The notes under the pieces: generated by a model
What the model was told of the DNA's origin: nothing
Database searches by the model: none
The model's input: the letters and a program-made list of their open reading frames with translations, nothing else
Source of the DNA: a virus
Reading direction: 5' to 3' (one strand)
Virus record (IMG/VR): IMGVR_UViG_3300045988_107814
Location: 154,922 to 218,921 of that record
Length of the DNA stretch: 64,000 bases
Shown here: one piece after another, positions 1-64,000 of the stretch
Numbering within the stretch: the first letter of the stretch is position 1
How the letters are laid out: each line of letters starts with the position of its first letter
Program-made: the position numbers and the translations under genes

Positions 1-136
1 GATGGTTCTGCGACAGACATGATAACTTTCTTGATAGCATCTACGATATCATACTCGCTTCTTATATAAAGCTTTTCATTAAACGGTTCTCTGAAAAGTC
101 TAGAATATTCAGCGAGCATAACTTTTGGGTTAATCA
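1..136 (-). CDS. hypothetical protein, N-terminal part only (gene runs off the window start)
   Basis: ATG at 136-134 overlaps the stop of the upstream gene (ATGATTAA arrangement). Frame stays open to base 1 (MINPKVMLAEYSRLFREPFNEKLY...). Truncated, so absent from the ORF track. Confidence 0.5.
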
Positions 137-858
137 TTATCATCATCTCCTAACTTTATCGGTCCTTCCTTAGAGAGAGCGTTGTTGATATAATCTACAT
201 ATTTATTATCATTAACACCATCTCCAATCCAAGGAAATACTAATGTCTTTCCAATAGGATTAGCTACATTAGGATTCATATCTTGAATTACTAGTGTAGC
301 TCTTATATCCAATTTACCACAGATAGCTTCAGCCTTACCAGCAGTAATACTGTTACCTGAAAACTTTCTTTTATCATTATTAAAGTCAGGACCAAATCTT
401 TCAGCATAATTATTGATATTACAATGTTTAGCAGCAACGGCAGATTTAACTGCAAACATCAATGCTGTGTCATTAGTCTGATCAATATTAGGTGTGAATG
501 CTTCATCACTAGATACAAGATGATTATATTCATCTTTAGATATCTTTTCTTTTGCATCCAATATATCCTGGAACGTAGATGCTGAACCAAAATATGCTAA
601 ATGAGAATCTGAATAATTTTGTTTATCTTCTTCTGTAATTGGATAAACCATTGTCATAAAGATAGCACCATTAATATAAACACCAGGCTTACTATAATCA
701 ATACCTGTGTTTGAATAGAATGGTAAAATATATCCATTGATATGAAGAGCTGTATTACAATCAATACAACAATTCATATAGTCTTTAGAAAACATGTCAC
801 TCTGTTCTATTACTTCATAAATCTTACCATTTATAAAGGCTTTATTTTTTGCAACCAT
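130..858 (-). CDS. hypothetical protein
   Basis: ORF 130-903. Start moved to ATG 858 (MVAKNKAF...), which has GGAGA about 8 nt upstream; ATG 903 lies inside the upstream terminator hairpin. Confidence 0.75.
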   Translation of the reverse strand: MVAKNKAFINGKIYEVIEQSDMFSKDYMNCCIDCNTALHINGYILPFYSNTGIDYSKPGVYINGAIFMTMVYPITEEDKQNYSDSHLAYFGSASTFQDILDAKEKISKDEYNHLVSSDEAFTPNIDQTNDTALMFAVKSAVAAKHCNINNYAERFGPDFNNDKRKFSGNSITAGKAEAICGKLDIRATLVIQDMNPNVANPIGKTLVFPWIGDGVNDNKYVDYINNALSKEGPIKLGDDDND

Positions 859-888
859 TTTAGATTTCTCCTTTTTTATTAAAAATAA

Positions 889-919
889 AGCACCTGCCGA
901 CATGAAATCGACAGGTGCT
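889..919 (-). terminator. rho-independent terminator after gene 948-1688
   Basis: AGCACCTGCCGA / TCGACAGGTGCT inverted repeat with a 7-nt loop, followed on the minus strand by TTATTTTTAAT. Confidence 0.7.
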
Positions 920-947
920 ATTATTTTATCAAGCTATGTTAAAGGTT

Positions 948-1688
948 TTAGCTATTCATATCATTGCTACCCTTTGCGATAGCTTTCATTTCTTCGCCGA
1001 ACTGAATAGAAATGTTCTTGACATCCTTTACAACTTCGACAGAACCAGTTGCTACAACAACCAAAGAATTGCTATATTCTTCGTCACTCATCTGATCATT
1101 GTAAACTCCGATATAACCATCAATGATCAGTTCAACGATCTCATCGGTCTTTGCGTTAACATCAAACCAATGGTACAAAGTTTCAAATGCCTGCATAGTC
1201 AGCGTATAGATCATCTTCTCGTCGCTGATTGCATAGTTGTATGTCTTACAGAGAGTATTGTTGAAAATCTCCCAATAAGTCATGTTGCGTTCTTCGTCTT
1301 TAAAGTCGGTATAGTTTATCAACTTATCCTTGCTAATGTTCTTGATGTCAGCCGGATCGAAAGTGATATTATAGAAATAATTCTCACCATCGGCATCGTA
1401 ATCACTGACACAAGCTGCGATAAATTCACCTGTTTCTTTCTGAAATACAAGTGCTGCTTTTGCCTTGCACTTGAAGAAAGATGTGCTCATGATATCAGCA
1501 CAAGTCTTGATTACATTTGCAAAGCAGTCAACGCTGCTATTGAAATGTGAACGTGGTGCAGGATTCAGACTAAGCTGAACTTTGATTTCTTCTCCTGTGA
1601 TTTTGTTTACAAAGCTAGGTGCTGCTGTTTCTACAGCACATTTATAGCTCTGTGGAATTGTTGATTCTCTCAAATAAATAGTACTCAT
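948..1688 (-). CDS. hypothetical protein (relatively GC-rich codon usage, possibly abundant)
   Basis: 246-aa ORF with GAGGAGG SD upstream of ATG 1688. The antisense ORF 915-1550 lacks an SD and is Cys/Phe/Ile-rich. Confidence 0.8.
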   Translation of the reverse strand: MSTIYLRESTIPQSYKCAVETAAPSFVNKITGEEIKVQLSLNPAPRSHFNSSVDCFANVIKTCADIMSTSFFKCKAKAALVFQKETGEFIAACVSDYDADGENYFYNITFDPADIKNISKDKLINYTDFKDEERNMTYWEIFNNTLCKTYNYAISDEKMIYTLTMQAFETLYHWFDVNAKTDEIVELIIDGYIGVYNDQMSDEEYSNSLVVVATGSVEVVKDVKNISIQFGEEMKAIAKGSNDMNS

Positions 1689-1724
1689 CGTTAAAGTACC
1701 TCCTCAAAAATATTTTATATTGAT

Positions 1725-1742
1725 AGAGACATGTGTGTCTCT
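1725..1742 (-). terminator. short hairpin between ligase and downstream gene (weak terminator or processing site)
   Basis: AGAGACA tgtg TGTCTCT, 7-bp stem, no clear T-run. Confidence 0.35.
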
Positions 1743-1792
1743 TATCGTTTATATGATATATATTTATATCTTTGTTTAACATGTGTTAAAAT

Positions 1793-4114
1793 TTAAACTT
1801 CACTAAGGTATGAAGACTCATTAAGTCTGAACTCATCAAGAGTAAGAATCTTAACTCCATACTTATTAGCTTTATCCACCTTTGATGAAGTATAACCAAC
1901 AAATGGAATCAACAAGAAGTCTGTTGTTTTTGTAACAGAACCTTCAGAACAATCATGACCTTGAATACTCAATCTGTTCTCAAGTTCCTTATCTCTTACA
2001 CCAGAGAATCTGATAGTCTTACATAAAGTTACCTTATCATTCTCTAGTCCTTTACTTGTAATAACATTTGGCATATTGTTACAAATATATACTAGATCTT
2101 TGATAAAGAACTGTCGCTCTTTGATAATAGTAGTGGCTGTTTTAGGACCGATACCCCTACCGCTATTCTCAAGTTTATAATATAATGACATATCACTATC
2201 TGTTGCAAGTTCATGCAATGACACTTTCTTCAAGATTAGTTTCCATTTCTTGTCTCCAATATCAGAGAAACCAAGAGAACCAAGCAGAATATAATCTGGT
2301 ACTTTAGAATCATATAAATGATCAATAGCCTTGATTAGATTTTCTGCATTTGTAGGACCAAGTGCCTTTGCTCTTTCTTCAGTCATTGACATAAGATCGT
2401 TAAATGATGTTAAATTAAGGGTCTTAATAGTTTCTTCAGAGAATCCTTTAAATCCTAATTTATTAACCATATTAACTACTCTTGCCCTTGTTCTACCTGG
2501 ACAACCAATATTACTACAGAATACACTTTTACTTGTATCTGATACAGATAACGGTTGACCACATTCTGGACAATTAGTAATAAATCCAAAAGGTTTCAAT
2601 GGATTGAAATCATTCTCAGGTACATTAGCTTTGTGGACATATGCCATTACATCATTAGTAAATTCAATTTCCAAGATATCATTAGGTCTTAGATTTAACT
2701 TCATGAATCTAGCATAACTATGACCAGAACTCTTTGTGTTGATCATACCATAAAACTCTACTGGATCATAATGAATCATCGGTGTTATATCGCCAGTAGC
2801 ACCAACAGTATAACTAATTCCTCTACAACGAGTAAGTTTCTTTTTGGTTTGAAACTTAATTGCAATAGAATACTCATTAATTGAATTAGATCTACCAAGA
2901 GTTTTTCTAATTTGAGGATCTAGATAAGATACAACTACTCCATCATACATAAATGGAAGAACATCTCTTACTGCTTGTGCTTCTTCTACGAATTTCTTTA
3001 CTAAGAATAATACCTTGTTATAATCTCCACGAACAACTGTATATCTACAAGGTTCACCAGTAGCATAATATTTGTTCATGAATTCAAGCTCTACATCTCT
3101 AGTCATATTATCATGACTTGTCTGCAATGGAACTAAAGTAATATACTTAGCATATTTTGAAGCCTTAGAATTACCAAGAATACCAATAATAGCATTTCTT
3201 GCATTTGCATACGTTTTACCACATTCTGCATTGAGCTGTCTGATAGCATTATACGAAATAACTGCTTCAAACTTCATACCAAATGGTTTAATATCAAATT
3301 TACCTACAGACTTAGTAAAGGTATATCCTTGAAGAATAGATGTCAGATCAGATGCTTTATCCATTTGGGTTTCACCTCTGGTTCTAGCACTTAATACTTT
3401 ATCTGTTACTTCAGCTTCGATACTAACACCATCATATTTAAGCTCTAACACAAGCTCAATATAGTTTGGATTTATGATTCCTGCTTGTACATGTTTTCTC
3501 AAGAAATCTCTTTCAAATACACGTACATTGGGGTCATTATAAACTCCACAATTAATAGCTTCGCTATCCAATACAAACTTAGCTTTGTGAAGTGTTCCAA
3601 CCAATTGAGGATACTTATGACTAGTATTTCTCAATCTCTTGGAAATAGTTTTATTCTCTTGAGAATCTACAAATTTAGATTGACCATAAGAATTACGTTT
3701 AGTAAGTTCATTACCGAATAAAAATCCATTTGTATTCATATAAGGTTGAAACTCAAACAATGATCCTTTAGGTTCTTCATCAACAAACTCTACATCAGAC
3801 GTAGAGAAGTTTGTTAATTCTACTGGTTCTGCACCTACTTGAAAATTTGGATTATATCTCTTATACTTTTCAAGAAGCATATCATAAACACCATCTTCAA
3901 GAACGAGAATACTTCTATCAGTGTTGTTATAGATAATATTAGAGATATGCAAGATATCATCTACAATACCTTGCTCAACTTCTGTCAGTGGTTCTTTGTT
4001 TAATAGATATACAATATAGCTATTAATATTAGCGATGACATCTTGTGTTAAACAAGATGCATCACCAGCTAACAGTTTTTCCACAATTGAATGCATAGGT
4101 GAAATGTTGTTCAT
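1793..4114 (-). CDS. ligA: NAD-dependent (LigA-type) DNA ligase
   Basis: Adenylation motif LELKYDGVSIE (KxDG). C4 zinc finger CPECGQPL...CSNIGCPG. HhH element GRGIGPKTA. BRCT-like C-terminus. Size and domain order as in bacterial LigA. ATGA overlap with the upstream gene. Confidence 0.88.
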   Translation of the reverse strand: MNNISPMHSIVEKLLAGDASCLTQDVIANINSYIVYLLNKEPLTEVEQGIVDDILHISNIIYNNTDRSILVLEDGVYDMLLEKYKRYNPNFQVGAEPVELTNFSTSDVEFVDEEPKGSLFEFQPYMNTNGFLFGNELTKRNSYGQSKFVDSQENKTISKRLRNTSHKYPQLVGTLHKAKFVLDSEAINCGVYNDPNVRVFERDFLRKHVQAGIINPNYIELVLELKYDGVSIEAEVTDKVLSARTRGETQMDKASDLTSILQGYTFTKSVGKFDIKPFGMKFEAVISYNAIRQLNAECGKTYANARNAIIGILGNSKASKYAKYITLVPLQTSHDNMTRDVELEFMNKYYATGEPCRYTVVRGDYNKVLFLVKKFVEEAQAVRDVLPFMYDGVVVSYLDPQIRKTLGRSNSINEYSIAIKFQTKKKLTRCRGISYTVGATGDITPMIHYDPVEFYGMINTKSSGHSYARFMKLNLRPNDILEIEFTNDVMAYVHKANVPENDFNPLKPFGFITNCPECGQPLSVSDTSKSVFCSNIGCPGRTRARVVNMVNKLGFKGFSEETIKTLNLTSFNDLMSMTEERAKALGPTNAENLIKAIDHLYDSKVPDYILLGSLGFSDIGDKKWKLILKKVSLHELATDSDMSLYYKLENSGRGIGPKTATTIIKERQFFIKDLVYICNNMPNVITSKGLENDKVTLCKTIRFSGVRDKELENRLSIQGHDCSEGSVTKTTDFLLIPFVGYTSSKVDKANKYGVKILTLDEFRLNESSYLSEV

Positions 4115-6360
4115 TTATTTTCATCTCCCATAAATTTAAACAATTGTCCTTGTACTTTGTTTACTGGGACGAACAAAGCGTCGATATCTGGATTGTTATC
4201 ATAAGGTACAAACAATTTAGATTGTGCCTCATTAACATCAGTAAACAGACCATTTGAATCCCAGCCAACAAAATAGAACAATGTGTCTTGTTGTTCTGTC
4301 GCAATGTCATTATACTTAATAGGAACTTTCTTAAATTCACAAGCAACACCCATGACTTTAAGAGTTGCATTAAGAATTTCTGCACTGCGAGACTTACCAT
4401 CCTCATCCAATACTACATTGAATTCATATGATTCAAGCATATTCTTACTACCTCTTCTTGCTTGAGGAGAAGTACTATAAATCATAAGAACTGTAACATT
4501 GACTTCAGGCCCCATAAGCATATAGATATTTTGCTCCATCTCACCATTTCTAATAGGTGTATTAGATGTAACACGCATAAACATCTTTGCTGCTTTTGAT
4601 TTAGAGTTTAGACCTCTTACATTGGTTGCAGACATAGAAGTAGCAGAATGTTTTTCTTCCGAATTCTGCTTCATTCTATATATATACTGCTTTGCAACAA
4701 TACTAGGTTTATTACTCTTTACCCATCTAGTATTTCCTCTAGAATCTTTGATAGGCACAATTGTAAATACAGGTTTGATCCATGGGAATGTATTATATAA
4801 TTCCACCAAAGTATCAAATGACACTGCATCTGAAATAGGTTCAAGAGGAATATATAATCCATCTGAATCTTCTGTTAAACAACTTACAACATTAAAACAA
4901 GCTTCTTGATCATTAATACTACTATCGATAGCATCCATAAAATATCTATCCCAATCATCTGATAAAATGCTAAAATACTCGTGCAATAATCCAACACACA
5001 TTTCAACATCAAATGACATAGTAGCCATATATCTGATGATATTCTCAGATATAAAGTTAAGCGATACCTCGTTCAACTGACCATTATTAAGTCGGTTTAC
5101 ACAAGTTGCCAAATTCCAAATGACATCAACAGGTTTACCTATATCTCCATCATCTACTCTTGGCATTTCGTTATCTTCTCTTACTTTTGAAATTACACCT
5201 TTACCGCCATATCTAGAAGTGATTTTATCACCTTCTTTTACAGGAAGACTTTCATATACAACCACTTCTACATAGATATTAGAGAATACATTGTCTTTAA
5301 AATACAATTTACCAGATAATACATCCTCACAAGTAGTATATAATTTGCTAAGTCTATGACTTTTCTTATACATAGAATTGTCAATATAATTCTTAAGAAG
5401 ATTACAAACTTCCGTACAAAATCTCTTGTTGTCCTTTACATAGAATTCTAATTGACCTTCATAGATTCCATTTGGAGTTTCTGAAATATCCTTATTACAA
5501 TACACATTGATATCAATTACTTTACCTTTAGCTTTGTAAGTAATATCATTAATCAATGTAGTCTTGAGTCTTTCTGCGGCTTGAGAGAAGAATATTTCAT
5601 CATTTCTTTCTGTTCTCACACCACAAACAATACCTTTCTTGATATCCTCACCAATGTCTGGAATGATCTTATAAATATTATCATCGCCATATAAGTTAAG
5701 AGGAATATCGTTATCGTTAATCAGAAATGCTATTTTCTTTATTTCTGGTCTTGATAATTTTTGAGATGCTGATCTAGAAATCTCAATAGCGTCTTCTGTA
5801 GTCTCTGCATCAGAAACATACATAACTCTAAGATTTCTACCAGCCATATAGTTATCAGCATCGTCAAATGATTTAGATTTCTTGACAGTTTTCCCTAAAG
5901 GGATAACATCATTGACATTCAAACTATCAAGATAGTCGTTGTTATACAAGAATCCATAAGATTCTGTATTATGACAATATGATACTCTTTCAATAACGTC
6001 CATATTATTATTCTCGTCTATTACAAACAGATAATAATGGTGTCCAGGACGATTAGAGAATTTTTCAATCTTCGCAATCACAGACCAAGCTCTGTCCGCT
6101 TTAATAAACGAAGATGAATGTTGTCCAAATAAGTTTTCGTATCCAGTACTGATATACGGTACTTCTGCATTTTCTAAGCAAACATGTTGCTGATAATGTT
6201 GAGAAAACATAGCTTTTCTTGATGCAGAGTTAGCGGCTTCAAACGGCATGTTCAAGCCTATACCCAACATTTTTTCCATGTTTCCATCATCATACTTTTC
6301 TGACGCTGCCATTATATGCTTATCAATATTGGCATCATCATATAACTTTTGATACTCCAT
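4111..6360 (-). CDS. multisubunit RNA polymerase beta subunit, C-terminal half fragment
   Basis: Colinear with the bacterial RpoB C-half. ANSASRKAMFSQHYQQ matches ANRALMGANMQRQ, GRNLRVMYV...EDAIEIS matches GQNMRVAFMPW...EDSILVS, GDKITSRYGGKGVISKV matches GDKMAGRHGNKGVISKI, and RNGEMEQNIY matches RFGEMEVWAL. Confidence 0.9.
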   Translation of the reverse strand: MEYQKLYDDANIDKHIMAASEKYDDGNMEKMLGIGLNMPFEAANSASRKAMFSQHYQQHVCLENAEVPYISTGYENLFGQHSSSFIKADRAWSVIAKIEKFSNRPGHHYYLFVIDENNNMDVIERVSYCHNTESYGFLYNNDYLDSLNVNDVIPLGKTVKKSKSFDDADNYMAGRNLRVMYVSDAETTEDAIEISRSASQKLSRPEIKKIAFLINDNDIPLNLYGDDNIYKIIPDIGEDIKKGIVCGVRTERNDEIFFSQAAERLKTTLINDITYKAKGKVIDINVYCNKDISETPNGIYEGQLEFYVKDNKRFCTEVCNLLKNYIDNSMYKKSHRLSKLYTTCEDVLSGKLYFKDNVFSNIYVEVVVYESLPVKEGDKITSRYGGKGVISKVREDNEMPRVDDGDIGKPVDVIWNLATCVNRLNNGQLNEVSLNFISENIIRYMATMSFDVEMCVGLLHEYFSILSDDWDRYFMDAIDSSINDQEACFNVVSCLTEDSDGLYIPLEPISDAVSFDTLVELYNTFPWIKPVFTIVPIKDSRGNTRWVKSNKPSIVAKQYIYRMKQNSEEKHSATSMSATNVRGLNSKSKAAKMFMRVTSNTPIRNGEMEQNIYMLMGPEVNVTVLMIYSTSPQARRGSKNMLESYEFNVVLDEDGKSRSAEILNATLKVMGVACEFKKVPIKYNDIATEQQDTLFYFVGWDSNGLFTDVNEAQSKLFVPYDNNPDIDALFVPVNKVQGQLFKFMGDENK

Positions 6361-6393
6361 GAAATTTCAACTCCTTAAATTTAATATGATTTA

Positions 6394-6421
6394 GTATGAA
6401 GATGATTGCTCATCTTCATAC
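6394..6421 (-). terminator. strong 12-bp hairpin between recombinase and RNAP beta genes (attenuator or processing site; no T-run)
   Basis: GTATGAAGATGA ttgc TCATCTTCATAC. Confidence 0.4.
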
Positions 6422-6440
6422 TTATAATATACACTTTATA

Positions 6441-7724
6441 TTAGTTTTGATTAGAATTCATCTGTCTGATCTTATCCATAATAGAAGTAGTAGCCGTAGA
6501 AGATTGAAGTCTAGATGCTTCTTCCAGATACGACAATTCATTATACAGATAAGTTACACATTCAGTTTCAAAGATATCTAAGAATTCTGGATCTGTAATA
6601 AGCTTATTTTTAAACTGCTTTTGAGAGAATTTCTTATCATCTCTTTCACCAAAATACAGATATGCACCAGCACCTTTAACTCTTCCTGCATTCTTAAGCA
6701 TCATATACAATGACAAGTCAGGATCAAATCCAGTTTTATAATTAAGAACAAGATCAACAGCAGAACTCATTCCACTTGCACCAGCTCTAGACTTTACATT
6801 TGATACAATTACATGAGCACCATCAATACCGAATTCCTTATCTGCCGTAAGTTTATCACTATCATCAATTCTAAATACATTATTAGCGAGATAGAGAGGA
6901 GTTACACCACCAGGAATAGTTTCGTCTTGCTTCAGGAATGCTGTCTGAGATTTAGTATGCTTAAATACATTAATTTCTACCTTTTGTGTAATATGGTTTA
7001 CACTAAGGATAATGATATTTGCTTCTTTGATAAGCTGATTACATCTTCTAAACAACTGAGCCAATGCTTTAGCTGTAGCAGTTGTAGACATTTGACCACT
7101 AAGTTGTTCTTCTTCAGATAATTTAGCAGATACAAGCAAAGGAATAGAATCAATAATATAAACAGTCGGCTGGAACTTAGTAATTGACTGTCCATAATCA
7201 TCAACCATACCAGTATCATATCTGAACTTATCTTCGTTAGCAAGCTTTACATCATGAATAGCTTTGATTTGAAGATAAACAGATTCAATTGTAATACCAG
7301 AGTTTCTTACTTTTACTTTAGATTTATACTGTTCTCTAGTGAATCCAGTAAGAGCACTACCTCTTTCATCAAGCATACCACCCTCAAGCAAATCAATAAA
7401 CATAAGCCCATGATCAAAGTTTCTAATAATATTGGCACCAATCTGATATACAAAAGTAGACTTACCACATCCAGATCTACCAATAAACATATTAGAAGTG
7501 CCGTCAAGAATACCTACAGAATCATACTTAACTACACGACCATCACTCAACTTAACAGTTCTTCTGTATCCATTTTTATAATCAAGAGAAAGAAATCCTG
7601 TTGAGTACATTACATCGCTTTCTGCCGTTCTCATAACAGAAATATTTTTGGTTTTAGCTAGACTATCTTGAATTTCTAGCATTAATTCATCAGCATTATT
7701 AGTTAAAACATTTGTATTTGACAT
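6441..7724 (-). CDS. UvsX/RecA-family recombinase
   Basis: Walker A GRSGCGKSTF and Walker B VYIIDSIPLL. The blocks LSVNHITQKV, IPGGVTPLYLAN and NVKSRAG...GFDPDLSLY are colinear with T4 UvsX (IAINHTYETQ, GGGTGPMYSAD, VEKSRTV...GIDPYSGLL). Confidence 0.85.
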   Translation of the reverse strand: MSNTNVLTNNADELMLEIQDSLAKTKNISVMRTAESDVMYSTGFLSLDYKNGYRRTVKLSDGRVVKYDSVGILDGTSNMFIGRSGCGKSTFVYQIGANIIRNFDHGLMFIDLLEGGMLDERGSALTGFTREQYKSKVKVRNSGITIESVYLQIKAIHDVKLANEDKFRYDTGMVDDYGQSITKFQPTVYIIDSIPLLVSAKLSEEEQLSGQMSTTATAKALAQLFRRCNQLIKEANIIILSVNHITQKVEINVFKHTKSQTAFLKQDETIPGGVTPLYLANNVFRIDDSDKLTADKEFGIDGAHVIVSNVKSRAGASGMSSAVDLVLNYKTGFDPDLSLYMMLKNAGRVKGAGAYLYFGERDDKKFSQKQFKNKLITDPEFLDIFETECVTYLYNELSYLEEASRLQSSTATTSIMDKIRQMNSNQN

Positions 7725-7790
7725 AAATAAACCTCCTCAACGTACCTATTGAGTACTTTTATTAAATAGTTTAAATACATGTAAAAAGTA

Positions 7791-7821
7791 ATCCCTCTAC
7801 ATCACTTGGATGTAGAGGGAT
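7791..7821 (-). terminator. rho-independent terminator downstream of the tubulin-like gene
   Basis: ATCCCTCTACAT / ATGTAGAGGGAT 12-bp stem, followed on the minus strand by TACTTTTT. Confidence 0.75.
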
Positions 7822-7875
7822 AGCAGCTTTACAAATAAAATAGAAAGGACTGTCAAAAATTTATTCAGAAACTTG

Positions 7876-7891
7876 ATTTACTTATATGTTA
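7876..7891 (-). promoter_or_regulatory. copy of 16-nt motif TAAC(A/T)N5GTAAA(T/G)
   Basis: Minus strand reads TAACATATAAGTAAAT, 15 nt after the tubulin stop codon. Confidence 0.4.
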
Positions 7892-7905
7892 GTATTATTT
7901 TATTT

Positions 7906-9195
7906 TTAAAAACCGTTCATATCATCTTCAGAATAAGGTTTCTTTTCATCAGACTTCTTTGCTGTGAAACCTTTTTTCTTTTCATAACCACCAGAGACAC
8001 CAGATGTATTGACACGGTTTGTTCTAGATGTAGATGATCTTCTTCTACCAGAACCAGAAGATGTTTCTCCTTCGAAATTAGCAAAGAAATCATTTGTATC
8101 ATCATCTTCAGATTTTTCTTCTTCATGATGTGTTTCTGTTACCATATTAGAAATAGAATCGAAGAAGTCATCCTGCTTTTCAATCTCTTTTCTATTCTGG
8201 TACTTAGTATAGATATCATTAAGTTCATCCTTAGGAAGATTGATACCAGATGCAATAATTCTTACATATTCAGGAAGATCAGATTCACACTGACGATGAA
8301 TAAAGAACTCCTCAATATCTGTATTACCACAAAGCTTCTTTTTAATAGAAGTAAAGTTAGTATCTACAACATCTAGATTATCATCAGAGATATTCATATA
8401 TACACCGATCTTTGTAGCAGATGGTTCGAAATCGAGAGAAGTATTATAGTCAATTGCATCAGATACGATCTGTTCAAACTGAGAAGAATTCTTTAATCTC
8501 TTATCGATATTAACTTCTGTTACAAACATCATACCTGGATTAGTGATTAACTTATAATGGTCTTCATCATCAATATTCTGCTCAGAGTCTACAACATCAT
8601 AAGCACTAATAATCTTAAATGCTTTAGAGATATCATCATTAGCCATCTTTTCAGCAGTAAATGTATTATTAGTTTTATCAAGATACTTCTTATTGGATAC
8701 AGTTCTGATTACAAAATCTCCACCATTAAGATCCTTGAAATATTCAATAGTATTCTGTAATCCTCTTGTATCAGTTTCAAATCCAGTAATCAATGTAATA
8801 ATTACTGGAACTCTCAAATGTTTAGGAATAGCAGTCTTGATAAACTTAGCAAGAATAACGGATGCACCACTACCAGAAGCACCTTCTGTTGTAGCAATGA
8901 TATTTACATATTGATATTTACCTTCAGGAAGTAGGCTAGGAATAGAATTAGGATTCTCTCTAAGATAGTCTAACATAAGACTTTTAGCATATCCTCTATC
9001 CTTACCGCAGCCAGCATTAGGATCTGGATTAATAATAATAGTATTAATATTATTATTACGATATTCATAAGGAATATCTTTCTGTGTGGAGTTTACAATA
9101 CAACAGTCATCAATCTTCAATGTACCTTCTTCAATACAATGAATCATAGCTTTTGTTGCACCTTGACCACAAGCAAAAGTATAAGAGTTGTTCAT
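7906..9195 (-). CDS. FtsZ/tubulin-superfamily GTPase (PhuZ/TubZ/FtsZ-like)
   Basis: Blocks colinear with FtsZ: FACGQGATKAM (T1 GGGGxN region), GCGKDRGYAK (GLGAGANP region), ATTEGASGSGASVILAKF (tubulin signature GGGTGTG), VPVIITLITGFETDTRG and NIDDEDHYKLI (NLDFADV). Low-complexity C-terminal linker ending in SEDDMNGF. Confidence 0.87.
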   Translation of the reverse strand: MNNSYTFACGQGATKAMIHCIEEGTLKIDDCCIVNSTQKDIPYEYRNNNINTIIINPDPNAGCGKDRGYAKSLMLDYLRENPNSIPSLLPEGKYQYVNIIATTEGASGSGASVILAKFIKTAIPKHLRVPVIITLITGFETDTRGLQNTIEYFKDLNGGDFVIRTVSNKKYLDKTNNTFTAEKMANDDISKAFKIISAYDVVDSEQNIDDEDHYKLITNPGMMFVTEVNIDKRLKNSSQFEQIVSDAIDYNTSLDFEPSATKIGVYMNISDDNLDVVDTNFTSIKKKLCGNTDIEEFFIHRQCESDLPEYVRIIASGINLPKDELNDIYTKYQNRKEIEKQDDFFDSISNMVTETHHEEEKSEDDDTNDFFANFEGETSSGSGRRRSSTSRTNRVNTSGVSGGYEKKKGFTAKKSDEKKPYSEDDMNGF

Positions 9196-9201
9196 ATAAA
9201 A

Positions 9202-9345
9202 TTACTCCTTTTCTTTTTTGTCAGATTCTTTTTTCTTATCAGAATCTTCAATATTTTTCTGTTCACTTTCATTAACGGGTGTAAAACCAAACTGACCAGC
9301 TGGATAACCTTGTTCGTTAATTACACCGAATTTGGATTCAGACAT
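9202..9345 (-). CDS. small hypothetical protein (47 aa), translationally coupled to the tubulin-like gene
   Basis: Not in the ORF track (<60 aa). GGAGG 8 nt upstream of ATG 9345. MSESKFGVINEQGYPAGQFGFTPVNESEQKNIEDSDKKKESDKKEKE. Its last codons AAGGAGTAA supply the SD of the next gene. Confidence 0.45.
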   Translation of the reverse strand: MSESKFGVINEQGYPAGQFGFTPVNESEQKNIEDSDKKKESDKKEKE

Positions 9346-9395
9346 TTTTAGTACCTCCTTTTTATTAATTTATATATTAGTTATGATGACAGTAA

Positions 9396-9427
9396 ATATC
9401 CGTATGTGATTTAACACATACGGATAT
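9396..9427 (-). terminator. 13-bp hairpin in the region upstream of the small ORF/tubulin operon
   Basis: ATATCCGTATGTG atttaa CACATACGGATAT; only a weak T tract (TTACTG) follows on the minus strand. Confidence 0.45.
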
Positions 9428-9477
9428 AGAGAATAAAAATGAAAATGTTTAAACTTTACAGGAGAAATCCTTTTTGG

Positions 9478-9493
9478 ATTTACTTATATGTTA
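9478..9493 (-). promoter_or_regulatory. copy of 16-nt motif TAAC(A/T)N5GTAAA(T/G)
   Basis: Minus strand reads TAACATATAAGTAAAT, 8 nt after the stop of gene 9501-10220. Confidence 0.4.
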
Positions 9494-9500
9494 ATACTTT

Positions 9501-10220
9501 TTATTTTTCTATTCTCTTCTTTTTCATACTTAATGTGTAAGGAGTCATATAATCCTCTTCTAATAAGTTAGTCATAATACCAGATCCAATCAAATAAACA
9601 TCAACTGTGTTTCTTGCAACTTGATTAGATTTATCAGATGTAAGATCTTTTAAAGATACTTGACCAGTTGCATTAATTTGGTTATACATCTTATTCTTAG
9701 CTTCCATATCATCTGCTTTAGCACGAGTAAACTCTTTTATTGTAGCATCCATATTCTGTAATACAAGAGACTCTAGTTCTCTATCGGATTCAACACCTTT
9801 AGAGTTACCTACAATAGCACCAGTCTTCGGGTTTCTAACAGTAATATCTGTATTATATCCAGATTTCTTAGTAACTAACTGTTTAAGTTTTTTAAGATTG
9901 AGATATCCAATCATAGCTTCGTTATTAGAGTTTACAGCAACTCCATCACTATTAGTATAAATACTTGGAAGTTTAATTTTCTCTAGTACTGGTACATTAA
10001 TAGCTTTAAGAGCATTAATACATTTAGTAGGATTAAGTTCTCTATCAAATGCAGTAGTCTGTAATCTGAAAGGTAATCTTCTTTTACAGAATTCCATAAA
10101 TTGATTGTCAGACATTTTAGAAAACATTTCTTTATAGAAGTTAGAATTAGCTTTTGTAGGGTCCATTGCATCAAAAAATTTATATATAAGTGCTTCAGCC
10201 TTTTTTCTTTGTGCTGTCAT
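9501..10220 (-). CDS. free-standing RNA polymerase beta-subunit C-terminal fragment homolog (degenerate)
   Basis: Colinear with the last ~210 aa of bacterial RpoB. [24 protein letters not shown] matches [41 protein letters not shown] matches [16 protein letters not shown], and [15 protein letters not shown] matches [15 protein letters not shown]. C-terminal [10 protein letters not shown] matches GINIELEDE. GEME is replaced by DRELE. Own SD (AAAGGAGGG) and own flanking terminator. Confidence 0.7.
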   Translation of the reverse strand: [239 protein letters not shown]

Positions 10221-10271
10221 TCTATTACCCTCCTTTGAGTATATTATAAATATGTTTTAGAATACAAAAAA

Positions 10272-10302
10272 GAAGGATAAAGAGATCAACCCTTTATCCT
10301 TC
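10272..10302 (-). terminator. rho-independent terminator after gene 10325-11185
   Basis: GAAGGATAAAG / CTTTATCCTTC stem followed on the minus strand by TTTTTTG. Confidence 0.75.
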
Positions 10303-10324
10303 CGCACAAGCTACAGTTAGAGTT

Positions 10325-11185
10325 TTATTCTTCTACTGCGGCAAGACAAATTGATGTGATTTCATAATTAGCGTTATATGACACATTATAATACGCCGTC
10401 TTACCAGTTCCGTGCAACAAATTCGATATATCCATAATCCAATTATAAACAGCAATTTTATTATAATCGTTTTTAGTACGATTAATCATTACTTTATCAT
10501 AAGTCTTATTAGGATTAATAAGTCTATTATCCAACATTACTCCTACAATTTTTTCAAGATCTGTATTAAATTGTGTCAGGCTGTTGTTAAGACTTGTAAT
10601 ATTATCGTTGATTGTAGCATCTTCAATATCTTTATTTATTTTGACATTTGGTTCATTCATATTAAAATTACGATTTTCTATCTCTTTCAACAAGTCCATA
10701 GTAGGAACGTTTTTAATTGTAATACTATGATTAAACGTTATCGATAAAGATTCGGTAATATCTAAAACATTATCATCTGTTTCATATTCTCCATAATTAT
10801 GATCTGTAAAATATTCAATTACTTGATTAAACGAATCATCAATATGTTGAATAAGTTCGTTTACCCCAAATTCAGCATCTTTGATAGATACATTAAACAG
10901 AGGAATATTTTCAATTGTGTCTGTTTCATTATCGAAATAAGGCTGTTCAGTTTCAAGCTTATTGAATGAAACTTCGCAAGTTACGTTATCTTTGAATCGA
11001 TTAATATAATCAATAATTTCAGTGAAATCTTTAACAAATTTGCTGTTTTCTAATACGTTTTTAATATACTCTGTGTATGATGATACATCACACTTATCGA
11101 GAATTCCCACTTTATCAAAGACCGATTGACTCGGACCATAGCAAAGTGTAAAATACAGGTTTACATTTCTTTTTAAAGTTTTCAT
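10325..11185 (-). CDS. hypothetical protein (Asn/Asp-rich)
   Basis: 286-aa ORF, AAGGAG SD upstream of ATG 11185. Confidence 0.75.
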   Translation of the reverse strand: MKTLKRNVNLYFTLCYGPSQSVFDKVGILDKCDVSSYTEYIKNVLENSKFVKDFTEIIDYINRFKDNVTCEVSFNKLETEQPYFDNETDTIENIPLFNVSIKDAEFGVNELIQHIDDSFNQVIEYFTDHNYGEYETDDNVLDITESLSITFNHSITIKNVPTMDLLKEIENRNFNMNEPNVKINKDIEDATINDNITSLNNSLTQFNTDLEKIVGVMLDNRLINPNKTYDKVMINRTKNDYNKIAVYNWIMDISNLLHGTGKTAYYNVSYNANYEITSICLAAVEE

Positions 11186-11276
11186 AATTTTAAACTCCTT
11201 TTAAATAAAATTATTTTGTATACACATAAATTATATATAAATGTAATACATATTGAATTTGTAAAACTTTATATTA

Positions 11277-11436
11277 TTATCTATATATAATTATAGTGAA
11301 TAGAGATAGACATTAGAGACTATCTTGTGAGAAGCTATTCGGTCTGGATGCTCGGAGACCTTAAACTGAGCAAGGACGAACATAAACTTTGGATCTTTAT
11401 TATGATCCGCGATGTATAAAAATGGAGGAATTCATC
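11277..11436 (+). promoter_or_regulatory. class-A conserved promoter box plus ~135-nt structured 5' leader, copy 1
   Basis: Near-identical to 38270-38428. Starts TATCTATATATAATTATAGTGAATAGAGATAG and ends AAAATGGAGGAATTCATCATG. Conserved helices at 11304-09/11320-25, 11341-45/11356-60 (alternative 11349-53/11368-72) and 11391-95/11404-08. Confidence 0.6.
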
Positions 11437-11937
11437 ATGAAAAAGAATATCAAGTTAACTGTATCTGCAACTGTAAGCAAGGCTATTCGTACATTGTTAA
11501 CAAACGAAGAATTGGACTGGGAAACCAGATACCGCATCGAAAAATTCATTGAAAGGAGGATTGTAAAGGAAGACGGCTATATAGAATTGATTGAGATCAA
11601 TTCTAAAATTTATGGCAAGAATATTCTTGCCGTAAAAGATGGAAGATATGATGACCAGGATTTTGATCCTGGTCATTACGAGTATAGATATGTATATACG
11701 TATTTTCTGTATATTAATAAGGAAGGAAAATTGAAGGCAAGAGCCTTTTATACCTTCCGCAAATATAGGGATTTATATTCAGCAGAAGTACAAAGATATC
11801 CTATCAATGAAATATCAATCTTTAACATCGCAGAAATGGAATTGGAATTAGACCATGATCAAACCATAGAAGAAAAAGAAGAAATAGACTATGAGTTCAA
11901 TAATGAATATCGTAAATATTTAGGCTGCGAAGACTAA
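11437..11937 (+). CDS. hypothetical protein
   Basis: ORF 11389-11937. Start moved to ATG 11437 (MKKNIKL...), 8 nt after GGAGG. The upstream in-frame TTG lies inside the conserved leader. Confidence 0.7.
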   Translation: MKKNIKLTVSATVSKAIRTLLTNEELDWETRYRIEKFIERRIVKEDGYIELIEINSKIYGKNILAVKDGRYDDQDFDPGHYEYRYVYTYFLYINKEGKLKARAFYTFRKYRDLYSAEVQRYPINEISIFNIAEMELELDHDQTIEEKEEIDYEFNNEYRKYLGCED

Positions 11938-11969
11938 AAATCAATATATATATATACATACAATGCCTA

Positions 11970-11998
11970 AGAAACGTGTTATTGCCAAGCACGTTTCT
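11970..11998 (+). terminator. conserved terminator (cassette copy 1)
   Basis: AGAAACGTG ttattgccaag CACGTTTCT followed by TTTTT. Same stem and loop recur at 13777 and 39235. Confidence 0.8.
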
Positions 11999-12015
11999 TT
12001 TTTGACTTATTATGG

Positions 12016-12030
12016 TTAACTTTAATATAA
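12016..12030 (+). promoter_or_regulatory. AACTTTAATATAA box (candidate phage middle/late promoter), copy 1
   Basis: TTAACTTTAATATAA lies ~10 nt upstream of the SD of the prohead protease gene and directly after the conserved terminator. Confidence 0.45.
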
Positions 12031-12053
12031 AAGAACCGTAAGGAGGTATATAA

Positions 12054-12875
12054 ATGAATAATCAAGTTATTGGTAGTATTATTCTTGAGTCTGCTAATGA
12101 AGCTGCTGAAGTTAATATTATTTCTGAGCATAATGGTAAACCCGAAGCTACTGGTATTATTCAGACTTTAGGCGATGAAAATAGAAATGGACGTATTTAT
12201 GAAGTTAAAGATATGAAACCTGAGATTTACTCCGATAGAATTCAGAAGGAACTTATTCCTACTGGTAATATGAGAGGACATGATGGTCACCCTTCTTCTA
12301 GTGAATTATCTATTCAATCTGTAATCGATCCTAAAATTTGTTCTGTACAATATACTAAGATTTGGCTCGAAGGAACAGAGATTCATGCAAATTTCAAAGG
12401 TACTAATAACCAATATGGTAAGGCATTTACTGAAGATCTGTTAGAAGGATGTAGACCTTCATTCTCTTTAAGAGCATTGGGCTCTGTTGATAGAGAAAGA
12501 AATTGTAAGTGTTATGTAAGAAATATTAGAATCATTACTTGGGATAGAGTTATTTTCCCTTCTCATAAACGTGCATATACTACTGGAATTATTGGTCCTA
12601 AGAATGAAGTACATGAACAAGCAATGATTACTGAATCTGCTGCTATTAATGGTATTGTAATTCCTATTATGAACCAGCAAGTAGTAAGTTATATTAAAGA
12701 AGAATCTGCTAATTTACAGAGTGTATTAAATACATTTGATACTCTATATGAATCTGCTATCATTTGTAATGGTGGAAAGAATGTCCAGTTAAATACAAGA
12801 GATGGTAATAAGATCTTAGTAAATCTTGAACAGTATATTCAAGATGAGATCCTAAACTACTGCTATAATAATTAA
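12054..12875 (+). CDS. prohead (capsid maturation) serine protease, T4 gp21-like
   Basis: ENRNGRIY matches T4 gp21 VNRNKRLYP, GHDGHP matches GELNHP (catalytic His region), and FSLRALGS matches SSRGLGS (catalytic Ser region); all three are colinear. Confidence 0.8.
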   Translation: MNNQVIGSIILESANEAAEVNIISEHNGKPEATGIIQTLGDENRNGRIYEVKDMKPEIYSDRIQKELIPTGNMRGHDGHPSSSELSIQSVIDPKICSVQYTKIWLEGTEIHANFKGTNNQYGKAFTEDLLEGCRPSFSLRALGSVDRERNCKCYVRNIRIITWDRVIFPSHKRAYTTGIIGPKNEVHEQAMITESAAINGIVIPIMNQQVVSYIKEESANLQSVLNTFDTLYESAIICNGGKNVQLNTRDGNKILVNLEQYIQDEILNYCYNN

Positions 12876-12924
12876 AACAATAGAGAGGACATTTAAGTCC
12901 TCTCTATATTTTTCTTTTTATTTA

Positions 12925-12992
12925 TATATTATTATAGTGATAATATAGGATACGGAAATCGTTATAAAGTAACTCGTCCTATATATTGGAGG
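12925..12992 (+). promoter_or_regulatory. class-B promoter box plus ~55-nt conserved leader, copy 1
   Basis: TATATTATTATAGTGATAATATAGGATACGGAAATCGTTATAAAGTAACTCGTCCTATATATTGGAGG. Recurs at 35331-35400 (minus) and 62498-62556. Confidence 0.55.
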
Positions 12993-12997
12993 TATAT

Positions 12998-13768
12998 ATG
13001 AACAACAATAGACAGACACTTATCAATGAAGTAAATGATATCCTTAAATTCATGCAATACAGAAAATCAGTATTAGATGAAAAGCCAGAATATATAATTT
13101 ATCCAGACACAAATGAAAAAGCAATTGATTTGTTAGCAAGAAGAATGTTTATTTTAAACGAGTTCTTTAATGAATCTATCGAATCGTTGGTTGATATCTT
13201 AATTAAATATCATCCTCAACTTTTTCTTAGTGATGAAAAAGACGAGCTTACAGGTATAGTTAATGGTTTCTTAAAGCATGGTAAAAAGTTAGCTATTGGT
13301 GGTACGCCATTGCAATATGAACCAGAGGAATCTAAAGATGTCGAAAAACATATTTCTTCTGATGATATTATTGTTTATACAATAAAAGATGATAAGGTTG
13401 TAATTGCCTGGAAAACCAGACGAATCGATCAAGATTTTGATACTGTATCGTTTATCAAGCAAAATAGAATCATCAATAACTATTTCTCAGTTTATGCTTC
13501 AACACTTGATTATTTTATTAATACTTCGACTGAACCTGATAATGCTAAATATATTGCTATCAGTCCAAATGGAGCAAAAGCATATCAGATTAAAGATGGC
13601 ATGAATATTTTAGATCTTACTGTCTTTGCTATGAATAATCTTAATACAGCTCAGATTGTTCTGATTAAAATTGATAATAATATCTCCATCAAGGATGTAC
13701 CTAATATTGAATTCAATCAAATCATTTTTAGTAATGATTCAGTCCTTAATACAATGACTACTGAGTAA
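12998..13768 (+). CDS. hypothetical protein
   Basis: ORF 12986-13768 (TTG). ATG 12998 is better placed, 7 nt after GGAGG. Confidence 0.7.
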   Translation: MNNNRQTLINEVNDILKFMQYRKSVLDEKPEYIIYPDTNEKAIDLLARRMFILNEFFNESIESLVDILIKYHPQLFLSDEKDELTGIVNGFLKHGKKLAIGGTPLQYEPEESKDVEKHISSDDIIVYTIKDDKVVIAWKTRRIDQDFDTVSFIKQNRIINNYFSVYASTLDYFINTSTEPDNAKYIAISPNGAKAYQIKDGMNILDLTVFAMNNLNTAQIVLIKIDNNISIKDVPNIEFNQIIFSNDSVLNTMTTE

Positions 13769-13776
13769 TTATTACT

Positions 13777-13805
13777 AGAAACGTACTATTGCCAAGTACG
13801 TTTCT
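13777..13805 (+). terminator. conserved terminator (cassette copy 2)
   Basis: AGAAACGTAC tattgccaa GTACGTTTCT followed by TTTTT. Stem differs from copy 1 by a compensatory GTG/CAC to GTA/TAC change. Confidence 0.8.
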
Positions 13806-13820
13806 TTTTTGTCTTATAGC

Positions 13821-13836
13821 TTGAACTTTAATATAA
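13821..13836 (+). promoter_or_regulatory. TTGAACTTTAATATAA box, copy 2
   Basis: Identical 16-mer to 39279-39294, just upstream of the SD of gene 13854. Confidence 0.45.
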
Positions 13837-13853
13837 TGAGAGGAGATGATAAT

Positions 13854-15050
13854 ATGGCTAATGGTAATAATAATATGAATATTACTTCTGTTATAGATAA
13901 AGAGATATATCCTATTGTTTCAAATGTGCTATCTAAATCACTTACTAAATATAAATCGTTAATGAGTAAGTTTATGAATACAAGATCTACTTCTCTTTAT
14001 GATACTTTTCCAGCTACACGTTGTACTTATGGTCAACAAGATGCTGATGAATTATATGCTGTTTTTGGAAAGAAAGAAAAAGAACTGCAAGAGATAATTA
14101 ATAAGACATACTATTCACAGATTCCAAACTTTAACCCTAGAACTGCGAAGAATCCGGTAACTGTATTGTCTATTTGCATTATCAAATATTTTTTGTCTAA
14201 GAATGATAAAAAGAATCTTGATATAGCAATTATTTATATGTCATTCTCTGGTGGATTTTATCCATCTATTCACTATGGATCTTATCCTACTGCTGTGCCT
14301 GCTGATTATAGATGGGTATGTGACTATGTAGTAAACAATGAATTGTCTAATAAGTTTGACTTAAAGAAAACTGGTTCTGTTATAGGAACTATCAAATCCA
14401 TTGGTGCTACTTGGGTAGATGCTTATAAAGATAGATTAAAAGGTAAGACCGATGATGAAGAATATGTTTATGTAATTCAGCAGTTACATATGCGTATTAA
14501 ATCATTTATTCAGAATACAGCAGAAATCTATTATAAGTGTTATCAAAATCGTGAGTATCTTACTTATGATAGTGATGATATGTCTGAAGAAAACTTTAGA
14601 CTTACTGAAAATGACAGTACAAAAATAGAAGCTATTACATCTCGTGCAATGACATGGATTACTACGCATGATGTAGATTATCGTCTATGTAAGATGTGTT
14701 CTGACTCTAATGTAAAAACAGAAGAGATCAAATCTATTATAGAATCTATAGTAAAGAATACTGATAATATAGATACTGTGCGAGAACTTATATCTCTTAT
14801 TACAGCTAACTATTTTAGATCCAGTAGAAATAAGGATGTACGTGATATAGAGTTTATTTCTTTTTCTGTTAAAGCCAAACCAAATACAAAAGATAAAGAT
14901 ATACTAAGACAGAATACTATTATAGATACTTTTCTATGTGAAAATAGTATAGCATATAATAGACGTAAGAGTCGTGAAGCAACTAAGAATAGTTATAACA
15001 GAGCTGTATTGACATATTTCGTTTTAATTATAAATCAATCTAATAAATAA
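13854..15050 (+). CDS. hypothetical protein (morphogenesis-region gene)
   Basis: ORF 13809-15050. Start moved to ATG 13854 (MANGNNNMN...), preceded by GAGAGGAG. Confidence 0.7.
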   Translation: MANGNNNMNITSVIDKEIYPIVSNVLSKSLTKYKSLMSKFMNTRSTSLYDTFPATRCTYGQQDADELYAVFGKKEKELQEIINKTYYSQIPNFNPRTAKNPVTVLSICIIKYFLSKNDKKNLDIAIIYMSFSGGFYPSIHYGSYPTAVPADYRWVCDYVVNNELSNKFDLKKTGSVIGTIKSIGATWVDAYKDRLKGKTDDEEYVYVIQQLHMRIKSFIQNTAEIYYKCYQNREYLTYDSDDMSEENFRLTENDSTKIEAITSRAMTWITTHDVDYRLCKMCSDSNVKTEEIKSIIESIVKNTDNIDTVRELISLITANYFRSSRNKDVRDIEFISFSVKAKPNTKDKDILRQNTIIDTFLCENSIAYNRRKSREATKNSYNRAVLTYFVLIINQSNK

Positions 15051-15064
15051 AGGAGGTTAAATCA

Positions 15065-16453
15065 TTGTCTATTTTTGCAAATGAACAAGCCTTAGATTCA
15101 TATCAAGATAAGCAAATGCTTCAAGTAGTAAATGAAGCTTATTTTGGTCGTACTCCAGGAATTAATAAAGTATATAATGCTTTTTGTGATTGGAGAGATA
15201 AATATAAAAATAATAGAATTATCGGAAAAGGTAATGTATGTGCAATGAATGACAAACTTCTAAGATACTTTAGAAAAACAGTAGAAGAACAATTTGGATT
15301 TAGTACTGTTACCATATGGCTTTGTCAATCTGACAGTAGAAATATGATGTTTACTATTCCAGCTTTTGGTGTTGGACCGGATAAAGTAATCGTAACAAAA
15401 GAAGGATATAAATATAAAGAAGATGCACAAGCAGCTGGTATATTTATTATGAATGCTGGACTTATATTTGATTCTAGTTTTTCTAACGAAGAATGTTTTG
15501 GTATATTTTTACATGAAGTTGGACATGCATTTCAGAATTCTTTAAATGGAATGATGATATCTATAAGATGGGCTACTAATTTATTTACTATAGGTAAATT
15601 GATATTATCTGCTTTAAATATGAAGATTTTAAAAGTAGGGATGTATTCATTAAGTATATTAATGTCATCTAGTGGAATTAATAGAGCCACTTCATATTTA
15701 GTAAATTCAGTTATTATTGATAATAAAGTATTATCCTATATAGTTTCATCTTATTCTTATTTAGCATCTATAGTTAGCTCTATTATAAATACTGCTAAAC
15801 TTATTCCTTCATTTATGATATTACCATTTGTATTTATGATTGAAGGGTTAAAATCTTTAACTAATCTTGTGATAAATCCTGTAGGATCATTTTATGGTTA
15901 TTACGGAGAAAGATTTGCTGATGGATTTCCGGCATCATATGGATTTTCTTCACAAGCTGCAATAGCCATAGATAAGTTGGACTCTACTCAACTTGGCCTT
16001 TTTGGAGAGGCTTTAAATCAATTTCCCATATTAGCTAATATATATAATGCTATGTGTTTACCAGGTATTATGCTAATGTCTGTTGGAGATGAGCATCCAT
16101 TACCACCAACAAGAGCTTATTCTATTTTAAATGATTTAAAAGAAGATTTAAATGATCCATCATTAGATCCTAAACTTAAAACTAAATTAAAAAATGAAAT
16201 TTATGAATATGAAAAAGCTATGAATTTATATTTTGAAGAAGAATCTAAAATAGGAAATTCTCAAATTGCTAGATCTATTGTGTATAGATTTATTTATGAA
16301 AAATGTAAGGGTGGACTTAAATTTAAAGTTTTTTCTGGATTTGGTAAGATTAACTTTAGACGGATTACAAATAATACAGCTAATAAAATTAGAAATTCCA
16401 ATAGATCTTATAAAGAATCTGCTGATTTTATTAATAATACTAAAATTATATAA
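15065..16453 (+). CDS. membrane-embedded HExxH zinc metallopeptidase (M48/M56-like)
   Basis: FLHEVGHAF zinc motif preceded by a ...GLIFDSSFSNEE... context as in M48 peptidases. Followed by ~150 aa of hydrophobic helices. TTG start 8 nt after AGGAGG. Confidence 0.65.
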   Translation: MSIFANEQALDSYQDKQMLQVVNEAYFGRTPGINKVYNAFCDWRDKYKNNRIIGKGNVCAMNDKLLRYFRKTVEEQFGFSTVTIWLCQSDSRNMMFTIPAFGVGPDKVIVTKEGYKYKEDAQAAGIFIMNAGLIFDSSFSNEECFGIFLHEVGHAFQNSLNGMMISIRWATNLFTIGKLILSALNMKILKVGMYSLSILMSSSGINRATSYLVNSVIIDNKVLSYIVSSYSYLASIVSSIINTAKLIPSFMILPFVFMIEGLKSLTNLVINPVGSFYGYYGERFADGFPASYGFSSQAAIAIDKLDSTQLGLFGEALNQFPILANIYNAMCLPGIMLMSVGDEHPLPPTRAYSILNDLKEDLNDPSLDPKLKTKLKNEIYEYEKAMNLYFEEESKIGNSQIARSIVYRFIYEKCKGGLKFKVFSGFGKINFRRITNNTANKIRNSNRSYKESADFINNTKII

Positions 16454-16464
16454 GGAGGGCTATT

Positions 16465-17304
16465 ATGTTTGAATATAATGATTTATTCTCTTACTTTAAT
16501 GAAGCCGATGATGAAGAAGAGAAAAAAAAGAACGGTGATAAAGATACTGAAGATGACAAGAAAGAAGATAAGAAATCTGAGGATAAAAAAGAAGATAAAG
16601 ATGATGACTCCGATTACAATGATCTGATGGATAGTGACAAAGATACAGAAGATGATGAATCTGAAGATTATAATGATTTAATGTCTGATGATTCAGAAGA
16701 GGATATTTCTACAGATGATGTAGCAACAGATAGTTCTGATGATAGTGATTATAATGATTTAATAGGTGATTCTAGCGATTCCAATAGTAGTTGCTGCAAT
16801 GTATACGAAAAAGCTTTAAAAGCTGCATATGCTTCGACTGTTGTAGTCTCTAACTTAAATTATATTTCTTTCAAAGTTATTGGTCAAGGCCTCGATAGTA
16901 CAAAACGTATTATTGAAAGTCTTGTATGGAATATTGATAATGTTTCAAGAACATTTTATCATTTTGCATCAGAATCTCCTTTATGTGAAATTGATAATCC
17001 TATTAGAGCTAAGGAACATTGTGAAGATGTTTCTGTTGCAATTGAAAATGAATATGAATGGAGAGAAGCACTAGAATTTATTGATAAGAATATTAATGAA
17101 TTACTTGTATATATTAAGTGCTTAAATGATATGCCAGGATTAAGAAAAGATATAGCTGACGTATGTGGTTGCTGTATTGGAACTATAGAAAGAGTTTCTA
17201 ACAATGATATACGAAAGACTTTAGCAGGTAAGTCTTCAGACACTTCAACAGCAGTAATTGCAGTTAAGTCTGAATCTTGTGATTATTATAACGACATATT
17301 TTAA
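16465..17304 (+). CDS. acidic repeat protein (four (D/E)YNDL motifs in a D/E/S/K-rich N-terminal 109 aa, plus a Cys-containing C-terminal domain)
   Basis: AAGGAGGG SD. EYNDLF, DYNDLM, DYNDLM and DYNDLI at aa 3, 50, 68 and 95. Confidence 0.75.
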   Translation: MFEYNDLFSYFNEADDEEEKKKNGDKDTEDDKKEDKKSEDKKEDKDDDSDYNDLMDSDKDTEDDESEDYNDLMSDDSEEDISTDDVATDSSDDSDYNDLIGDSSDSNSSCCNVYEKALKAAYASTVVVSNLNYISFKVIGQGLDSTKRIIESLVWNIDNVSRTFYHFASESPLCEIDNPIRAKEHCEDVSVAIENEYEWREALEFIDKNINELLVYIKCLNDMPGLRKDIADVCGCCIGTIERVSNNDIRKTLAGKSSDTSTAVIAVKSESCDYYNDIF

Positions 17305-17314
17305 GAAAATACAA

Positions 17315-17344
17315 TCTCCAGAGGATACTTAAATCCTCTGGAGA
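17315..17344. terminator. bidirectional terminator between convergent genes
   Basis: TCTCCAGAGGA tacttaaa TCCTCTGGAGA, 11-bp stem with T-rich flanks on both strands. Confidence 0.75.
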
Positions 17345-17354
17345 CTTACTTTAT

Positions 17355-17708
17355 TTATACTACATATGGATCTCTACCAAATATTCTCGTTGCTGTCTCA
17401 AGCTCTTTATTAAGATCCTCAATGCATCTAAGAGCTTTTAATTTATTTTCCTCTTTATCGTAATAGATTGTAAGATTAGATACGTAAGCAGTACTTAAAC
17501 CATTTCCAGTCCAAATTAATGATGTTCTGAATCTAATATCATATTCAAAATTATATTTCTTATATACTGTCTCATAAACAGTCATTTCCAGAATAGAACT
17601 TTGACCTTTAGCTGGAATAAAAAAGTTTATACCATTAACTTTGAAGTTAGCTTCTTTTTTCAGTACTGTTACTTTACATTTAACTTGTTCTCTTTCTCTC
17701 TTTTTCAT
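17355..17708 (-). CDS. hypothetical protein
   Basis: ORF 17355-17729. Start moved to ATG 17708 (MKKREREQ...), 9 nt after GAGGTG. Confidence 0.65.
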   Translation of the reverse strand: MKKREREQVKCKVTVLKKEANFKVNGINFFIPAKGQSSILEMTVYETVYKKYNFEYDIRFRTSLIWTGNGLSTAYVSNLTIYYDKEENKLKALRCIEDLNKELETATRIFGRDPYVV

Positions 17709-17721
17709 TTCATATATCACC

Positions 17722-18255
17722 TCAATCAAGATTAGTCCACTTCGGGCAAGGAGAACTTACCTTAAGACCTTCATGTGCAGGAATTGTAGTTTCGTTCTTC
17801 TCATAACGAGGAGATCCATCTTCATTAACACCTGTCTTCATTGGGAACTTCTTCTGGGTCTCTGGAATTTCCTTAAGCTGAATAGAAATATCGGACTTCT
17901 CAGTAGCACCGAGATTAATCTTTCTACCTGTTCTCAAAGCACTATTAACAAAGTCCTTAGAAAGAGTTACCATTGTAGATGCATCAGACTTCTTTACCTC
18001 ATAACTATCTACAATACTACAAGCTTCTACCTTAGGCATCTTTGTCGTAGATGCAATGATACCAGCAACCATTTCTCTATATTCAGTTGCAGGACAATGA
18101 GTTTCTTGAGATGACCAATCCTTTACAACAAAGTTTCTGTCATTAAGCATTGCACGCATAACAGCTTCTTCATCACGTCTAGATGCAGATTTCTGTTTCA
18201 AATTTTCTCTGATGTCATTGATTAGCTCCTGTACACTTACGTTGTTGTTTTCCAT
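17722..18255 (-). CDS. hypothetical protein
   Basis: ORF 17722-18330. Start moved to ATG 18255 (MENNNVSVQ...), preceded by AAGGAGGAAAATAAA. Confidence 0.7.
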   Translation of the reverse strand: MENNNVSVQELINDIRENLKQKSASRRDEEAVMRAMLNDRNFVVKDWSSQETHCPATEYREMVAGIIASTTKMPKVEACSIVDSYEVKKSDASTMVTLSKDFVNSALRTGRKINLGATEKSDISIQLKEIPETQKKFPMKTGVNEDGSPRYEKNETTIPAHEGLKVSSPCPKWTNLD

Positions 18256-18317
18256 TTTATTTTCCTCCTTAATGGAATTTAATTTATTATTAAACGTTTT
18301 CATTTGAAAACGAATAA

Positions 18318-18761
18318 TTACATATAACAAACTACAATTTTGACATTTATATCATTAAAAGTATATTTGATAAGATTTCTGACTAAATTCCAGTTCATCT
18401 TATCTAAGCCAGAACCAATTTTAGGCATTGCTAATAGTCTGATTCTTTGTTTTAAAACTTGTTTCCTTAGATCTACTAAAGAATTTAAGATAGTTTTCTT
18501 GGTAGGTTTTTGATAATAGTTTCGTTTTGTTACTAAGTTAAACACTTTTCCATCTTGAACACAAAATCCTTTTGCTAGGGATTTGTCCCATTCAGATAAC
18601 ATATTGTAATGACTTCTTCTTAAATTTTCTCTTGTATTAAAATGCTCATTAAATTGGACTGCGATTCCAGCACCCATTGCAAAATCAGCACTAATGCATT
18701 GTACCAGATAATAATCATCAGATACACTAAATAAATCTCTTTGTTCCTCACTATAAACCAT
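18318..18761 (-). CDS. macrodomain protein, TARG1/OARD1/DarG-like (ADP-ribose hydrolase family)
   Basis: LVQCISADFAMGAGIAVQF matches TARG1 VHCISEDCRMGAGIAVLF, and LAMPKIGSGLDKMNWNLV matches LSMPRIGCGLDRLQWENV. Length (147 aa) fits a single macrodomain. Confidence 0.85.
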   Translation of the reverse strand: MVYSEEQRDLFSVSDDYYLVQCISADFAMGAGIAVQFNEHFNTRENLRRSHYNMLSEWDKSLAKGFCVQDGKVFNLVTKRNYYQKPTKKTILNSLVDLRKQVLKQRIRLLAMPKIGSGLDKMNWNLVRNLIKYTFNDINVKIVVCYM

Positions 18762-18763
18762 AA

Positions 18764-18922
18764 TTACACCTTTTTCTTTCTAGGATTGATATTGTCCCAT
18801 TGAAATACAAACAATCCATTATTTGAATTGTTTTTACCGTTTCTTTTTATATATTCTTGAATGTCTTCATCAGTCATTGTCATCAATTTATCGATGAACT
18901 TTTCTTTCTTATCTTCTTTCAA
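18764..18922 (-). CDS. small hypothetical protein (52 aa, TTG start)
   Basis: Not in the ORF track. GGAGG 8 nt upstream of TTG 18922. MKEDKKEKFIDKLMTMTDEDIQEYIKRNGKNNSNNGLFVFQWDNINPRKKKV. Stop lies 2 nt before the macrodomain ATG. Confidence 0.35.
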   Translation of the reverse strand: MKEDKKEKFIDKLMTMTDEDIQEYIKRNGKNNSNNGLFVFQWDNINPRKKKV

Positions 18923-19036
18923 TTTTATTACCTCCATCATTCATTTATAGATATGTTTAAGAGGTAGTAAAAACATACGCAATGCGTTCATTAATCAACA
19001 TTAAAATAAAAGAATGAAATTAAAGGAGGTCGTTTT

Positions 19037-19810
19037 ATGATTAATGAAAGTTCTTTAATAGGAGTACAACCTAATGAAGTCGATGTTATAAAAATTCCAA
19101 AAGATATTCCAGCTATGGATATTGAAGATTATGATTTATTTGATGACAAAGATAGAGAAAAATATATTAAAGATTTAGAAAGAACAATTAGATCGTCTTA
19201 TGAGTATAGAAATATGATTCAATATCTAAGAGAATATATGAATATGAATTCTTGTGCATTTATGCCTAATGTAACAAATGATGTCAATAGAAGAATTAAG
19301 ATTGAAATACATCATTCTCCATTTACTTTAAGAGATGTATGCGTTACGATTATAAATAAGAGAATGAAAAATAATGAACCTCTTACTATAGAATCTGTAG
19401 CATATGAAGTAATGTATGTACATTATTGTTTAATGGTAGGATTGATTCCTTTGTCTGAAACAGTACACCAATTAGTGCATACACAATATATTTTTATCCC
19501 TGTAGATAAAGTATATGGATATTATAAGAATTTCGTGAAATCTTATTATGATTATATTGATCCAGAATTATTAGATAAACTTGATGAGTTAGAAAAACTT
19601 ACTATCGCTGGTACATATAATGACTCTTATAAAGAAGTACTTGAAAAGAAATATGTTACTGTTGATATGGAAGGCAATAATCAAATTGAAAAATTACATG
19701 ATCTGCAAGAAACATTAAAACAAAGATTGAGTGAACTTAGAGGAGATTCTCAAGAAACTCCAAATAAGGATTATTCTAATTCTCCTTTATTACATCCTCA
19801 AAATATGTAA
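19037..19810 (+). CDS. hypothetical protein, paralog of 61697-62434 (HH...TVHQLxH motifs)
   Basis: AAAGGAGG SD. Shares IEIHHSP.../...IPLSETVHQLVH blocks with the other ORF. Confidence 0.75.
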   Translation: MINESSLIGVQPNEVDVIKIPKDIPAMDIEDYDLFDDKDREKYIKDLERTIRSSYEYRNMIQYLREYMNMNSCAFMPNVTNDVNRRIKIEIHHSPFTLRDVCVTIINKRMKNNEPLTIESVAYEVMYVHYCLMVGLIPLSETVHQLVHTQYIFIPVDKVYGYYKNFVKSYYDYIDPELLDKLDELEKLTIAGTYNDSYKEVLEKKYVTVDMEGNNQIEKLHDLQETLKQRLSELRGDSQETPNKDYSNSPLLHPQNM

Positions 19811-19824
19811 ATGACAAAGAAATC

Positions 19825-19849
19825 CCCGTAGGAATTTTGTTCCTACGGG
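19825..19849 (+). terminator. rho-independent terminator
   Basis: CCCGTAGGAA ttttg TTCCTACGGG followed by TTTTT. Confidence 0.85.
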
Positions 19850-19909
19850 TTTTTCATTCAGTATATCTTTTGGAGTATATTACCAGTGTGTCTGACATTA
19901 CATCAGACT

Positions 19910-19985
19910 TGGTTGGGATAGCTGGATTTGAACCAGCGGAATGACGGAGTCAAAGTCCGTTGCCTTACCACTTGGCTATATCCCA
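19910..19985 (-). tRNA. tRNA-Gln (anticodon UUG)
   Basis: Cloverleaf on the minus strand. Acceptor TGGGATA/TATCCCA, D arm GCC-AAGTGGTAA-GGC, anticodon stem ACGGA/TCCGT with loop CTTTGAC, and T arm GCTGG-TTCAAAT-CCAGC. Discriminator A and encoded CCA. Very close to bacterial tRNA-Gln. Variable region appears to be 6 nt. Confidence 0.85.
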
Positions 19986-19993
19986 TCATTCAT

Positions 19994-20009
19994 ATTTACT
20001 TATAAGTTA
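19994..20009 (-). promoter_or_regulatory. copy of 16-nt motif, directly upstream of the tRNA (best promoter candidate)
   Basis: Minus strand reads TAACTTATAAGTAAAT, ending 8 nt before the tRNA 5' end and lying after terminator 20028-20049. Confidence 0.5.
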
Positions 20010-20027
20010 GTGTGGTTATAAAAAATA

Positions 20028-20049
20028 ACAGGTGGTATTAACCACCTGT
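20028..20049 (-). terminator. rho-independent terminator after gene 20085-20549
   Basis: ACAGGTGGT atta ACCACCTGT followed on the minus strand by TATTTTTTA. Confidence 0.8.
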
Positions 20050-20084
20050 CAAAATTTTCCAGCATGACGCTAAAGAAATACATG

Positions 20085-20549
20085 TTAGCAATTTCTATTT
20101 GCTAACGTCAATCTAGAAATTTCTTTAATCTTAAATTCTCCATTTTCTAGTTCATAGTAACCATTCATTTTAATTACTGGTTGATCTAGCTTAGAATAAT
20201 ATAAAGAATTAATAACTTCAATCTCTAATGAGTCTTCTCCATTTTCTTCATCTCTAATATACCTAAGTACTTTAGCAACAATATTATCACCATCATCTGG
20301 ATATTCGGAATTATGACATATTTGCATATTGCCTTCTCTAAAGTTAACCCTATTATTAGGATGATTAGGATCACTCACTCTAGGTTCATAGATAAATATC
20401 ATTCCATTATTATTATTAGAAATACTTTTGAAAAGATTATTTCTAACCTCATCAAAATTAGTTATCTTATTACCTTTGAGTAAATAACTCATATTCTTTT
20501 TTGTCATGAAGAAATTAACGATAGCTTTTGATTCTTTGGTTGATAGCAT
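20085..20549 (-). CDS. hypothetical protein
   Basis: 154-aa ORF. AAGGAGA ~10 nt upstream of ATG 20549. Overlaps the 3' end of the upstream ORF by 46 nt. Confidence 0.65.
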   Translation of the reverse strand: MLSTKESKAIVNFFMTKKNMSYLLKGNKITNFDEVRNNLFKSISNNNNGMIFIYEPRVSDPNHPNNRVNFREGNMQICHNSEYPDDGDNIVAKVLRYIRDEENGEDSLEIEVINSLYYSKLDQPVIKMNGYYELENGEFKIKEISRLTLANRNC

Positions 20550-20941
20550 GTAAATTCATTCTCCTTTCGTTTGTACAACTCTACATAATTTTTGAATAAC
20601 TGCAAATACTTAGTTTGTCTATGAGGATTAGACTTGTTACTTTTAATGTTAACAAGATTATTTCCATTCTTTACATAGAAATAAACTACATTGATTTTAT
20701 TATTACTATCTACCTTATATAGTAATCTAACTTGAATTTTGTTGAATTGTGATTTATAAACGTAGAAACCGTCATCTACAATATCATGAATAATATTACC
20801 ATCTCCAAATACATTGGAGATGGCAATATTTTGTTCTTGATAATACTTATAACGATTTTCTAGTTTACTAATACACTTATCAACTGCTTTACGAATACTT
20901 GGATCTAATTTCTTGTATTCTTTACACGAGTTAATAATCAT
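20504..20941 (-). CDS. hypothetical protein with RelE/ParE (HigB/Gp49-like) toxin-fold pattern
   Basis: CKEYKKLDPSIRKAVDKCISKL followed by FYVYKSQFNKIQVRLLYKVDSNNKINVVYFYVKNG. This resembles the RelE pattern (...CYKIKLRSSGYRLVYQVIDEKVVVFVISVGKR). Start lies 5 nt after the topoisomerase A stop, with its SD inside that gene. Confidence 0.45.
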   Translation of the reverse strand: MIINSCKEYKKLDPSIRKAVDKCISKLENRYKYYQEQNIAISNVFGDGNIIHDIVDDGFYVYKSQFNKIQVRLLYKVDSNNKINVVYFYVKNGNNLVNIKSNKSNPHRQTKYLQLFKNYVELYKRKENEFTCYQPKNQKLSLISS

Positions 20942-20946
20942 ATTAA

Positions 20947-23361
20947 TTAAACCTTCTTTACTCTCATTTTTACAACTTCTCCACCTTTAATCATTTTAAT
21001 TCCAGTACTAATACTTGTACCAGACGGAATACTAGATACAGGAATTTCAATAATTTCTCCAGTAGGTGCAATAGTTGCCTCTAGAATTTCATTTTGATTT
21101 ACACCGCACATAGCTACGATGTTGTCTGTCTTACTAAGTTTAATCACATTACTACCAGCTTTACTTCTTCCCTTTTGTACACAATCTGGAATAATTCTGT
21201 TAACATAACCATTCTTAGTAACTACTACAATATCCTTAAATCCCTTACAAATAACAGACATACCTTCAACGTTAGTTGTTTTACTAGACATTGAGATACA
21301 GCCTCTTGAATTTCGTTTAAGAATAGGAATCTCATTAATATCGATTCTCAAAGCTTTCTTACTACCATATACTACGATCTCTGCATTATTGTTAAACATA
21401 AGCATATCGATAATTTTATCATTACCATCAAGCTTACAATACACAAGACCACTAGTGGGAACATTAAGAAAATCAGTAGTTGTCATTCTCTTAATAAATC
21501 CATCCTTTGTAAGGGTAACAACAAATCCTTTACTATATTGCTCCATTACTACATCATATACTACAGATGTGATTTGAGAATTAATATACTTATTAATCAA
21601 TCGAATATCAATACCACTTGAGTTTTTATCTGCAAATGGAATTTTAGCAATTGGAATGTTATAAACTTTACCAAACTCATCAAACAACAAAATGTTTCTG
21701 CTGTTATCACCAGCTACAACAAATTTTACATTATCATTCTTAGGTTTAGTAATAGGATCATTTACTCCAATCTTTTTAATGAAGTTATTTTCAGTAATAA
21801 CAACTTTAAATGTTCCAGCTGCTACACCATTAACTTCAGATTCTGAAATGAGTTTGCATTTTCTAGGCATACCATATTTTGCTTTAATTTCAAGAAGCTC
21901 ATTGATAATATTCTGCTCGATAGCACCATCTGTAACAATGACATCTGTACAAGCTTTAATATCTTGATTCAATTTAACTTCTTCTTGTTTAAAGATATTA
22001 TAATATCCCTTTGAAAGTTTCTTCAGTTCACAATTGATAAAGAACTTAGCTTGAATATCAGTAATCTTACATTTCTTGATCAGCATTTCAATCAATACAT
22101 TATCATCTGTAGATTTATTACTTTTAATCATATTGATAATGTCGTCAGAAATACCTCTCTCAATTGCCATAATATACATACTGATAACATGCTTTCTTGT
22201 CATAAGCTTCTGAATACGATTATCAAAGTATCTTAACTTGGTAAGCTTTCTAAACTCAATCCAAGCTTTTAGATACCCAGTATAAGATAATCTCTTTACA
22301 GGATACGCTCTATCTCCAGTATCCATAACTTTAAGATTAACTCTTGCCGTCTGGAGAAGATTAGTATTCTTATAAATTTCATTACGAATATAATTTGGAT
22401 CCGTACCAGGTTTAAGAACAATTACAAATCTCATATGATCAAGATCAGACTTATGCTTTTTACCAGTTCTGTCTTTCTCAATAAAAGATTGTTCTTCCAT
22501 ATCAATGATACCAATAATCTTGTTCTTTTTAACCATTTCTGTTAACTTAAGAATTGCAGTTTCTAGAAACGTTTGATTAGGACAAGACTTAATAACAAGT
22601 GTTTGACAATCCCTATATTTGTTATTATCACCTTTATAAGGTTCAATATCAATTACACTTCTTACTTTATAATTACCATATCCTTTAGCACTAATATCGG
22701 CCCAGTCAGTATCTACGATTTCACATGCTTGACAATGATCTGGAACTAATGCAATCTTTGCTTTTGGATTTTGAATCAAAGTAATAGTAGCATCTATTAC
22801 TTCATTGATATTATGTGATGGGATATCTACTTTATCACCAACACTAATACCTGTACAACCGTTAATCAATAACAGTGGTACTTTACAAGGTAGAAAATTA
22901 GGTTCAGGTTTAGATTCATCATAATTCCTTCCCCAATCTACAACTTCTTTAAATGATACCAACTCATCAAGAATACATTCCTGAGCAAACTTACTTAACT
23001 TTACTTCAGTATAACGATAAGATGCAGGAACGTTTTGATACGTGTTACCAAAGTTACCTTGTCCTTCAAACAACGGAATCTTTGTTTGAAACCAATTTGT
23101 CATTGTACACAGTGCTCCATAAATACTAGAGTCACCATGAGGGTGATAACCACCCATTGTAGAACCTACAATGTCTGCACATTTTCTATTATCTAGTGCA
23201 TTAGATACAAATCTTGCTGTATACAAGATTCTTCTTTGAACAGGCTTTAAACCATCTCTAAGTTCAGGAGTAGTTCTATGTCTTTCTACATATAGAGCAT
23301 ACTCTTTATAGTCTTTGGTATACTGTTCATTAGCTTTTGTGTCTACGATAGTTTGTGGCAT
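20947..23361 (-). CDS. type IIA DNA topoisomerase, subunit A (GyrA/ParC-like)
   Basis: RDGLKPVQRRILY, GGYHPHGD, active-site region ASYRYTEVKL, and a long C-terminal beta-pinwheel-sized domain. Confidence 0.92.
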   Translation of the reverse strand: MPQTIVDTKANEQYTKDYKEYALYVERHRTTPELRDGLKPVQRRILYTARFVSNALDNRKCADIVGSTMGGYHPHGDSSIYGALCTMTNWFQTKIPLFEGQGNFGNTYQNVPASYRYTEVKLSKFAQECILDELVSFKEVVDWGRNYDESKPEPNFLPCKVPLLLINGCTGISVGDKVDIPSHNINEVIDATITLIQNPKAKIALVPDHCQACEIVDTDWADISAKGYGNYKVRSVIDIEPYKGDNNKYRDCQTLVIKSCPNQTFLETAILKLTEMVKKNKIIGIIDMEEQSFIEKDRTGKKHKSDLDHMRFVIVLKPGTDPNYIRNEIYKNTNLLQTARVNLKVMDTGDRAYPVKRLSYTGYLKAWIEFRKLTKLRYFDNRIQKLMTRKHVISMYIMAIERGISDDIINMIKSNKSTDDNVLIEMLIKKCKITDIQAKFFINCELKKLSKGYYNIFKQEEVKLNQDIKACTDVIVTDGAIEQNIINELLEIKAKYGMPRKCKLISESEVNGVAAGTFKVVITENNFIKKIGVNDPITKPKNDNVKFVVAGDNSRNILLFDEFGKVYNIPIAKIPFADKNSSGIDIRLINKYINSQITSVVYDVVMEQYSKGFVVTLTKDGFIKRMTTTDFLNVPTSGLVYCKLDGNDKIIDMLMFNNNAEIVVYGSKKALRIDINEIPILKRNSRGCISMSSKTTNVEGMSVICKGFKDIVVVTKNGYVNRIIPDCVQKGRSKAGSNVIKLSKTDNIVAMCGVNQNEILEATIAPTGEIIEIPVSSIPSGTSISTGIKMIKGGEVVKMRVKKV

Positions 23362-23439
23362 ATAAATACCTCCAATTATTTTATTTATTAAGCTGTTGTT
23401 GCTTAATCATTTTTATAATATATAGACATATCAAAATTT

Positions 23440-23468
23440 CCTCTCTACGAGACTTGCCCGTAGAGAGG
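23440..23468 (-). terminator. terminator after gene 23493-23981
   Basis: CCTCTCTACG agacttgcc CGTAGAGAGG, 10-bp stem with a modest T tract. Confidence 0.6.
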
Positions 23469-23492
23469 ATTGGAGATTATCTCATGTATCTA

Positions 23493-23981
23493 TTATTCAG
23501 AAACTTCTGCCTTAGCATAGTCTTCGGAATCTGTAACTTCATCCATCATATCCTTTTCGAGGTCTGCATAGTTTTCCTTAACAGACTTGCCCTTAACGAT
23601 AGAGAAGGAATTTACATATGTGATTTCGCCAGTTTCATAGTCCTTATGACAACGAATACCCATTACATGCTTATCAGCATTGAATTTACCTGCATAGGAT
23701 TCTTGAACAGAAACTGTAAAGGTGTTATCAGTGTTGAACTTAATGATTGTACCGAACTGTGCATAACCCTTGAGCTGGTCGTTGTCAAACAGTTCTGCCT
23801 TGCTCATGTTTACAGGGATAGCAACCTTGTCGAAGGAAATAGAACAGAGAAGATTGTATAGAGAATCGATGTTTCCAGCATAGAAATCAGAATCAGCGAT
23901 CTCAACCTTGATCTTAGTAAACTTCGGCTTTGCCTTCTTGAACTTGTTGTCACCTTTGTTGTTGTTTTTAAAATTAGCCAT
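23493..23981 (-). CDS. hypothetical protein; possible ssDNA-binding protein (basic N-terminus, acidic C-terminal tail)
   Basis: AAAGGAGA SD. N-terminus KGDNKFKKAKPKF and C-terminus DMMDEVTDSEDYAKAEVSE. Sits between the two topoisomerase genes. GC-richer codons. Function is inferred only from charge layout and context. Confidence 0.5.
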   Translation of the reverse strand: MANFKNNNKGDNKFKKAKPKFTKIKVEIADSDFYAGNIDSLYNLLCSISFDKVAIPVNMSKAELFDNDQLKGYAQFGTIIKFNTDNTFTVSVQESYAGKFNADKHVMGIRCHKDYETGEITYVNSFSIVKGKSVKENYADLEKDMMDEVTDSEDYAKAEVSE

Positions 23982-24035
23982 TTTTAATTTCTCCTTTGAA
24001 TAGAATTTTAAGATTTTAGATTTATTTTGTTAAAT

Positions 24036-24051
24036 CTTTACATATTAGTTA
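24036..24051 (-). promoter_or_regulatory. variant copy of the 16-nt motif upstream of gene 23493-23981
   Basis: Minus strand reads TAACTAATATGTAAAG, immediately after terminator 24067-24091. Confidence 0.4.
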
Positions 24052-24066
24052 GGTCATTAGTAAAAA

Positions 24067-24091
24067 ACAACGGGCTGATGAAACCCGTTGT
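24067..24091 (-). terminator. rho-independent terminator after the topoisomerase B gene
   Basis: ACAACGGG ctgatgaaa CCCGTTGT followed on the minus strand by TTTTTT. Confidence 0.8.
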
Positions 24092-24118
24092 CTACTAGTT
24101 TGGAATATCTTTTCTAAC

Positions 24119-26416
24119 TTATTCTTTAAGCAAAAGATCTTTGTTAGAATTGATATATCTCATTTCTTGTAACTCCTTCTCAATATCTTCGACTGTATAT
24201 CTTACAAGTTTTCTATCACCATCAGGTTTTAGAGTAGACTCAGCAAGCATAACTGGATTCATTTCACCAAGTCCCTTAAATCTCTTCAATCTAGCAGGTT
24301 TGAAACTCTCAAAGATTGTCATAAGATCATACAATGTCATTCTAGTATCGTTAACAATATATTCTGAATCAGAACTATCAATGAATGAGATTACTTCTTT
24401 ACATTCTTTGATAAGCATATCATTAAAGAATACTTTATGATATTTGTCATTAGCTACACCTTCAATTATGATCATACCATTTACTTGAGTAACTTCGATA
24501 AATCTGTACAGTTTCTTGATAATGGATTTAAACTTATTAAACGGTAATTTTCTATTGACAAGAATATGTTCTAACAACTTCGGATCAATTGCGTGATTAA
24601 ACGATACTTTGTTAAGCTCACTAATATAATCTTCATTGTTATATAGGATTCTTGTAATTTCAGCAGGTTTAAGTTCTTTTCCACTAACAGATTTAATCTT
24701 ATACTGTTTACTAAATTCACTCTGTACATACTTAACAAAGTCAAGCATATTAGAGAAATATTTGTAATCATTGTTACCCTTAGGAATTGCAAATAGAGGC
24801 GGTAGAGCTGCAAATAATCTTCCAGCTTCTACAAAAGGTGCACAATATAACATAAAGAATCTCAACCATAGAGTTCTAATATGTGCACCATCTGGATCGG
24901 CATCTGCCATGATAATTACTCTAGATATCTTGCATTTAGATAAGTTAAAGTTCTTACCATATCCAGCTCCCATGATAGTCAATACACCAGAGAGTTCGTC
25001 ATTTTTCAAAATCTCTGCTTTTGACTTTTCAAATGCATTTGGAATTTTACCTCTTGAAGGAAGAATACCTTGATGTGCCTGATCTCTTACGTTTCTTGCT
25101 GAACCATACGCAGAATCACCCTCAACAATTATGAGTTCGTTATCGTGCTTACTATTCGGTCTCAGATATTTTTCTGGAAGACCCGAAAACGGCGACGCTT
25201 CGAACATCGAAGACAGTTTAATTTTATCTTTGTCTTGTTTATTTCTCATCTCGATAACTTCTTTGAAATATTTACAAAGTTTCTGAAGTTCCGAAGAATG
25301 AGATTTAGACCATTCATTTAAACCGGCAATAATTGTCTGAGAAACAAAAGGTTTCATATCTTCATTACTAAGCAATTCCTTAGCTTGACCATTATATAAT
25401 GCTCTAAGATGGAAAGTACTGATAGCAAGTTTAAGTCCTTGTCTAATATCTTGTACAGTACAAGTTAGTTTATTCTTTGCTTTAGAGTTCTTAAGATAAA
25501 TCTTATTCATATAATCCCTAAAGTATCTAGTGATACCATCAAGAGCACCGTCTACATGAGTACCACCATCAGTAGGACAAGTGTTATTCAAGGAAATAAT
25601 CTCCTCGTCGCTACCAGTATCATAGGTAAAAGCAACTTCCATCTTATGAGTACCATCATCATTTCTAATAATGATAGGTTCAATAAATGGATTTTGAGTC
25701 ATATTAATAAGATGAGTTATAATACCATCTCTGTTTTCAATAGATTCAATATGCTTTTTACCACCAATATCAATGCCTGTATATTCTACATGAGTACCAA
25801 TTGGAGTTGATGGTACAATGATAGAAATAAGATCATAAATATCTTTCCAAGTAGTAGTTACAGTACCAATTACTGTTTCATTAGGAATAAACGAGATTGT
25901 AGAACCTTGTCTATCACCACATTTAATATCTACTTCACCCTTCTTCCAAATATGACCTTCGATAAATTCTACATGCTTAGCTTTACCCAGCACATAGCTA
26001 TCTACAGTAAATTTACTAGAAAGGGCATTTGTAGTAGAACCACCACAACCATTCTTACCAGCAGAATATTTATATGGTTCTTTTACATAGTTAGATGAAG
26101 TATGGCTAGTACCAAAGATAATACCAATTTTACCATGAGGAATACCTCTACCATTATCACTAACTGTAACTTTATGAGTTCTTTCATCATATTCTACAAA
26201 GATATTTTGAGAAAATGCATTTCCTTTAAGAATTTCATCAATAGAGTTTTGAAAAATCTCTCTTACCATTGTAATAAATGCAGCATTATCTTTTACTTTT
26301 CCTATATATACGTCAGGTGTTTGTCTTACCTGTTCTACAAAGTCTGAGATTTGTTTTATTTCGTCTCCATAATTCTTGGCTCTATCTTCTAATGAAGATG
26401 TTTTTATTTTCTTCAT
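24119..26416 (-). CDS. type IIA DNA topoisomerase, subunit B (GyrB/ParE-like ATPase-Toprim)
   Basis: GHKL motifs SDNGRGIP and GKNGCGGS. Toprim IIVEGDSAYGSA, LPSRGKIPN and IMADADPDGAHI. Start moved to ATG 26416 (MKKIKTSS...) after AAGGAGG. Confidence 0.92.
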   Translation of the reverse strand: MKKIKTSSLEDRAKNYGDEIKQISDFVEQVRQTPDVYIGKVKDNAAFITMVREIFQNSIDEILKGNAFSQNIFVEYDERTHKVTVSDNGRGIPHGKIGIIFGTSHTSSNYVKEPYKYSAGKNGCGGSTTNALSSKFTVDSYVLGKAKHVEFIEGHIWKKGEVDIKCGDRQGSTISFIPNETVIGTVTTTWKDIYDLISIIVPSTPIGTHVEYTGIDIGGKKHIESIENRDGIITHLINMTQNPFIEPIIIRNDDGTHKMEVAFTYDTGSDEEIISLNNTCPTDGGTHVDGALDGITRYFRDYMNKIYLKNSKAKNKLTCTVQDIRQGLKLAISTFHLRALYNGQAKELLSNEDMKPFVSQTIIAGLNEWSKSHSSELQKLCKYFKEVIEMRNKQDKDKIKLSSMFEASPFSGLPEKYLRPNSKHDNELIIVEGDSAYGSARNVRDQAHQGILPSRGKIPNAFEKSKAEILKNDELSGVLTIMGAGYGKNFNLSKCKISRVIIMADADPDGAHIRTLWLRFFMLYCAPFVEAGRLFAALPPLFAIPKGNNDYKYFSNMLDFVKYVQSEFSKQYKIKSVSGKELKPAEITRILYNNEDYISELNKVSFNHAIDPKLLEHILVNRKLPFNKFKSIIKKLYRFIEVTQVNGMIIIEGVANDKYHKVFFNDMLIKECKEVISFIDSSDSEYIVNDTRMTLYDLMTIFESFKPARLKRFKGLGEMNPVMLAESTLKPDGDRKLVRYTVEDIEKELQEMRYINSNKDLLLKE

Positions 26417-26474
26417 TATTGACCTCCTTAACAAAAAAGGTAGCAATTTTCAACTACCCTTTTTATAAATTTAA

Positions 26475-26504
26475 TGTACACTCTACACAAAGGTAGAGTG
26501 TACA
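26475..26504 (-). other. 12-bp hairpin without T tract between the Q-rich gene and the topoisomerase B gene
   Basis: TGTACACTCTAC acaaag GTAGAGTGTACA. Confidence 0.4.
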
Positions 26505-26551
26505 CCAAACTTATGTTATATTATTGCTTATATCCTTATGAACAACTACTA

Positions 26552-27502
26552 TTATACCTTAGTAGTAGCAGTAGTTGTATTATTCTGACCTCCCATAGCC
26601 GGATTAGCTGTAGGTGCAACAGGTGCTCCAGGCATAGGAATATTCTGAAGCTGAGGTGTTGCTGTCTGCGGCTGAGGAGTCATCTGAGGCTGCTGCTGTG
26701 GCTGGCCATTCTGAACGAAAGGATTACCACCCATCATTGTACCACCCATTGGCATAGGTGCACCCATCATTTGCTGCTGAGGATACTGTGTCGGCTGCTG
26801 CTGATATCCCATAGGCTGCTGATACGGCATCTGCTGAGGCATCATCTGCGGCTGTGTCGGCTGCTGATATGCACCTGGCATAGGCTGCTGATAGCCCATA
26901 TTGCCATTCGGAATGAAATAATTCGGAACTGCACCAATAGTACCGTTAAAGTATCCATTGTTCCAATTACCCTGATAGCCGATGCCGGATACCATATTGC
27001 TGGAATTCTTCATATCGTTCTTTAAATTAGTAATTGCATCATTGTAATATTGCGGGAACAAATTTCGTACAATGCCGATAGCTTTGTTGATTTCATTTAC
27101 GTTATCTCCACATTCTTTTGTAGTGGCTTTTGCTGTCATGCCAGCATTTGTCAGAAACGTAATCATTTGCTCTACAACTTCTTTAGATGCTACAACCATG
27201 TTAAAAGTAACATTTGTACCTTTGACTCTAACAAGATTTGTTGCCGGATCAATCACTTCAAGAGCGAGAGTTCCATCAGCATTTCTAAAATTCCATTCTT
27301 CTAGGAGCAACTGTTCCTGTGTAAGAGTCAGACCATTCTGATTTTTCTTACGGATGATATCAAGCTGTTCATTAGTAAGATTAGATCTTACAGACTGTGG
27401 AGTATTACCAAAGACTACTCCATTGTTCTGTGCAAAGCCCATAGGCTGTGCAAATGCGTTTGCGGGCTGATTGTTCTGCTGCTGAAAAATACTTCCATAC
27501 AT
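26552..27502 (-). CDS. Gln/Pro/Met/Gly-rich low-complexity protein with a folded central domain
   Basis: AAGGAGG SD. N-terminus MYGSIFQQQNNQPANAFAQPMGF. C-terminal ~125 aa reads (GYQQPMPGAYQQPTQPQMMPQQMPYQQPMGYQQQPTQYPQQQMMGAPMPMGG...). The coding DNA at 26552-26935 is visibly GC-rich (CAG/CCN/GGN codons). Confidence 0.8.
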   Translation of the reverse strand: MYGSIFQQQNNQPANAFAQPMGFAQNNGVVFGNTPQSVRSNLTNEQLDIIRKKNQNGLTLTQEQLLLEEWNFRNADGTLALEVIDPATNLVRVKGTNVTFNMVVASKEVVEQMITFLTNAGMTAKATTKECGDNVNEINKAIGIVRNLFPQYYNDAITNLKNDMKNSSNMVSGIGYQGNWNNGYFNGTIGAVPNYFIPNGNMGYQQPMPGAYQQPTQPQMMPQQMPYQQPMGYQQQPTQYPQQQMMGAPMPMGGTMMGGNPFVQNGQPQQQPQMTPQPQTATPQLQNIPMPGAPVAPTANPAMGGQNNTTTATTKV

Positions 27503-27574
27503 GGTGTATTTTCCTCCTTTTATAAAATTTATTTGATTGAGATTTCTCTCTAATCATCAATATGATATATAATC

Positions 27575-27590
27575 ATTTACTTTTTTGTTA
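27575..27590 (-). promoter_or_regulatory. variant copy of the 16-nt motif upstream of the Q-rich gene
   Basis: Minus strand reads TAACAAAAAAGTAAAT. Here GTAAATGATT can also pair with the upstream AATCATTTAC. Confidence 0.35.
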
Positions 27591-27609
27591 AGTTCATTGT
27601 AAATGATTA

Positions 27610-28089
27610 TTACAGAAACTTAGTTGCGTCGATATTGATAATCTCATCGTCTGGACGCAAACCACGTTTTTCTGTAGTTGTACTATTCTGACCCATAAAG
27701 TATGTTCTTTCATCCTGTAATTGAGTCATTTGCATAAAGTAACGCTTTCTAGTTTCTTCATTAGTTAGTCCTTCATCTACTTTTGCTTTAAGCAAATTAT
27801 CTAAACATAATCTGTCTAAGACTGTACCAATAAATTCAATACTACCATAATCCATTACTTTAACACACATTGGATAAAGACGAGAATCTAAAGTCTTAGT
27901 TTCTACAGTATTTGGGAAAATGAAATAAACTAGTTCATTTGTATCATCCCAAAGCATACAAACATCAGCTTCTGAAAAACATTCATTGCCATCTCCACCC
28001 ATTACTTTTAATGGAAGAGCTACTCCTCTTTCTTTGCCTGGAAGATTGTGTAGCTCTTTTCTTATTCTAATAACTTGTTCTTTGGTCAT
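27610..28089 (-). CDS. hypothetical protein
   Basis: 159-aa ORF, AAAGGAGG SD. Confidence 0.7.
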   Translation of the reverse strand: MTKEQVIRIRKELHNLPGKERGVALPLKVMGGDGNECFSEADVCMLWDDTNELVYFIFPNTVETKTLDSRLYPMCVKVMDYGSIEFIGTVLDRLCLDNLLKAKVDEGLTNEETRKRYFMQMTQLQDERTYFMGQNSTTTEKRGLRPDDEIINIDATKFL

Positions 28090-28132
28090 AGTATCAACCT
28101 CCTTTGATTTATATGAAAGTTGATACTATTAT

Positions 28133-28666
28133 TTAGATAAATCTGACCGAAGGGTTACCCCATTTATTATTAGTTTTATAAATCAATCTACACAGATTAA
28201 CCATGAAAGTATAATCTGAAAAGTTTGAATTAATAAAACCGCTGAGCATAGCATACGCATTATAATAGTATGCATATGTCTCATCAATAAAATGAATAGC
28301 TGGAATATTATTGATCTCTTCATTAATCTTTTCCAGTTGTTCTTGTCTATACTCTTCAGCAACAGAATTAACAGAGTTTACTCTATTCTGCTTCCACTGC
28401 TGTACAATGTTATACAACGGCAAGATATTCGTGATCTTAGTAGCATAGTAATTATACAATGCCGTTGCTATAGAATAAGAACACAAATCTTTAAAATCTG
28501 GATTTGTGTTAATATTTGTTTCACCCATGTTTCCGAAATACAGATCCTTTACTACATTTTCAATGAATCTGTTAAGAGTATCTGGATGAATCCTCGTAGT
28601 CCAATCAGGTCCAAGAGATTGTCTCTGGTTACTCATCCATGACTTTCTTTCTTTAAACTGTGCCAT
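28133..28666 (-). CDS. hypothetical protein
   Basis: 177-aa ORF, AAAGGAGG SD overlapping the end of the upstream gene. Confidence 0.7.
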   Translation of the reverse strand: MAQFKERKSWMSNQRQSLGPDWTTRIHPDTLNRFIENVVKDLYFGNMGETNINTNPDFKDLCSYSIATALYNYYATKITNILPLYNIVQQWKQNRVNSVNSVAEEYRQEQLEKINEEINNIPAIHFIDETYAYYYNAYAMLSGFINSNFSDYTFMVNLCRLIYKTNNKWGNPSVRFI

Positions 28667-28670
28667 TTTA

Positions 28671-29150
28671 TTAGTCCTCCTTTAAAAATGTACCTCCAAA
28701 CAATGCATTACCTGTAGTACTTGTATTGTTTGGCACTGGGTTTACTACTTCTTCTTCGATATAACTGTTAAGTTCATCGAATTCTTCATTTGGATATGAC
28801 TTATTGCATAAACCAATGAATCTATAAAGAGACACTGCTTTGCCAGCATCTACTCCTTCTACCATTACGATAGACTTCTTGATGTCGATGATCTTTTCTG
28901 CTTCCATATCAGCAATAAGATAATTCTTAATTGTATTGAATACATTATATCGACCATCTACAATGATAGCTTCGTTAACTTCAACACCCTCTGCAATCTG
29001 ACTTTCCAGAGTATCGGTTGTAACGAAAATAACTGTATATCTTTTTTCTTCGGGCGATTTTGCATCAGACGGAACGATACCTGATTTATTCATTCTGTCC
29101 AATTGTTCCTGTGTGACATGTCCATTCAATTCTGTGAACAATCCTGCCAT
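28671..29150 (-). CDS. hypothetical protein
   Basis: 159-aa ORF, TAGGAGG SD. Confidence 0.7.
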   Translation of the reverse strand: MAGLFTELNGHVTQEQLDRMNKSGIVPSDAKSPEEKRYTVIFVTTDTLESQIAEGVEVNEAIIVDGRYNVFNTIKNYLIADMEAEKIIDIKKSIVMVEGVDAGKAVSLYRFIGLCNKSYPNEEFDELNSYIEEEVVNPVPNNTSTTGNALFGGTFLKED

Positions 29151-29177
29151 TTTAATTTCCTCCTAAAATTTTATAAA

Positions 29178-29203
29178 ATGTGGATATTCTTATATATCCA
29201 CAT
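29178..29203 (-). terminator. terminator after the helicase gene
   Basis: ATGTGGATAT tcttat ATATCCACAT followed on the minus strand by a T-rich tract. Confidence 0.65.
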
Positions 29204-29228
29204 TAATAGTATATACTTAAGTGTATAT

Positions 29229-30437
29229 TTACCAAAATTTTTTAGGTCTCTTCTTTACATAGATACAATGTTGTCTAAAACGAGTTATACCTACATAATG
29301 AAGATTATTGTTTATATTCCTATTTAGATATTCTTCAAAGTAAATTCCGTTATTAAATTCAGATCCTTGACTCATATGAGTAGTAATAGCATATCCGAAT
29401 TCAAATTTATTACCTTTAGAAAAATGAGTTTGAAGAATAGAATCTCTACCTTTTTTATCTGCGACCATATATCTATAATCTACATCTATATCTTTGAAAT
29501 AAGTATTGATTATATCTGGTTTAAAAGACATCTTAAAGGTATGATCTGTATTGTTAAAACTAGATGGTGTAATCATAGATACACAGTTACCTACAAGTCC
29601 ATTAGTTAAGTTTATACCACTAGATTCTTCTTGCCAATTATTCTTTCTACAAACTAATCTCTCACCAAGATTAGGTATAGAATTAGTAAATCCAAACATA
29701 TCATGTCTAACATGATTGTTTATATTATCTCGTGTTATATTCTTACTACAAATAACAATATCTGATTTAGAAATCATATCATCATTTACTTCATCTTCGT
29801 ATAACACAGTTACATTCTTGAATTTACCATGTGGTAGAGGAATTCCTTTAATAAGCATTTGAGAAAACTTAATGATTGTATTGTCATTAGCTTGTCTCAT
29901 AATCTCTGTTAGCTTATGAATTTTCCATGGTTCTGTAAGATATCCAGCTTTACCTACGACTGGTGGTAATTGATCTATATCACCTGCGGCTATTACTGGA
30001 ATACCCATCTTATCTATAACAGCACGCATTTCAATAGGAACCATGCCGGCTTCGTCTATAATAATAAGATCAAATCCATATAAACATTCTTTAGGAATGA
30101 ATACCATTTTGTACTTTGGTTTATTGAATACTGGATCTAATATAGGACTTCCTTTATCATCAATAATAGGAACCTCTTTAAAGTCATACAACCAAGAAAA
30201 AATGGTTCCAGCATTATGTATTCCTTTTGTACGCATGTTAATAGCCGCAGACCCAGTATAAGCCATGGGTGCGATTCTATTAACATCTATTCCAAGTGCG
30301 TTTACAATTGTATTAATAAGAAATGTTTTGCCAGAACCAGGCGGACCAGATATCTCAAATGTCTGCTCTGATCCATTACGCCACCAATCTATAGCTTCAT
30401 TAAAAACTTTTTTTTGAGATTCGTTTAATTCAATCAT
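29229..30437 (-). CDS. SF1 DNA helicase, Dda/RecD-like
   Basis: Walker A GPPGSGKTF, Walker B LIIIDEAGMV, AAGDIDQLPPV, and YAITTHMSQGSEF (compare TIHKSQGSEF). ATGA overlap with the upstream gene. Confidence 0.88.
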   Translation of the reverse strand: MIELNESQKKVFNEAIDWWRNGSEQTFEISGPPGSGKTFLINTIVNALGIDVNRIAPMAYTGSAAINMRTKGIHNAGTIFSWLYDFKEVPIIDDKGSPILDPVFNKPKYKMVFIPKECLYGFDLIIIDEAGMVPIEMRAVIDKMGIPVIAAGDIDQLPPVVGKAGYLTEPWKIHKLTEIMRQANDNTIIKFSQMLIKGIPLPHGKFKNVTVLYEDEVNDDMISKSDIVICSKNITRDNINNHVRHDMFGFTNSIPNLGERLVCRKNNWQEESSGINLTNGLVGNCVSMITPSSFNNTDHTFKMSFKPDIINTYFKDIDVDYRYMVADKKGRDSILQTHFSKGNKFEFGYAITTHMSQGSEFNNGIYFEEYLNRNINNNLHYVGITRFRQHCIYVKKRPKKFW

Positions 30438-30946
30438 TTCTTTTTAACTCCTTTTATAGATTGCTGTAGGCTTCTTTCCAAATTAATCTGAGAGTCAAAT
30501 AATCCCATATCTTCAATCTGATAGTTATCCATAATATAAATAAGGTCGATCCAACAAACAGATTCATTTGTAAAAGCATGAGATACAAAGTCACCTTTAT
30601 TAGTTCTACAAGTAGCATATAACATATTTGGATTATTTATATACTTAGAGATGAAAAACGAATTAACTCTAAAACTTGGATCTTCTTTCATACGAACAAT
30701 TGCATATTTGTTAAACAAGAAATATGCAATCTTTCTATTATTGAAAGGATCATAATTAATAGAATACTTATCTGGGATTTCTGACTGCACTTTGGGATAA
30801 CTAATTGTCTTTCCATCAATAGTGATCGGAACTCCATTTTCAATAAAGATACCATTACTGATATTGATTTCGAGCATCATTACGAGTTCTTGCTCGATTT
30901 GTTCCATTCTTTCCTTTACATCTGATACGTTATAACCAATTTCCAT
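30434..30946 (-). CDS. hypothetical protein
   Basis: 170-aa ORF, AAAGGAGA SD. Confidence 0.7.
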   Translation of the reverse strand: MEIGYNVSDVKERMEQIEQELVMMLEINISNGIFIENGVPITIDGKTISYPKVQSEIPDKYSINYDPFNNRKIAYFLFNKYAIVRMKEDPSFRVNSFFISKYINNPNMLYATCRTNKGDFVSHAFTNESVCWIDLIYIMDNYQIEDMGLFDSQINLERSLQQSIKGVKKK

Positions 30947-31030
30947 AATAATTTGTTCTCCTTTACGAATTTAGTTTGAGATATGCTCTCTCAACACTTT
31001 TATAATATATAAATTGAAAGGGGTTTGAAT

Positions 31031-31381
31031 ATGAAGGATTATTCTAATTACAATTTTATCCATGAAGCAGTACTATATGAAACTGTGGATAAGTATGAAG
31101 AACAAGGATTACGACATCCATTCTTCATAAAAGCTTTAGTTCCATTAGAGACAGAAGCTGGTCAAACTATAAATATTGATAAATCTAATATTTATAATAA
31201 AGACCTTACTTGGTTGTCTACTTATACAATGACTAGTGAAAGAACAATAGATCTATTTATACCTAAATATATTATGCTAGATTATCCAGACAAATATATT
31301 CCAAAAGGTACCAAGTTCTTAGTTGCTTTCATTGGTGGTAACTTGAATAATTGTCAAATAATTGGGAGGTGTTATGAATGA
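31031..31381 (+). CDS. hypothetical protein
   Basis: ORF 31025-31381 (TTG). ATG 31031 is better spaced from AAAGGGG. Confidence 0.6.
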   Translation: MKDYSNYNFIHEAVLYETVDKYEEQGLRHPFFIKALVPLETEAGQTINIDKSNIYNKDLTWLSTYTMTSERTIDLFIPKYIMLDYPDKYIPKGTKFLVAFIGGNLNNCQIIGRCYE

Positions 31382-31809
31382 GTACTAAAACTAGTACTAC
31401 TTTTACTTTAGATCAATTTGCAGATAGTAAGTCTTCTAATGATATATCATACTATAGTATGAGTTTATTAGAAAGAGATCCTAATACCAATATAGAATAT
31501 GATGTATTTAATGTTGTATCTGATTATATGAATGAATTGAAAGAAATGTCTCATTCTGTTACTTTGACTGATACTGAATACTATACTTATAGATTTAAAC
31601 CAAAGTTATTAGCTAAGTTCTTATATGGTAATACGGAACTTTACTTCATAATCTTATGGTTAAATGATATGTGGTCTGTTAAGGATTTCAATCTAAGAAC
31701 TATAAAGCTTATAAAAAATACAGAACTCGCTGAGGCATTAAGCAAAATCAATGCCTCAGAAAAGTCCTTTATCAAAGCTTATAATGAATCTGCTTTAGCT
31801 AATTATTAA
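31378..31809 (+). CDS. hypothetical protein
   Basis: 143-aa ORF, GGGAGG SD, ATGA overlap with the upstream gene. Confidence 0.65.
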   Translation: MSTKTSTTFTLDQFADSKSSNDISYYSMSLLERDPNTNIEYDVFNVVSDYMNELKEMSHSVTLTDTEYYTYRFKPKLLAKFLYGNTELYFIILWLNDMWSVKDFNLRTIKLIKNTELAEALSKINASEKSFIKAYNESALANY

Positions 31810-33959
31810 GATGCATTTACTTTACGTAAATACTTCATATATGCATCTTGATCAATTGTAGGAACTCTTACAAACAAACCATTGGATGAACAATCATCTT
31901 CCTGAACATAAGTCTTTGTAGGTTTTACGAACTTATCCATATCAGGCATTTCTCCATTTTTCATCATCATAAAGTGAGAGTATAACATTCCGAAGTCTTT
32001 TTCTGTAAATAGATCTTCTCCAGAATGACCATACTTTATATTATAATCATGTGCAAGTCTTTCTTCTTTACTACCAGTAGGATCGTAAAGTCTAGTATAT
32101 TCATCAGAATATCTAGAAATACCATTTAAAGAATTTATAGTTGAACTCATAATATTACTCATTCCCTTTCCAAGAGACTTTCTAAGTTTCTGTTCTGGAC
32201 TTTCAGCGTTTAAATTTGGTAAACCATTAATTAACTTAGGCTCTAATCTCCAATAAACACTATATATTGGCTTTGTTCCATCACTGTTAAGAGCAATGGG
32301 GTTCTGCAATTGCGGAGCCTCATTTTCTCCTAAAATTGACGGTTTACGATCATCATTGTTAGGAATTTCAATAGTTTCGTCTACTTCACATTCCACATTC
32401 TTACAACTCAAATCAAGCATATATACAGGTTCTTTCATATTGACATCACATACAAGATTGATGCTGTCAATATCTTTATATGGTTGATAAATACCTGTAC
32501 TATAATCTAACGGTTTTGTATAAGGATCAAATCTATGTTTTACCAACTTAAACGACAAATATTTCTCCTTTGTATTCTTAATCTTAGAAGGAGTAATGAT
32601 AAATGCACCGTCCAAATTATTAAGGATAAGCATAGACTCACCCATATTACTTCTGTCAATACAAGAAAGCAAATTAAGCATACCCTTTTCTCTTGCTTCA
32701 TCAACTTTCTTATTTGCTTCTCTATTCAACTGGCCTGCTGTTATAATCGGAATATCCATATCTGATGCAATAGTTTTAAATTCATTGATAATTGCACCAA
32801 GTCTTAGTCTTTCTTCTGAAGCACTAAATCTATCAATAGACTTAATTACATTGATATAGTCTACTATATAACAGATTACTTCATAATTACTTTCAGCCAA
32901 AGTATCTGAAAAATCATAAAGATATCCAGTATCAATTGAATTGCTAGGTTCATATTTAATAATAAGGTCAATAGGATTCTCGTCATTAACTACCAATCCA
33001 TTCTCTCTCATCAACTGAACTACTTTATCACTATCACCAATATCACTCATTCTCTGACCAGTTACCATAGAACATAGACGAGTAAAAGTTTCTCTCTTAG
33101 TATTCTCAAGAGTAAGATATACGATAGCAGGTTTCTTAGTAGGATCTTTTGTCTTGTAATTTTTATTAAACATCTTCATCTGAAGACCAAGGTTAAGAAG
33201 TGTCAATGATTTACCCTCACCTTGTAATCCAAAAAATCCATATACTCTAGTACTTTCAAATCCACCACCAAGAAGATAATTCACACCAACCATACCAGTA
33301 GATAATTTGCTAGATGTATTGGTCACATATGAATAAGTATCTTTTGCGTATTCCTCGAATATACCAGGTCTAAGAGATACAAACTCCTGTTCTGAGTTTA
33401 TAACCTTATTATTTCTGATATGATTATTACAATCAGAAACCATAGTCTTCCAATTGTTTACAATAGCAGATTTCTCATATGCTGTAGCACTATCAAAATC
33501 TCTACTGATTTCTGCAAATTTATGAATATATGAAGAAAATGTTGCACTATCTAACAAACTAGTTGCCATAGTGTTTACATATTCTACATCTTGATTTGAC
33601 ATCTCTTGAAAATTAATATTATAATTTCCAGCATGAATTGTATCTTTAGAAACGATATAATCCATTACTTTCTTAGAATCAATCAAACCATACTTTAGCC
33701 TTGCATCTAATGCAAATCTAATAAAATCTATTCTTTCAATATCAGCATCACTTTTATAATCACTAGGATTAATAATACTGAATAATTCTTTGATTGTTTT
33801 ATAACCTCTTGTCTTGATATTTCTATTTTCAGATACAAGATAAGAACAAATCAAATCCAAAATAACATAACTTAATTTCTGAGTTAATTCTCTTACTGGT
33901 TCAGACGATCTACCTCTTGCATTACTTTTTCCATACTTTTGTGAGATCTTAATTGCCAT
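31806..33959 (-). CDS. DnaB-family replicative helicase with long N- and C-terminal extensions
   Basis: Walker A GLQGEGKSLTLLNLG, Walker B ICYIVDYINVI, and ITAGQLNREA (DnaB QLxR motif). Start moved to ATG 33959 (MAIKISQ...) after GGAGG. Confidence 0.85.
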   Translation of the reverse strand: MAIKISQKYGKSNARGRSSEPVRELTQKLSYVILDLICSYLVSENRNIKTRGYKTIKELFSIINPSDYKSDADIERIDFIRFALDARLKYGLIDSKKVMDYIVSKDTIHAGNYNINFQEMSNQDVEYVNTMATSLLDSATFSSYIHKFAEISRDFDSATAYEKSAIVNNWKTMVSDCNNHIRNNKVINSEQEFVSLRPGIFEEYAKDTYSYVTNTSSKLSTGMVGVNYLLGGGFESTRVYGFFGLQGEGKSLTLLNLGLQMKMFNKNYKTKDPTKKPAIVYLTLENTKRETFTRLCSMVTGQRMSDIGDSDKVVQLMRENGLVVNDENPIDLIIKYEPSNSIDTGYLYDFSDTLAESNYEVICYIVDYINVIKSIDRFSASEERLRLGAIINEFKTIASDMDIPIITAGQLNREANKKVDEAREKGMLNLLSCIDRSNMGESMLILNNLDGAFIITPSKIKNTKEKYLSFKLVKHRFDPYTKPLDYSTGIYQPYKDIDSINLVCDVNMKEPVYMLDLSCKNVECEVDETIEIPNNDDRKPSILGENEAPQLQNPIALNSDGTKPIYSVYWRLEPKLINGLPNLNAESPEQKLRKSLGKGMSNIMSSTINSLNGISRYSDEYTRLYDPTGSKEERLAHDYNIKYGHSGEDLFTEKDFGMLYSHFMMMKNGEMPDMDKFVKPTKTYVQEDDCSSNGLFVRVPTIDQDAYMKYLRKVNAS

Positions 33960-34074
33960 TATAACAACCTCCAATACTTTAATTTCTCTATCTATATTAA
34001 TTTATTGTTTGTAGTGTGGTATTTTAATACAAAAAATAATCGTCAGATTACCCATTACGTTAGAATACGAAAAA

Positions 34075-34106
34075 ATAAAGGAGGTGAATAAAATCACCTC
34101 CTTTAT
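34075..34106 (-). terminator. rho-independent terminator after gene 34137-34709
   Basis: ATAAAGGAGGTGA ataaaa TCACCTCCTTTAT, 13-bp stem, TTTTT on the minus strand. Confidence 0.8.
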
Positions 34107-34136
34107 TCTGTTATTTGATTAAAATGTCACGTTTAA

Positions 34137-34709
34137 TCAGTCTTTAGTAGATTCTTTTTTGTTTTTATTACACGAACAAGTATGATCAACATAAATATTT
34201 TTATATAACTTATCACAAATATAATAATCTGTATTGACCATGACAATATTATTTTCAAGGGATATTAATTTATCAGCCACTTCAAAATTAAGATCAAAGT
34301 AAAGATCTGTCATCCATTTTCTAACCATCTCATGTTCACGATCAAATATAATAAATACCGGAGGAGTATTTTTAAATTTACGTGACACAATATATTCCTT
34401 GACTAGTTCACACACAAGGCTGATCGGAACATAGTCATTCCATTGTTTGACAATGATAAATTTTTTTACAACTCCGTGGCAAGCATTATAAATATTTCCT
34501 CGAATAGTTCTGAGAATGATAAGTTCTTTTACAACTTCGTAGCAAGCATCATAAGAATCTTCTCGAATAATTCCGAAATAGTTTTCAAATGCTTTGTCGT
34601 CTTCTCGATTTTTAGTAGTATCAATAATTTCGATATCTACATTGTGAGAATCTTTAGTGATTCTCACATTTTCAATACCACTACAAGGGTATGTTGTAGT
34701 AAATTCCAT
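34137..34709 (-). CDS. hypothetical protein with three tandem ~20-aa repeats; paralog of 34715-35326 in its C-terminal half
   Basis: AAGGAGG SD. Repeats are DSYDACYEVVKELIILR, IYNACHGVVKKFIIVK and ISLVCELVKEYIVSR. Shares the block ...IF(I/C)...(R/K)(K/L)W(M/V)TD... with the upstream gene. Confidence 0.65.
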   Translation of the reverse strand: MEFTTTYPCSGIENVRITKDSHNVDIEIIDTTKNREDDKAFENYFGIIREDSYDACYEVVKELIILRTIRGNIYNACHGVVKKFIIVKQWNDYVPISLVCELVKEYIVSRKFKNTPPVFIIFDREHEMVRKWMTDLYFDLNFEVADKLISLENNIVMVNTDYYICDKLYKNIYVDHTCSCNKNKKESTKD

Positions 34710-34714
34710 GATAA

Positions 34715-35326
34715 TTAGTCCTCCTTATTATTACCGAAAATCTTCTTGCATATTTTAATAAATGTTTCTTCTGTTGTCAAAAGTCTAGTGTCAAGATCTG
34801 ACAACTTTACAAAGTAATCCACTGAATCGAAATCAGGAGTATCTGTTACCCATAATCTTTTGTTGATATGATTTTTATAATAACAGATAAATATCGGTAA
34901 TTTATTTAATTCATAACCGTTGTTTCTATAATATTCGAGTACAGTTTCAATGCTGCCTTGAAGATTATAATCGTTCCAGTTTGTAATCAGAATAAATCCA
35001 TCTGTGATATCTTTACACAGATTATAAAGTTCATTTAATACTTCATCTGATTTAATGTACTGTATCATGTTTTCATTATTTGTAAAATTTATTTTAGTAA
35101 ATCTTACAGTTTCTTTGCTGACTCTTCTCATAATATTTGAGTCGTTAATACCAAGGTTTAAATTGACATTTTCTGTTTTGTTTGGTGAAATAACGATATC
35201 ACATAAACCGTTAAATTCACTTTTTTCCATGACAAAACTACTGTATGAATTAATAGTAGTAATATCATTGTTGGTGTACTTGGTTGCCCCATATGGGACC
35301 TGAATATAGTTGTTATTAGTGTTCAT
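34715..35326 (-). CDS. hypothetical protein
   Basis: ORF 34715-35338. Start moved to ATG 35326 (MNTNNNYIQ...), 6 nt after GGAGG of the class-B leader. Confidence 0.65.
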   Translation of the reverse strand: MNTNNNYIQVPYGATKYTNNDITTINSYSSFVMEKSEFNGLCDIVISPNKTENVNLNLGINDSNIMRRVSKETVRFTKINFTNNENMIQYIKSDEVLNELYNLCKDITDGFILITNWNDYNLQGSIETVLEYYRNNGYELNKLPIFICYYKNHINKRLWVTDTPDFDSVDYFVKLSDLDTRLLTTEETFIKICKKIFGNNKED

Positions 35327-35330
35327 ACTA

Positions 35331-35400
35331 ACCTCCATATATAGGATGAGTTACTTTATAACGATTTCCGTATCCTATATTATCACCGTAATAATATATA
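35331..35400 (-). promoter_or_regulatory. class-B promoter box plus conserved leader, copy 2
   Basis: Minus strand reads TATATATTATTACGGTGATAATATAGGATACGGAAATCGTTATAAAGTAACTCATCCTATATATGGAGG. Confidence 0.55.
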
Positions 35401-35408
35401 AGTTTAAA

Positions 35409-36548
35409 TTACATTATCTCTGTTAAAATCTTTATTAGTTCATCAGATGTAATAAACTCTTCGCCTTTACTTTGATTAACATATTTAGCAAAGATTTCGT
35501 ATTCAGATAAGTTGGGATCAAATATATAATCATACTTAGCAAACTTATTATTATTCTTTTGATTCTCTTTCATCGATTCTATAAAACCAGAATCTTGAAC
35601 GTCGATTATAATATTATGATTCTTTGTACTAAAATACTGTTTAACTGCATCTGTAGAAGTTGTAGCATTTTTGAATCTTACCTTAATAAAATCTATACCA
35701 CTATTCTTTAGATTCATAATATGATTTATAATAGTTTTTGGATCAGCATTTATCATTTCATCCAAATTGATAGTATCATATCTAAATGATTTTACTGGTT
35801 GAAATTGTACAGAATACTGATGTGTAGGTTTATCATATAATAGAACAAGGAATCCTTTTTCTTGTTCTTCTCCAAACTTCCATCTCAATGGACTACCAGA
35901 ATAATATATATGATTTTGAAAACAACCTTGAACGTGTACATGTCCACATAAAATAGGACCGTTACATCTAGCAAAGCTATTAATATCAAATACTGGACTC
36001 TTTGGAGAATCTAGATTTTCTTTATCCATTCCATATATAGCACCTTTAATATTACCATGTAAAACAGCCATATCATAATCCTGTGTATAATAAAGTAACT
36101 GTTCATAATAATCTCTACCCTTACCATACTCTTCTGGAATGCATAAAACCTTTGTTCCCTTGATGTCTTGGAACTGCATATATTCTACAATTCTAATATC
36201 TACACCAGAGTTGATATATCTATAAAATAATTTCAACTGATCAGCATCGTGAGAAAATGTACCATGTAGTAATACTAATGTAGCATTATTTCTAATACAT
36301 AATTTTACAACTTCATCTACAAATAACAAAGCATACATAATTACATCGGAATTAGACATAAACTTATGATGAAATAAATCACCATTAATAAAAAATGCAT
36401 CGAAATGAATCTTACTAACTTCATTTATCATTTGATCCATTAAAATATCATATTGTGTCTTTGGATCCATAGCACCGAAATGAATATCTGCCGTATGAAT
36501 TTCTACAAGAGTTCTATTATTAGAATACATAATCGCACCATCTTTCAT
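35409..36548 (-). CDS. SbcD/Mre11-family nuclease (T4 gp47-like metallophosphoesterase)
   Basis: Phosphoesterase motifs HTADIHFG, FINGDLFH, LLHGTFSHD, AVLHGNI and LCGHVHV. Start is uncertain (ATG 36548 or 36530); neither has a strong SD. Confidence 0.82.
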   Translation of the reverse strand: MKDGAIMYSNNRTLVEIHTADIHFGAMDPKTQYDILMDQMINEVSKIHFDAFFINGDLFHHKFMSNSDVIMYALLFVDEVVKLCIRNNATLVLLHGTFSHDADQLKLFYRYINSGVDIRIVEYMQFQDIKGTKVLCIPEEYGKGRDYYEQLLYYTQDYDMAVLHGNIKGAIYGMDKENLDSPKSPVFDINSFARCNGPILCGHVHVQGCFQNHIYYSGSPLRWKFGEEQEKGFLVLLYDKPTHQYSVQFQPVKSFRYDTINLDEMINADPKTIINHIMNLKNSGIDFIKVRFKNATTSTDAVKQYFSTKNHNIIIDVQDSGFIESMKENQKNNNKFAKYDYIFDPNLSEYEIFAKYVNQSKGEEFITSDELIKILTEIM

Positions 36549-36599
36549 AAGAATATTATAAGTAAGTTTTTGAAGTAGTAATTATAAAAACTTTGGATT

Positions 36600-36676
36600 G
36601 TATAATATTATAGTGAGTAGAGAAGAAAGAAAGCTGCTCAGTACGTATATTATTCAATTTCTAGGAGGAAATAAAA
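36600..36676 (+). promoter_or_regulatory. ATTATAGTGA promoter-like box plus 5' leader
   Basis: TGTATAATATTATAGTGAGTAGAGAAGAAAG... shares ATTATAGTGA(A/G)TAGAGA with the class-A leaders. Confidence 0.45.
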
Positions 36677-37303
36677 ATGAAGGAACAAAAGTATACCAGT
36701 AACCGTATGGTCACAGCGAATGTAATTCGTGGTTACAAAAATCATATTGAAGAGCTGAAAGAAAAAATGGAACAGTATGATCAAGAAATCAGCAGGATTT
36801 CCAATCTTGTTGAAAATCTTGAAGGCTTGGTGGACATGGATGAAAAACATGAAATAACAATTGAAGATGTTATTAAGTTCATTTCCACTTCTACAAATCA
36901 TGATAAGAATATCATTAAATCTGCACTCGGAGTAAGTAATATGGAAGATGACGGATTTTATGACAATGTCGATTGGGCGGTATTTTATAAACATATTTCT
37001 CAAATTACGCAACACAATACTGTTCCAAATATAAATATTTTGAAAAGGCTAGTCGAAGCGTGCCAAGGACTCACGCAACAAGAAGTCGTAGAAAAAATAG
37101 GATTCTTATCTACTTGCAAAATAATTCAACTAAACAAAATATTAGAATCCTATGGATTAGGAAGAATAGGATTAAAAAAGAAAAGAACAGTACACCGTAA
37201 ATCATGTAAACCATCATACAAAAAAGCATCAGAAACCAGAAAGAAAAGAATTAAGGTGATGAATGACATGGTAGATATGGTAAACGAGTTAAATAAGAGA
37301 TAA
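36677..37303 (+). CDS. hypothetical protein, possible HTH regulator (coiled-coil N-terminus, basic C-terminus)
   Basis: TAGGAGG SD. LTQQEVVEKIGFLSTCKIIQLNK is HTH-like. C-terminal KKKRTVHRKSCKPSYKKASETRKKRIK. Confidence 0.6.
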   Translation: MKEQKYTSNRMVTANVIRGYKNHIEELKEKMEQYDQEISRISNLVENLEGLVDMDEKHEITIEDVIKFISTSTNHDKNIIKSALGVSNMEDDGFYDNVDWAVFYKHISQITQHNTVPNINILKRLVEACQGLTQQEVVEKIGFLSTCKIIQLNKILESYGLGRIGLKKKRTVHRKSCKPSYKKASETRKKRIKVMNDMVDMVNELNKR

Positions 37304-37325
37304 ACATAATCTTTTCAATTCAAAC

Positions 37326-37356
37326 AAACAATCGGGGAGGTCAGACCCGATTGTTT
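37326..37356 (+). terminator. rho-independent terminator
   Basis: AAACAATCGGG gaggtcaga CCCGATTGTTT followed by TTTTTTT. Confidence 0.85.
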
Positions 37357-37380
37357 TTTTTTTGTATTATTACACTTACT

Positions 37381-37393
37381 TTAACTTTATAGT
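37381..37393 (+). promoter_or_regulatory. TTAACTTTATAGT box (variant of the AACTTTAATATAA box)
   Basis: Directly upstream of the SD of gene 37409 and downstream of a terminator, the same layout as the three conserved cassettes. Confidence 0.35.
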
Positions 37394-37408
37394 AAGGAGG
37401 TGTAATAT

Positions 37409-38221
37409 ATGGAAAATTATTTATCATTTGAAACTGGTATAGATAATGAAGACAGAGTATATGCTCATAGAGGAGATATATTTATCTGTGAAGGATTATT
37501 TAAACCACTTGATGATATTGAAAAGAATGACCATATAATCGGAAAACCCGATAGACCAGTTCTAATTATTTCTAGTGACGAGAATAATATTAATATCGTT
37601 AAGGTATTACCATTCTCGACTAAATCTGGATCTTTTGATTCTAACTCTATTACTTCTGGTAGAGTAATTAAAGTCCCTGGAATTGGAAACAATCTAAACT
37701 CTAATTTTATCGATGTATCTCAGATATTCACTATCAATACTTATCAACTGAAAGTAAAATTGGGACGTGCTTCTCAAGAGATTGTAGATGCTGCTGTTGC
37801 ATTACATACTTTACAAAATATTGCTAATGCTTCATCAGTAAATACAATAGTCAAAATATTCAAAGACAAGTATCCAAAAGCACAAGTATTTAATCATCCT
37901 GTTACTATAAGTAATGATGGTTGTGTTAATGGACAGAAAATGTTTATGAATAATATGTATGATCCGTCAGTTGATCTGTTTACTGAAGTTAAACAAGTAT
38001 CTATAGAAGAACTTAATGCTCAGATAAAGAATACATTGAAACTACCAGAAACAAAAGAAGATGCTTATGAATTATATACAGAATGGCTATCATTAGGAAC
38101 AGATATATTTAGAAACAAGTACGGCTTATCTAGACAACAATATATAACGTTGAGAGATAAATGCGTATGTAAGATGCTAGGTAAAATAGCAAACTTTAAG
38201 AAACATGATTGGTCAGCTTAA
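37409..38221 (+). CDS. MazF/PemK-like (SH3-barrel toxin fold) N-terminal domain fused to an unknown ~135-aa C-terminal half
   Basis: Colinear with B. subtilis EndoA/MazF. HRGDIFICE matches KRGDVYFAD, GKPDRPVLIISSD matches GGVRPVLVIQND, VLPFSTKS matches AAITAQ, and FIDVSQIFTINTYQLKVKLGRASQEIVDAAVALH matches ILLEQIRTIDKQRLTDKIGHLDDEMMDKVDEAL. Confidence 0.7.
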   Translation: MENYLSFETGIDNEDRVYAHRGDIFICEGLFKPLDDIEKNDHIIGKPDRPVLIISSDENNINIVKVLPFSTKSGSFDSNSITSGRVIKVPGIGNNLNSNFIDVSQIFTINTYQLKVKLGRASQEIVDAAVALHTLQNIANASSVNTIVKIFKDKYPKAQVFNHPVTISNDGCVNGQKMFMNNMYDPSVDLFTEVKQVSIEELNAQIKNTLKLPETKEDAYELYTEWLSLGTDIFRNKYGLSRQQYITLRDKCVCKMLGKIANFKKHDWSA

Positions 38222-38229
38222 TTGTATAA

Positions 38230-38255
38230 ACAGACTGGATTAAATTCCAGTCTGT
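38230..38255 (+). terminator. rho-independent terminator
   Basis: ACAGACTGGA ttaaat TCCAGTCTGT followed by CTTTATTTT. Confidence 0.8.
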
Positions 38256-38269
38256 CTTTATTTTATATT

Positions 38270-38428
38270 TTATCTATATATAATTATAGTGAATAGAGAT
38301 AGATATTAGACTATCCTTTGAGAAGCTATTCAGTCTGGATGCTCGGAGACCTTAAACTGAGCAATAGAAGAACATAAACTTTGGATCTATTACTATGATC
38401 CCTGATGAAGAAAATGGAGGAATTCATA
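38270..38428 (+). promoter_or_regulatory. class-A conserved promoter box plus structured 5' leader, copy 2
   Basis: See 11277-11436. Same start and end sequences, same helices, different loops. Confidence 0.6.
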
Positions 38429-39211
38429 ATGATTAACAATATTACTGTAAAGTACGTAGACTCCGTAACTAAGGTTACTATAAAGAAAGAGATTAATTTC
38501 AGAGATCTTTTCGGAAAAGAGGATATTTCAAAGATTTCTAAGTATGGAATTATTCTCGCTACCGTTAACTTTGAAAAGAACTGTAAGACAATTAGGCGTA
38601 GAGCATTTTTTAGAGGTGGATTGAATAAGGATTTGATGTACTATATCCTGACTGCTTCTGAAAATAGTATTTTGATTAAATTTAGTGAAAAGTTTGAAAT
38701 TAATCTGATGAAATATTCCAACATCGATTTCATGGATGAAATGTTAAGCTACTGGGATGTTAATGATGAACAAGAACTCGTTAACTATTATCGAGAAACT
38801 TTGCCTGTATTTGAATATAAGAGAACTTTTGCTGAAGTCTTGGCTACTCTCGTATCTTATTCAGATTATTGGGATAATCTTCAGTATTGTCTTAAGTATA
38901 ATGATATTGAAGATACTGAAATTAAAATTAGTAAATCGTATTTTAAGAAGCAGGGTGATAATTTATATACGATAACATGTTGTTACAAAAACGAAAATTA
39001 TGAAGGGTATATGACTGTCGTTGTACAAGAATGTAAAGCAATTAAAATGCTTTTTAATAATTATAATAGTGGTGCTATTATTATTGATAATCATGAAATT
39101 GGAATAGTTAATGAAAATCCTTGTCCGGATCCCATTGGTCAAGGACAGAACCTCTTGACTGTTTTGATTTTGGCCATGTTTTTGTCTAACGATGGTGTTT
39201 GGTGGAAGTAA
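38429..39211 (+). CDS. hypothetical protein
   Basis: ORF 38405-39211. Start moved to ATG 38429 (MINNITVKY...), 8 nt after the conserved GGAGG. Confidence 0.7.
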   Translation: MINNITVKYVDSVTKVTIKKEINFRDLFGKEDISKISKYGIILATVNFEKNCKTIRRRAFFRGGLNKDLMYYILTASENSILIKFSEKFEINLMKYSNIDFMDEMLSYWDVNDEQELVNYYRETLPVFEYKRTFAEVLATLVSYSDYWDNLQYCLKYNDIEDTEIKISKSYFKKQGDNLYTITCCYKNENYEGYMTVVVQECKAIKMLFNNYNSGAIIIDNHEIGIVNENPCPDPIGQGQNLLTVLILAMFLSNDGVWWK

Positions 39212-39234
39212 TCTGATATAATATAACAAAAGAA

Positions 39235-39261
39235 GAAACGTGTTATTGCCAAGCACGTTTT
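39235..39261 (+). terminator. conserved terminator (cassette copy 3)
   Basis: GAAACGTG ttattgccaag CACGTTTT followed by CTTTTTT. Confidence 0.8.
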
Positions 39262-39278
39262 CTTTTTTGTTTGTTAGC

Positions 39279-39294
39279 TTGAACTTTAATATAA
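39279..39294 (+). promoter_or_regulatory. TTGAACTTTAATATAA box, copy 3
   Basis: Identical to 13821-13836. Upstream of the 39319-46707 structural operon. Confidence 0.45.
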
Positions 39295-39318
39295 ATGACT
39301 AGAAAAGGAGGATTAATT

Positions 39319-40254
39319 ATGCCTAAAACGTATAATAATACATTTATTTATAGCAAATTTCCATACGAAGAAAACATATTTAGATTCCTTATCAATGCTA
39401 ATCGTATTGATAAAGACACTGATAAGTTTGAAGATATTAAGTATGAATTCAAAAAGAGACAGATCGATAATAGTCTCTTGAAAGTTCTTATGTCTAAGAA
39501 CGTTATTCTTTGCTTATCTGAATCTATGCCCTTGAATACACAATTTAGAGTTATTTGTGCAAGGGATCCTAAATTTAAATCTAATACAGATTATAAGATT
39601 TTTATCGACTGTACTGGTCTTATTACGTTAGATAAGAGTGGTAATTATAAATGCCGTAGTATTGATATCTTAGTTTCTCATATCGTAAATGCTATGGTAA
39701 CAATGATTTATCATAAAGCCGAGAATCAGATTCTTTCTACACAATTGATTTCTGATACAATGGAAGCTTTTGCTAATCTATTTACTCATGTAATTGATTA
39801 TCTAGCAAAGATTTCTGTAATTCCTTCTTCTAAATCTAAATGTCAGTTCTTGGCTTGTATGTACTTTACTGAGAATATTATCCAGAAAGATTTCAATAAT
39901 AACTTTCAACATATTGCCGGTAAGATTACTAATCTTTCTGAAAGAGAACAAGAAATGATAATGACTCAGTGTGATGAAGAAGATTTTGATAATATCAAGT
40001 CTTTTGTTTCTAAACTTGCTACACTTATTAAAGTACCTGGAATTAAAGTAGATAATGTATTAGATAAATGGATGTATCTATACGGCTCTAATACAGTATT
40101 CTCTCTTGAATATTATCCAGCACTATCTGCAATGTTAACAGATGCATATTGCGGTGCATATATTAACAATCAGAAAACTATCGAAAAGGTGGTAGGAAAT
40201 ACTTTAGTAAGTTATACTAAGAATGTTATTGCTAAAGGTGGGACGTTAGTATGA
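39319..40254 (+). CDS. hypothetical protein (first gene of the putative tail/structural operon)
   Basis: ORF 39295-40254. Start moved to ATG 39319 (MPKTYNN...) after AAAGGAGG. ATGA-type overlap with the next gene. Confidence 0.7.
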   Translation: MPKTYNNTFIYSKFPYEENIFRFLINANRIDKDTDKFEDIKYEFKKRQIDNSLLKVLMSKNVILCLSESMPLNTQFRVICARDPKFKSNTDYKIFIDCTGLITLDKSGNYKCRSIDILVSHIVNAMVTMIYHKAENQILSTQLISDTMEAFANLFTHVIDYLAKISVIPSSKSKCQFLACMYFTENIIQKDFNNNFQHIAGKITNLSEREQEMIMTQCDEEDFDNIKSFVSKLATLIKVPGIKVDNVLDKWMYLYGSNTVFSLEYYPALSAMLTDAYCGAYINNQKTIEKVVGNTLVSYTKNVIAKGGTLV

Positions 40255-43200
40255 GTAAATATATGGAAGATATACAAGGTAAGATTGTATCTAATCCAAT
40301 TAATGAAACTAATACTAAATATCCATATATTGAGAAAGAAAATAATATACGCCCTGGCGACAAATATTCTATAGATACTCAATATATGTATAATGATAAC
40401 GAACCAGTGAGTGATATTGATACAACTTACTATGCTGATTATAGAAATAAGATTGAAGAACTTAGAAAGAGAACAGAAAGTACTTATGAAGCTCTTGAAT
40501 CTTGTTTAGTTCCAGTAGAAATTCCTGGAATGTCTTTTCAACCGTTTGAATATGTACAGACTGAATTAGATAGCGGAGAAGTTGTTGAAGAAAGAGTTAA
40601 GTCATTTACTTATTTTTTTCAAGATCATTTATCTCCTATCGGTATTCAATCTGATACTGGAGAAGGTTCTATTCAAGAATTTGTTTTTAGAACAAATAAA
40701 GTTAAGTTTATTGATGACAGACATAGACGTCTTATTTATGATAGAACTATTCATCTTATGAGTCTAAAAGAAGATGAAGACAATAATGTAACATTTAGAG
40801 AAATGATTAGAAATACATTTACTGAATATAGTGATAAATATAAAACATACTATTCATTGATCAAAGATACAAATGCTGTAACTATAAACTATAGTGATAT
40901 TATCAGCAATATTTTGTCTAGCATTGCTGATGGAACAGATAGTTATACTGTAATTGATAATAATGGCAAAGAAAAGAAAGTTAAATCTGATGCTGATTTT
41001 GATTATCCATTATTAAGTGGTCAAGATATAGATACATTTGTTCCAAGTACATTGTATAATCTATATAATCTTGGTTGGGTAAATGCAGCTATGATTTACT
41101 TAAATGGATTATCTATAGAATGGACAAAAATTCTTATATCTGTAGATAATATAGATACGTTTATCATTATAACAAATCTACCTAAATCTGGGCTTGATTT
41201 GATTGACGATAGTAAAGAGATATATTTAGATTATATTCACATTCCATTTAAAGTACAATATATCATCGGTTCTGTATATAATAATAAAAATCCATATTAT
41301 GATAAGTATGTAACAAATGGTAATATCAATAAACCAATTATATTTGTTATTGATAAGACATCTTTATCTATGAGATTTACTCATATAGATTCTGATCTTT
41401 ATAGATATAATACAGGATATAATTTTGACAAGATAATATGTGTAGATGACAATATAAAGTTTATGGAATTTACTTTATATGATAGTGAAGATAGTGATCA
41501 TCTTATTGATGCTGGTATTAATTACACAAAGTCATTTAAGCAATTTTGTGATAATGATTATAGATGTAAATTAAAACAGTTTAATTTTTTAGGATTTGAG
41601 TTAAATAGATATGATGACTCTAATAAAAACGGAACTTTAAAGAATGATGACTTTACAATAACTTGGCATCCATTTAATATTATGGATGTTAGATTTAAGC
41701 GTCTATTTAATAGATCAAGAGTATTTAAAGTGTTCTATAATACAAAAGTATTATACGATCAAGATAATATCTTGAGAATTAAAAATCATGATAGAATTTC
41801 TGATGAATATGAGAAATATAGAAAAGACGTAACTGCTAATATTGAAACTTATTTAAATGAAATTTATATTCTAGCTAAGAAAGATATTGGTACTTATATA
41901 GCTAATAATGGTGTTATGTATGGTTATAAATATCATTATGTAACTCCATATGAATGTCTATTATTATATAATGCTATAAGTGAAGTTAACGGTGATAATA
42001 AAGTTTCATTTGATGATTTCAGAAATATAAATGTATCTGGAATAAAGATGGATCCAAATAAGTTTAAATCTGTAATGAATCCTAAATTAGTTGCTAATAA
42101 AGATGGTAAATGTGTTTGGACTATTCCTGTAAGTGAAACTATAAAAGAATGTCCAGCTGTTAAAATAGTTGATATGACTACAGGTGATATTGTATTGGCC
42201 GATATTGATTATATCCAAGATACAAATGAAATAGCTATTACTATGTATAAAGATGGTAATAATATTCCTGAAAATACTTATAAAGTTACTATATATTATG
42301 CAGATATTATTAAAGGTAATCCAGCATTTGCAAAATCAAATACAGGCATATATATTTGGTATGAAACTATTGTTGGTAATGTAAAAGCTGTAGCTGTATA
42401 TGAAACAAAAACAAATCAAGTTGTATTAGCTGATGTTGAATCTTACCCTAGAGTAGATGGTAAACGCACTAGAATAAAAGTTACTCTTCATACAACAGAA
42501 GAAATTCCAGCAGATAAATATAAGCTTGTAATCAATATTAATAAAGTCGATGAACATAGTTTCTTAAATTATATTAATGGTGGATTTATAGCTGTTCCTA
42601 AAGATGAAGATAGTATATTTGCAGAAAAGATTAATGAAAAAGATATCTATACTGGTGGCGTATTAAATTCTAATATTAGAGAGTACTTTAATAATATTAT
42701 GAAATTAACTGGAGCTACTTTACCAGATATTTTAATTCCTATAGATGATGAAAGACGAGATGATCTAACTCAACCTAATGATATATTCTATAATTATGAG
42801 GGTGATAATAAAGGTAAGATTGTTCCTTATACACCAATAGCAAATGAATTTAATCTAACTCAAGAATATGATGATGTACAGTATGATAAGTTAAAGATTA
42901 GATTTGAATTAGCATATCTTAATAATATGGAAGAAGGAGCTACTCCAGTAGATGAATTCATATATTATTTCGATAATGATAATGTAGCAAATCTAGATAA
43001 ATATCCAGTTACGAATAGTTACGTTGATCGTCAGACAGCAAATATTTTAAATGCTATTGCAAAGAATATTTTCAAATACGATCCTAAATTAGTAGCTAAT
43101 TCTATTTATAAAATGAATTATGCTGCTGATTATATTATTCCTAAATCTCTAGGAAGCATGTCTAGAGAAGATTGTATTGTTACATCAAATGAACAATATC

Positions 43201-44843
43201 CTGTACACTATGATTATAGATATGACCCTAAGTTTTATTATAATTATGGATATCGTACAGAAGATAATAAACCACATAGATTACAATCTGAATGGGGTTT
43301 AAGAAGAAATCTTCCAGAAATGTTCTATTGGAGTCTTGATGAAAAAGAATATACAATAGATAGTATGCATTTACTAGATGAAGTGTTTAATTTTACTTAT
43401 GACTTTAATAAGACATATGAAGAGAATTTAAAAGAAGGATTAAATTATGTTATCGGTTATGACGCTGATAAAGTAGAACAATCTATAAAACGTAGCATTG
43501 TTTCTATTACAAGAACTGGTGCTGAATTAAAGAAGATTCAAGCTAGTCATCCTTATGTAAGAATTACATCTTTAAATAAGAATAAGGTAATGACATTTAT
43601 AAAGAATAAGAATAGAAAGATTTTGTTTGATAATATAAAATTCATTGTAACTCTTAATAGTAGTTATGGTGATATTGTTGATATAAATACATTTCAATAT
43701 ATAGATGAGAAGGGTATTAAAAGATTTGTATCCAAAACGGCTAATATTAATATGAAGTATGGAGATCAGGTAAATCCTACCATTACAAAAGCTTCTGGAG
43801 TATATGCATTTAAAGATGTAGATAAGAACTTTACTCAGGTATATGATAAAGTAAAATACAATAGAATAACAGAAATGATTGAATTGTATTATAATAATGA
43901 ACTCGTTATAACAACTCAAGTTGATGAAGTGCACGATAATTCGAAGATTGAGCTTTCTAGATGGAATATTAGCAAACAAGAAAACTACGTAATGATCTTT
44001 AAGAATAGAGAGCTTTATGATAGATATCATAGTATTGAATATACAGATATATCATTCATAGTGGATTTTAATAAAGATCAGATTGTAGATACAGATGAAT
44101 TTGAATTTGTATTTTTCTTAAATGCTAATAATACTATTATGAAAAAACTTTGTGAGACTAATGATGATTTAAAATTAAGTGTACCATCTGGTTATTTTTC
44201 TAATTCTGTTAATAAGATAAGAACTGATAATTATGGTAATTTAATGGATAAAGGTCTATACGAAGGATTAACTGGAACTGTTGATTTAGATTGTGCTATT
44301 GCATGTGATACAAGTATTATTGATGCTGAAAATGTTCAATTACTTGTAAATACAATGCCTGTTAATAAAGATGATAAATGGACGGTTGACAATGTTGATA
44401 ATACAGCGTATGAATTATCATATAAAATGAAATCATACAAAGCCGAAACCTCTATGGCTTATAATAATGAAAAGTTTATTATGCATTTAGAAGATGATAA
44501 TAAATTAAATGGTCTTCATCGAGTTACAAAACAAGGTGGAGGAGAATATTTCTTATTATTTGATGGTACTGTTCCTAAAAATGATGGTACTACTGATGGT
44601 GGTGTACATGTTAAACCTGGTGGCGGAGGAACAAGTGGTATTACCGGTATTGGTCTAATGGCATTTGCTACTCAAAATGTACGTTCTATTGAATTTAATG
44701 GTACTATGGAAGGATGGAATAAAATTTCTAAAACCTTACCTTGGATTAGAGATGCTACTAATCTTAATAATGGTGGTGGTATTAAATGTACTGATGGTAA
44801 TATAAAAGTTAAACCTGAAGAAACTCAAAATGGTAGTGTATAA
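40251..44843 (+). CDS. giant virion-associated protein (1530 aa), presumed tail/baseplate component
   Basis: Uninterrupted 4.6-kb ORF with an SD. No catalytic motif recognised. The Gly-rich C-terminus followed by ...AFATQNVRSIEFNGTMEGWNKI resembles the end of BspA-type LRR modules. The operon continues into an LRR protein. Confidence 0.6.
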   Translation: MSKYMEDIQGKIVSNPINETNTKYPYIEKENNIRPGDKYSIDTQYMYNDNEPVSDIDTTYYADYRNKIEELRKRTESTYEALESCLVPVEIPGMSFQPFEYVQTELDSGEVVEERVKSFTYFFQDHLSPIGIQSDTGEGSIQEFVFRTNKVKFIDDRHRRLIYDRTIHLMSLKEDEDNNVTFREMIRNTFTEYSDKYKTYYSLIKDTNAVTINYSDIISNILSSIADGTDSYTVIDNNGKEKKVKSDADFDYPLLSGQDIDTFVPSTLYNLYNLGWVNAAMIYLNGLSIEWTKILISVDNIDTFIIITNLPKSGLDLIDDSKEIYLDYIHIPFKVQYIIGSVYNNKNPYYDKYVTNGNINKPIIFVIDKTSLSMRFTHIDSDLYRYNTGYNFDKIICVDDNIKFMEFTLYDSEDSDHLIDAGINYTKSFKQFCDNDYRCKLKQFNFLGFELNRYDDSNKNGTLKNDDFTITWHPFNIMDVRFKRLFNRSRVFKVFYNTKVLYDQDNILRIKNHDRISDEYEKYRKDVTANIETYLNEIYILAKKDIGTYIANNGVMYGYKYHYVTPYECLLLYNAISEVNGDNKVSFDDFRNINVSGIKMDPNKFKSVMNPKLVANKDGKCVWTIPVSETIKECPAVKIVDMTTGDIVLADIDYIQDTNEIAITMYKDGNNIPENTYKVTIYYADIIKGNPAFAKSNTGIYIWYETIVGNVKAVAVYETKTNQVVLADVESYPRVDGKRTRIKVTLHTTEEIPADKYKLVININKVDEHSFLNYINGGFIAVPKDEDSIFAEKINEKDIYTGGVLNSNIREYFNNIMKLTGATLPDILIPIDDERRDDLTQPNDIFYNYEGDNKGKIVPYTPIANEFNLTQEYDDVQYDKLKIRFELAYLNNMEEGATPVDEFIYYFDNDNVANLDKYPVTNSYVDRQTANILNAIAKNIFKYDPKLVANSIYKMNYAADYIIPKSLGSMSREDCIVTSNEQYPVHYDYRYDPKFYYNYGYRTEDNKPHRLQSEWGLRRNLPEMFYWSLDEKEYTIDSMHLLDEVFNFTYDFNKTYEENLKEGLNYVIGYDADKVEQSIKRSIVSITRTGAELKKIQASHPYVRITSLNKNKVMTFIKNKNRKILFDNIKFIVTLNSSYGDIVDINTFQYIDEKGIKRFVSKTANINMKYGDQVNPTITKASGVYAFKDVDKNFTQVYDKVKYNRITEMIELYYNNELVITTQVDEVHDNSKIELSRWNISKQENYVMIFKNRELYDRYHSIEYTDISFIVDFNKDQIVDTDEFEFVFFLNANNTIMKKLCETNDDLKLSVPSGYFSNSVNKIRTDNYGNLMDKGLYEGLTGTVDLDCAIACDTSIIDAENVQLLVNTMPVNKDDKWTVDNVDNTAYELSYKMKSYKAETSMAYNNEKFIMHLEDDNKLNGLHRVTKQGGGEYFLLFDGTVPKNDGTTDGGVHVKPGGGGTSGITGIGLMAFATQNVRSIEFNGTMEGWNKISKTLPWIRDATNLNNGGGIKCTDGNIKVKPEETQNGSV

Positions 44844-44859
44844 GAGAGGAGGAATATAG

Positions 44860-46707
44860 ATGCAAACTTTATATTGTGGTACTACTGACTTTAGTTCTGT
44901 AGATAGACACGATAGTCAAATTACTATATATGGCGATGATAAAGATTCTACAGTAAGAAAATCATTTATTGAAAATTTAGCTAAGTCTTTAGACGGATTA
45001 TCTATAATAGAAATGAAAGAAATAACTGTAATAGAAGAATATGCTTTGTCTAATCTACAAGTAAGTAAGTTTAAACTTATTCTTCCTGATACATTAACTA
45101 CTATAGGAAAATATGCATTCCAAAACTGTACAGCTATGAATGATATTGTAATCCCAGCATCTGTAACTAGTATTGGCGAAGGCGTGTTTTATGGATGTGC
45201 ATCTTTAAATAATATTTATTTTAAAGAAGATACTAAAATTACTTATATTCCAGAGTTGTTCTGTTCTGGTGGTGGTTTTAATACTATAGGAATAGAATAT
45301 AATGATGGTACAAGAACTGAGCATGACAAAATAGAATTTCCAAAATCTATTACTAAGATTGGTAATAATGCATTTTATAATTGTGGATCTATGGGACATA
45401 CATTAGTAATTGGAGATAATATAACTACTATTGGTGATTATGCTTTCTTTGGAACTACTATTGACGTTATAAAGGTTGGTAATGGTATTAACACTGGTTC
45501 TGACCAAAAAACTGAAGATTTTGATGATGGCAATTATGATACAGATAGAGATATTGCTGTTCCTTATACATTATACTTATCATCAAAACGTCAATTTAGA
45601 TATAAGTATTTTGTTGCTGAAAAAGATATGGATCCTGGCACTATATATCTAATGAATAAGAAAGAGTATGAGGAAACTGATGAAAAGACTTATACTTATA
45701 AAACAGATGATGATGACTTTAAGTTCTGCTTACAGAATTCTCATTTAATGATCTTTAAAAATGGTTTGTTATTACCAAAATCTTTCTACTATTTACATTC
45801 TATTATCAATACTCCAATTACAGACGTAGGTGTTGTATTTAATGTTCCTATAAAGACTGGAGATAGAATTGATATATTCTATATAACTAATGATCTTAAG
45901 CATATAGATACAGAATACTATGATGAGAAAAATAAAGAAAGATATATTAAAAATGGTGATATTGAAGTAAGTAATAAGGAAAGTGAATATCGTGTAATGG
46001 GTAACCAATTATATGAGAACAACACTTCTAGAACTAACTATATTAAATTACGTTCTCCTTTATATGCTATTTCTAGTAAACATTCTGTATTTGTATTTCT
46101 AAATGGTAAGAAAGTAAGATTAGATGAACTTGAAGATATATCTGATACTATAATGAGTGTAAATACAGATTATAGTACTTATAATCCAGAGATGAACGCT
46201 GCTATACTAGAAGTGATGAATCACTTAGATACACAAGATATTATTGAACAGATGTATATTAATGATGGTTTAAATCATGATACAAACACATCAAGTCAAT
46301 TTAATAATACTGATAATAATAATGTATATAAATCTACAAAGTTAGTATCTTCTGTAGATCTTACTAAATTAGAAGCGTATGCTAAACGTACATTATTAGA
46401 TGATATTCTTAATGATCTATCTGATACTAATTTAAATAAGTTATTCTATAATTATGATACTGCTAAAGGACCTATGACATTATATAATAAGAGTAATACT
46501 AATGAACCTGATTTTATTAATAGAAATGATGTAATTGCAAGTATAGTAGATAAATATTATACTAGTGGTGAATCTTATATTGATGAAAAATTAGATTTAT
46601 TTGAAGTTCCTAAAGCAAGTGGTGTTGTAGAACAAGACAATACAAACGGTACTCTATATTATCTTGGTGATGATATTAAAGCCCCTGAAACTAGTACTGA
46701 AGAATAA
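44860..46707 (+). CDS. BspA-type leucine-rich-repeat protein, candidate receptor-binding/tail fibre protein
   Basis: Repeats of the I..IG..AF..C..L..I.IP.SVT.IG type: IEEYALSNL, LTTIGKYAFQNCTAMNDIVIPASVTSIGEGVFYGCASL, ITKIGNNAFYNCGSM and TTIGDYAFFGT. GAGGAGG SD. Confidence 0.75.
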   Translation: MQTLYCGTTDFSSVDRHDSQITIYGDDKDSTVRKSFIENLAKSLDGLSIIEMKEITVIEEYALSNLQVSKFKLILPDTLTTIGKYAFQNCTAMNDIVIPASVTSIGEGVFYGCASLNNIYFKEDTKITYIPELFCSGGGFNTIGIEYNDGTRTEHDKIEFPKSITKIGNNAFYNCGSMGHTLVIGDNITTIGDYAFFGTTIDVIKVGNGINTGSDQKTEDFDDGNYDTDRDIAVPYTLYLSSKRQFRYKYFVAEKDMDPGTIYLMNKKEYEETDEKTYTYKTDDDDFKFCLQNSHLMIFKNGLLLPKSFYYLHSIINTPITDVGVVFNVPIKTGDRIDIFYITNDLKHIDTEYYDEKNKERYIKNGDIEVSNKESEYRVMGNQLYENNTSRTNYIKLRSPLYAISSKHSVFVFLNGKKVRLDELEDISDTIMSVNTDYSTYNPEMNAAILEVMNHLDTQDIIEQMYINDGLNHDTNTSSQFNNTDNNNVYKSTKLVSSVDLTKLEAYAKRTLLDDILNDLSDTNLNKLFYNYDTAKGPMTLYNKSNTNEPDFINRNDVIASIVDKYYTSGESYIDEKLDLFEVPKASGVVEQDNTNGTLYYLGDDIKAPETSTEE

Positions 46708-46713
46708 AAATAT

Positions 46714-46740
46714 TGAGGGATAGCATAAGGCTATCCCTCA
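46714..46740 (+). terminator. rho-independent terminator
   Basis: TGAGGGATAGC ataag GCTATCCCTCA followed by GTTTATTT. Confidence 0.75.
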
Positions 46741-46811
46741 GTTTATTTCAACAATCTAATAATATTGGAGTAATGATCTCTTATAGGGGATGTACTCAGA
46801 AAGGAGTTAAT

Positions 46812-47633
46812 ATGATCACTACAATTTTGACAGTTGCAGAAACATCTAAAAATGATTATGTTAATGATGTCAGTCAATATTCTGATTTAATTCATACATA
46901 CGGTGCATCTGCTGTTATTATTGCTGTTTTCTTGATTATTGTGTTATCTATTATTGGATATACTTTACATAATAATCAAAAAACTAACAACCAAATTATT
47001 AAACAACAGCAAGAGCTTGTTGATATGCTTTTAAAAAACAAAGAAGAAAAGGAGGAAGAGACCAATGATAGGCAAGTAAAACCTAGAGAACCTGATTTAG
47101 TACAAGTATTTTTAAATATAAATTCTAGTTTAAAAGACGTACTAAAAGAATTATCTGATGATATTGGTACTAGTCGAATAGCTATATATGTATTCCATAA
47201 TGGTGTATATAGTTCTCATGGTTTACCATTCTTTAAAACATCTTGTATATGTGAAGTTGTAGAAAAGAATTGTGGGGTGATTAAAAATATTAAATCACAT
47301 ACAGGCTTACCATTGCAAATGTTTGATAATAGTATTTCATATATTTATAAGAATGGTAAAATGAGTATATGTGATGTAGATATAGATACTGATGAATTAG
47401 TTCATGATTCACCAGTTCTTTCTGGTATGTTAAAAAGTAATAATATTAGATCTGCCAGTGCTATAGCTGTATACGATCATGATAATAATATTCTTGGTAT
47501 TATTCTTGCTGAGTTTACTGATAAACATGACAAAGAATTTTTATCTTCTGTTGAAAATAAGCTTATTGATAAAGCACCAACGTTGTCTCCAATTCTTGAG
47601 TATTCAGGAATTTATAATACAACTAATAAATAA
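46812..47633 (+). CDS. single-pass membrane protein with a GAF-like C-terminal domain
   Basis: ORF 46713-47633. Start moved to ATG 46812 after AAAGGAG. TM helix ASAVIIAVFLIIVLSIIGYTL. C-terminal pattern SRIAIYVFHNG...ICDVDIDTDE...IRSASAIAVYDHDNNILGIILAEF resembles GAF domains. Confidence 0.5.
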   Translation: MITTILTVAETSKNDYVNDVSQYSDLIHTYGASAVIIAVFLIIVLSIIGYTLHNNQKTNNQIIKQQQELVDMLLKNKEEKEEETNDRQVKPREPDLVQVFLNINSSLKDVLKELSDDIGTSRIAIYVFHNGVYSSHGLPFFKTSCICEVVEKNCGVIKNIKSHTGLPLQMFDNSISYIYKNGKMSICDVDIDTDELVHDSPVLSGMLKSNNIRSASAIAVYDHDNNILGIILAEFTDKHDKEFLSSVENKLIDKAPTLSPILEYSGIYNTTNK

Positions 47634-47649
47634 GGTATACCTCCACAAT

Positions 47650-47677
47650 TGTAGATGAGGTTTTTGCCTCATCTACA
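47650..47677 (+). terminator. rho-independent terminator
   Basis: TGTAGATGAGG tttttg CCTCATCTACA followed by TAACTTTTTT. Confidence 0.8.
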
Positions 47678-47790
47678 TAACTTTTTTCGACTGTATACTA
47701 TAAAAGTGTTATAGAGACAAGATTATATTTAATCTTGCAATCCACACCCGAAAAGTAAAAAGAAAGAAGAAAGAAATGAGGTTATTTATT

Positions 47791-48606
47791 ATGTCAAAGA
47801 AAACTTATTTTACATTGATCGGAATTATTATATTTACGGTCATAATGTTATTAGGATTTGTACTTAGTACAGTATTTACTGCTGAGAAGATTGATAATAA
47901 AGAATTTATCGAAGCAGAGGCACTTACTATTGTTACAACTGATTCAGAAGCAGAAGTATTAGACCAAAAGATTGTGCAGTATACCGAGATCGCATATACA
48001 ACTACTACAACAGAAACTACTACTGTTGCAACAACATCTACAGATTCCACCACTGTAGAAACAACTATTCCTACTACAACAACTACAGAAGCAGTTGTAG
48101 AGGATTGTTATTACTTCTATCAAGATAGTATGAGGGTACACACTGCGGATTGTCAGTACGCAGATCCGTCTTGTATGGAAGCTATTTATGGTGATTATAT
48201 AGATACAGCCAGAAAGTGTCAAGTATGTAATCCAGATATTACAATTGGTGAAGAATATATTCCACCTAAACAAGAAGCATCAGTACAGCAAGTGTCTTCT
48301 AATAATAGTGGAAATAGAAACTATACAGTATCTGAAATGACATATTATTCTGGTGGCTATGGGTGCTATGGTGCATCGGGTAGAACGTTAATTAATAACT
48401 ACTCTGTTGCTTGTAATAGCATTCCTTTAGGAACTATCGTGTATATTAAATCGTCAGATGGTTCTATTGATGGTACTTATAGAGTAGATGATACTGGTGC
48501 TATGGGAGGTCATGTAATCGATATTTTCTATTCTAACTACAGCAATGTTCCTAGTTCATTCCGAAATCTTGGACGTGTGTCATGTGAAGTCTGGATTGTA
48601 GGATAA
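47791..48606 (+). CDS. membrane-anchored 3D-domain cell-wall hydrolase (YocH/MltA-like), lysin candidate
   Basis: N-terminal TM YFTLIGIIIFTVIMLLGFVL. Thr-rich linker TTTTTETTTVATTSTDSTTVETTIPTTTTT. Cys cluster HTADCQY...KCQVCNP. C-terminal SIPLGTIVYI...YRVDDTGAMGGHVIDIF matches the 3D-domain pattern VIPLGSKVYV...AADTGGAIKGNRIDVF. Confidence 0.72.
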   Translation: MSKKTYFTLIGIIIFTVIMLLGFVLSTVFTAEKIDNKEFIEAEALTIVTTDSEAEVLDQKIVQYTEIAYTTTTTETTTVATTSTDSTTVETTIPTTTTTEAVVEDCYYFYQDSMRVHTADCQYADPSCMEAIYGDYIDTARKCQVCNPDITIGEEYIPPKQEASVQQVSSNNSGNRNYTVSEMTYYSGGYGCYGASGRTLINNYSVACNSIPLGTIVYIKSSDGSIDGTYRVDDTGAMGGHVIDIFYSNYSNVPSSFRNLGRVSCEVWIVG

Positions 48607-48697
48607 AAATGAACTAGTTCTCTATAACAACACTTTGAAATAAGAGTTGATCTAATCTTCTCTTATTTTTTATATTATATTTAAGAAGGTATACAAA

Positions 48698-48725
48698 AGC
48701 ACCATACCATTTAAGGTATGGTGCT
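48698..48725. terminator. bidirectional terminator between convergent genes
   Basis: AGCACCATACC atttaa GGTATGGTGCT. Confidence 0.7.
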
Positions 48726-48731
48726 AATGTT

Positions 48732-49127
48732 TTAACCTTTATCTTCAGTAGATTGATCATCATTTTCTTTTGTTTGATCACCAGTTGTATCATCAGAAGA
48801 AGTGCCTTTTGCATCATATACAACTAGTAAACGATCCATATCAATAATAGCTGTAGGTTCAACGCTAACTACATCAAGACCTTCGAGAGCAGCATCGATA
48901 GTCTTTGCTGCTTCTACAGCATCATTAATAGAGAACTGTACAAGCTTTACTTGAGGCTTTGTAATAGTAGACTTAGCATCATCATAAAGAACAACAGCAA
49001 TATTATTATGACCGTTAAAAGTCAGCTTAATAGAAGAGAACTTTTCTACAGTAGCTAACTTTGCATTTACCTGCTTTTCAATCTCAGAAATATCAGCACG
49101 ACCAATATTAATAATAAGACTTTTCAT
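48732..49127 (-). CDS. hypothetical protein (acidic C-terminal tail)
   Basis: 131-aa ORF, TGGAGG SD. Confidence 0.7.
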   Translation of the reverse strand: MKSLIINIGRADISEIEKQVNAKLATVEKFSSIKLTFNGHNNIAVVLYDDAKSTITKPQVKLVQFSINDAVEAAKTIDAALEGLDVVSVEPTAIIDMDRLLVVYDAKGTSSDDTTGDQTKENDDQSTEDKG

Positions 49128-49143
49128 TTATAATTACCTCCAA

Positions 49144-49662
49144 TCATTCTTTAAAAAGAATAATCATATTCTTATCATCTAGCATAAAACTGTCATATGG
49201 TTCCAATCCCCAATCCTTATCATTATCTAATCTATCGAATATACTAGTCAATAAACGAGATCCAGAATATGGATCTGCTGGATTAGGAACGATCTTAATT
49301 CTTGGATTAGTACCAGCTTTGTACTCAAAAAGAATAATGTACATATATTCAGAAGGACGACAAATAGAAATAAACGACTTTTCATCTAGTTCCATTTGTT
49401 TTAATTCTTCATTAATGATCTCTTCTGTTTTGATCATACTTTGTGATCCTCTGATAACTCTTACACCAATTTCAGGAGTTTCAGAACCAGCAGAATCTTC
49501 TTTCTCAGCAACAAGCATATACTTTCCATCATCCAAAGCTTTAATAAGATCTGCTAACCAAGTAACAGAAGAATCTTTTCCAATCTTATAGATTGCTTCA
49601 TTGATCTTAGTTTCATTGTCTTTTTCATTTCTAGACATTGGAATTAAGTATACTTGCTTCAT
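49144..49662 (-). CDS. hypothetical protein
   Basis: 172-aa ORF, AAGGAGG SD. Confidence 0.7.
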   Translation of the reverse strand: MKQVYLIPMSRNEKDNETKINEAIYKIGKDSSVTWLADLIKALDDGKYMLVAEKEDSAGSETPEIGVRVIRGSQSMIKTEEIINEELKQMELDEKSFISICRPSEYMYIILFEYKAGTNPRIKIVPNPADPYSGSRLLTSIFDRLDNDKDWGLEPYDSFMLDDKNMIILFKE

Positions 49663-49750
49663 TAGGATTTACCTCCTTAAATAACAGTAGTTATATATCA
49701 TCATCTTTATTATAAAGTTTCGATATAAAATTAAAAAAAATAAAATGATA

Positions 49751-49780
49751 ATGGGATCTCTTATTTATAAGAGATCCCAT
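49751..49780 (-). terminator. rho-independent terminator after small ORF 49787-49951
   Basis: ATGGGATCTCTTA ttta TAAGAGATCCCAT, 13-bp stem, followed on the minus strand by ...ATTTTATTTTTTTT. Confidence 0.85.
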
Positions 49781-49786
49781 TAAATT

Positions 49787-49951
49787 TTAGAAACTTATCT
49801 TTTCTAAATTAGAGAGGCATTCTTCTGTTTCTCTAATTGTGTCTGAAGTCAAAGCCTCAGACATTTCTTCTATTAATGTAGCTACAAGCTGGAAATCTTC
49901 AGCCTTTGTAGCCGCATTCATTTTTTCTATTATTTCATCAACTGTGTTCAT
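49787..49951 (-). CDS. small acidic helical protein (54 aa)
   Basis: Not in the ORF track. GGAGGAAATA SD before ATG 49951. MNTVDEIIEKMNAATKAEDFQLVATLIEEMSEALTSDTIRETEECLSNLEKISF. Has its own terminator. The competing plus-strand ORF 49839-50024 has no SD. Confidence 0.55.
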   Translation of the reverse strand: MNTVDEIIEKMNAATKAEDFQLVATLIEEMSEALTSDTIRETEECLSNLEKISF

Positions 49952-50042
49952 TATTTCCTCCGATAGGATGTTGAATCTTTATAACTGTTTTACAGTATCC
50001 TATATTCATAATTATAATATATAAATAAGTTATAGCAAATTA

Positions 50043-50750
50043 TCAATAATACACATACCAATCTCTAGCATCTAAATCTTCTTGAGAAGGTTTCCAATCT
50101 TTATAGTGTCCATTTTCTTTTATTTGAATAATTTCTTCTTCTTTTGTTATAATCTTACCAGACTCATCTAAATCTTTATAATGCCGTTTAATAATTATAA
50201 TAAATTTATCATCTTCCCAACACTTTCTTGCACAAGCATCATTTAAACTAATAAATTCGAGTGCAGTTCTAAACTTAAAACCAATAGGAATATATGTGTA
50301 CTTATCTCTATTATTTTTAATATGATCTGGAATATCAAAATATGAATTACAACATTTCTTCTTCATATTTTCCTTAACCATATCATCTATACTATCATCA
50401 TCAATTTTCCAATCTGAAGTATTTATAATTGCGTTGAGTTTATCCGTAAGATCATTTACAAATCTTTGAATAAATTTTGTATTATTCTTGATTGACTTGA
50501 TATCGATAATTTCAAACTCTGTATCTAACCATTTCTTTACAGTATCAAAATCATAAGAACCATAACCTTCAATTATTTTAAAATTAGTATCAATCCATAT
50601 AATCGTAAAATATACTTTATATTCTTTAAGTGTAAGTGTAGGTTCCACACTAACATTAGTAGCAGTAGGGGTTGCTTTAATAAAAGCTGTAAAACATTCT
50701 ATTTTTTGTTTCTTTTCTTTGTCATTAGCATTACAACACGTAGTTTCCAT
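50043..50750 (-). CDS. hypothetical protein
   Basis: 235-aa ORF, weak AAAGG SD. Confidence 0.65.
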   Translation of the reverse strand: METTCCNANDKEKKQKIECFTAFIKATPTATNVSVEPTLTLKEYKVYFTIIWIDTNFKIIEGYGSYDFDTVKKWLDTEFEIIDIKSIKNNTKFIQRFVNDLTDKLNAIINTSDWKIDDDSIDDMVKENMKKKCCNSYFDIPDHIKNNRDKYTYIPIGFKFRTALEFISLNDACARKCWEDDKFIIIIKRHYKDLDESGKIITKEEEIIQIKENGHYKDWKPSQEDLDARDWYVYY

Positions 50751-50778
50751 AATAATATCAACCTTTCTTTAAAATAAA

Positions 50779-50806
50779 ATCACTAAAGGAATTAACCTTT
50801 AGTGAT
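50779..50806 (-). terminator. rho-independent terminator
   Basis: ATCACTAAAGG aattaa CCTTTAGTGAT followed on the minus strand by TTTATTTT. Confidence 0.75.
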
Positions 50807-50863
50807 TAGTTTTTATCAATGTAATTTATAATACTTCATCTTCAACCATCATAAATGCCTCCA

Positions 50864-51574
50864 TTAATAATATAATTCTTTAATAAATCTTGAATCATTA
50901 TCAAAGTTATATACAAATAGTGGATTCAGATTATAAAATTTCCATCCTCCACCAGTTGTACTCTGCTCTCCTCTAAGACAATCTGAAATACGTTTGGAAT
51001 CTAGATTATGTCTTGCAGCAAATTGTAATTGATTGTTAGTGAGATATAATTGACCATTAGGTGCTTCTGCTATAAACTCTCTAACAGTTGTAGAATTTCT
51101 TGTTTGTTGTATTGGTGTACCCCAAGATATATTTCCATCTACATACCCTAGATTATTATTTACTCTATCAATAGATAATTTTACACCAGGATATCTAGCT
51201 TTCATTTGTACATATTGAGCATAACAAGCATCAAAAAAATCTACTGGATATTCGTAATCAGTTGTAAGACCTCGTCCACCGTATCTATGATATTCTTTAT
51301 CATTTGGATTATTGATTCTACTTTTTAAATGCATAAATGTATCATAAAATGTAGGATCTAAAGATTTAATATCACGACTACAAGCTATTCCATGTTTTGA
51401 AGCATTTGGATTATTTCTTAAGTCATATTCACTTATTTCTTTAATTCTGTTACATTTAATACATCTAGTAGAAAAATACTTTCTATGTGCTTTTACGTTT
51501 CTATAAGATCTCATTAAAAACATATCTCCAACTATATCTCCAGGTTGAAGATAATTTGTACTGTTTTCGTTCAT
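50864..51574 (-). CDS. free-standing homing-endonuclease-like protein (degenerate HNH_3-type core plus C-terminal DNA-binding module)
   Basis: YGGRGL...SIDRVNNNLGYVDGNISWGTPIQQTRN matches the phage YGGRGI...lDRIDndgnYepgNCRWat..eQ.nN pattern. C-terminal ...LTNNQLQFAARHNLDSKRISDCLRGEQSTTGGGWKF is like the DNA-binding tails of Seg/Tev-type endonucleases. Confidence 0.55.
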   Translation of the reverse strand: MNENSTNYLQPGDIVGDMFLMRSYRNVKAHRKYFSTRCIKCNRIKEISEYDLRNNPNASKHGIACSRDIKSLDPTFYDTFMHLKSRINNPNDKEYHRYGGRGLTTDYEYPVDFFDACYAQYVQMKARYPGVKLSIDRVNNNLGYVDGNISWGTPIQQTRNSTTVREFIAEAPNGQLYLTNNQLQFAARHNLDSKRISDCLRGEQSTTGGGWKFYNLNPLFVYNFDNDSRFIKELYY

Positions 51575-51682
51575 GACAACAGCAACCTCCTTTATTTATA
51601 ATTTTTATAAATAAGTTATGCTGTTAATATTTTATTATCATGAAACCAAATCAAGCGTTAGAAATATCATAATTTTAAAAAT

Positions 51683-52897
51683 TTATTCACCGAATGCTTC
51701 CATAGCGTCCATCTGAGTAAATTTTTCTGTACTGTCGTGGAATGATTTCATCATGATATTCTTTACTGCACTGGCTAATTGAGGTGTGGCGGTGCCAATG
51801 TTAGGAGTGTCTAATAGATAGTATAGGTCACCAGCACACTTATTACAAATGCATTCATTCTTACATAAGCTACTGAAACGCATTTTTACTTTCTTACCTC
51901 TATATTTATCTATGTTTGTACTATCAAGACGTACTAATTTATTTCCTTCTACTATATAAGAATACATTAACATCTTTAAATAGTTCTTATCTAAGGTTAC
52001 TGTAATTGTTCGTTTAGTACCACAGTCACTACCTTTTGGTCCTAACTTAACATGCTGGAAAGCTAATAAGAATTTCTTTTCTTCATATCCCCATACAGCA
52101 GTTTTTCTAGCACGGGCATATGGACCTGCTGCTAGTGAGTTTGCCATAGCAGCATAATCATCTTTAGATACACCTTCAGAATAGCAAGATTTAATTATGT
52201 TATATCCTTTTGTAGGATCTGGATCTTTCTGTGCACCTTTAACAACATACATGTTTTTAAAGTTATTACCTAAGTCAGCACCTGCACCAGCTTTAATATT
52301 ATCCCAAGCAGGATCATCTTTTAGTTTATCTTCACAATAAGCCAGTAATTCATTCTCTATCTTTTGCATTGTAAAAGCGTCACCAGCTGCTAGTTCTTTT
52401 TCATATTTCTTAAATAATTCTTTCTTCTTCGGTTCTATTGTTTTTGAAATTAGTAGCATATCTTCAGAAGATGTAGTACAAATTACTGTAGAGTAGTTCA
52501 TAAATTTCTGACAACAAAGAATCCAATCTTTAAACTGCTTAGTAGTGACTCTATCTTCTAGAATAGCTAATGATAATTTGTCATTAATATCACCATATAC
52601 CCCTTTGTTTACTGGTTTATTAATATAACCAATTTCATCAAAGATACCTGGATAATCAATGCATGCTTTATTAAAGAACCAAGCACCAACAGTAGTAACG
52701 AATTCATTTTTGTTATTATGATATGTCTTTGGTGGTACTTTCATAACATCATAAGTGTTGAATTTTTTCTTTCCATTAAATTCACCGAAACATTCCATGA
52801 ATACACTTGTCTTTAAACAGTCTTTACTAGAAAGGGATAGGATATAATCTCTTTCTGAATCTGTAATATATCTAGCTTTTCTTTTCTTAATAGCCAA
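51683..52897 (-). CDS. multisubunit RNA polymerase beta' subunit, middle fragment (up to the first arm of the trigger loop)
   Basis: [10 protein letters not shown] matches [21 protein letters not shown] matches SGARGSAAQI, and the bridge-helix region [19 protein letters not shown] matches [32 protein letters not shown]...CNKCAGDL matches VKVRSVVSC...CAHCYGRDL. Ends at MMKSFHDS, matching LTMRTFHIGG. TTG start 7 nt after GGAGG. Confidence 0.8.
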   Translation of the reverse strand: [404 protein letters not shown]

Positions 52898-53016
52898 TTT
52901 AATTCCTCCTTTGTGATATATAATTATATGATTGTTGAAATGGGTTATAATTACATATTATAATATTGAAGTTAGTAATGAACTAATCTTTAAATATAAT
53001 AGAAAGGAGTGGTAAT

Positions 53017-53469
53017 ATGGCTGTTGTGATTACAGATTCAAAAAACGAAAGCCAAAAACCACAAAAGTATGTTTCGATCAAAGAACTTAATAGATCGAAT
53101 ACAAAACCAATCAATATCGTACCATCTAAGACACTTATTATCAATGAATTGAGTGTTGAGATTGTACAAGACTTTGATGAAGATATTGATTTTAGAATCA
53201 ATACAATTCCAGGAATGCTGTCTGATAATAAGACAATTCCCAAATTAGACATTACTGCAAAAGAAGAAATTGTCTTTGACGATGATCTTACTTTGGCAAA
53301 ATTAGAAAGTATTATTCGTCGATGTGGTATTCTAGACGAGTATAAAGAATACTTTACTAATGATCCAGATATCGTTATTAATCAATACTATCTTGTTATT
53401 AAGAAGAAGTATAAATATTTTAACGAGTTCAGAGAAGGCATTATGATTGCTGGTGATATTATACAGTAG
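53017..53469 (+). CDS. hypothetical protein
   Basis: 150-aa ORF, AAAGGAG SD. Antisense ORF 52983-53252 rejected. Confidence 0.7.
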   Translation: MAVVITDSKNESQKPQKYVSIKELNRSNTKPINIVPSKTLIINELSVEIVQDFDEDIDFRINTIPGMLSDNKTIPKLDITAKEEIVFDDDLTLAKLESIIRRCGILDEYKEYFTNDPDIVINQYYLVIKKKYKYFNEFREGIMIAGDIIQ

Positions 53470-53509
53470 TACCAACTTACTGATAATATAAATTTACAGG
53501 AGGTATAAT

Positions 53510-55084
53510 ATGGCACAACAATCAGAAAATTATGATTACCTTTATGAGAGACTACAGGAATATTACAATGTTTCTGTAACAGGTAATTATCCGTTTAATA
53601 TTCCTTTGAATAAGAACGGACAACCGATTTATAAGTTCGAGTCTAGAATCGTTCCTATCGATTTTGACGAGACTTGTAAGAATGATATTATCAAGGGTAT
53701 CGGTTTCTATATTTCTAAGAAGCAAGATATCAAGAAGGATGTTAGATCTATTGATAGTATCTTTTCATCTAGATTTGGTATGCAAATTGATGACATGACA
53801 CCTTTTGGAGACGTTTATAAATGTAAATGTGGAAAGACAATGATGAAAGTAAACAATGGATTGTTTTGCCCATTTTGTCACACAAAGGTTAGATATGTTG
53901 CAAATGACTTCTCTATTACTGGTTGGATTAAGATAAATGATTTTGAAATTATCCATCCAAACATGTTTAAGAAGTTAATCTCATTTATGGGAAAGAAAGT
54001 TTTGGATTCTATTATTAATATAGATACTAAAACAAACGAGGATGGTTTTGAAAATGTAAAAGAACCATCCAAAGCAAGTCCGTTTTCTGGTCTTGGCTTT
54101 ATCAAGTTTAAAGAGAGATTTGATGAAGTTATGGAATTCTACAGAAATAAGTACAAATCTAATGCAAATAAGATGGCTTATTATGAAGACATTATGCAGA
54201 ATAAGAAAATTGTATTTTGTCATTGTCTTCCAGTTTATACTTCTCAGTTAAGACCATTCTCTATTAAACAGAATAAATTTAACTTTGAAGGTAATAATGC
54301 ACTTTATAATCTTATTGCTGGATTAGTTGCTAAGCTTAATAAACACAATATTTATTCTCGTAATAGAAATAAGCCGACTAATCAGATTCTGTATGATATT
54401 CAAATGAAGTATATGGAGATCTATGCAGATCTTGAAAAGGTAATTGCACAAAAGAAAGGTTATACTAGATCTCTTAATGGTGGTAGATATAACTTTACTG
54501 CAAGAAATGTAATTATTCCTGATCCTGATTTAAGGATTGATGAGATCATTCTTCCATATCCATCATTGATAGAATTAATGAGTCTTACTATCATTAATAT
54601 TCTTACAAAGACATATAGTCCGTCAGAAGCTTATAGAATTTGGGATGAAGCTCGTATTGAGTATAATCCTATGATTGCTGATTTGATACAGAATATTATT
54701 GATAGTCAATATGTAGCAATTACACTTAATCGAAATCCTAGTATTTCTCCGTCTTCTATTATTCAGCTTCATGTAGTTGGAGTAACTAAAAATGACACTT
54801 ATAGTTGTCATGTACCTCACGAGATTCTCAAATCAATGGGTGCAGACTTTGATGGCGATACTTTGAATATTCTTCTTATTATTAATGATGAATTCTTATT
54901 AAATGCTGCTAAGTTGTTTAATCCTAGACTCAGTATGCAAATATCATATAATGATGGAATGTTTAATGGTAAGATGTCATTGCAGACCGATACAATGATC
55001 TGTATTAATTCATTTACTCAGCTTGGAATTGATAGTATTACTGATGAAGAGTATGCTATGATTGAAGCTTGTCAAAATTCATAA
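53510..55084 (+). CDS. multisubunit RNA polymerase beta' subunit, N-terminal fragment with catalytic DFDGD loop
   Basis: Zinc ribbon YKCKCGK...CPFCH. LNRNPSISPSSIIQLHV matches LNRAPTLHRLGIQAF. Catalytic MGADFDGDTLN matches NADFDGDQM. Confidence 0.9.
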   Translation: MAQQSENYDYLYERLQEYYNVSVTGNYPFNIPLNKNGQPIYKFESRIVPIDFDETCKNDIIKGIGFYISKKQDIKKDVRSIDSIFSSRFGMQIDDMTPFGDVYKCKCGKTMMKVNNGLFCPFCHTKVRYVANDFSITGWIKINDFEIIHPNMFKKLISFMGKKVLDSIINIDTKTNEDGFENVKEPSKASPFSGLGFIKFKERFDEVMEFYRNKYKSNANKMAYYEDIMQNKKIVFCHCLPVYTSQLRPFSIKQNKFNFEGNNALYNLIAGLVAKLNKHNIYSRNRNKPTNQILYDIQMKYMEIYADLEKVIAQKKGYTRSLNGGRYNFTARNVIIPDPDLRIDEIILPYPSLIELMSLTIINILTKTYSPSEAYRIWDEARIEYNPMIADLIQNIIDSQYVAITLNRNPSISPSSIIQLHVVGVTKNDTYSCHVPHEILKSMGADFDGDTLNILLIINDEFLLNAAKLFNPRLSMQISYNDGMFNGKMSLQTDTMICINSFTQLGIDSITDEEYAMIEACQNS

Positions 55085-55094
55085 GGAGATATAA

Positions 55095-55421
55095 ATGGGA
55101 CGAAAACCAAAAATTTGTTTATTGAACAGAATTGAATTTGAAAACGAGGCAAAGAATCACGATTCTATGACTTCTCTTGTAATGTATTATGCTAATATTC
55201 TTAAAGATAAACTTGATAAAGAATATGATGATAATACTCATAGTTATATCATTATATTATATATAGAACTTAAAAAATTGTATAAAAATGATTATACTAG
55301 AATAATTCATCTTAAAAATAGTATTATAACTAGTGGAGCTATTATCAGTTATTTAAAAGTTACTATCCATTCACATTATGGAGCTGATATAACAAAAGCT
55401 ATCGCTAAGTCTATTAAGTAA
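55095..55421 (+). CDS. hypothetical protein
   Basis: 108-aa ORF, AAGGAGA SD, immediately downstream of the beta' N gene. Confidence 0.65.
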   Translation: MGRKPKICLLNRIEFENEAKNHDSMTSLVMYYANILKDKLDKEYDDNTHSYIIILYIELKKLYKNDYTRIIHLKNSIITSGAIISYLKVTIHSHYGADITKAIAKSIK

Positions 55422-55434
55422 AAGAAAGAACGAG

Positions 55435-55458
55435 GGTGGGGACGTTTGTGTCCCCACC
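55435..55458. terminator. bidirectional terminator between convergent genes
   Basis: GGTGGGGA cgtttgtg TCCCCACC followed by TTTGTTTTTTT. Confidence 0.8.
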
Positions 55459-55467
55459 TTTGTTTTT

Positions 55468-56550
55468 TTAATAATATAGATAATAAGTAATATCGATTCC
55501 CTTAGAGTAATCAATGAGAGCTTCATTAGGAAAGTTAAATCTAGTGAATGGTCTGATATCAGCATATTCTACCATATTAGTTGCAGAATTCAAATACGGA
55601 ATAGCTGTACATAGAGAAATAGTATTGATCTTAGAATCATTTGTTCCTATATTACGATTAAAATATTCTCTACAATCAGATGCTGTTACACTCATCTTTA
55701 ATTGTACAACAACCTCAGCTTCAGAAGCACGTTTATCTTTCCATACATCAGTACCAGAACCACTAATGTTAATAAGATCAGCACTATCATCAGCATAACG
55801 TCTGATAAGCTTAGGAGACTCATCAAATGTCTTGAAGAAATATCCAATAGCATTATTAGCAACCATACGACCGTGATACTGTTTTCTATAAGAAGAACTT
55901 AAGTCAGCATCGGTAGTTCTATACTTAAATGGAATTAAGCAAGTAAGATTATTAGTATCTGTTGTAGGATAAGTATTGTTTCCACCAGTACCATCATTAA
56001 AATCCCAATAACCATAAGGTGCAATCCATTTAGTATTATGAACCTTAAATACTCTGGATGCTTCGATACCACAACCATCAATACCGACACACCATAGACA
56101 AACACGACGAGCAAAATATCTATATAAATTATGATGTGCTAATGTATTAATACTTAATTGACTGAAAGAACTTAAAGCACTATTAGAGTTTTCTCCTTCA
56201 TAGAACTTTAAACCAGCAGAGCCAAAGTTGGACATATCAATAGGCATTTCAATATCTCCACTTTGACCAATAATCTTAAACGGTCTATTAGCATTCTTAA
56301 AAGCCATATCGTAACTAGGAATAGAAGTTAAGAAATCATATGCTGGATCATGAACAAACTTATCATAATCAAAGTCTTTAATTGCATTGAATTCAGAACC
56401 AGATACAATTACCTTATTACTACCACGGAATAATACTTTACCGTTATCCATAGACTTTAGAATAATATCTGTTCCTTTTATGCTAGCAGAATCAGCTTTT
56501 AGAATATTAGTACCACCATTATCATCAAAAATAGTGAGTTTTTTATTCAT
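55468..56550 (-). CDS. hypothetical protein, presumed virion structural
   Basis: 360-aa ORF with GAGAGG SD, directly downstream of the 1573-aa ORF. No motif recognised. Confidence 0.6.
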   Translation of the reverse strand: MNKKLTIFDDNGGTNILKADSASIKGTDIILKSMDNGKVLFRGSNKVIVSGSEFNAIKDFDYDKFVHDPAYDFLTSIPSYDMAFKNANRPFKIIGQSGDIEMPIDMSNFGSAGLKFYEGENSNSALSSFSQLSINTLAHHNLYRYFARRVCLWCVGIDGCGIEASRVFKVHNTKWIAPYGYWDFNDGTGGNNTYPTTDTNNLTCLIPFKYRTTDADLSSSYRKQYHGRMVANNAIGYFFKTFDESPKLIRRYADDSADLINISGSGTDVWKDKRASEAEVVVQLKMSVTASDCREYFNRNIGTNDSKINTISLCTAIPYLNSATNMVEYADIRPFTRFNFPNEALIDYSKGIDITYYLYY

Positions 56551-56567
56551 AATTATACCTCTCTTTC

Positions 56568-59500
56568 TTATGGTAATAATACGTTTCCATTTGAATCCTG
56601 TTGTACATCACCAGTATAATATACAGTATTCATTTCAACTTTTTCACCAATAGTAATTTTGTCTTTAAAGTTTAGTTTAGACGTTAATTCTGGAAAATCA
56701 AAATTTTGGCCATACATCTTTTCGCCAAATCCGAATTCTATCGTGTAAGGCTCATAGTAAATTTCTTTATGTTCATACTTTTCACCAATCTTAATCGGAT
56801 CTTTATATTCAGTATGGTTCAAGAAATACTTATATTCTTTAGGTCTAATCTTTTCTAGAAGATTATCAAATGTAGTATTATAGTACATATCATCTATAAT
56901 GTGTACATGATTATTGAATGGGTCATCTATAATATAATTCACAGAAGTATCTAGAATCTGAGTTTTCCAAGACTTAAAAAATACTACCATTTTCATAATA
57001 TAATTTTGGATATTTTCTATATTTGCAGTTGGAATTAGATTAAAGATATATTTCCATTCATTACGATCGAAGTACTTTTCTAGTGCGTCTACAATAAGTT
57101 CACACAAAGCTTCTATTCTCTTTCTTTTTTCATCAGAAGGAATATATCTTGTCATCTTAGTCTCAGGATCAGTAATTTGATTATTCTTATAATTGTATTT
57201 CAAGTCAATCAAATGACTATATAGTGCTGGGTTTCTATATTGTAAGAAATCATAATAACTATCGGCAATCTTTCTAGTTATAATAATCTCCTTTTGATCT
57301 TTATCTACAGGAGAATTTTTTAATACCTTACTTATAGTACCATCGCTATTTACAATATACTTATATTTATCTAAATCTTTTATATTACCGTCCTCATCTA
57401 ATTCTACTTCAAGTTTTATATTAGGATCTTGTTTACTAATAAGATATGTCTTTACACTAGTTTCCATATCGAATAAATAATTTTCCTTAGTAGGAACCAT
57501 ATAATATTCTCTTGGTAATACGTCTTGTTCATCTCTATATACACGGAACTTTCTTTGACCCGACTTGTTATATTCGTCTTCATCATAACTACACCAAACA
57601 GAATCACCTGTTTCAGTATTGACATATTTACAATCAGTAAAGTCAGTGTTATGAGACAATCTATATATACCTCTATCAATATAAATATCATTCTTTACAT
57701 CTAATTCATGTGCTCTGAAATAAGGAAAACCTTCTTTATCACACAATACTTCTTGTACAGTGGTCATAAGATATAAATCATCCGGATTATTAGAATCAGT
57801 ATAGACTGGGTTTTCATTCTCATCAATTAATCCATAGTAGTCATGATTCATCTTAGTTTCCATAAATGATTCAAATAGAGTATGGTATATATCATACATA
57901 CGTTTAGATTCAGCATGTCTCATCATGTAAGTAAGATGATTATATAGATTTGTATTACTATAATAGATCTTCTTTAACATATTTATCTTTTGTAGATCTG
58001 ACATATTACTATCTAGTACAGTAAGTAATTCTGTATCTAACCATAATCCGTGAGAGTTGTTATCATCATTACCATATTGAGTAGGCTTCCAAGATATATC
58101 AATTATCTTTATTCGACCGTATTCATCTACAATAGGATGCTTTACTAGATTATAATTCCATATATCGGATTCACCGAAGTCTAATTCCATAGTAATTGTA
58201 GCTTCACAGTTCTCATCACATTTTTCATATCTACCACTTAAGAAAGCACCTATACTTGGATTAGGAATAAGATGTTGTGGATCAGAATAATATGGCTTAG
58301 CATTTTTGATATTTCCTATTTCATCAGGTGACAATACTCTAGTTCCATCTTCAGTATAATAAAACATAGGATTATTAGAATCATCATATGGACAACCATA
58401 ATAATACTTTATATCATTTTCAGCATCATAAACAAACCAATCATCAAATCGTTCAGTCATCCATCCTTTACACATAGGATCCATACCATAACCAGTATTT
58501 TCAATAGTTTCTCCAAATTCATTTACATAAGTGTAATCGTGTATATCATTTAGATAATTATTATTGATAAAATGTTTATTCTGAAGATAATTATATATAT
58601 CATTCCAGTCAGTATCAAAGTTAAATCCATTGATATACATATTCTTCTCCATATCAGAAGCTATGTTATCTGGTTCAACACCATTGTATATAAAGTTAAG
58701 TGCAATAGCAAATGTCAATAGATCGTTTAATCTAACTTTATTTGGAGATATCTCTGGATCAACTTCTACATATAGATCTTCTTCATCACGATGCTTATCA
58801 TATAGCATATTCATAAAATAGCTTACTTGATATGACATCTTTACTAGATCTATAGACGCTTCAACAGCAATATATTTAGTACGTTCTATAGTAAATTCTT
58901 TGTTTAGAATTTCTTGTTTCTTTTCTCTATGGAGACTATCTCTTTCTTCATCTGTAAGAATATCAAATGTAGATACACCATCCCAGAAAGGATCTGCTAA
59001 TGTAATAGTGTCATAATTTCTTCTGTTTTCTTTCTTTTCTAATACTTCATAAGCATTTGGATCTAAGATAGGTACTTTAAGAAAACATAGATCGTAATTC
59101 TTTCTATAATATTCTTTACCTATCATATCTTCAGTAATTACTTCATATACATAAGCATTATTATAGATAGGGATATTTAGATTATTTAATGTAGTAATCT
59201 TATCTCCAAATTTTATTTCATCTAATGATTTACCTAGTTGAGAAATAGCTTGACCAATATCAATCCAACCAGAATATCTAGGAGTTTGATTATTAAGACT
59301 ATCATATGCTAAAGAATCAAACACAGCTTCTACAAATAGTTTAGTAGATATGCAGTAGTTTTCTCTAAATAATCTAGTATACTTTTCATACAAACTACCC
59401 AACGAACTTGGAGTAGCACCAAATGTATTATTAGTATTGAATATATAACAATACTCATCACCAATATAATCTGAAATAGAAGATTGAATAGATAATGTGC

Positions 59501-61289
59501 TAATACTAGATTTTTTATAAGGCATCCATACCATAAACGGTATAGTGTGATTTAACATATACTTATTTTCAGAATCAATAGTATCTTTATAAACAAGATT
59601 ATTATCATTACAATACTCTTCATCTACTAAAGTATCAGCATTATAAAAATAAGTTTCAAGTTCTTCATCAGTAACATTATCCCAATCGATATCTTTATTG
59701 AAGTTGAATATACCCAATATAGAATATATTCTATATTTTACTTTCTTATAATTAAATTGATTTAAAGAAAAAGTTTTATCTTTTGCTCTTTCTTTATCAA
59801 ATACCAGTTTGATTAGATTAGATAGAGAATCTTTATATTTATTAAGATAGTCATTTCTATTAGTTAGATAATCTGTTGTCTGAGAATTATATCTTTCTGT
59901 ACCAAACCACCCATTTTTATTCTTGATAGCCGTATTATCAAGGAAGTCACATACAAAGCTATTAGATAATGAATTATCATTATCGTCAGTCTTTAAACTA
60001 TCAGCAAATTTACCAGCAATAGGTTGATAATCAGATGCCAATATTACTCTATTATCAGTATTGTCTTTTTTCTTTAGATCCTTTAATGAATAACCATATA
60101 CATATTTCTTAATGAAATCAGGTTCTTCTTCATCATATCTTACATTTGTTAAAGGTATCTTATTATTCATTATATCTTCTATTCTACCAAGATAGAAATC
60201 TCTATTAGTATTATACTTTGGATTAATATCATCCTCAGTATAATAATAGAAGTCTTCTCTATTTATTCTCTTGGTTTTCATAAGATAATAAGTAAACACA
60301 GTGATATCGGTATTATCAAACAACTCAAGAATATCTACAATATTTCTATTAGAAGATTTGTATTTGAGAAGTTTATTTACGTTCTTGATTATTCTAATTT
60401 GATACTTTACTGGGATCTCTTTATAATATTCGATACCATAAGATTCAAATAGATATCTGATGGTTCTAGAGTCGAATACATCTTTATTGATTATATATTC
60501 TTGTACTTCAGAAATCATATCTACCATTGTTTGAATAATAATTAGAATTTGTATAAATGCATCATAATGATATGACATAAATCTATATGCTTCTGAGTAT
60601 ACAGTAGCCATAGTATATTGTCTATTTCTATCATACATTCTTCTAAATTTATTCTCAATAATATCAAATGTATTTAAACTAGGGAGATATAACAAGGAAA
60701 AATTAACAGCTTTTCTAGCAGTATAATAGTCAACTCTTTTATCACCAAGATGATAAATATATTGATAATGAGAATCAGATTCATAATCAGATTTAATTTG
60801 GTCAAGTGTACCATCTGCAATAATAACAGCAAGTTCTTCTCCATCTAATTCATGTAAATATTTGCCAGCAAGTTCTTCTTTATAATCACCCATATCTATG
60901 AAGTATCTTTCATATAATTCTGGTATTACATACGCAAGACCAGTATCTTCATATATAGATTCATCGTATCCAGTAGCAGCAAAATAAGCCTTTTCATCAT
61001 TTAGAGAATATGCCGGTGGTAATCCATTAAGCATTCTATAATAACTATTCCATTCCATATATCCATCTTCATTATATGGACCATTCTTTACTACATCCCA
61101 GTGACCTTCTTTATATTTAATTAGATCTCCAGCAGCTGTAGAAGATCGAATGTCTTCATAGTGAAGAGCTTGATTTTCATTCTTTATAACTGCATTCATA
61201 CCTAGAATTTTTGTACAATTTACAATAAGATCAATATATGGATTATCAGTATATTTCATGTCAAATTCATAATTATATCTGTTACCCAT
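56568..61289 (-). CDS. giant protein (1573 aa), presumed virion structural
   Basis: Uninterrupted 4.7-kb ORF, AAAGGAGG SD. Tyr/Asn/Asp-rich. No catalytic motif recognised. Confidence 0.6.
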   Translation of the reverse strand: MGNRYNYEFDMKYTDNPYIDLIVNCTKILGMNAVIKNENQALHYEDIRSSTAAGDLIKYKEGHWDVVKNGPYNEDGYMEWNSYYRMLNGLPPAYSLNDEKAYFAATGYDESIYEDTGLAYVIPELYERYFIDMGDYKEELAGKYLHELDGEELAVIIADGTLDQIKSDYESDSHYQYIYHLGDKRVDYYTARKAVNFSLLYLPSLNTFDIIENKFRRMYDRNRQYTMATVYSEAYRFMSYHYDAFIQILIIIQTMVDMISEVQEYIINKDVFDSRTIRYLFESYGIEYYKEIPVKYQIRIIKNVNKLLKYKSSNRNIVDILELFDNTDITVFTYYLMKTKRINREDFYYYTEDDINPKYNTNRDFYLGRIEDIMNNKIPLTNVRYDEEEPDFIKKYVYGYSLKDLKKKDNTDNRVILASDYQPIAGKFADSLKTDDNDNSLSNSFVCDFLDNTAIKNKNGWFGTERYNSQTTDYLTNRNDYLNKYKDSLSNLIKLVFDKERAKDKTFSLNQFNYKKVKYRIYSILGIFNFNKDIDWDNVTDEELETYFYNADTLVDEEYCNDNNLVYKDTIDSENKYMLNHTIPFMVWMPYKKSSISTLSIQSSISDYIGDEYCYIFNTNNTFGATPSSLGSLYEKYTRLFRENYCISTKLFVEAVFDSLAYDSLNNQTPRYSGWIDIGQAISQLGKSLDEIKFGDKITTLNNLNIPIYNNAYVYEVITEDMIGKEYYRKNYDLCFLKVPILDPNAYEVLEKKENRRNYDTITLADPFWDGVSTFDILTDEERDSLHREKKQEILNKEFTIERTKYIAVEASIDLVKMSYQVSYFMNMLYDKHRDEEDLYVEVDPEISPNKVRLNDLLTFAIALNFIYNGVEPDNIASDMEKNMYINGFNFDTDWNDIYNYLQNKHFINNNYLNDIHDYTYVNEFGETIENTGYGMDPMCKGWMTERFDDWFVYDAENDIKYYYGCPYDDSNNPMFYYTEDGTRVLSPDEIGNIKNAKPYYSDPQHLIPNPSIGAFLSGRYEKCDENCEATITMELDFGESDIWNYNLVKHPIVDEYGRIKIIDISWKPTQYGNDDNNSHGLWLDTELLTVLDSNMSDLQKINMLKKIYYSNTNLYNHLTYMMRHAESKRMYDIYHTLFESFMETKMNHDYYGLIDENENPVYTDSNNPDDLYLMTTVQEVLCDKEGFPYFRAHELDVKNDIYIDRGIYRLSHNTDFTDCKYVNTETGDSVWCSYDEDEYNKSGQRKFRVYRDEQDVLPREYYMVPTKENYLFDMETSVKTYLISKQDPNIKLEVELDEDGNIKDLDKYKYIVNSDGTISKVLKNSPVDKDQKEIIITRKIADSYYDFLQYRNPALYSHLIDLKYNYKNNQITDPETKMTRYIPSDEKRKRIEALCELIVDALEKYFDRNEWKYIFNLIPTANIENIQNYIMKMVVFFKSWKTQILDTSVNYIIDDPFNNHVHIIDDMYYNTTFDNLLEKIRPKEYKYFLNHTEYKDPIKIGEKYEHKEIYYEPYTIEFGFGEKMYGQNFDFPELTSKLNFKDKITIGEKVEMNTVYYTGDVQQDSNGNVLLP

Positions 61290-61320
61290 ATCTCTACCTC
61301 CTTTCTCTAGATATTATATT

Positions 61321-61776
61321 TTATAAAGAAGTCTTGTTGTGTTCAATTACAAAATTAGTTACCTTAAAATATACTCTTTTACCAATTATATCATATATAG
61401 CATCTTCATTATAGTATAGAGATAACTGTTGTAACATAACTGGACTAATTCTATCACTAACAAGAGCACATATATCTTTACTAATCTTAATTTCATCTTC
61501 TTCTTTAATATACCAATCTGTTTTATAAATAAGATTCATTAAAGAATATTCCTGGAAACAGCTTTCTATAATAGTATCAAGTCTGGTTTCTATATCTTTA
61601 GTGACATTTAAGTGAATATCAATATCATATTTCTTTAATTCTAATTCCTTGTATTTATACTCAACCCACTTGTTAAATATCTTTACCAAGATAATGTCAA
61701 ATACTATTCCCAGTATTAGAATTATTCCAAAAATAATAAGGATTTTCGGATTCAATAGTGTGAATAACGCTTCCAT
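61321..61776 (-). CDS. small membrane protein (one N-terminal TM helix)
   Basis: ORF 61321-61788. ATG 61776 (MEALFTLL...) lies 9 nt after GGAGTG. TM helix ILIIFGIILILGIVFDIILV. Overlaps the upstream gene by 80 nt. Confidence 0.55.
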   Translation of the reverse strand: MEALFTLLNPKILIIFGIILILGIVFDIILVKIFNKWVEYKYKELELKKYDIDIHLNVTKDIETRLDTIIESCFQEYSLMNLIYKTDWYIKEEDEIKISKDICALVSDRISPVMLQQLSLYYNEDAIYDIIGKRVYFKVTNFVIEHNKTSL

Positions 61777-62434
61777 AGTTCTTTTCACTCCAATTCTGAA
61801 TTTCGTTTGCCAATGTTAATAATTCATTATCATTAGATTCTTTTTCTTTTTGAGAAAGTCTAATGTAATATAAAAGCTTACTGCAAATATCAGGTGTAAT
61901 ACCATTATAATAATCTTTAATTAGTTCGGTCCATTTACCAAACACTTGATTCGGGTGTACATAAAACAGATCATCATTATGATATAATTGATGTACTGTT
62001 TTACTCATCATTATAATTGGTACTCTGTTTTGTTTATGTTCTTCTCTAAGAGCAGCTACAATATGGAAAGTAGATACATAACCATATGTATTTATATAAT
62101 GCTCCGATATCATTAGAGCTATATCAAATATAGTAAGTATAACATGATTCATCTCTAATTCAGCCATATCAGAATTTATATTGTGTAAATAAGCACAATG
62201 GTCTAATCCAAGAGACATTAAACTAGCTTTATATTCTTTATAAAATCTACTATGTCTAAACTGAGCAATAGCATTGTTTATAAATCTAGCATAACTATCA
62301 ATATCGGCTAGTGTCTCTTTAGTTTGCATGAGACTAATCTCATATACAGAATTAGGACTTCTAAGTGTAGGATTTCCGTTGTTTAAATAACAAGTAATAT
62401 CAGGGAAATCTTTTCCATTAAGTTCTATGTCCAA
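61697..62434 (-). CDS. hypothetical protein, paralog of 19037-19810
   Basis: TTG start 8 nt after GGAGG. Shares the LEMNHV... and ...MMSKTVHQLYH blocks with the other ORF. Confidence 0.7.
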   Translation of the reverse strand: MDIELNGKDFPDITCYLNNGNPTLRSPNSVYEISLMQTKETLADIDSYARFINNAIAQFRHSRFYKEYKASLMSLGLDHCAYLHNINSDMAELEMNHVILTIFDIALMISEHYINTYGYVSTFHIVAALREEHKQNRVPIIMMSKTVHQLYHNDDLFYVHPNQVFGKWTELIKDYYNGITPDICSKLLYYIRLSQKEKESNDNELLTLANEIQNWSEKNYGSVIHTIESENPYYFWNNSNTGNSI

Positions 62435-62497
62435 AATAACAACCTCCTTTATTTTAGCATTTACTAAATAGTTGACCTGTAATAAATATATCGATTA

Positions 62498-62556
62498 AAT
62501 ATTATAATAGTGATAGGATACGAAAATCGTTATAAAGTACACGTCCTATATGGAGG
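62498..62556 (+). promoter_or_regulatory. class-B promoter box plus conserved leader, copy 3
   Basis: AAATATTATAATAGTGATAGGATACGAAAATCGTTATAAAGTACACGTCCTATATGGAGG. Confidence 0.55.
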
Positions 62557-62562
62557 TTTAAT

Positions 62563-63060
62563 ATGAATATTAACTTTAAAGATTATCTTGCTCTGAGATA
62601 TGTATCTGATAAAGATATTAGTCCAGAGTATGCGGTAGAAGAAATTAACAAAAAATTTTATAGAGTTGAAGAAGTATCAGTAGATGAAATAATTGATACT
62701 AATGGGCCTGACTTTGATGGTGTATTTAAAACAGATAAACTTTATAAATTCACCGGCCATTGTTCTATCGACAGGCAATTTATTTCATATTATGTCGATT
62801 ATAGAAAGATCGGGTACAAGTTTACATTATCTTTCTATATTAATGGTAAGAAAATAAAAGTTAAAGGTGACTGTGTTAAGAGATTAATTTCTCTTATACA
62901 AACATCCGAAGATGATTCTGATAATGATAGAACTATTGATCTGTTAAAAGAAGAGTCTGAGATGGATTTGACAGTGTATTTCAGACTTATTGATTTAGAC
63001 AGATTCAATGATCTTCGTCATAAATACTTTTTACTTTCTAAAGAGGATTTAATGTCATAA
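62563..63060 (+). CDS. hypothetical protein
   Basis: 165-aa ORF, TGGAGG SD supplied by the class-B leader. Confidence 0.7.
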   Translation: MNINFKDYLALRYVSDKDISPEYAVEEINKKFYRVEEVSVDEIIDTNGPDFDGVFKTDKLYKFTGHCSIDRQFISYYVDYRKIGYKFTLSFYINGKKIKVKGDCVKRLISLIQTSEDDSDNDRTIDLLKEESEMDLTVYFRLIDLDRFNDLRHKYFLLSKEDLMS

Positions 63061-63110
63061 TTAATAAAAGGGGTTTAATAAATTTTGACAAATAACAGGA
63101 GGAAATAATT

Positions 63111-63518
63111 ATGTTGTTTGATGTAAAGAGTATTGTTGAAGCGTTAAAAGAAGAAGGTATTTTGTATGATAACCATACTGTATTACCTAAATATTTTGAA
63201 GTCTATATTATCAAGATTATAACAGATGAAGGAAAAGAATATTATTTTACCTTACCACTAAGTCTTTTTATTAAAAATGATGGTGCTAATATTGCTATTA
63301 AAAATATAATTGAGTATCATATTGGTAGTGATATTGAAACTATAAATAGTATAAAGGAAATCATCATTATTCTAGACTATAAGGTCTATCATAAATATTT
63401 CAAAACTTCTAAAGGTATGTATGATAAAATGATCTATATTGAGAAAGGTGTTAAATACGGTCCTTGTCTATATAGAGAAGATTTTAAATACAAAGAAACT
63501 TCTATAAGAAAAATATAA
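63111..63518 (+). CDS. hypothetical protein
   Basis: 135-aa ORF, CAGGAGG SD. Confidence 0.7.
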   Translation: MLFDVKSIVEALKEEGILYDNHTVLPKYFEVYIIKIITDEGKEYYFTLPLSLFIKNDGANIAIKNIIEYHIGSDIETINSIKEIIIILDYKVYHKYFKTSKGMYDKMIYIEKGVKYGPCLYREDFKYKETSIRKI

Positions 63519-63526
63519 AAAGAAAT

Positions 63527-63551
63527 AAAGCTGGACTTTACATCCAGCTTT
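63527..63551. terminator. bidirectional terminator between convergent genes
   Basis: AAAGCTGGA ctttaca TCCAGCTTT followed by ATTTTTTG; T-rich on the other strand too. Confidence 0.8.
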
Positions 63552-63560
63552 ATTTTTTGT

Positions 63561-63824
63561 TTACTTAATTTCAGATGTTTTTACCCAACCAGTTACATAG
63601 TTACCGATAGGAGTTCTACCTACATTGATAGTAGAGTTTGTAATACGAATTCTTCCGTTAGAAATCTCGTTACTATAGATGTAATAAGTACCAGACTTCT
63701 TGCCACCAGATGTAGCAGTAGCAGAAGAATATAAAGTAGCATTACTTAAAGTTACCTTAGTACCAGCTGTTAAAGTTTTCTTAACAGGTGCAGATGTTGC
63801 AGTTCCTTTGACAGCAGATACATC
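63561..63824 (-). pseudogene. out-of-frame terminal SH3b-like cell-wall-binding repeat (87-codon ORF; frameshifted continuation of the gene at 63757-64000)
   Basis: Read by hand; absent from the supplied ORF track. From aa ~17 it encodes KTLTAGTKVTLSNATLYSSATATSGGKKSGTYYIYSNEISNGRIRITNSTINVGRTPIGNYVTGWVKTSEIK. This is nearly identical to the repeat encoded upstream in another frame. Confidence 0.6.
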
Positions 63825-64000
63825 AACCCAACCAGTTACATAGTTACCGATAGGAGTTCTACCTACATTACTAGCAGAGTTAGTAATACGAATCTTATTG
63901 TTTATAACTTCACTACTATAGATATAATAAGTACCAGACTTCTTACCACCAGATGTAGCAGTAGCAGAAGAATATAAAGTAGCATTACTTAAAGTTACCT
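63584..64000. repeat. tandem direct repeat, period 244 bp (not a multiple of 3)
   Basis: CCCAACCAGTTACATAGTTACCGATAGGAGTTCTACCTACATT occurs at 63584 and again at 63828. The ~170 nt shared within the window are near-identical. Confidence 0.85.
63757..64000 (-). CDS. C-terminal part of a protein with tandem SH3b-like cell-wall-binding repeats (probable endolysin or wall-binding protein); 5' end outside the window
   Basis: Open frame from the window end to TAA at 63759-63757. Reads VTLSNATLYSSATATSGGKKSGTYYIYSSEVINNKIRITNSASNVGRTPIGNYVTGWVDVSAVKGTATSAPVKENFNSWY*. Confidence 0.6.

Follow-up and report, generated by a model that had tools for sequence, protein, structure and literature searches.

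Probable structured RNA leaders between predicted early promoters and Shine-Dalgarno motifs in an apparently AR9-like jumbo phage

Why does the same block of about 55 nt stand directly ahead of the GGAGG of three genes, on both strands, in one viral genome? The initial annotation of this DNA, a stretch of 64,000 nt that is called the window throughout, had read the block as a 5′-UTR whose ends can pair and which could gate translation. The locus thus raises the questions of what the block is a part of, whether it acts as an RNA, and what such an RNA could do for the genes behind it. These questions have a wider interest. Jumbo phages with their own multisubunit RNA polymerases (RNAPs) express their genes independently of the host, and very little is known about post-transcriptional control in the early phase of their infection.

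The pattern TAGGATACGRAAATCGTTATAAAGTA matches the window with 0 mismatches at 12946(+), 35377(-), and 62514(+), against 0 matches expected (100 shuffles). The three copies that had been annotated are all at their reported places, and each of them is followed by GGAGG and an ATG (at 12998, 35326, and 62563). The count of three was too low, however, and the total in the window is four. The overlooked fourth copy, which was first seen in a promoter scan, is diverged and lies on the minus strand (motif 49963-50003, predicted transcription start site (TSS) 50007), where it precedes a 54-aa ORF (49951..49787). It is matched with E=4.9e-12 by nhmmer and with 47.6 bits by the covariance model. A covariance-model scan of the window and about 17 kb of extra flank (L311-L314), i.e. 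about 81 kb of the roughly 219-kb genome, found no copy beyond the four.

Every copy, in the window as well as in the relatives described below, is in sense orientation and is situated between an early promoter and GGAGG-AUG. The common layout is TATATTAT-N6-G(+1), 1-6 nt, a fold of 37-41 nt, 0-7 nt, GGAGG, 4-7 nt, and AUG. The predicted fold consists of a 7-bp closing helix (P1, AUAGGAU/RUCCUAU), a hairpin of 4-5 bp with an A-rich loop (P2), which is stacked on P1 and continuous with its 5′ strand, and a 3′-side bulge of 12-14 nt, UAUAAAG(A/U)N3-6C, which links the 3′ side of P2 to the 3′ arm of P1. Both the inner hairpin P2 and the invariant bulge had been missing from the earlier description of the block. 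The features of the four copies and their units are as follows.

12880-12907 and 13777-13805: terminators flanking the unit of copy 1
12925-12939, plus strand: promoter core of copy 1, TATATTAT, with the N6 spacer TATAGT and the predicted +1 G at 12939 (exact match to TATATTATNNNNNNG; AR9 consensus)
12945-12982, plus strand: predicted RNA motif of copy 1 (covariance model, 59.4 bits; RNAalifold gives the same P1 and P2)
12945-12951, plus strand: 5′ arm of P1, copy 1
12952-12962, plus strand: P2 hairpin ACGG-AAA-UCGU, copy 1
12963-12975, plus strand: bulge UAUAAAGUAACUC, copy 1
12976-12982, plus strand: 3′ arm of P1, copy 1
12988-13768, plus strand: unit of copy 1, with the SD motif GGAGG at 12988-12992, ATG at 12998, and a 256-aa ORF to 13768
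35384-35398, minus strand: promoter core of copy 2, with the N6 spacer and the predicted +1 G at 35384
35341-35378, minus strand: predicted RNA motif of copy 2 (covariance model, 58.3 bits), with U-A instead of U·G as the innermost P1 pair
34072-35336, minus strand: transcription unit of copy 2, with the SD motif at 35332-35336, ATG at 35326, and a 203-aa ORF to 34715
34709-34137, minus strand: second ORF of copy 2 (190 aa), followed by a terminator at 34109-34072
62498-62512, plus strand: promoter core of copy 3, AATATTAT (one mismatch), with the N6 spacer AATAGT and the predicted +1 G at 62512
62513-62549, plus strand: predicted RNA motif of copy 3 (covariance model, 61.1 bits), with P2 ACGA-AAA-UCGU; it starts 1 nt past the +1 G
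62552-63558, plus strand: unit of copy 3, with the SD motif at 62552-62556, ATG at 62563, and a 165-aa ORF to 63060
63111-63518, plus strand: second ORF of copy 3 (135 aa), followed by a terminator at 63520-63558
50007-50021, minus strand: promoter core of copy 4, with the N6 spacer and the predicted +1 G at 50007
49963-50003, minus strand: predicted RNA motif of copy 4, diverged (nhmmer, covariance model), with P2 ACUGU-AAA-ACAGU and the bulge UAUAAAGAUUCAAC
49749-49961, minus strand: unit of copy 4, with the SD motif at 49957-49961, ATG at 49951, a 54-aa ORF to 49787, and a terminator at 49782-49749

A distance of 3-6 nt between the helix and the SD motif had been given. The element does always adjoin the SD motif, but the measured gaps from the 3′ arm of P1 are 5, 4, 2, and 1 nt for the four copies of the window; in the relatives they range from 0 to 7 nt.

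To which kind of phage the window belongs is indicated by its proteins. The prohead protease is closest to those of the Bacillus phages Goe21, AR9, and PBS1 (32% identity), with weaker matches to Yersinia phiR1-37 and to jumbo Staphylococcus phages. The window and its flanks encode RNAP beta-like and beta′-like proteins, an NAD-dependent ligase, and gyrase A. PF00562 (RNA_pol_Rpb2_6) matches the 749-aa product of 4111-6360, and a faint match to PF00623 is found on the 524-aa product of 53510-55084. Proteins identical to those of the window are present on contigs of 192-219 kb from human-microbiome assemblies. Because of the prohead protease, the RNAP-like genes, and the contigs with identical proteins, we assign the window, on sequence grounds, to an uncultivated AR9/PBS1-like jumbo phage. 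Its G+C content is 30%, and a megablast search with 4 kb against GenBank phages gave no close DNA relative.

The early genes of AR9 are transcribed by an injected virion RNAP from promoters of the form AAATATATATTAT-(N6)-G, with the G as the mapped start, and 39 mapped early promoters with that consensus are listed (Lavysh et al. 2017, PMC5312081). An exact TATATTAT-N6-G is found upstream of copies 1, 2, and 4, and AATATTAT-N6-G upstream of copy 3; the four promoters read TTTATATATTAT-TATAGT-G, CTTATATATTAT-TACGGT-G, TTAAATATTAT-AATAGT-G, and TTTATATATTAT-AATTAT-G. The window has 14 exact TATATTAT-N6-G sites, while 4.4 are expected, and about 15 intergenic promoter sites face a GGAGG-ATG 38-140 nt downstream, four of which carry the RNA element. 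Further early TSS candidates are at 1746(-), 6417(-), 23408(-), 27555(-), 29199(-), 30995(-), 36615(+), and 52968(+). Both the promoter consensus and the split RNAP beta/beta′-like genes of the AR9 type are thus present.

This comparison changes the reading of one part of the block. A separate box, (A/T)TTA(T/C)(A/G)GTGA, had been described ahead of each copy. It is made up of the N6 spacer and the +1 G of an early promoter of the AR9 type; by analogy with AR9, the TTATAGTGA box would be the 3′ part of a promoter of the virion RNAP. The interpretation of the block as a 5′-UTR holds well, as every copy begins 1-6 nt past the predicted +1 G of a promoter with the AR9 consensus. With the box assigned to the promoter and the TSS taken from AR9, the conserved block is predicted to form the whole 5′ leader of some early transcripts, and these transcripts would be made by the virion RNAP.

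Relatives of the element were found only after P2 had been relaxed in the search pattern; the exact 24- and 22-nt motif patterns gave no match in IMG/VR and the GTDB genomes. The relaxed pattern revealed copies in related IMG/VR contigs of 212-219 kb. The motif is also carried by a 212.7-kb contig (L022/L023, CAADXH010000018.1) from a metagenome-assembled genome (MAG) named Bacilli bacterium HGM10607, and by a 55-kb contig (L021, JAMPGO010000005.1) from a MAG named Ruminococcus flavefaciens. The former has the size of a whole phage genome. The binning of these contigs is either a hint at the host or a mis-binning of phage contigs. A scan with the promoter and the bulge that left P1 free uncovered a second clade on contigs of 223-225 kb. 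The proteins of the second clade are about 33-38% identical to those of the window, the respective values for the first group being 57-92%, and the element is retained at about 35% protein identity while its flanks are unrelated.

Other searches were less productive. A scan with the promoter and the 5′ arm of P1 yielded almost only chance matches, and the same was true for the matches listed in a scan with the promoter variant TATAWAAT. One candidate carrier, L098, was rejected as a chance match. At the gathering score, Rfam 15 had no match in the window except for a tRNA, and at E<=10 there was none on 12900-13010 and none on the clade-2 motif of L058 and L087. The matches of both leader types to GenBank phages in blastn searches were chance matches only, and the covariance model found no copy in 250 kb of AR9, where the best score (18.8 bits) was within a coding region. 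As no match was present in Rfam 15, AR9, or the GenBank phages, we regard the element as a new RNA motif that belongs to a known general type, i.e. a structured cis-acting leader that is also a mobile regulatory cassette. A look-alike that has no P2 was seen in L148/L120 (IMGVR_UViG_3300028048_000045, 276 kb; 3300028886_000233). It reads TATATTAT-TATAAT-G-A-ATAGGATAC-TAAAGAAGAAAA-TCCTAT, shares the promoter type and the P1 arms, and is followed by GGGGG-ATG about 20 nt later; either reduction of a related element or convergence may account for it.

Does the block act as a folded RNA? RNAalifold predicts P1 and P2 unprompted from the four window copies. The helix between the ends of the block, which had been proposed from the three copies, is kept in 13 of 13 distinct variants and includes two double-compensatory pairs. 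A covariance-model search across the full genome and relatives with a test for covariation had been recommended; the helix is maintained in the further copies, which came from pattern scans of relatives. Across 13-15 distinct variants, most of them from relatives ascertained by patterns that fix some of the motif bases, all seven pairs of P1 are fully paired. Position 2 is U-A or G-C and position 6 is A-U or U-A, both double changes, and position 7 is U·G or U-A, a one-sided change. The “register switch” that had been suspected between CATCCTAT and CGTCCTAT dissolves on this view, since it is merely the exchange of U·G for U-A at the innermost P1 pair.

The pairs of P2 were counted in a hand-made structural register, as the MAFFT alignment mis-registers this hairpin; MAFFT-based counts understate its pairing because the length of P2 varies. 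Position 3 occurs as G-C, U-A, A-U, C-G, and U·G, i.e. as all four Watson-Crick pairs plus the wobble, position 4 occurs as G·U, A-U, and G-C, and the base of P2 is a fixed A-C/G-U. When the 3′ halves were shuffled among the sequences, the observed full pairing was reached in 0 of 20000 cases for P2 and in 27 of 20000 cases for P1, the covariation of which comes from one clade split and few independent lineages. Single-sequence minimum free energy (MFE) prediction yields the P1+P2 fold for 13 of 15 variants, and single-sequence folding energies do not differ significantly from those of shuffled sequences (z = -0.2, -1.0, and -0.1). The alignment contains 12 G·U cells, at which the opposite strand would have A·C mismatches. 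These pairs are valid only in the sense orientation, and therefore the structure belongs to the sense RNA. The bulge is invariant wherever copies were found without constraining it, i.e. in the four window copies and in one filtered promoter/P1-5′-arm scan. Taken together, the block is very probably an early 5′-UTR with an RNA structure that is under selection.

What would such a structure do? We favor an account in which the element is an early 5′ leader with a protective fold that keeps the SD motif free, offers a surface to a factor, and travels as a portable cassette. For the account as a whole, we estimate a probability of roughly 0.55. The element would probably control how early messages are kept or translated.

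The first component, protection, is suggested by the position of the fold. P1, or an extension of it, begins 1-6 nt from the predicted 5′ end, and in several relatives the +1 GAU pairs with an AUC just before the SD motif. P1 may thereby bury the 5′ end, as simpler hairpins would do in most other early leaders, and protect the message. For comparison, we analyzed the other early leaders of the window. Eight of 10 have a hairpin at +1/+2, with unrelated sequences, and their first 32 nt fold better than random segments that start with G (p=8e-5). The latter value is from an ensemble-based test, which was used instead of a crude contiguous-stem test for 5′ hairpins that was not significant. Owing to these hairpins and the good folding, a 5′-terminal helix looks generally required in this phage, and its general role would most simply be 5′-end protection.

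The same observations are compatible with a pure 5′-end stabilizer or insulator, acting with no factor and no switch, that shields the triphosphate end from 5′-dependent decay and keeps the UTR from pairing with recombined coding sequences, and it is in line with the latter role that the cassettes front frequently exchanged genes. However, a stabilizer of this kind needs neither an invariant bulge of 8 nt nor a fixed A-C/G-U base of P2, and it does not need a P1 sequence that is nearly invariant across phages as distant as the two clades. The other early leaders form their 5′ hairpins with unrelated sequences. We therefore regard a pure stabilizer as unlikely, although it is the rival that survives best.

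Because a plain stabilizer leaves the invariant bulge and the A-rich loop unexplained, we propose that these two parts may be what a trans-acting factor recognizes. A nuclease or an RNA-binding protein, of the phage or of the host, would be a more likely candidate than a small ligand, and such a factor could co-regulate a small regulon of early accessory genes. That a factor gates translation or decay through the element is a tentative proposal, to which we give clearly less weight than to the structure itself. Two other explanations for the leader were considered and rejected: it has no ATG, which excludes a leader peptide, and the 5′ arm of clade 2 has no GGA, which excludes CsrA-type GGA sites.

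The second component concerns the SD motif. In both clades, the 5′ arm of P1 resembles an SD motif (AGGA / AGAGGU) and the 3′ arm an anti-SD sequence (UCCU / CCUCU). For this reason we propose that the formed P1 keeps the true SD motif free, and that its loss would let the 3′ arm mask the SD motif. In silico, P1 neither overlaps nor occludes the SD motif, and blocking the 5′ arm lowers the accessibility of the SD motif in 22 of 23 leaders (e.g. 0.97 to 0.42, 1.00 to 0.22, and 0.93 to 0.27), so that P1 would represent the ON state, if a switch exists. The alternative pairing of the anti-SD-like arm with the SD motif is only about 3 bp long in the window clade, and in several leaders the predicted accessibility of the SD motif depends mostly on pairing with the coding region.

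An arrangement of SD-like, anti-SD-like, and SD sequences could also be that of a small riboswitch, in which a ligand would be bound in a pocket made by the P1/P2 stack and the A-rich bulge, and a ligand-stabilized P1 would free the SD motif. Covarying stems, invariant junction nucleotides, and a position directly upstream of the SD motif would all be expected, and 37-41 nt is near the size of the smallest known aptamers. Among these, preQ1-I (RF00522) is the most similar, being likewise very small and having a helix of the AGAGG/CCUCU type, an A-rich strand (AUAAA...CUA), and a nearby SD motif; the clade-2 P1 (AGAGGUU) resembles what we take to be the start of the B. subtilis preQ1-I aptamer. 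In the present element, in contrast, the A-rich strand is enclosed by P1 and preceded by an additional hairpin, no Rfam riboswitch model including RF00522 matches either clade at E<=10, and the downstream genes are not queuosine genes. They belong to several unrelated orphan families and not to one pathway, and several copies per genome in front of early orphan genes are better explained by the target of a protein or a nuclease. Together with the weak alternative pairing in the window clade, this makes a riboswitch quite improbable.

Even less probable is a co-transcriptional element that acts on the phage RNAP and alters elongation or termination, like lambda nut or HK022 put. The location immediately downstream of early promoters, a hairpin with an A-rich loop plus an adjacent conserved single-stranded box, and units that end at intrinsic terminators would suit such an element. 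But it accompanies only four of the roughly 15 early promoters of the window, units of one or two genes need no read-through, and the coupling to the SD motif at 0-7 nt in all variants is unexpected for an element that controls elongation.

The remaining component of our favored account, the portable cassette, can be seen in the genes behind the copies and in their exchange between strains. The genes had been described as lying in small islands bounded by terminators, and this is what we find: each copy heads one or two small ORFs with a strong intrinsic terminator at the end. The description of the genes as unrelated is correct insofar as several orphan families follow the copies. It does not apply to the two genes of copy 2 (35326..34715 and 34709..34137), which are tandem paralogs (34% identity over 64 aa, E=1e-8). 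Homologs of this family are directly behind the motif in L008, L011, L013, and L016, and in general the motif-led ORFs can be grouped into a few families, members of which also follow the motif in other genomes. Comparison of the motif-led proteins with Pfam, PHROGs, and PDB sequences gave nothing usable.

Several strains differ exactly at these units. Strain L007 lacks cassette 4 entirely, from its promoter and leader through the 54-aa ORF to the terminator. In L008, where the 203-aa gene is missing, the homolog of 34709..34137 is joined directly to the leader and the first four codons of copy 1 (ATGAACAACAAT). The leader of copy 2 is identical to that of copy 1 in L007 and L008, and therefore recombination between copies occurs; likewise, copies within one genome are more alike than their positional counterparts in other genomes, indicative of an exchange between copies. 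The borders of insertions, deletions, and swaps coincide with the repeats in L005, L007, and L008. We conclude that the unit of promoter, leader, and SD motif is a portable DNA cassette that borders strain-specific gains, losses, and swaps.

A repeated composite was noted at 11969-12034, 13776-13841, and 39233-39298. In it, the intrinsic terminator AGAAACGT..ACGTTTCT-T6 is combined with a GAACTTTAATATAA box similar to the late promoter of AR9 (AACA-N6-TA). As the composite also follows motif-led genes in L014, L017, and L020, the cassettes have repeats at either end.

That the likeness of copies within genomes, including the identical leaders in L007 and L008, reflects nothing but a neutral repeat, i.e. 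a promoter cassette that was recently duplicated or gene-converted, or that the block is an inverted-repeat DNA operator, is almost certainly wrong, because compensatory changes preserve both helices, the G·U pairs are valid in the sense RNA only, the element persists across clades with unrelated flanks, and an operator, rejected here on account of the covariation and the G·U pairs, would conserve the sequence of its half-sites rather than their pairing.

Which known systems come closest to a structured leader on a portable cassette? The early promoters and UTRs of AR9 share the promoter architecture AAATATATATTAT-N6-G(+1), the phage is of the same type, i.e. a jumbo phage with split multisubunit RNAP genes, and its early messages are not leaderless (PMC5312081). 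A motif in the early 5′-UTRs of AR9 is presented there as a figure and left unexplained (PMC5312081). AR9 differs in having no copy of the fold according to the covariance model, and most of its mapped early UTRs are 26-50 nt long and predicted to be unstructured, mostly without a 5′ hairpin.

The PeSL cassettes of T4-type phages are likewise repeated units of an early promoter, a stem-loop, and an SD motif, which precede small non-essential ORFs of unknown function and at which the borders of strain-specific indels and replacements are found (Arbiol et al. 2010, PMC2839356). Their promoter is of the sigma-70 type, and the stem-loop, within or upstream of the promoter, terminates upstream transcription (PMC2839356). 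In contrast, the units described here have a virion-RNAP promoter, their stems are situated between the +1 and the SD motif and have no U tract, and their intrinsic terminators are separate; moreover, the stems covary as RNA and enclose an invariant bulge. The present element therefore shares with PeSL the repeated unit at strain-variable borders, and differs in the absence of a sigma-70 promoter and a terminator stem.

Stabilizers of Firmicute messages, such as the ermC and aprE leaders and the cryIIIA STAB-SD, have a helix or an SD-like purine tract near the 5′ end. The element resembles them in having a helix a few nucleotides from the 5′ end and an SD-like tract upstream of a strong GGAGG, and differs from them in that the SD-like tract is itself paired in P1. 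To our knowledge, the Firmicute stabilizers neither form a sequence family with an invariant bulge nor occur as multiple copies in one genome. The RegA operators and the RegB GGAG sites of T4 are short, largely unstructured sequences at the SD motif or the AUG. Here, too, one cis signal beside the ribosome binding site is common to several unrelated early messages, which would allow a coordinated shut-off, but it is a covarying fold of 37-41 nt upstream of the SD motif.

If the favored account is correct, the element provides a handle on the control of early messages, as it has the support of covariation, is present several times per genome, and appears to be confined to early mRNAs of the virion RNAP. 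It would mark co-regulated orphan early genes, which are candidates for roles in host takeover or anti-defence. The promoter-leader unit would double as a recombination module, extending the PeSL idea from T4 to another lineage and another type of polymerase. Should the bulge bind a factor or a ligand, the element would also be a compact and portable part for the control of expression. A bolder conjecture, which we consider rather unlikely, is that the element represents a novel class of aptamers, restricted to uncultivated AR9-like jumbo phages that infect Firmicutes of the gut and the rumen. The bulge and the loop would then bind a dedicated protein of the phage or the host, or else a small molecule, and toggle P1 between an SD-open and an SD-masked state, creating a post-transcriptional regulon for fast-evolving early accessory genes (host takeover or anti-defence) on a plug-in cassette of promoter and leader.

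Three further features of the window were noted. A tRNA gene is located between phage genes at 19913-19985(-) (Rfam tRNA, 68 bits). At 63572-64000, a direct repeat of 243 nt, with two copies that are 88% identical, runs off the end of the window; in the source contig, a gene on the minus strand for a 301-aa protein of glycoside hydrolase family 25 is found there, and since the repeat falls on this gene, it is probably a pair of repeated lysin domains. Lastly, a second family of early leaders, with a length of about 139 nt, is present at 11298-11436(+) and 38291-38428(+). Its two copies are 78% identical, have an AR9-type promoter (CTATATATAAT-TATAGT-G), and are predicted to form strong folds (MFE -30.8 and -25.6 kcal/mol). 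In place of the gene that follows the 11.3-kb copy, strain L005 has a relative, with 74% identity, of the gene that follows the 38.3-kb copy.

Follow-up and report, generated by a model that had tools for sequence, protein, structure and literature searches.

A jumbo phage of the AR9/PBS1 type carries a gene for a two-domain, MazF-like protein, and on balance we favor the reading that its product is an endoribonuclease with the MazF/PemK fold that belongs to the phage itself and has no antitoxin; it would be made after the early phase and would cut RNA during infection. What is known of MazF enzymes comes almost wholly from bacterial toxin-antitoxin systems, in which they form one half of the pair. 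The gene starts with an ATG, exactly at position 37409 of the window, by which we mean the whole 64-kb stretch of DNA that was analysed; its parts and the signals around it are collected in Table 1.

Table 1. Coordinates of the MazF-like gene, its domains and its expression signals, as window positions
Feature	Position	Strand	Basis
Intrinsic terminator of the preceding early-promoter unit (11-bp stem, 9-nt loop, U10)	37326..37366	+	Folding
AR9-type non-virion-RNAP (late-class) promoter box AACT-TTATAG-TA, AACTTTATAGTA	37383..37394	+	Consensus match
Shine-Dalgarno sequence AAGGAGGTG, 6 nt ahead of the ATG	37394..37402	+	Read from sequence
CDS, 270-aa two-domain MazF-like protein	37409..38221	+	ORF list; stop codon included
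N-terminal MazF/PemK-fold nuclease domain, residues 1-137 (Pfam core 21-128)	37409..37819	+	Pfam, PHROG, AF2, Foldseek, hhalign
Basic helix A (residues 138-164) and variable low-confidence linker (165-212)	37820..38044	+	AF2, conservation, charge
Orphan basic three-helix C-terminal domain (residues 213-270)	38045..38218	+	AF2 pLDDT ~81-89
Intrinsic terminator of the MazF-like gene (10-bp stem, 6-nt loop, T-rich tail)	38230..38255	+	Terminator scan

An earlier note on this DNA had proposed a MazF/PemK-like domain in the N-terminal half of the protein, and profile and fold comparisons agree with it. The profile search that it suggested gave a significant match to PF02452 (PemK_toxin) across residues 21-128 (E = 9.5e-8; 32.7 bits, above the gathering cutoff of 23.1), and PHROG 1936, annotated as 'MazF-like growth inhibitor', matched at 7e-9. 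In the AF2 model, the domain is a beta barrel followed by a C-terminal helix (pLDDT 65-86 in the barrel) and can be superposed on solved MazF, EndoA and Kid structures, with a TM to target of up to 0.74, which bears out the expected SH3-like fold. Foldseek returned 40 matches in the PDB at E <= 0.001, all of them MazF, EndoA or MoxT chains except for one ToxN-type toxin (CptN); Kid stood at rank 50 of the PDB matches.

The residues that would carry out the chemistry are conserved as well. Aligned by hhalign with canonical MazF and Kid sequences, the family gave a probability of 91% and E = 1e-6, and its R49, S70 and Q105 paired with R25, T48 and Q79 of B. subtilis MazF. R25 and T48 in that enzyme, and R29 and T52 in E. 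coli MazF, are the catalytic arginine and threonine. The claim that these Arg and Ser/Thr positions are retained holds: R49, S70 and Q105 are invariant in a 24-sequence family alignment, together with H20 R21 G22 D23, D41, K46, P50, D102 and S104, and H42 is nearly invariant (at least 90%). The motifs RGDIF, DRPVLIISS, PFSTKS and IDVSQIFTIN, quoted earlier as following the MazF pattern, all occur in the protein, and the majority of their residues do not vary across the same alignment. Judged from these positions, the protein is predicted to be catalytically active, with R49 and S70 as its putative catalytic residues.

The domain also has features of its own. Its beta1-beta2 loop (residues 27-48) is longer than usual, has a form specific to the family and stands in place of the canonical G-S/H-E-Q motif, so that the chemistry or the substrate may differ. 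Searched against PDB sequences, a profile of the family alignment yielded no MazF match at E <= 0.01; the family is thus a distant branch, linked to solved MazFs through profile-profile and fold comparison only.

Homologs of the protein fall into 87 clusters, nearly all of them full length and nearly all with a precomputed PF02452 annotation, and it is from these clusters that the 24 aligned sequences were drawn. Across the coding sequence, dN/dS is 0.06-0.16, with values of 0.01-0.15 in the N-terminal domain and 0.05-0.15 in the C-terminal domain; both domains are under strong purifying selection. Megablast and tblastn (1e-5) with the gene found nothing meaningful among cultured and GenBank phages, tblastn against 50,697 GenBank phage records found no match to the protein and the N-terminal domain searched by tblastn at E <= 10 recovered nothing meaningful among GenBank phages. 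An outgroup search with the N-domain profile returned solely family members and a paralog, and the 64-kb window holds no second copy of the gene. In GTDB, the family has a single match, on a contig of 212.7 kb, the size of a phage, within a MAG of the Bacilli. The family is phage-only.

The window itself belongs to an AR9/PBS1-like jumbo phage of ~215-230 kb, an uncultured phage of gut samples, probably with hosts among the Bacilli. Its helicase is closest to those of the AR9, PBS1 and S6 jumbo phages, and it encodes split RNAP beta-like subunits. Among uncultured AR9/PBS1-like phages, the MazF-like gene is fixed in one clade, and the long contigs with homologs are all phage genomes or large fragments of ~113-232 kb with conserved synteny. 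The SbcD-like gene is a conserved part of this synteny; the immediate neighbors vary among relatives.

The earlier note had seen no MazE/PemI-type gene nearby, and closer inspection of the locus agrees, since no neighbor is conserved and neither intergenic gap beside the gene contains a small antitoxin-like ORF. Neither flanking gene has an antitoxin-type match in Pfam, NCBIfam or PADLOC, and each forms a transcription unit of its own, with a promoter and a terminator. We considered each as a possible antitoxin and rejected both: the upstream 208-aa gene lies in an early-promoter unit and is absent or replaced in four relatives (L001, L003, L004 and L008), while the downstream 268-aa gene is without a homolog in any related locus. 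Membership in a type II toxin-antitoxin module (mazEF/pemIK) was likewise rejected, as the gene has no adjacent cognate antitoxin and is not an autonomous two-gene cassette; membership in a defense system was rejected, there being no PADLOC match at E <= 1. The absence of an antitoxin is not anomalous in an AR9-like jumbo phage of lytic type that encodes RNA polymerases of its own; the gene is inherited vertically, is fixed, and is a phage gene rather than a toxin-antitoxin module.

The uncharacterised C-terminal half that the earlier note described is real and conserved. It is an extension of ~130 aa, in which a basic helix is joined through a variable linker to a three-helix C-terminal domain that is likewise basic, with net charges of +3 for helix A, -2 for the linker and +4 for the C-terminal domain, and pI values of 10.3 for helix A and 9.3 for the C-terminal domain. 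Helix A and the linker together show dN/dS of 0.05-0.58, and AF2 confidence is low across linker residues 165-194 (pLDDT 39-55); a conserved patch, P186..V194..V197, lies inside the otherwise variable linker. The C-terminal domain is modeled with helices at 216-229, 231-238 and 242-256, in a geometry that includes a Gly-containing turn, and F234, Y238, Y245, C252, F263 and W268 are invariant. The arrangement of the two domains in the full-length AF2 model is uncertain (pTM 0.50).

This C-terminal domain is an orphan. A profile HMM of it, searched against 1.84 billion representative proteins, found it only fused to this MazF branch, and Pfam searches with 26 members gave no consistent match. 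A tandem paralog (P0098), ~35% identical, retains the domain, and the duplication that produced it is old. The proposal that the extension is HTH-like stands in part: the domain is indeed a basic three-helix bundle, but its AF2 model found no significant fold match in the PDB by Foldseek (best E 4.8), the weak neighbors being the HTH regulators KorA, VqmA, RptR, ArsR and SdiA, all at E > 4. As neither a structural nor a profile match is significant, the HTH label describes a resemblance only.

The notion that the extension is a fused antitoxin is disfavored, because it is basic, where MazE tails are acidic, and because it matches the nuclease domain in conservation and never occurs apart from it. 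A related and, in our view, unlikely alternative is that the protein is a single-chain, self-inhibited toxin, in which the P186..V194..V197 patch or the C-terminal domain would fold into the RNA groove and hold the nuclease inactive until some trigger set it free; possible triggers, just as tentative, are proteolysis, a factor from the host or from a competing phage, and packaging or ejection. In favor of this, the extension is never without its covalent link to the nuclease domain, which even the old duplication left in place; the variable, disordered linker holds a conserved short patch in a mildly acidic setting (net -2); and an antitoxin in trans is absent. There are also precedents for cis-antitoxin domains in CapRel-SJ46 and EzeT, each a single polypeptide with a toxin domain, an extra domain and no separate antitoxin gene. 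These are, however, bacterial or prophage defense or addiction proteins of different toxin chemistry, whereas the phage extension is basic, slowly evolving and in a core-like position of a jumbo phage. The charge of helix A and the C-terminal domain is the opposite of that of RNA-mimicking MazE tails, the C-terminal domain evolves as slowly as the nuclease domain, unlike an arms-race sensor, the paralog's linker is without the patch, and holding back a toxin that is not made until the early phase has passed would be of little use to a lytic phage.

Expression signals around the gene bear on when the protein would be made. The terminators reported to bracket the gene were recovered by folding, the upstream one with a dG of -15.7 kcal/mol (z = -3.6; 0 of 200 shuffles as stable) and the downstream one with a dG of -17 kcal/mol (z = -6.3); equivalents are found ahead of and 3' of most homologs, respectively. 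By these signals, the gene is monocistronic. The late-type box noted earlier matches the non-early, late class of AR9, whose consensus is AACA-(6N)-TA/G(+1) (PMC5312081); it departs from this consensus at position 4 only (T), and the transcription start is predicted at A37394. An AAC[A/C/T]-N6-TA box recurs at most homolog loci examined, with an exact AACA-N6-TA at three of them (L001, L011 and L012) and AACC or AACT at the others, and it abuts the Shine-Dalgarno sequence in homolog loci (AACAccttatTA, AACActtacaTA, AACAgttataTA, AACTtttttaTA, AACCattataTA, AACTgtgttaTA). Strong Shine-Dalgarno sequences are general across the window. The box lies <=60 nt upstream of 20 of the 59 window genes against 3.8 expected, a ~5-fold enrichment, and it also precedes replication genes, so that the 'late' class is not certain. 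Such a promoter would be read by the phage's own non-virion RNAP, so that the protein is not expected before the early phase has ended. A non-early promoter also argues against immediate-early host shutoff by newly made protein.

Elsewhere in the window, early promoters are followed by long, near-identical 5' leaders, one pair at 38266-38410 and 11275-11420, and a triplicated leader at about 12930, 35400 and 62520. The D3 leader gave a fold z-score of -1.4 as a structured RNA and no match in Rfam.

A promoter of this type is also what one would expect of a virion-packaged effector, a reading that we hold to be decidedly improbable. The protein would be made with the late proteins, packed like the virion RNAP and ejected with the DNA to cut host RNA at the start of infection, and its C-terminal domain would serve packaging or ejection, or binding to DNA or an inner body, a role to which its basic charge would be suited. 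AR9-like phages do inject proteins, the vRNAP included (PMC5312081), and most relatives have, immediately after the gene, a block that includes giant structural-type ORFs and a virion structural protein (phrog_21032). However, this link is lost in a divergent subclade (L003-L005 and L025), where the gene still adjoins the SbcD-like gene. The gene has its own terminators and lies outside any structural operon, and the same promoter class drives replication genes.

Two further readings dispense with RNA cleavage. One, which we think as improbable as packaging, is that the MazF fold is non-catalytic and acts as an RNA-binding regulator, as a decoy for a host MazE-type antitoxin or defense factor, or as a ligand or partner module for an HTH-like, DNA-binding transcription factor formed by the C-terminal domain. 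The remodeled beta1-beta2 loop, the distance of the family from characterised MazFs and the HTH regulators among the weak structural neighbors are consistent with it; against it, the equivalents of the catalytic Arg, Thr and base-contacting Gln are strictly invariant, which a decoy or scaffold would not require, and a significant HTH profile or fold match is absent. The other, a CcdB-like poison of host gyrase, is barely credible even though CcdB shares the MazF/Kid fold and the phage encodes a type II topoisomerase (subunits at 20947-23361 and 24119-26446) on which it could rely instead, and we reject it on profile, fold and residue grounds: Pfam at E <= 10 gives PemK and not CcdB, the top 50 structural neighbors listed include no CcdB and are nearly all MazF/Kid RNases, the RNase-type catalytic residues are conserved, and the gyrase-binding C-terminal end of CcdB is replaced by a continuing helix and the extension.

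We return to the favored reading, an antitoxin-free endoribonuclease made after the early phase. Its N-terminal domain would act in the manner of MazF, as a dimer that cuts single-stranded RNA at a short sequence by means of Arg49 and Ser70, independently of metal ions and ribosomes. Helix A and the C-terminal domain, rather than serving as an antitoxin, would add binding to RNA, or to another nucleic acid or partner, and may thereby contribute to target choice or localisation; a role of the C-terminal domain in substrate binding or targeting is what we infer. The enzyme would destroy host transcripts, early-class phage transcripts or both, freeing ribosomes and nucleotides for late expression. 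Host mRNA does fall during AR9 infection (PMC5312081). Compared with synonymous-codon shuffles and a Markov model, the window genes (58 kb, low power) showed no sense-strand-specific avoidance of 4- or 5-mers, and there is thus no sign of self-protection; the depleted words are A/T runs and Shine-Dalgarno-like words only, and at this sequence length the count of UACAU (68, with 83 expected; z = -2.2) carries no information.

T4 RegB follows the same logic but uses another toxin fold. RegB is a metal-independent phage RNase of a toxin-antitoxin toxin fold (RelE/YoeB) that is without a known antitoxin and inactivates a temporal class of mRNAs (PMC3014915). The likeness is a functional analogy and implies no homology: RegB has the RelE/YoeB fold, whereas the jumbo-phage protein has that of MazF, and RegB is an early gene whose product depends on ribosomal protein S1, whereas the MazF-like gene has a non-early promoter and an extra domain of its own. 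A more specific version of the favored reading, and one that we regard as quite unlikely, holds that the C-terminal domain is a nucleic-acid-recognition module that steers the nuclease to one class of RNA, for example early transcripts with their repeated 5' leaders, as an early-to-late switch, or alternatively that the protein is a host-shutoff enzyme that is both packaged and injected. If true, either would be a new way to target a toxin-antitoxin toxin fold, through a fused recognition domain.

Set beside MazF, EndoA (YdcE) and PemK-Kid (PF02452), the protein shares the SH3-like barrel and C-terminal helix, the RGD start motif, the catalytic arginine in R-P-V, the Ser/Thr hydroxyl and the Gln of the beta5-beta6 region, with significant profile and fold matches. 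In contrast to them, it has no antitoxin gene or bicistronic autoregulated operon, is placed under a phage RNA-polymerase promoter, has an enlarged beta1-beta2 loop without the canonical G-S-E-Q, carries the ~130-aa extension with its orphan domain, and belongs to a phage-only family too remote for a sequence profile to detect any MazF in the PDB. Its nearest likeness among phage proteins is to those of PHROG 1936 and the PemK-like proteins of uncultured phages in BFVD, which also encode a PemK domain and in some cases are 220-266 aa long. Their C-terminal parts are unrelated, the PHROG 1936 alignment spanning only profile positions 10-121 of 188, and the C-domain profile found no other phage PemK-like proteins. 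Accessory pemK/mazF genes also occur in temperate staphylococcal phages (PMC6507118), whereas the gene described here is not a moron but is fixed and syntenic in a jumbo phage of lytic type.

The finding is no conceptual surprise, given that PemK-like genes are annotated in many phages and that T4 RegB is a precedent for a phage RNase with a toxin fold. Its meaning is that a jumbo-phage lineage has kept a branch of MazF as its own single gene, antitoxin-free and wired to the phage's RNAP. If active, the protein would be a concrete candidate for clearing host or early messages in AR9-like phages, a naturally antitoxin-free RNA cutter, possibly of new specificity, that could be used as a tool, and a clean case in which to study what an added domain does to a toxin fold, be it retargeting or restraint.

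The ORF boundaries and strand proposed in the earlier note match exactly. The 270-aa product has a single Pfam match, PF02452 (PemK_toxin; residues 21–128, E = 9.5e-8), whose score of 32.7 bits exceeds the gathering cutoff of 23.1 and bears out the proposed PemK/MazF domain. It also matches phrog_1936, 'MazF-like growth inhibitor', at 7e-9 in PHROGs (profile positions 10–121 only, of 188). The alignment-based AlphaFold model (mean pLDDT 73) contains the barrel expected of a MazF-type fold, and the 40 Foldseek matches in the PDB at E ≤ 0.001 are MazF, EndoA or MoxT chains, except for one ToxN-type toxin (CptN); Kid ranks 50th, and the highest TM-score to the target across matches is 0.74. The family sequence profile alone reaches no PDB chain at E ≤ 0.01, and the protein is therefore a remote branch. 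We mapped its residues by profile–profile comparison with four canonical MazF/Kid sequences (91% probability, E = 1e-6). The start motif, catalytic Arg-Pro, catalytic hydroxyl and base contact all have B. subtilis MazF counterparts and do not vary among the 24 aligned family sequences, as had been suggested for the catalytic Arg and Thr/Ser. In place of the canonical β1–β2 loop (G-S/H-E-Q), the protein has a longer one that conserves residues of its own (F31, K32, D41 and K46 invariant, H42 nearly so).

Features of the MazF-like gene, its protein and the surrounding phage DNA (window or residue positions)
Feature	Position	Strand	Details
MazF-like CDS	37409-38221	+	270 aa; ATG 6 nt downstream of AAGGAGGTG
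Late-type box AACT-TTATAG-TA	37383-37394	+	predicted start A37394
Upstream terminator	37326-37366	+	z=-3.6
Downstream terminator	38230-38255	+	z=-6.3
Beta barrel	residues ~20-121		AlphaFold model
MazF-type C-terminal helix	residues 123-136		AlphaFold model
Further helix	residues 141-154		AlphaFold model
Disordered stretch	residues 165-194		AlphaFold model
Three-helix bundle	residues 216-256		AlphaFold model, confident
Start motif	R21-G22-D23		B. subtilis MazF R5-G6-D7, profile-profile comparison
Catalytic Arg	R49-P50		B. subtilis MazF R25-P26, profile-profile comparison
Catalytic hydroxyl	S70		B. subtilis MazF T48, profile-profile comparison
Base contact	Q105		B. subtilis MazF Q79, profile-profile comparison
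Helix A	residues 138-164		median net charge +3; basic, pI 10.3
Linker	residues 165-212		median net charge -2; length 34-53 aa; conserved P186..V194..V197 patch
C-domain	residues 213-270		median net charge +4; basic, pI 9.3
Split multisubunit RNAP beta-like subunits	4111-6360; 53510-55084	-; +	AR9/phiKZ-type hallmark
Type II topoisomerase subunits, two	20947-23361; 24119-26446	-; -	AR9/phiKZ-type hallmark
NAD-dependent DNA ligase	1793-4114	-	AR9/phiKZ-type hallmark
tRNA-Gln(UUG)	19910-19985	-	AR9/phiKZ-type hallmark

We likewise agree that no antitoxin gene lies nearby. The intergenic gaps on either side contain no ORF of at least 30 aa, and neither neighbor matches an antitoxin-type family or is conserved. 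The adjacent upstream 208-aa gene has a weak match in only four related loci, is missing from L003, L004 and L008, and in L001 has its place taken by a 467-aa gene. For the downstream 268-aa gene, none of the related loci has a homolog. No PADLOC or NCBIfam model matched the MazF-like protein. Across 14 related loci, its gene is syntenic with a divergently transcribed SbcD-like gene (59–89% identity) and, in most, with a 319-aa virion protein (78–89%). In a sister clade (L022–L024; SbcD-like protein 46–48% identity), no MazF-like gene lies within 5 kb of SbcD; consequently, the gene is a fixed feature of one clade, not of AR9-like phages as a whole. These IMG/VR jumbo-phage contigs (73–230 kb) allow natural presence/absence comparisons.

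We infer that the source is an uncultured AR9-like jumbo phage with a Firmicutes (Bacilli) host. Besides the tabulated hallmarks, the window (G+C ~30%) encodes a UvsX-like recombinase, a head-maturation protease, a divergent DnaB helicase and an SbcD-like phosphoesterase; most genes have a strong AGGAGG ribosome-binding site upstream. Among 50,697 GenBank phages, the helicase best matches Bacillus phages AR9/PBS1 and Staphylococcus jumbo phages S6/Machias (~28–30% identity), and the MazF-like gene has no DNA or protein match. Contigs bearing its homologs are 212–232 kb long; the one match in GTDB genomes is a 212.7-kb contig of a human-gut 'Bacilli bacterium' MAG. The structural block also holds, after a 1530-aa giant ORF, a BspA-type leucine-rich-repeat protein (LRR_5, E = 4.8e-26; 44860–46707, +; counterpart L001 17195–19072) that may be a host-adhesion or receptor-binding component. 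At the right window end, a 186-nt direct repeat (63572–63757 and 63815–64000) is 88% identical with 243 nt spacing.

AR9 early promoters, AAATATATATTAT-(6N)-G(+1), are served by the injected virion RNAP, and late promoters, AACA-(6N)-TA/G(+1), by the non-virion RNAP, nvRNAP (PMC5312081; PMC7598289). Clear early-type boxes, TATATA(T/A)TAT-TATAGT-G, occur at 11291, 12932, 36608, 38284 and other sites, and 20 of the 59 window genes have an AAC[A/C/T]-N6-TA box in the 60 nt upstream, where box density predicts 3.8. The MazF-like gene has such a box, giving a predicted leader of 15 nt that is essentially the Shine–Dalgarno (SD) sequence alone. A terminator followed by a box abutting the SD recurs in all but one of the distinct homolog upstream regions compared (L004/L005 is ambiguous), with the boxes AACAccttatTA, AACActtacaTA, AACAgttataTA, AACTtttttaTA, AACCattataTA and AACTgtgttaTA. 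The bracketing terminators noticed earlier are both present, and the same-strand flanking genes (36677–37303 and 38405–39211) each have an early-type promoter. Therefore, the MazF-like gene is a monocistronic, non-early unit between two early units. The 'late-type' box is real, but a strict 'late' label is unsafe: helicase, topoisomerase, SbcD-like and RNAP-subunit genes have the box too, which makes 'nvRNAP-dependent / non-early' the safer term.

Several promoter regions are repeated in the window. A terminator and late-promoter cassette (AAGAAACGTGTTATTGCCAAGCACGTTTCTTTTTTG...TTGAACTTTAATATAA) occurs three times (11969–12034, 13776–13841 and 39233–39298, +), fronting the head-maturation protease, a phrog_2921 protein and a phrog_21032 virion structural protein. 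ORFs 13809 (TTG) and 39295 (ATG) are listed with starts that fall ahead of the predicted transcription start or inside it; translation probably begins at the next ATG with an SD before it, at about 13870 and at 39319. An early promoter (TATATATAATTATAGTG) with a ~120-nt 5′ leader is duplicated at 38266–38410 and 11275–11420 (+), 89% identical and entering the first codons (KMEEFIM) of the otherwise unrelated ORFs 38405–39211 and 11389–11937; its RNA fold is non-significant (z = -1.4), with no Rfam match. A second early promoter and conserved leader (TATATATTATTATAGTGATAATATAGGATACGGAAATCGTTATAAAGTAACTCGTCCTATATA) appears three times (~12916–12985, +; ~35339–35408, -; ~62493–62562, +) ahead of mutually unrelated genes. 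These early leaders could be regulatory elements or RNase targets.

The C-domain, modeled separately, again forms three helices, the second and third joined by a turn that contains Gly (pLDDT 77). A stretch of the extension had been called HTH-like; the helices and turn give a resemblance, but the domain's Foldseek neighbors in the PDB (HTH regulators, the SelB winged helix) are non-significant, with a best E-value of 4.8. No Pfam family matched consistently across 26 members. A C-domain HMM searched against 1.84 billion representative proteins gave 11 matches, 10 of them the MazF-like family itself, either full-length members that end in the domain (one distant member has 285 aa) or fragments of such members; the eleventh was rejected as a spurious low-complexity repeat. 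In one divergent subclade, the gene is tandemly duplicated (L025 844–2513, 269 + 261 aa); the paralogs are ~35% identical, and the second also carries a C-domain (hhalign 97%, E = 1.6e-11). The second copy in L003 (10001–11397) is shortened to 170 aa by a frameshift. Heterodimers between tandem paralogs are conceivable. dN/dS is 0.01–0.15 for the N-domain, 0.05–0.15 for the C-domain and 0.05–0.58 for the middle segment. Since the C-domain occurs only in this family, is retained by the paralog and has a low dN/dS, its fusion to MazF is old, obligatory and functional.

The reading with most support is that of an active MazF-type endoribonuclease, owned by the phage and made from its own non-early promoter; its activity, dimerization, targets and timing we infer. 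The basic extension would add nucleic-acid binding or targeting to the nuclease, and no antitoxin would be needed, since an infected cell is bound for lysis anyway. Host mRNA declines during AR9 infection (PMC5312081). Testing k-mers for signs that the phage protects its own messages was uninformative. A first rival is cis-autoinhibition of the nuclease by the linker or C-domain; for this basic extension, nucleic-acid binding or targeting is more likely than inhibition. The protein might instead be packaged in the virion and injected as a host-shutoff effector, or act as a non-catalytic binder or decoy or a DNA-binding regulator. Least likely is a CcdB-like gyrase poison, disfavored by profile, fold and residues.

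By sequence, fold and catalytic residues, the protein belongs to the PemK/MazF fold family. We rejected a type II TA module: there is no partner gene, no bicistronic cassette and no residence in bacteria. In its proposed function, the protein most resembles T4 RegB, a phage RNase that has a toxin fold but no known antitoxin and that inactivates one temporal class of mRNAs (PMC3014915). Earlier catalogs include PemK-like proteins of phages (PHROG 1936, BFVD entries of 220–266 aa, staphylococcal temperate-phage pemK/mazF), and some carry long extensions, unrelated to the one described here; a comparative survey of jumbo phages does not mention MazF/PemK (PMC7824862). What is new is a MazF branch confined to one clade, lacking an antitoxin, fused to an orphan domain and wired to the phage polymerase. 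Conceptually, the protein is no surprise; it is attractive for experiment.
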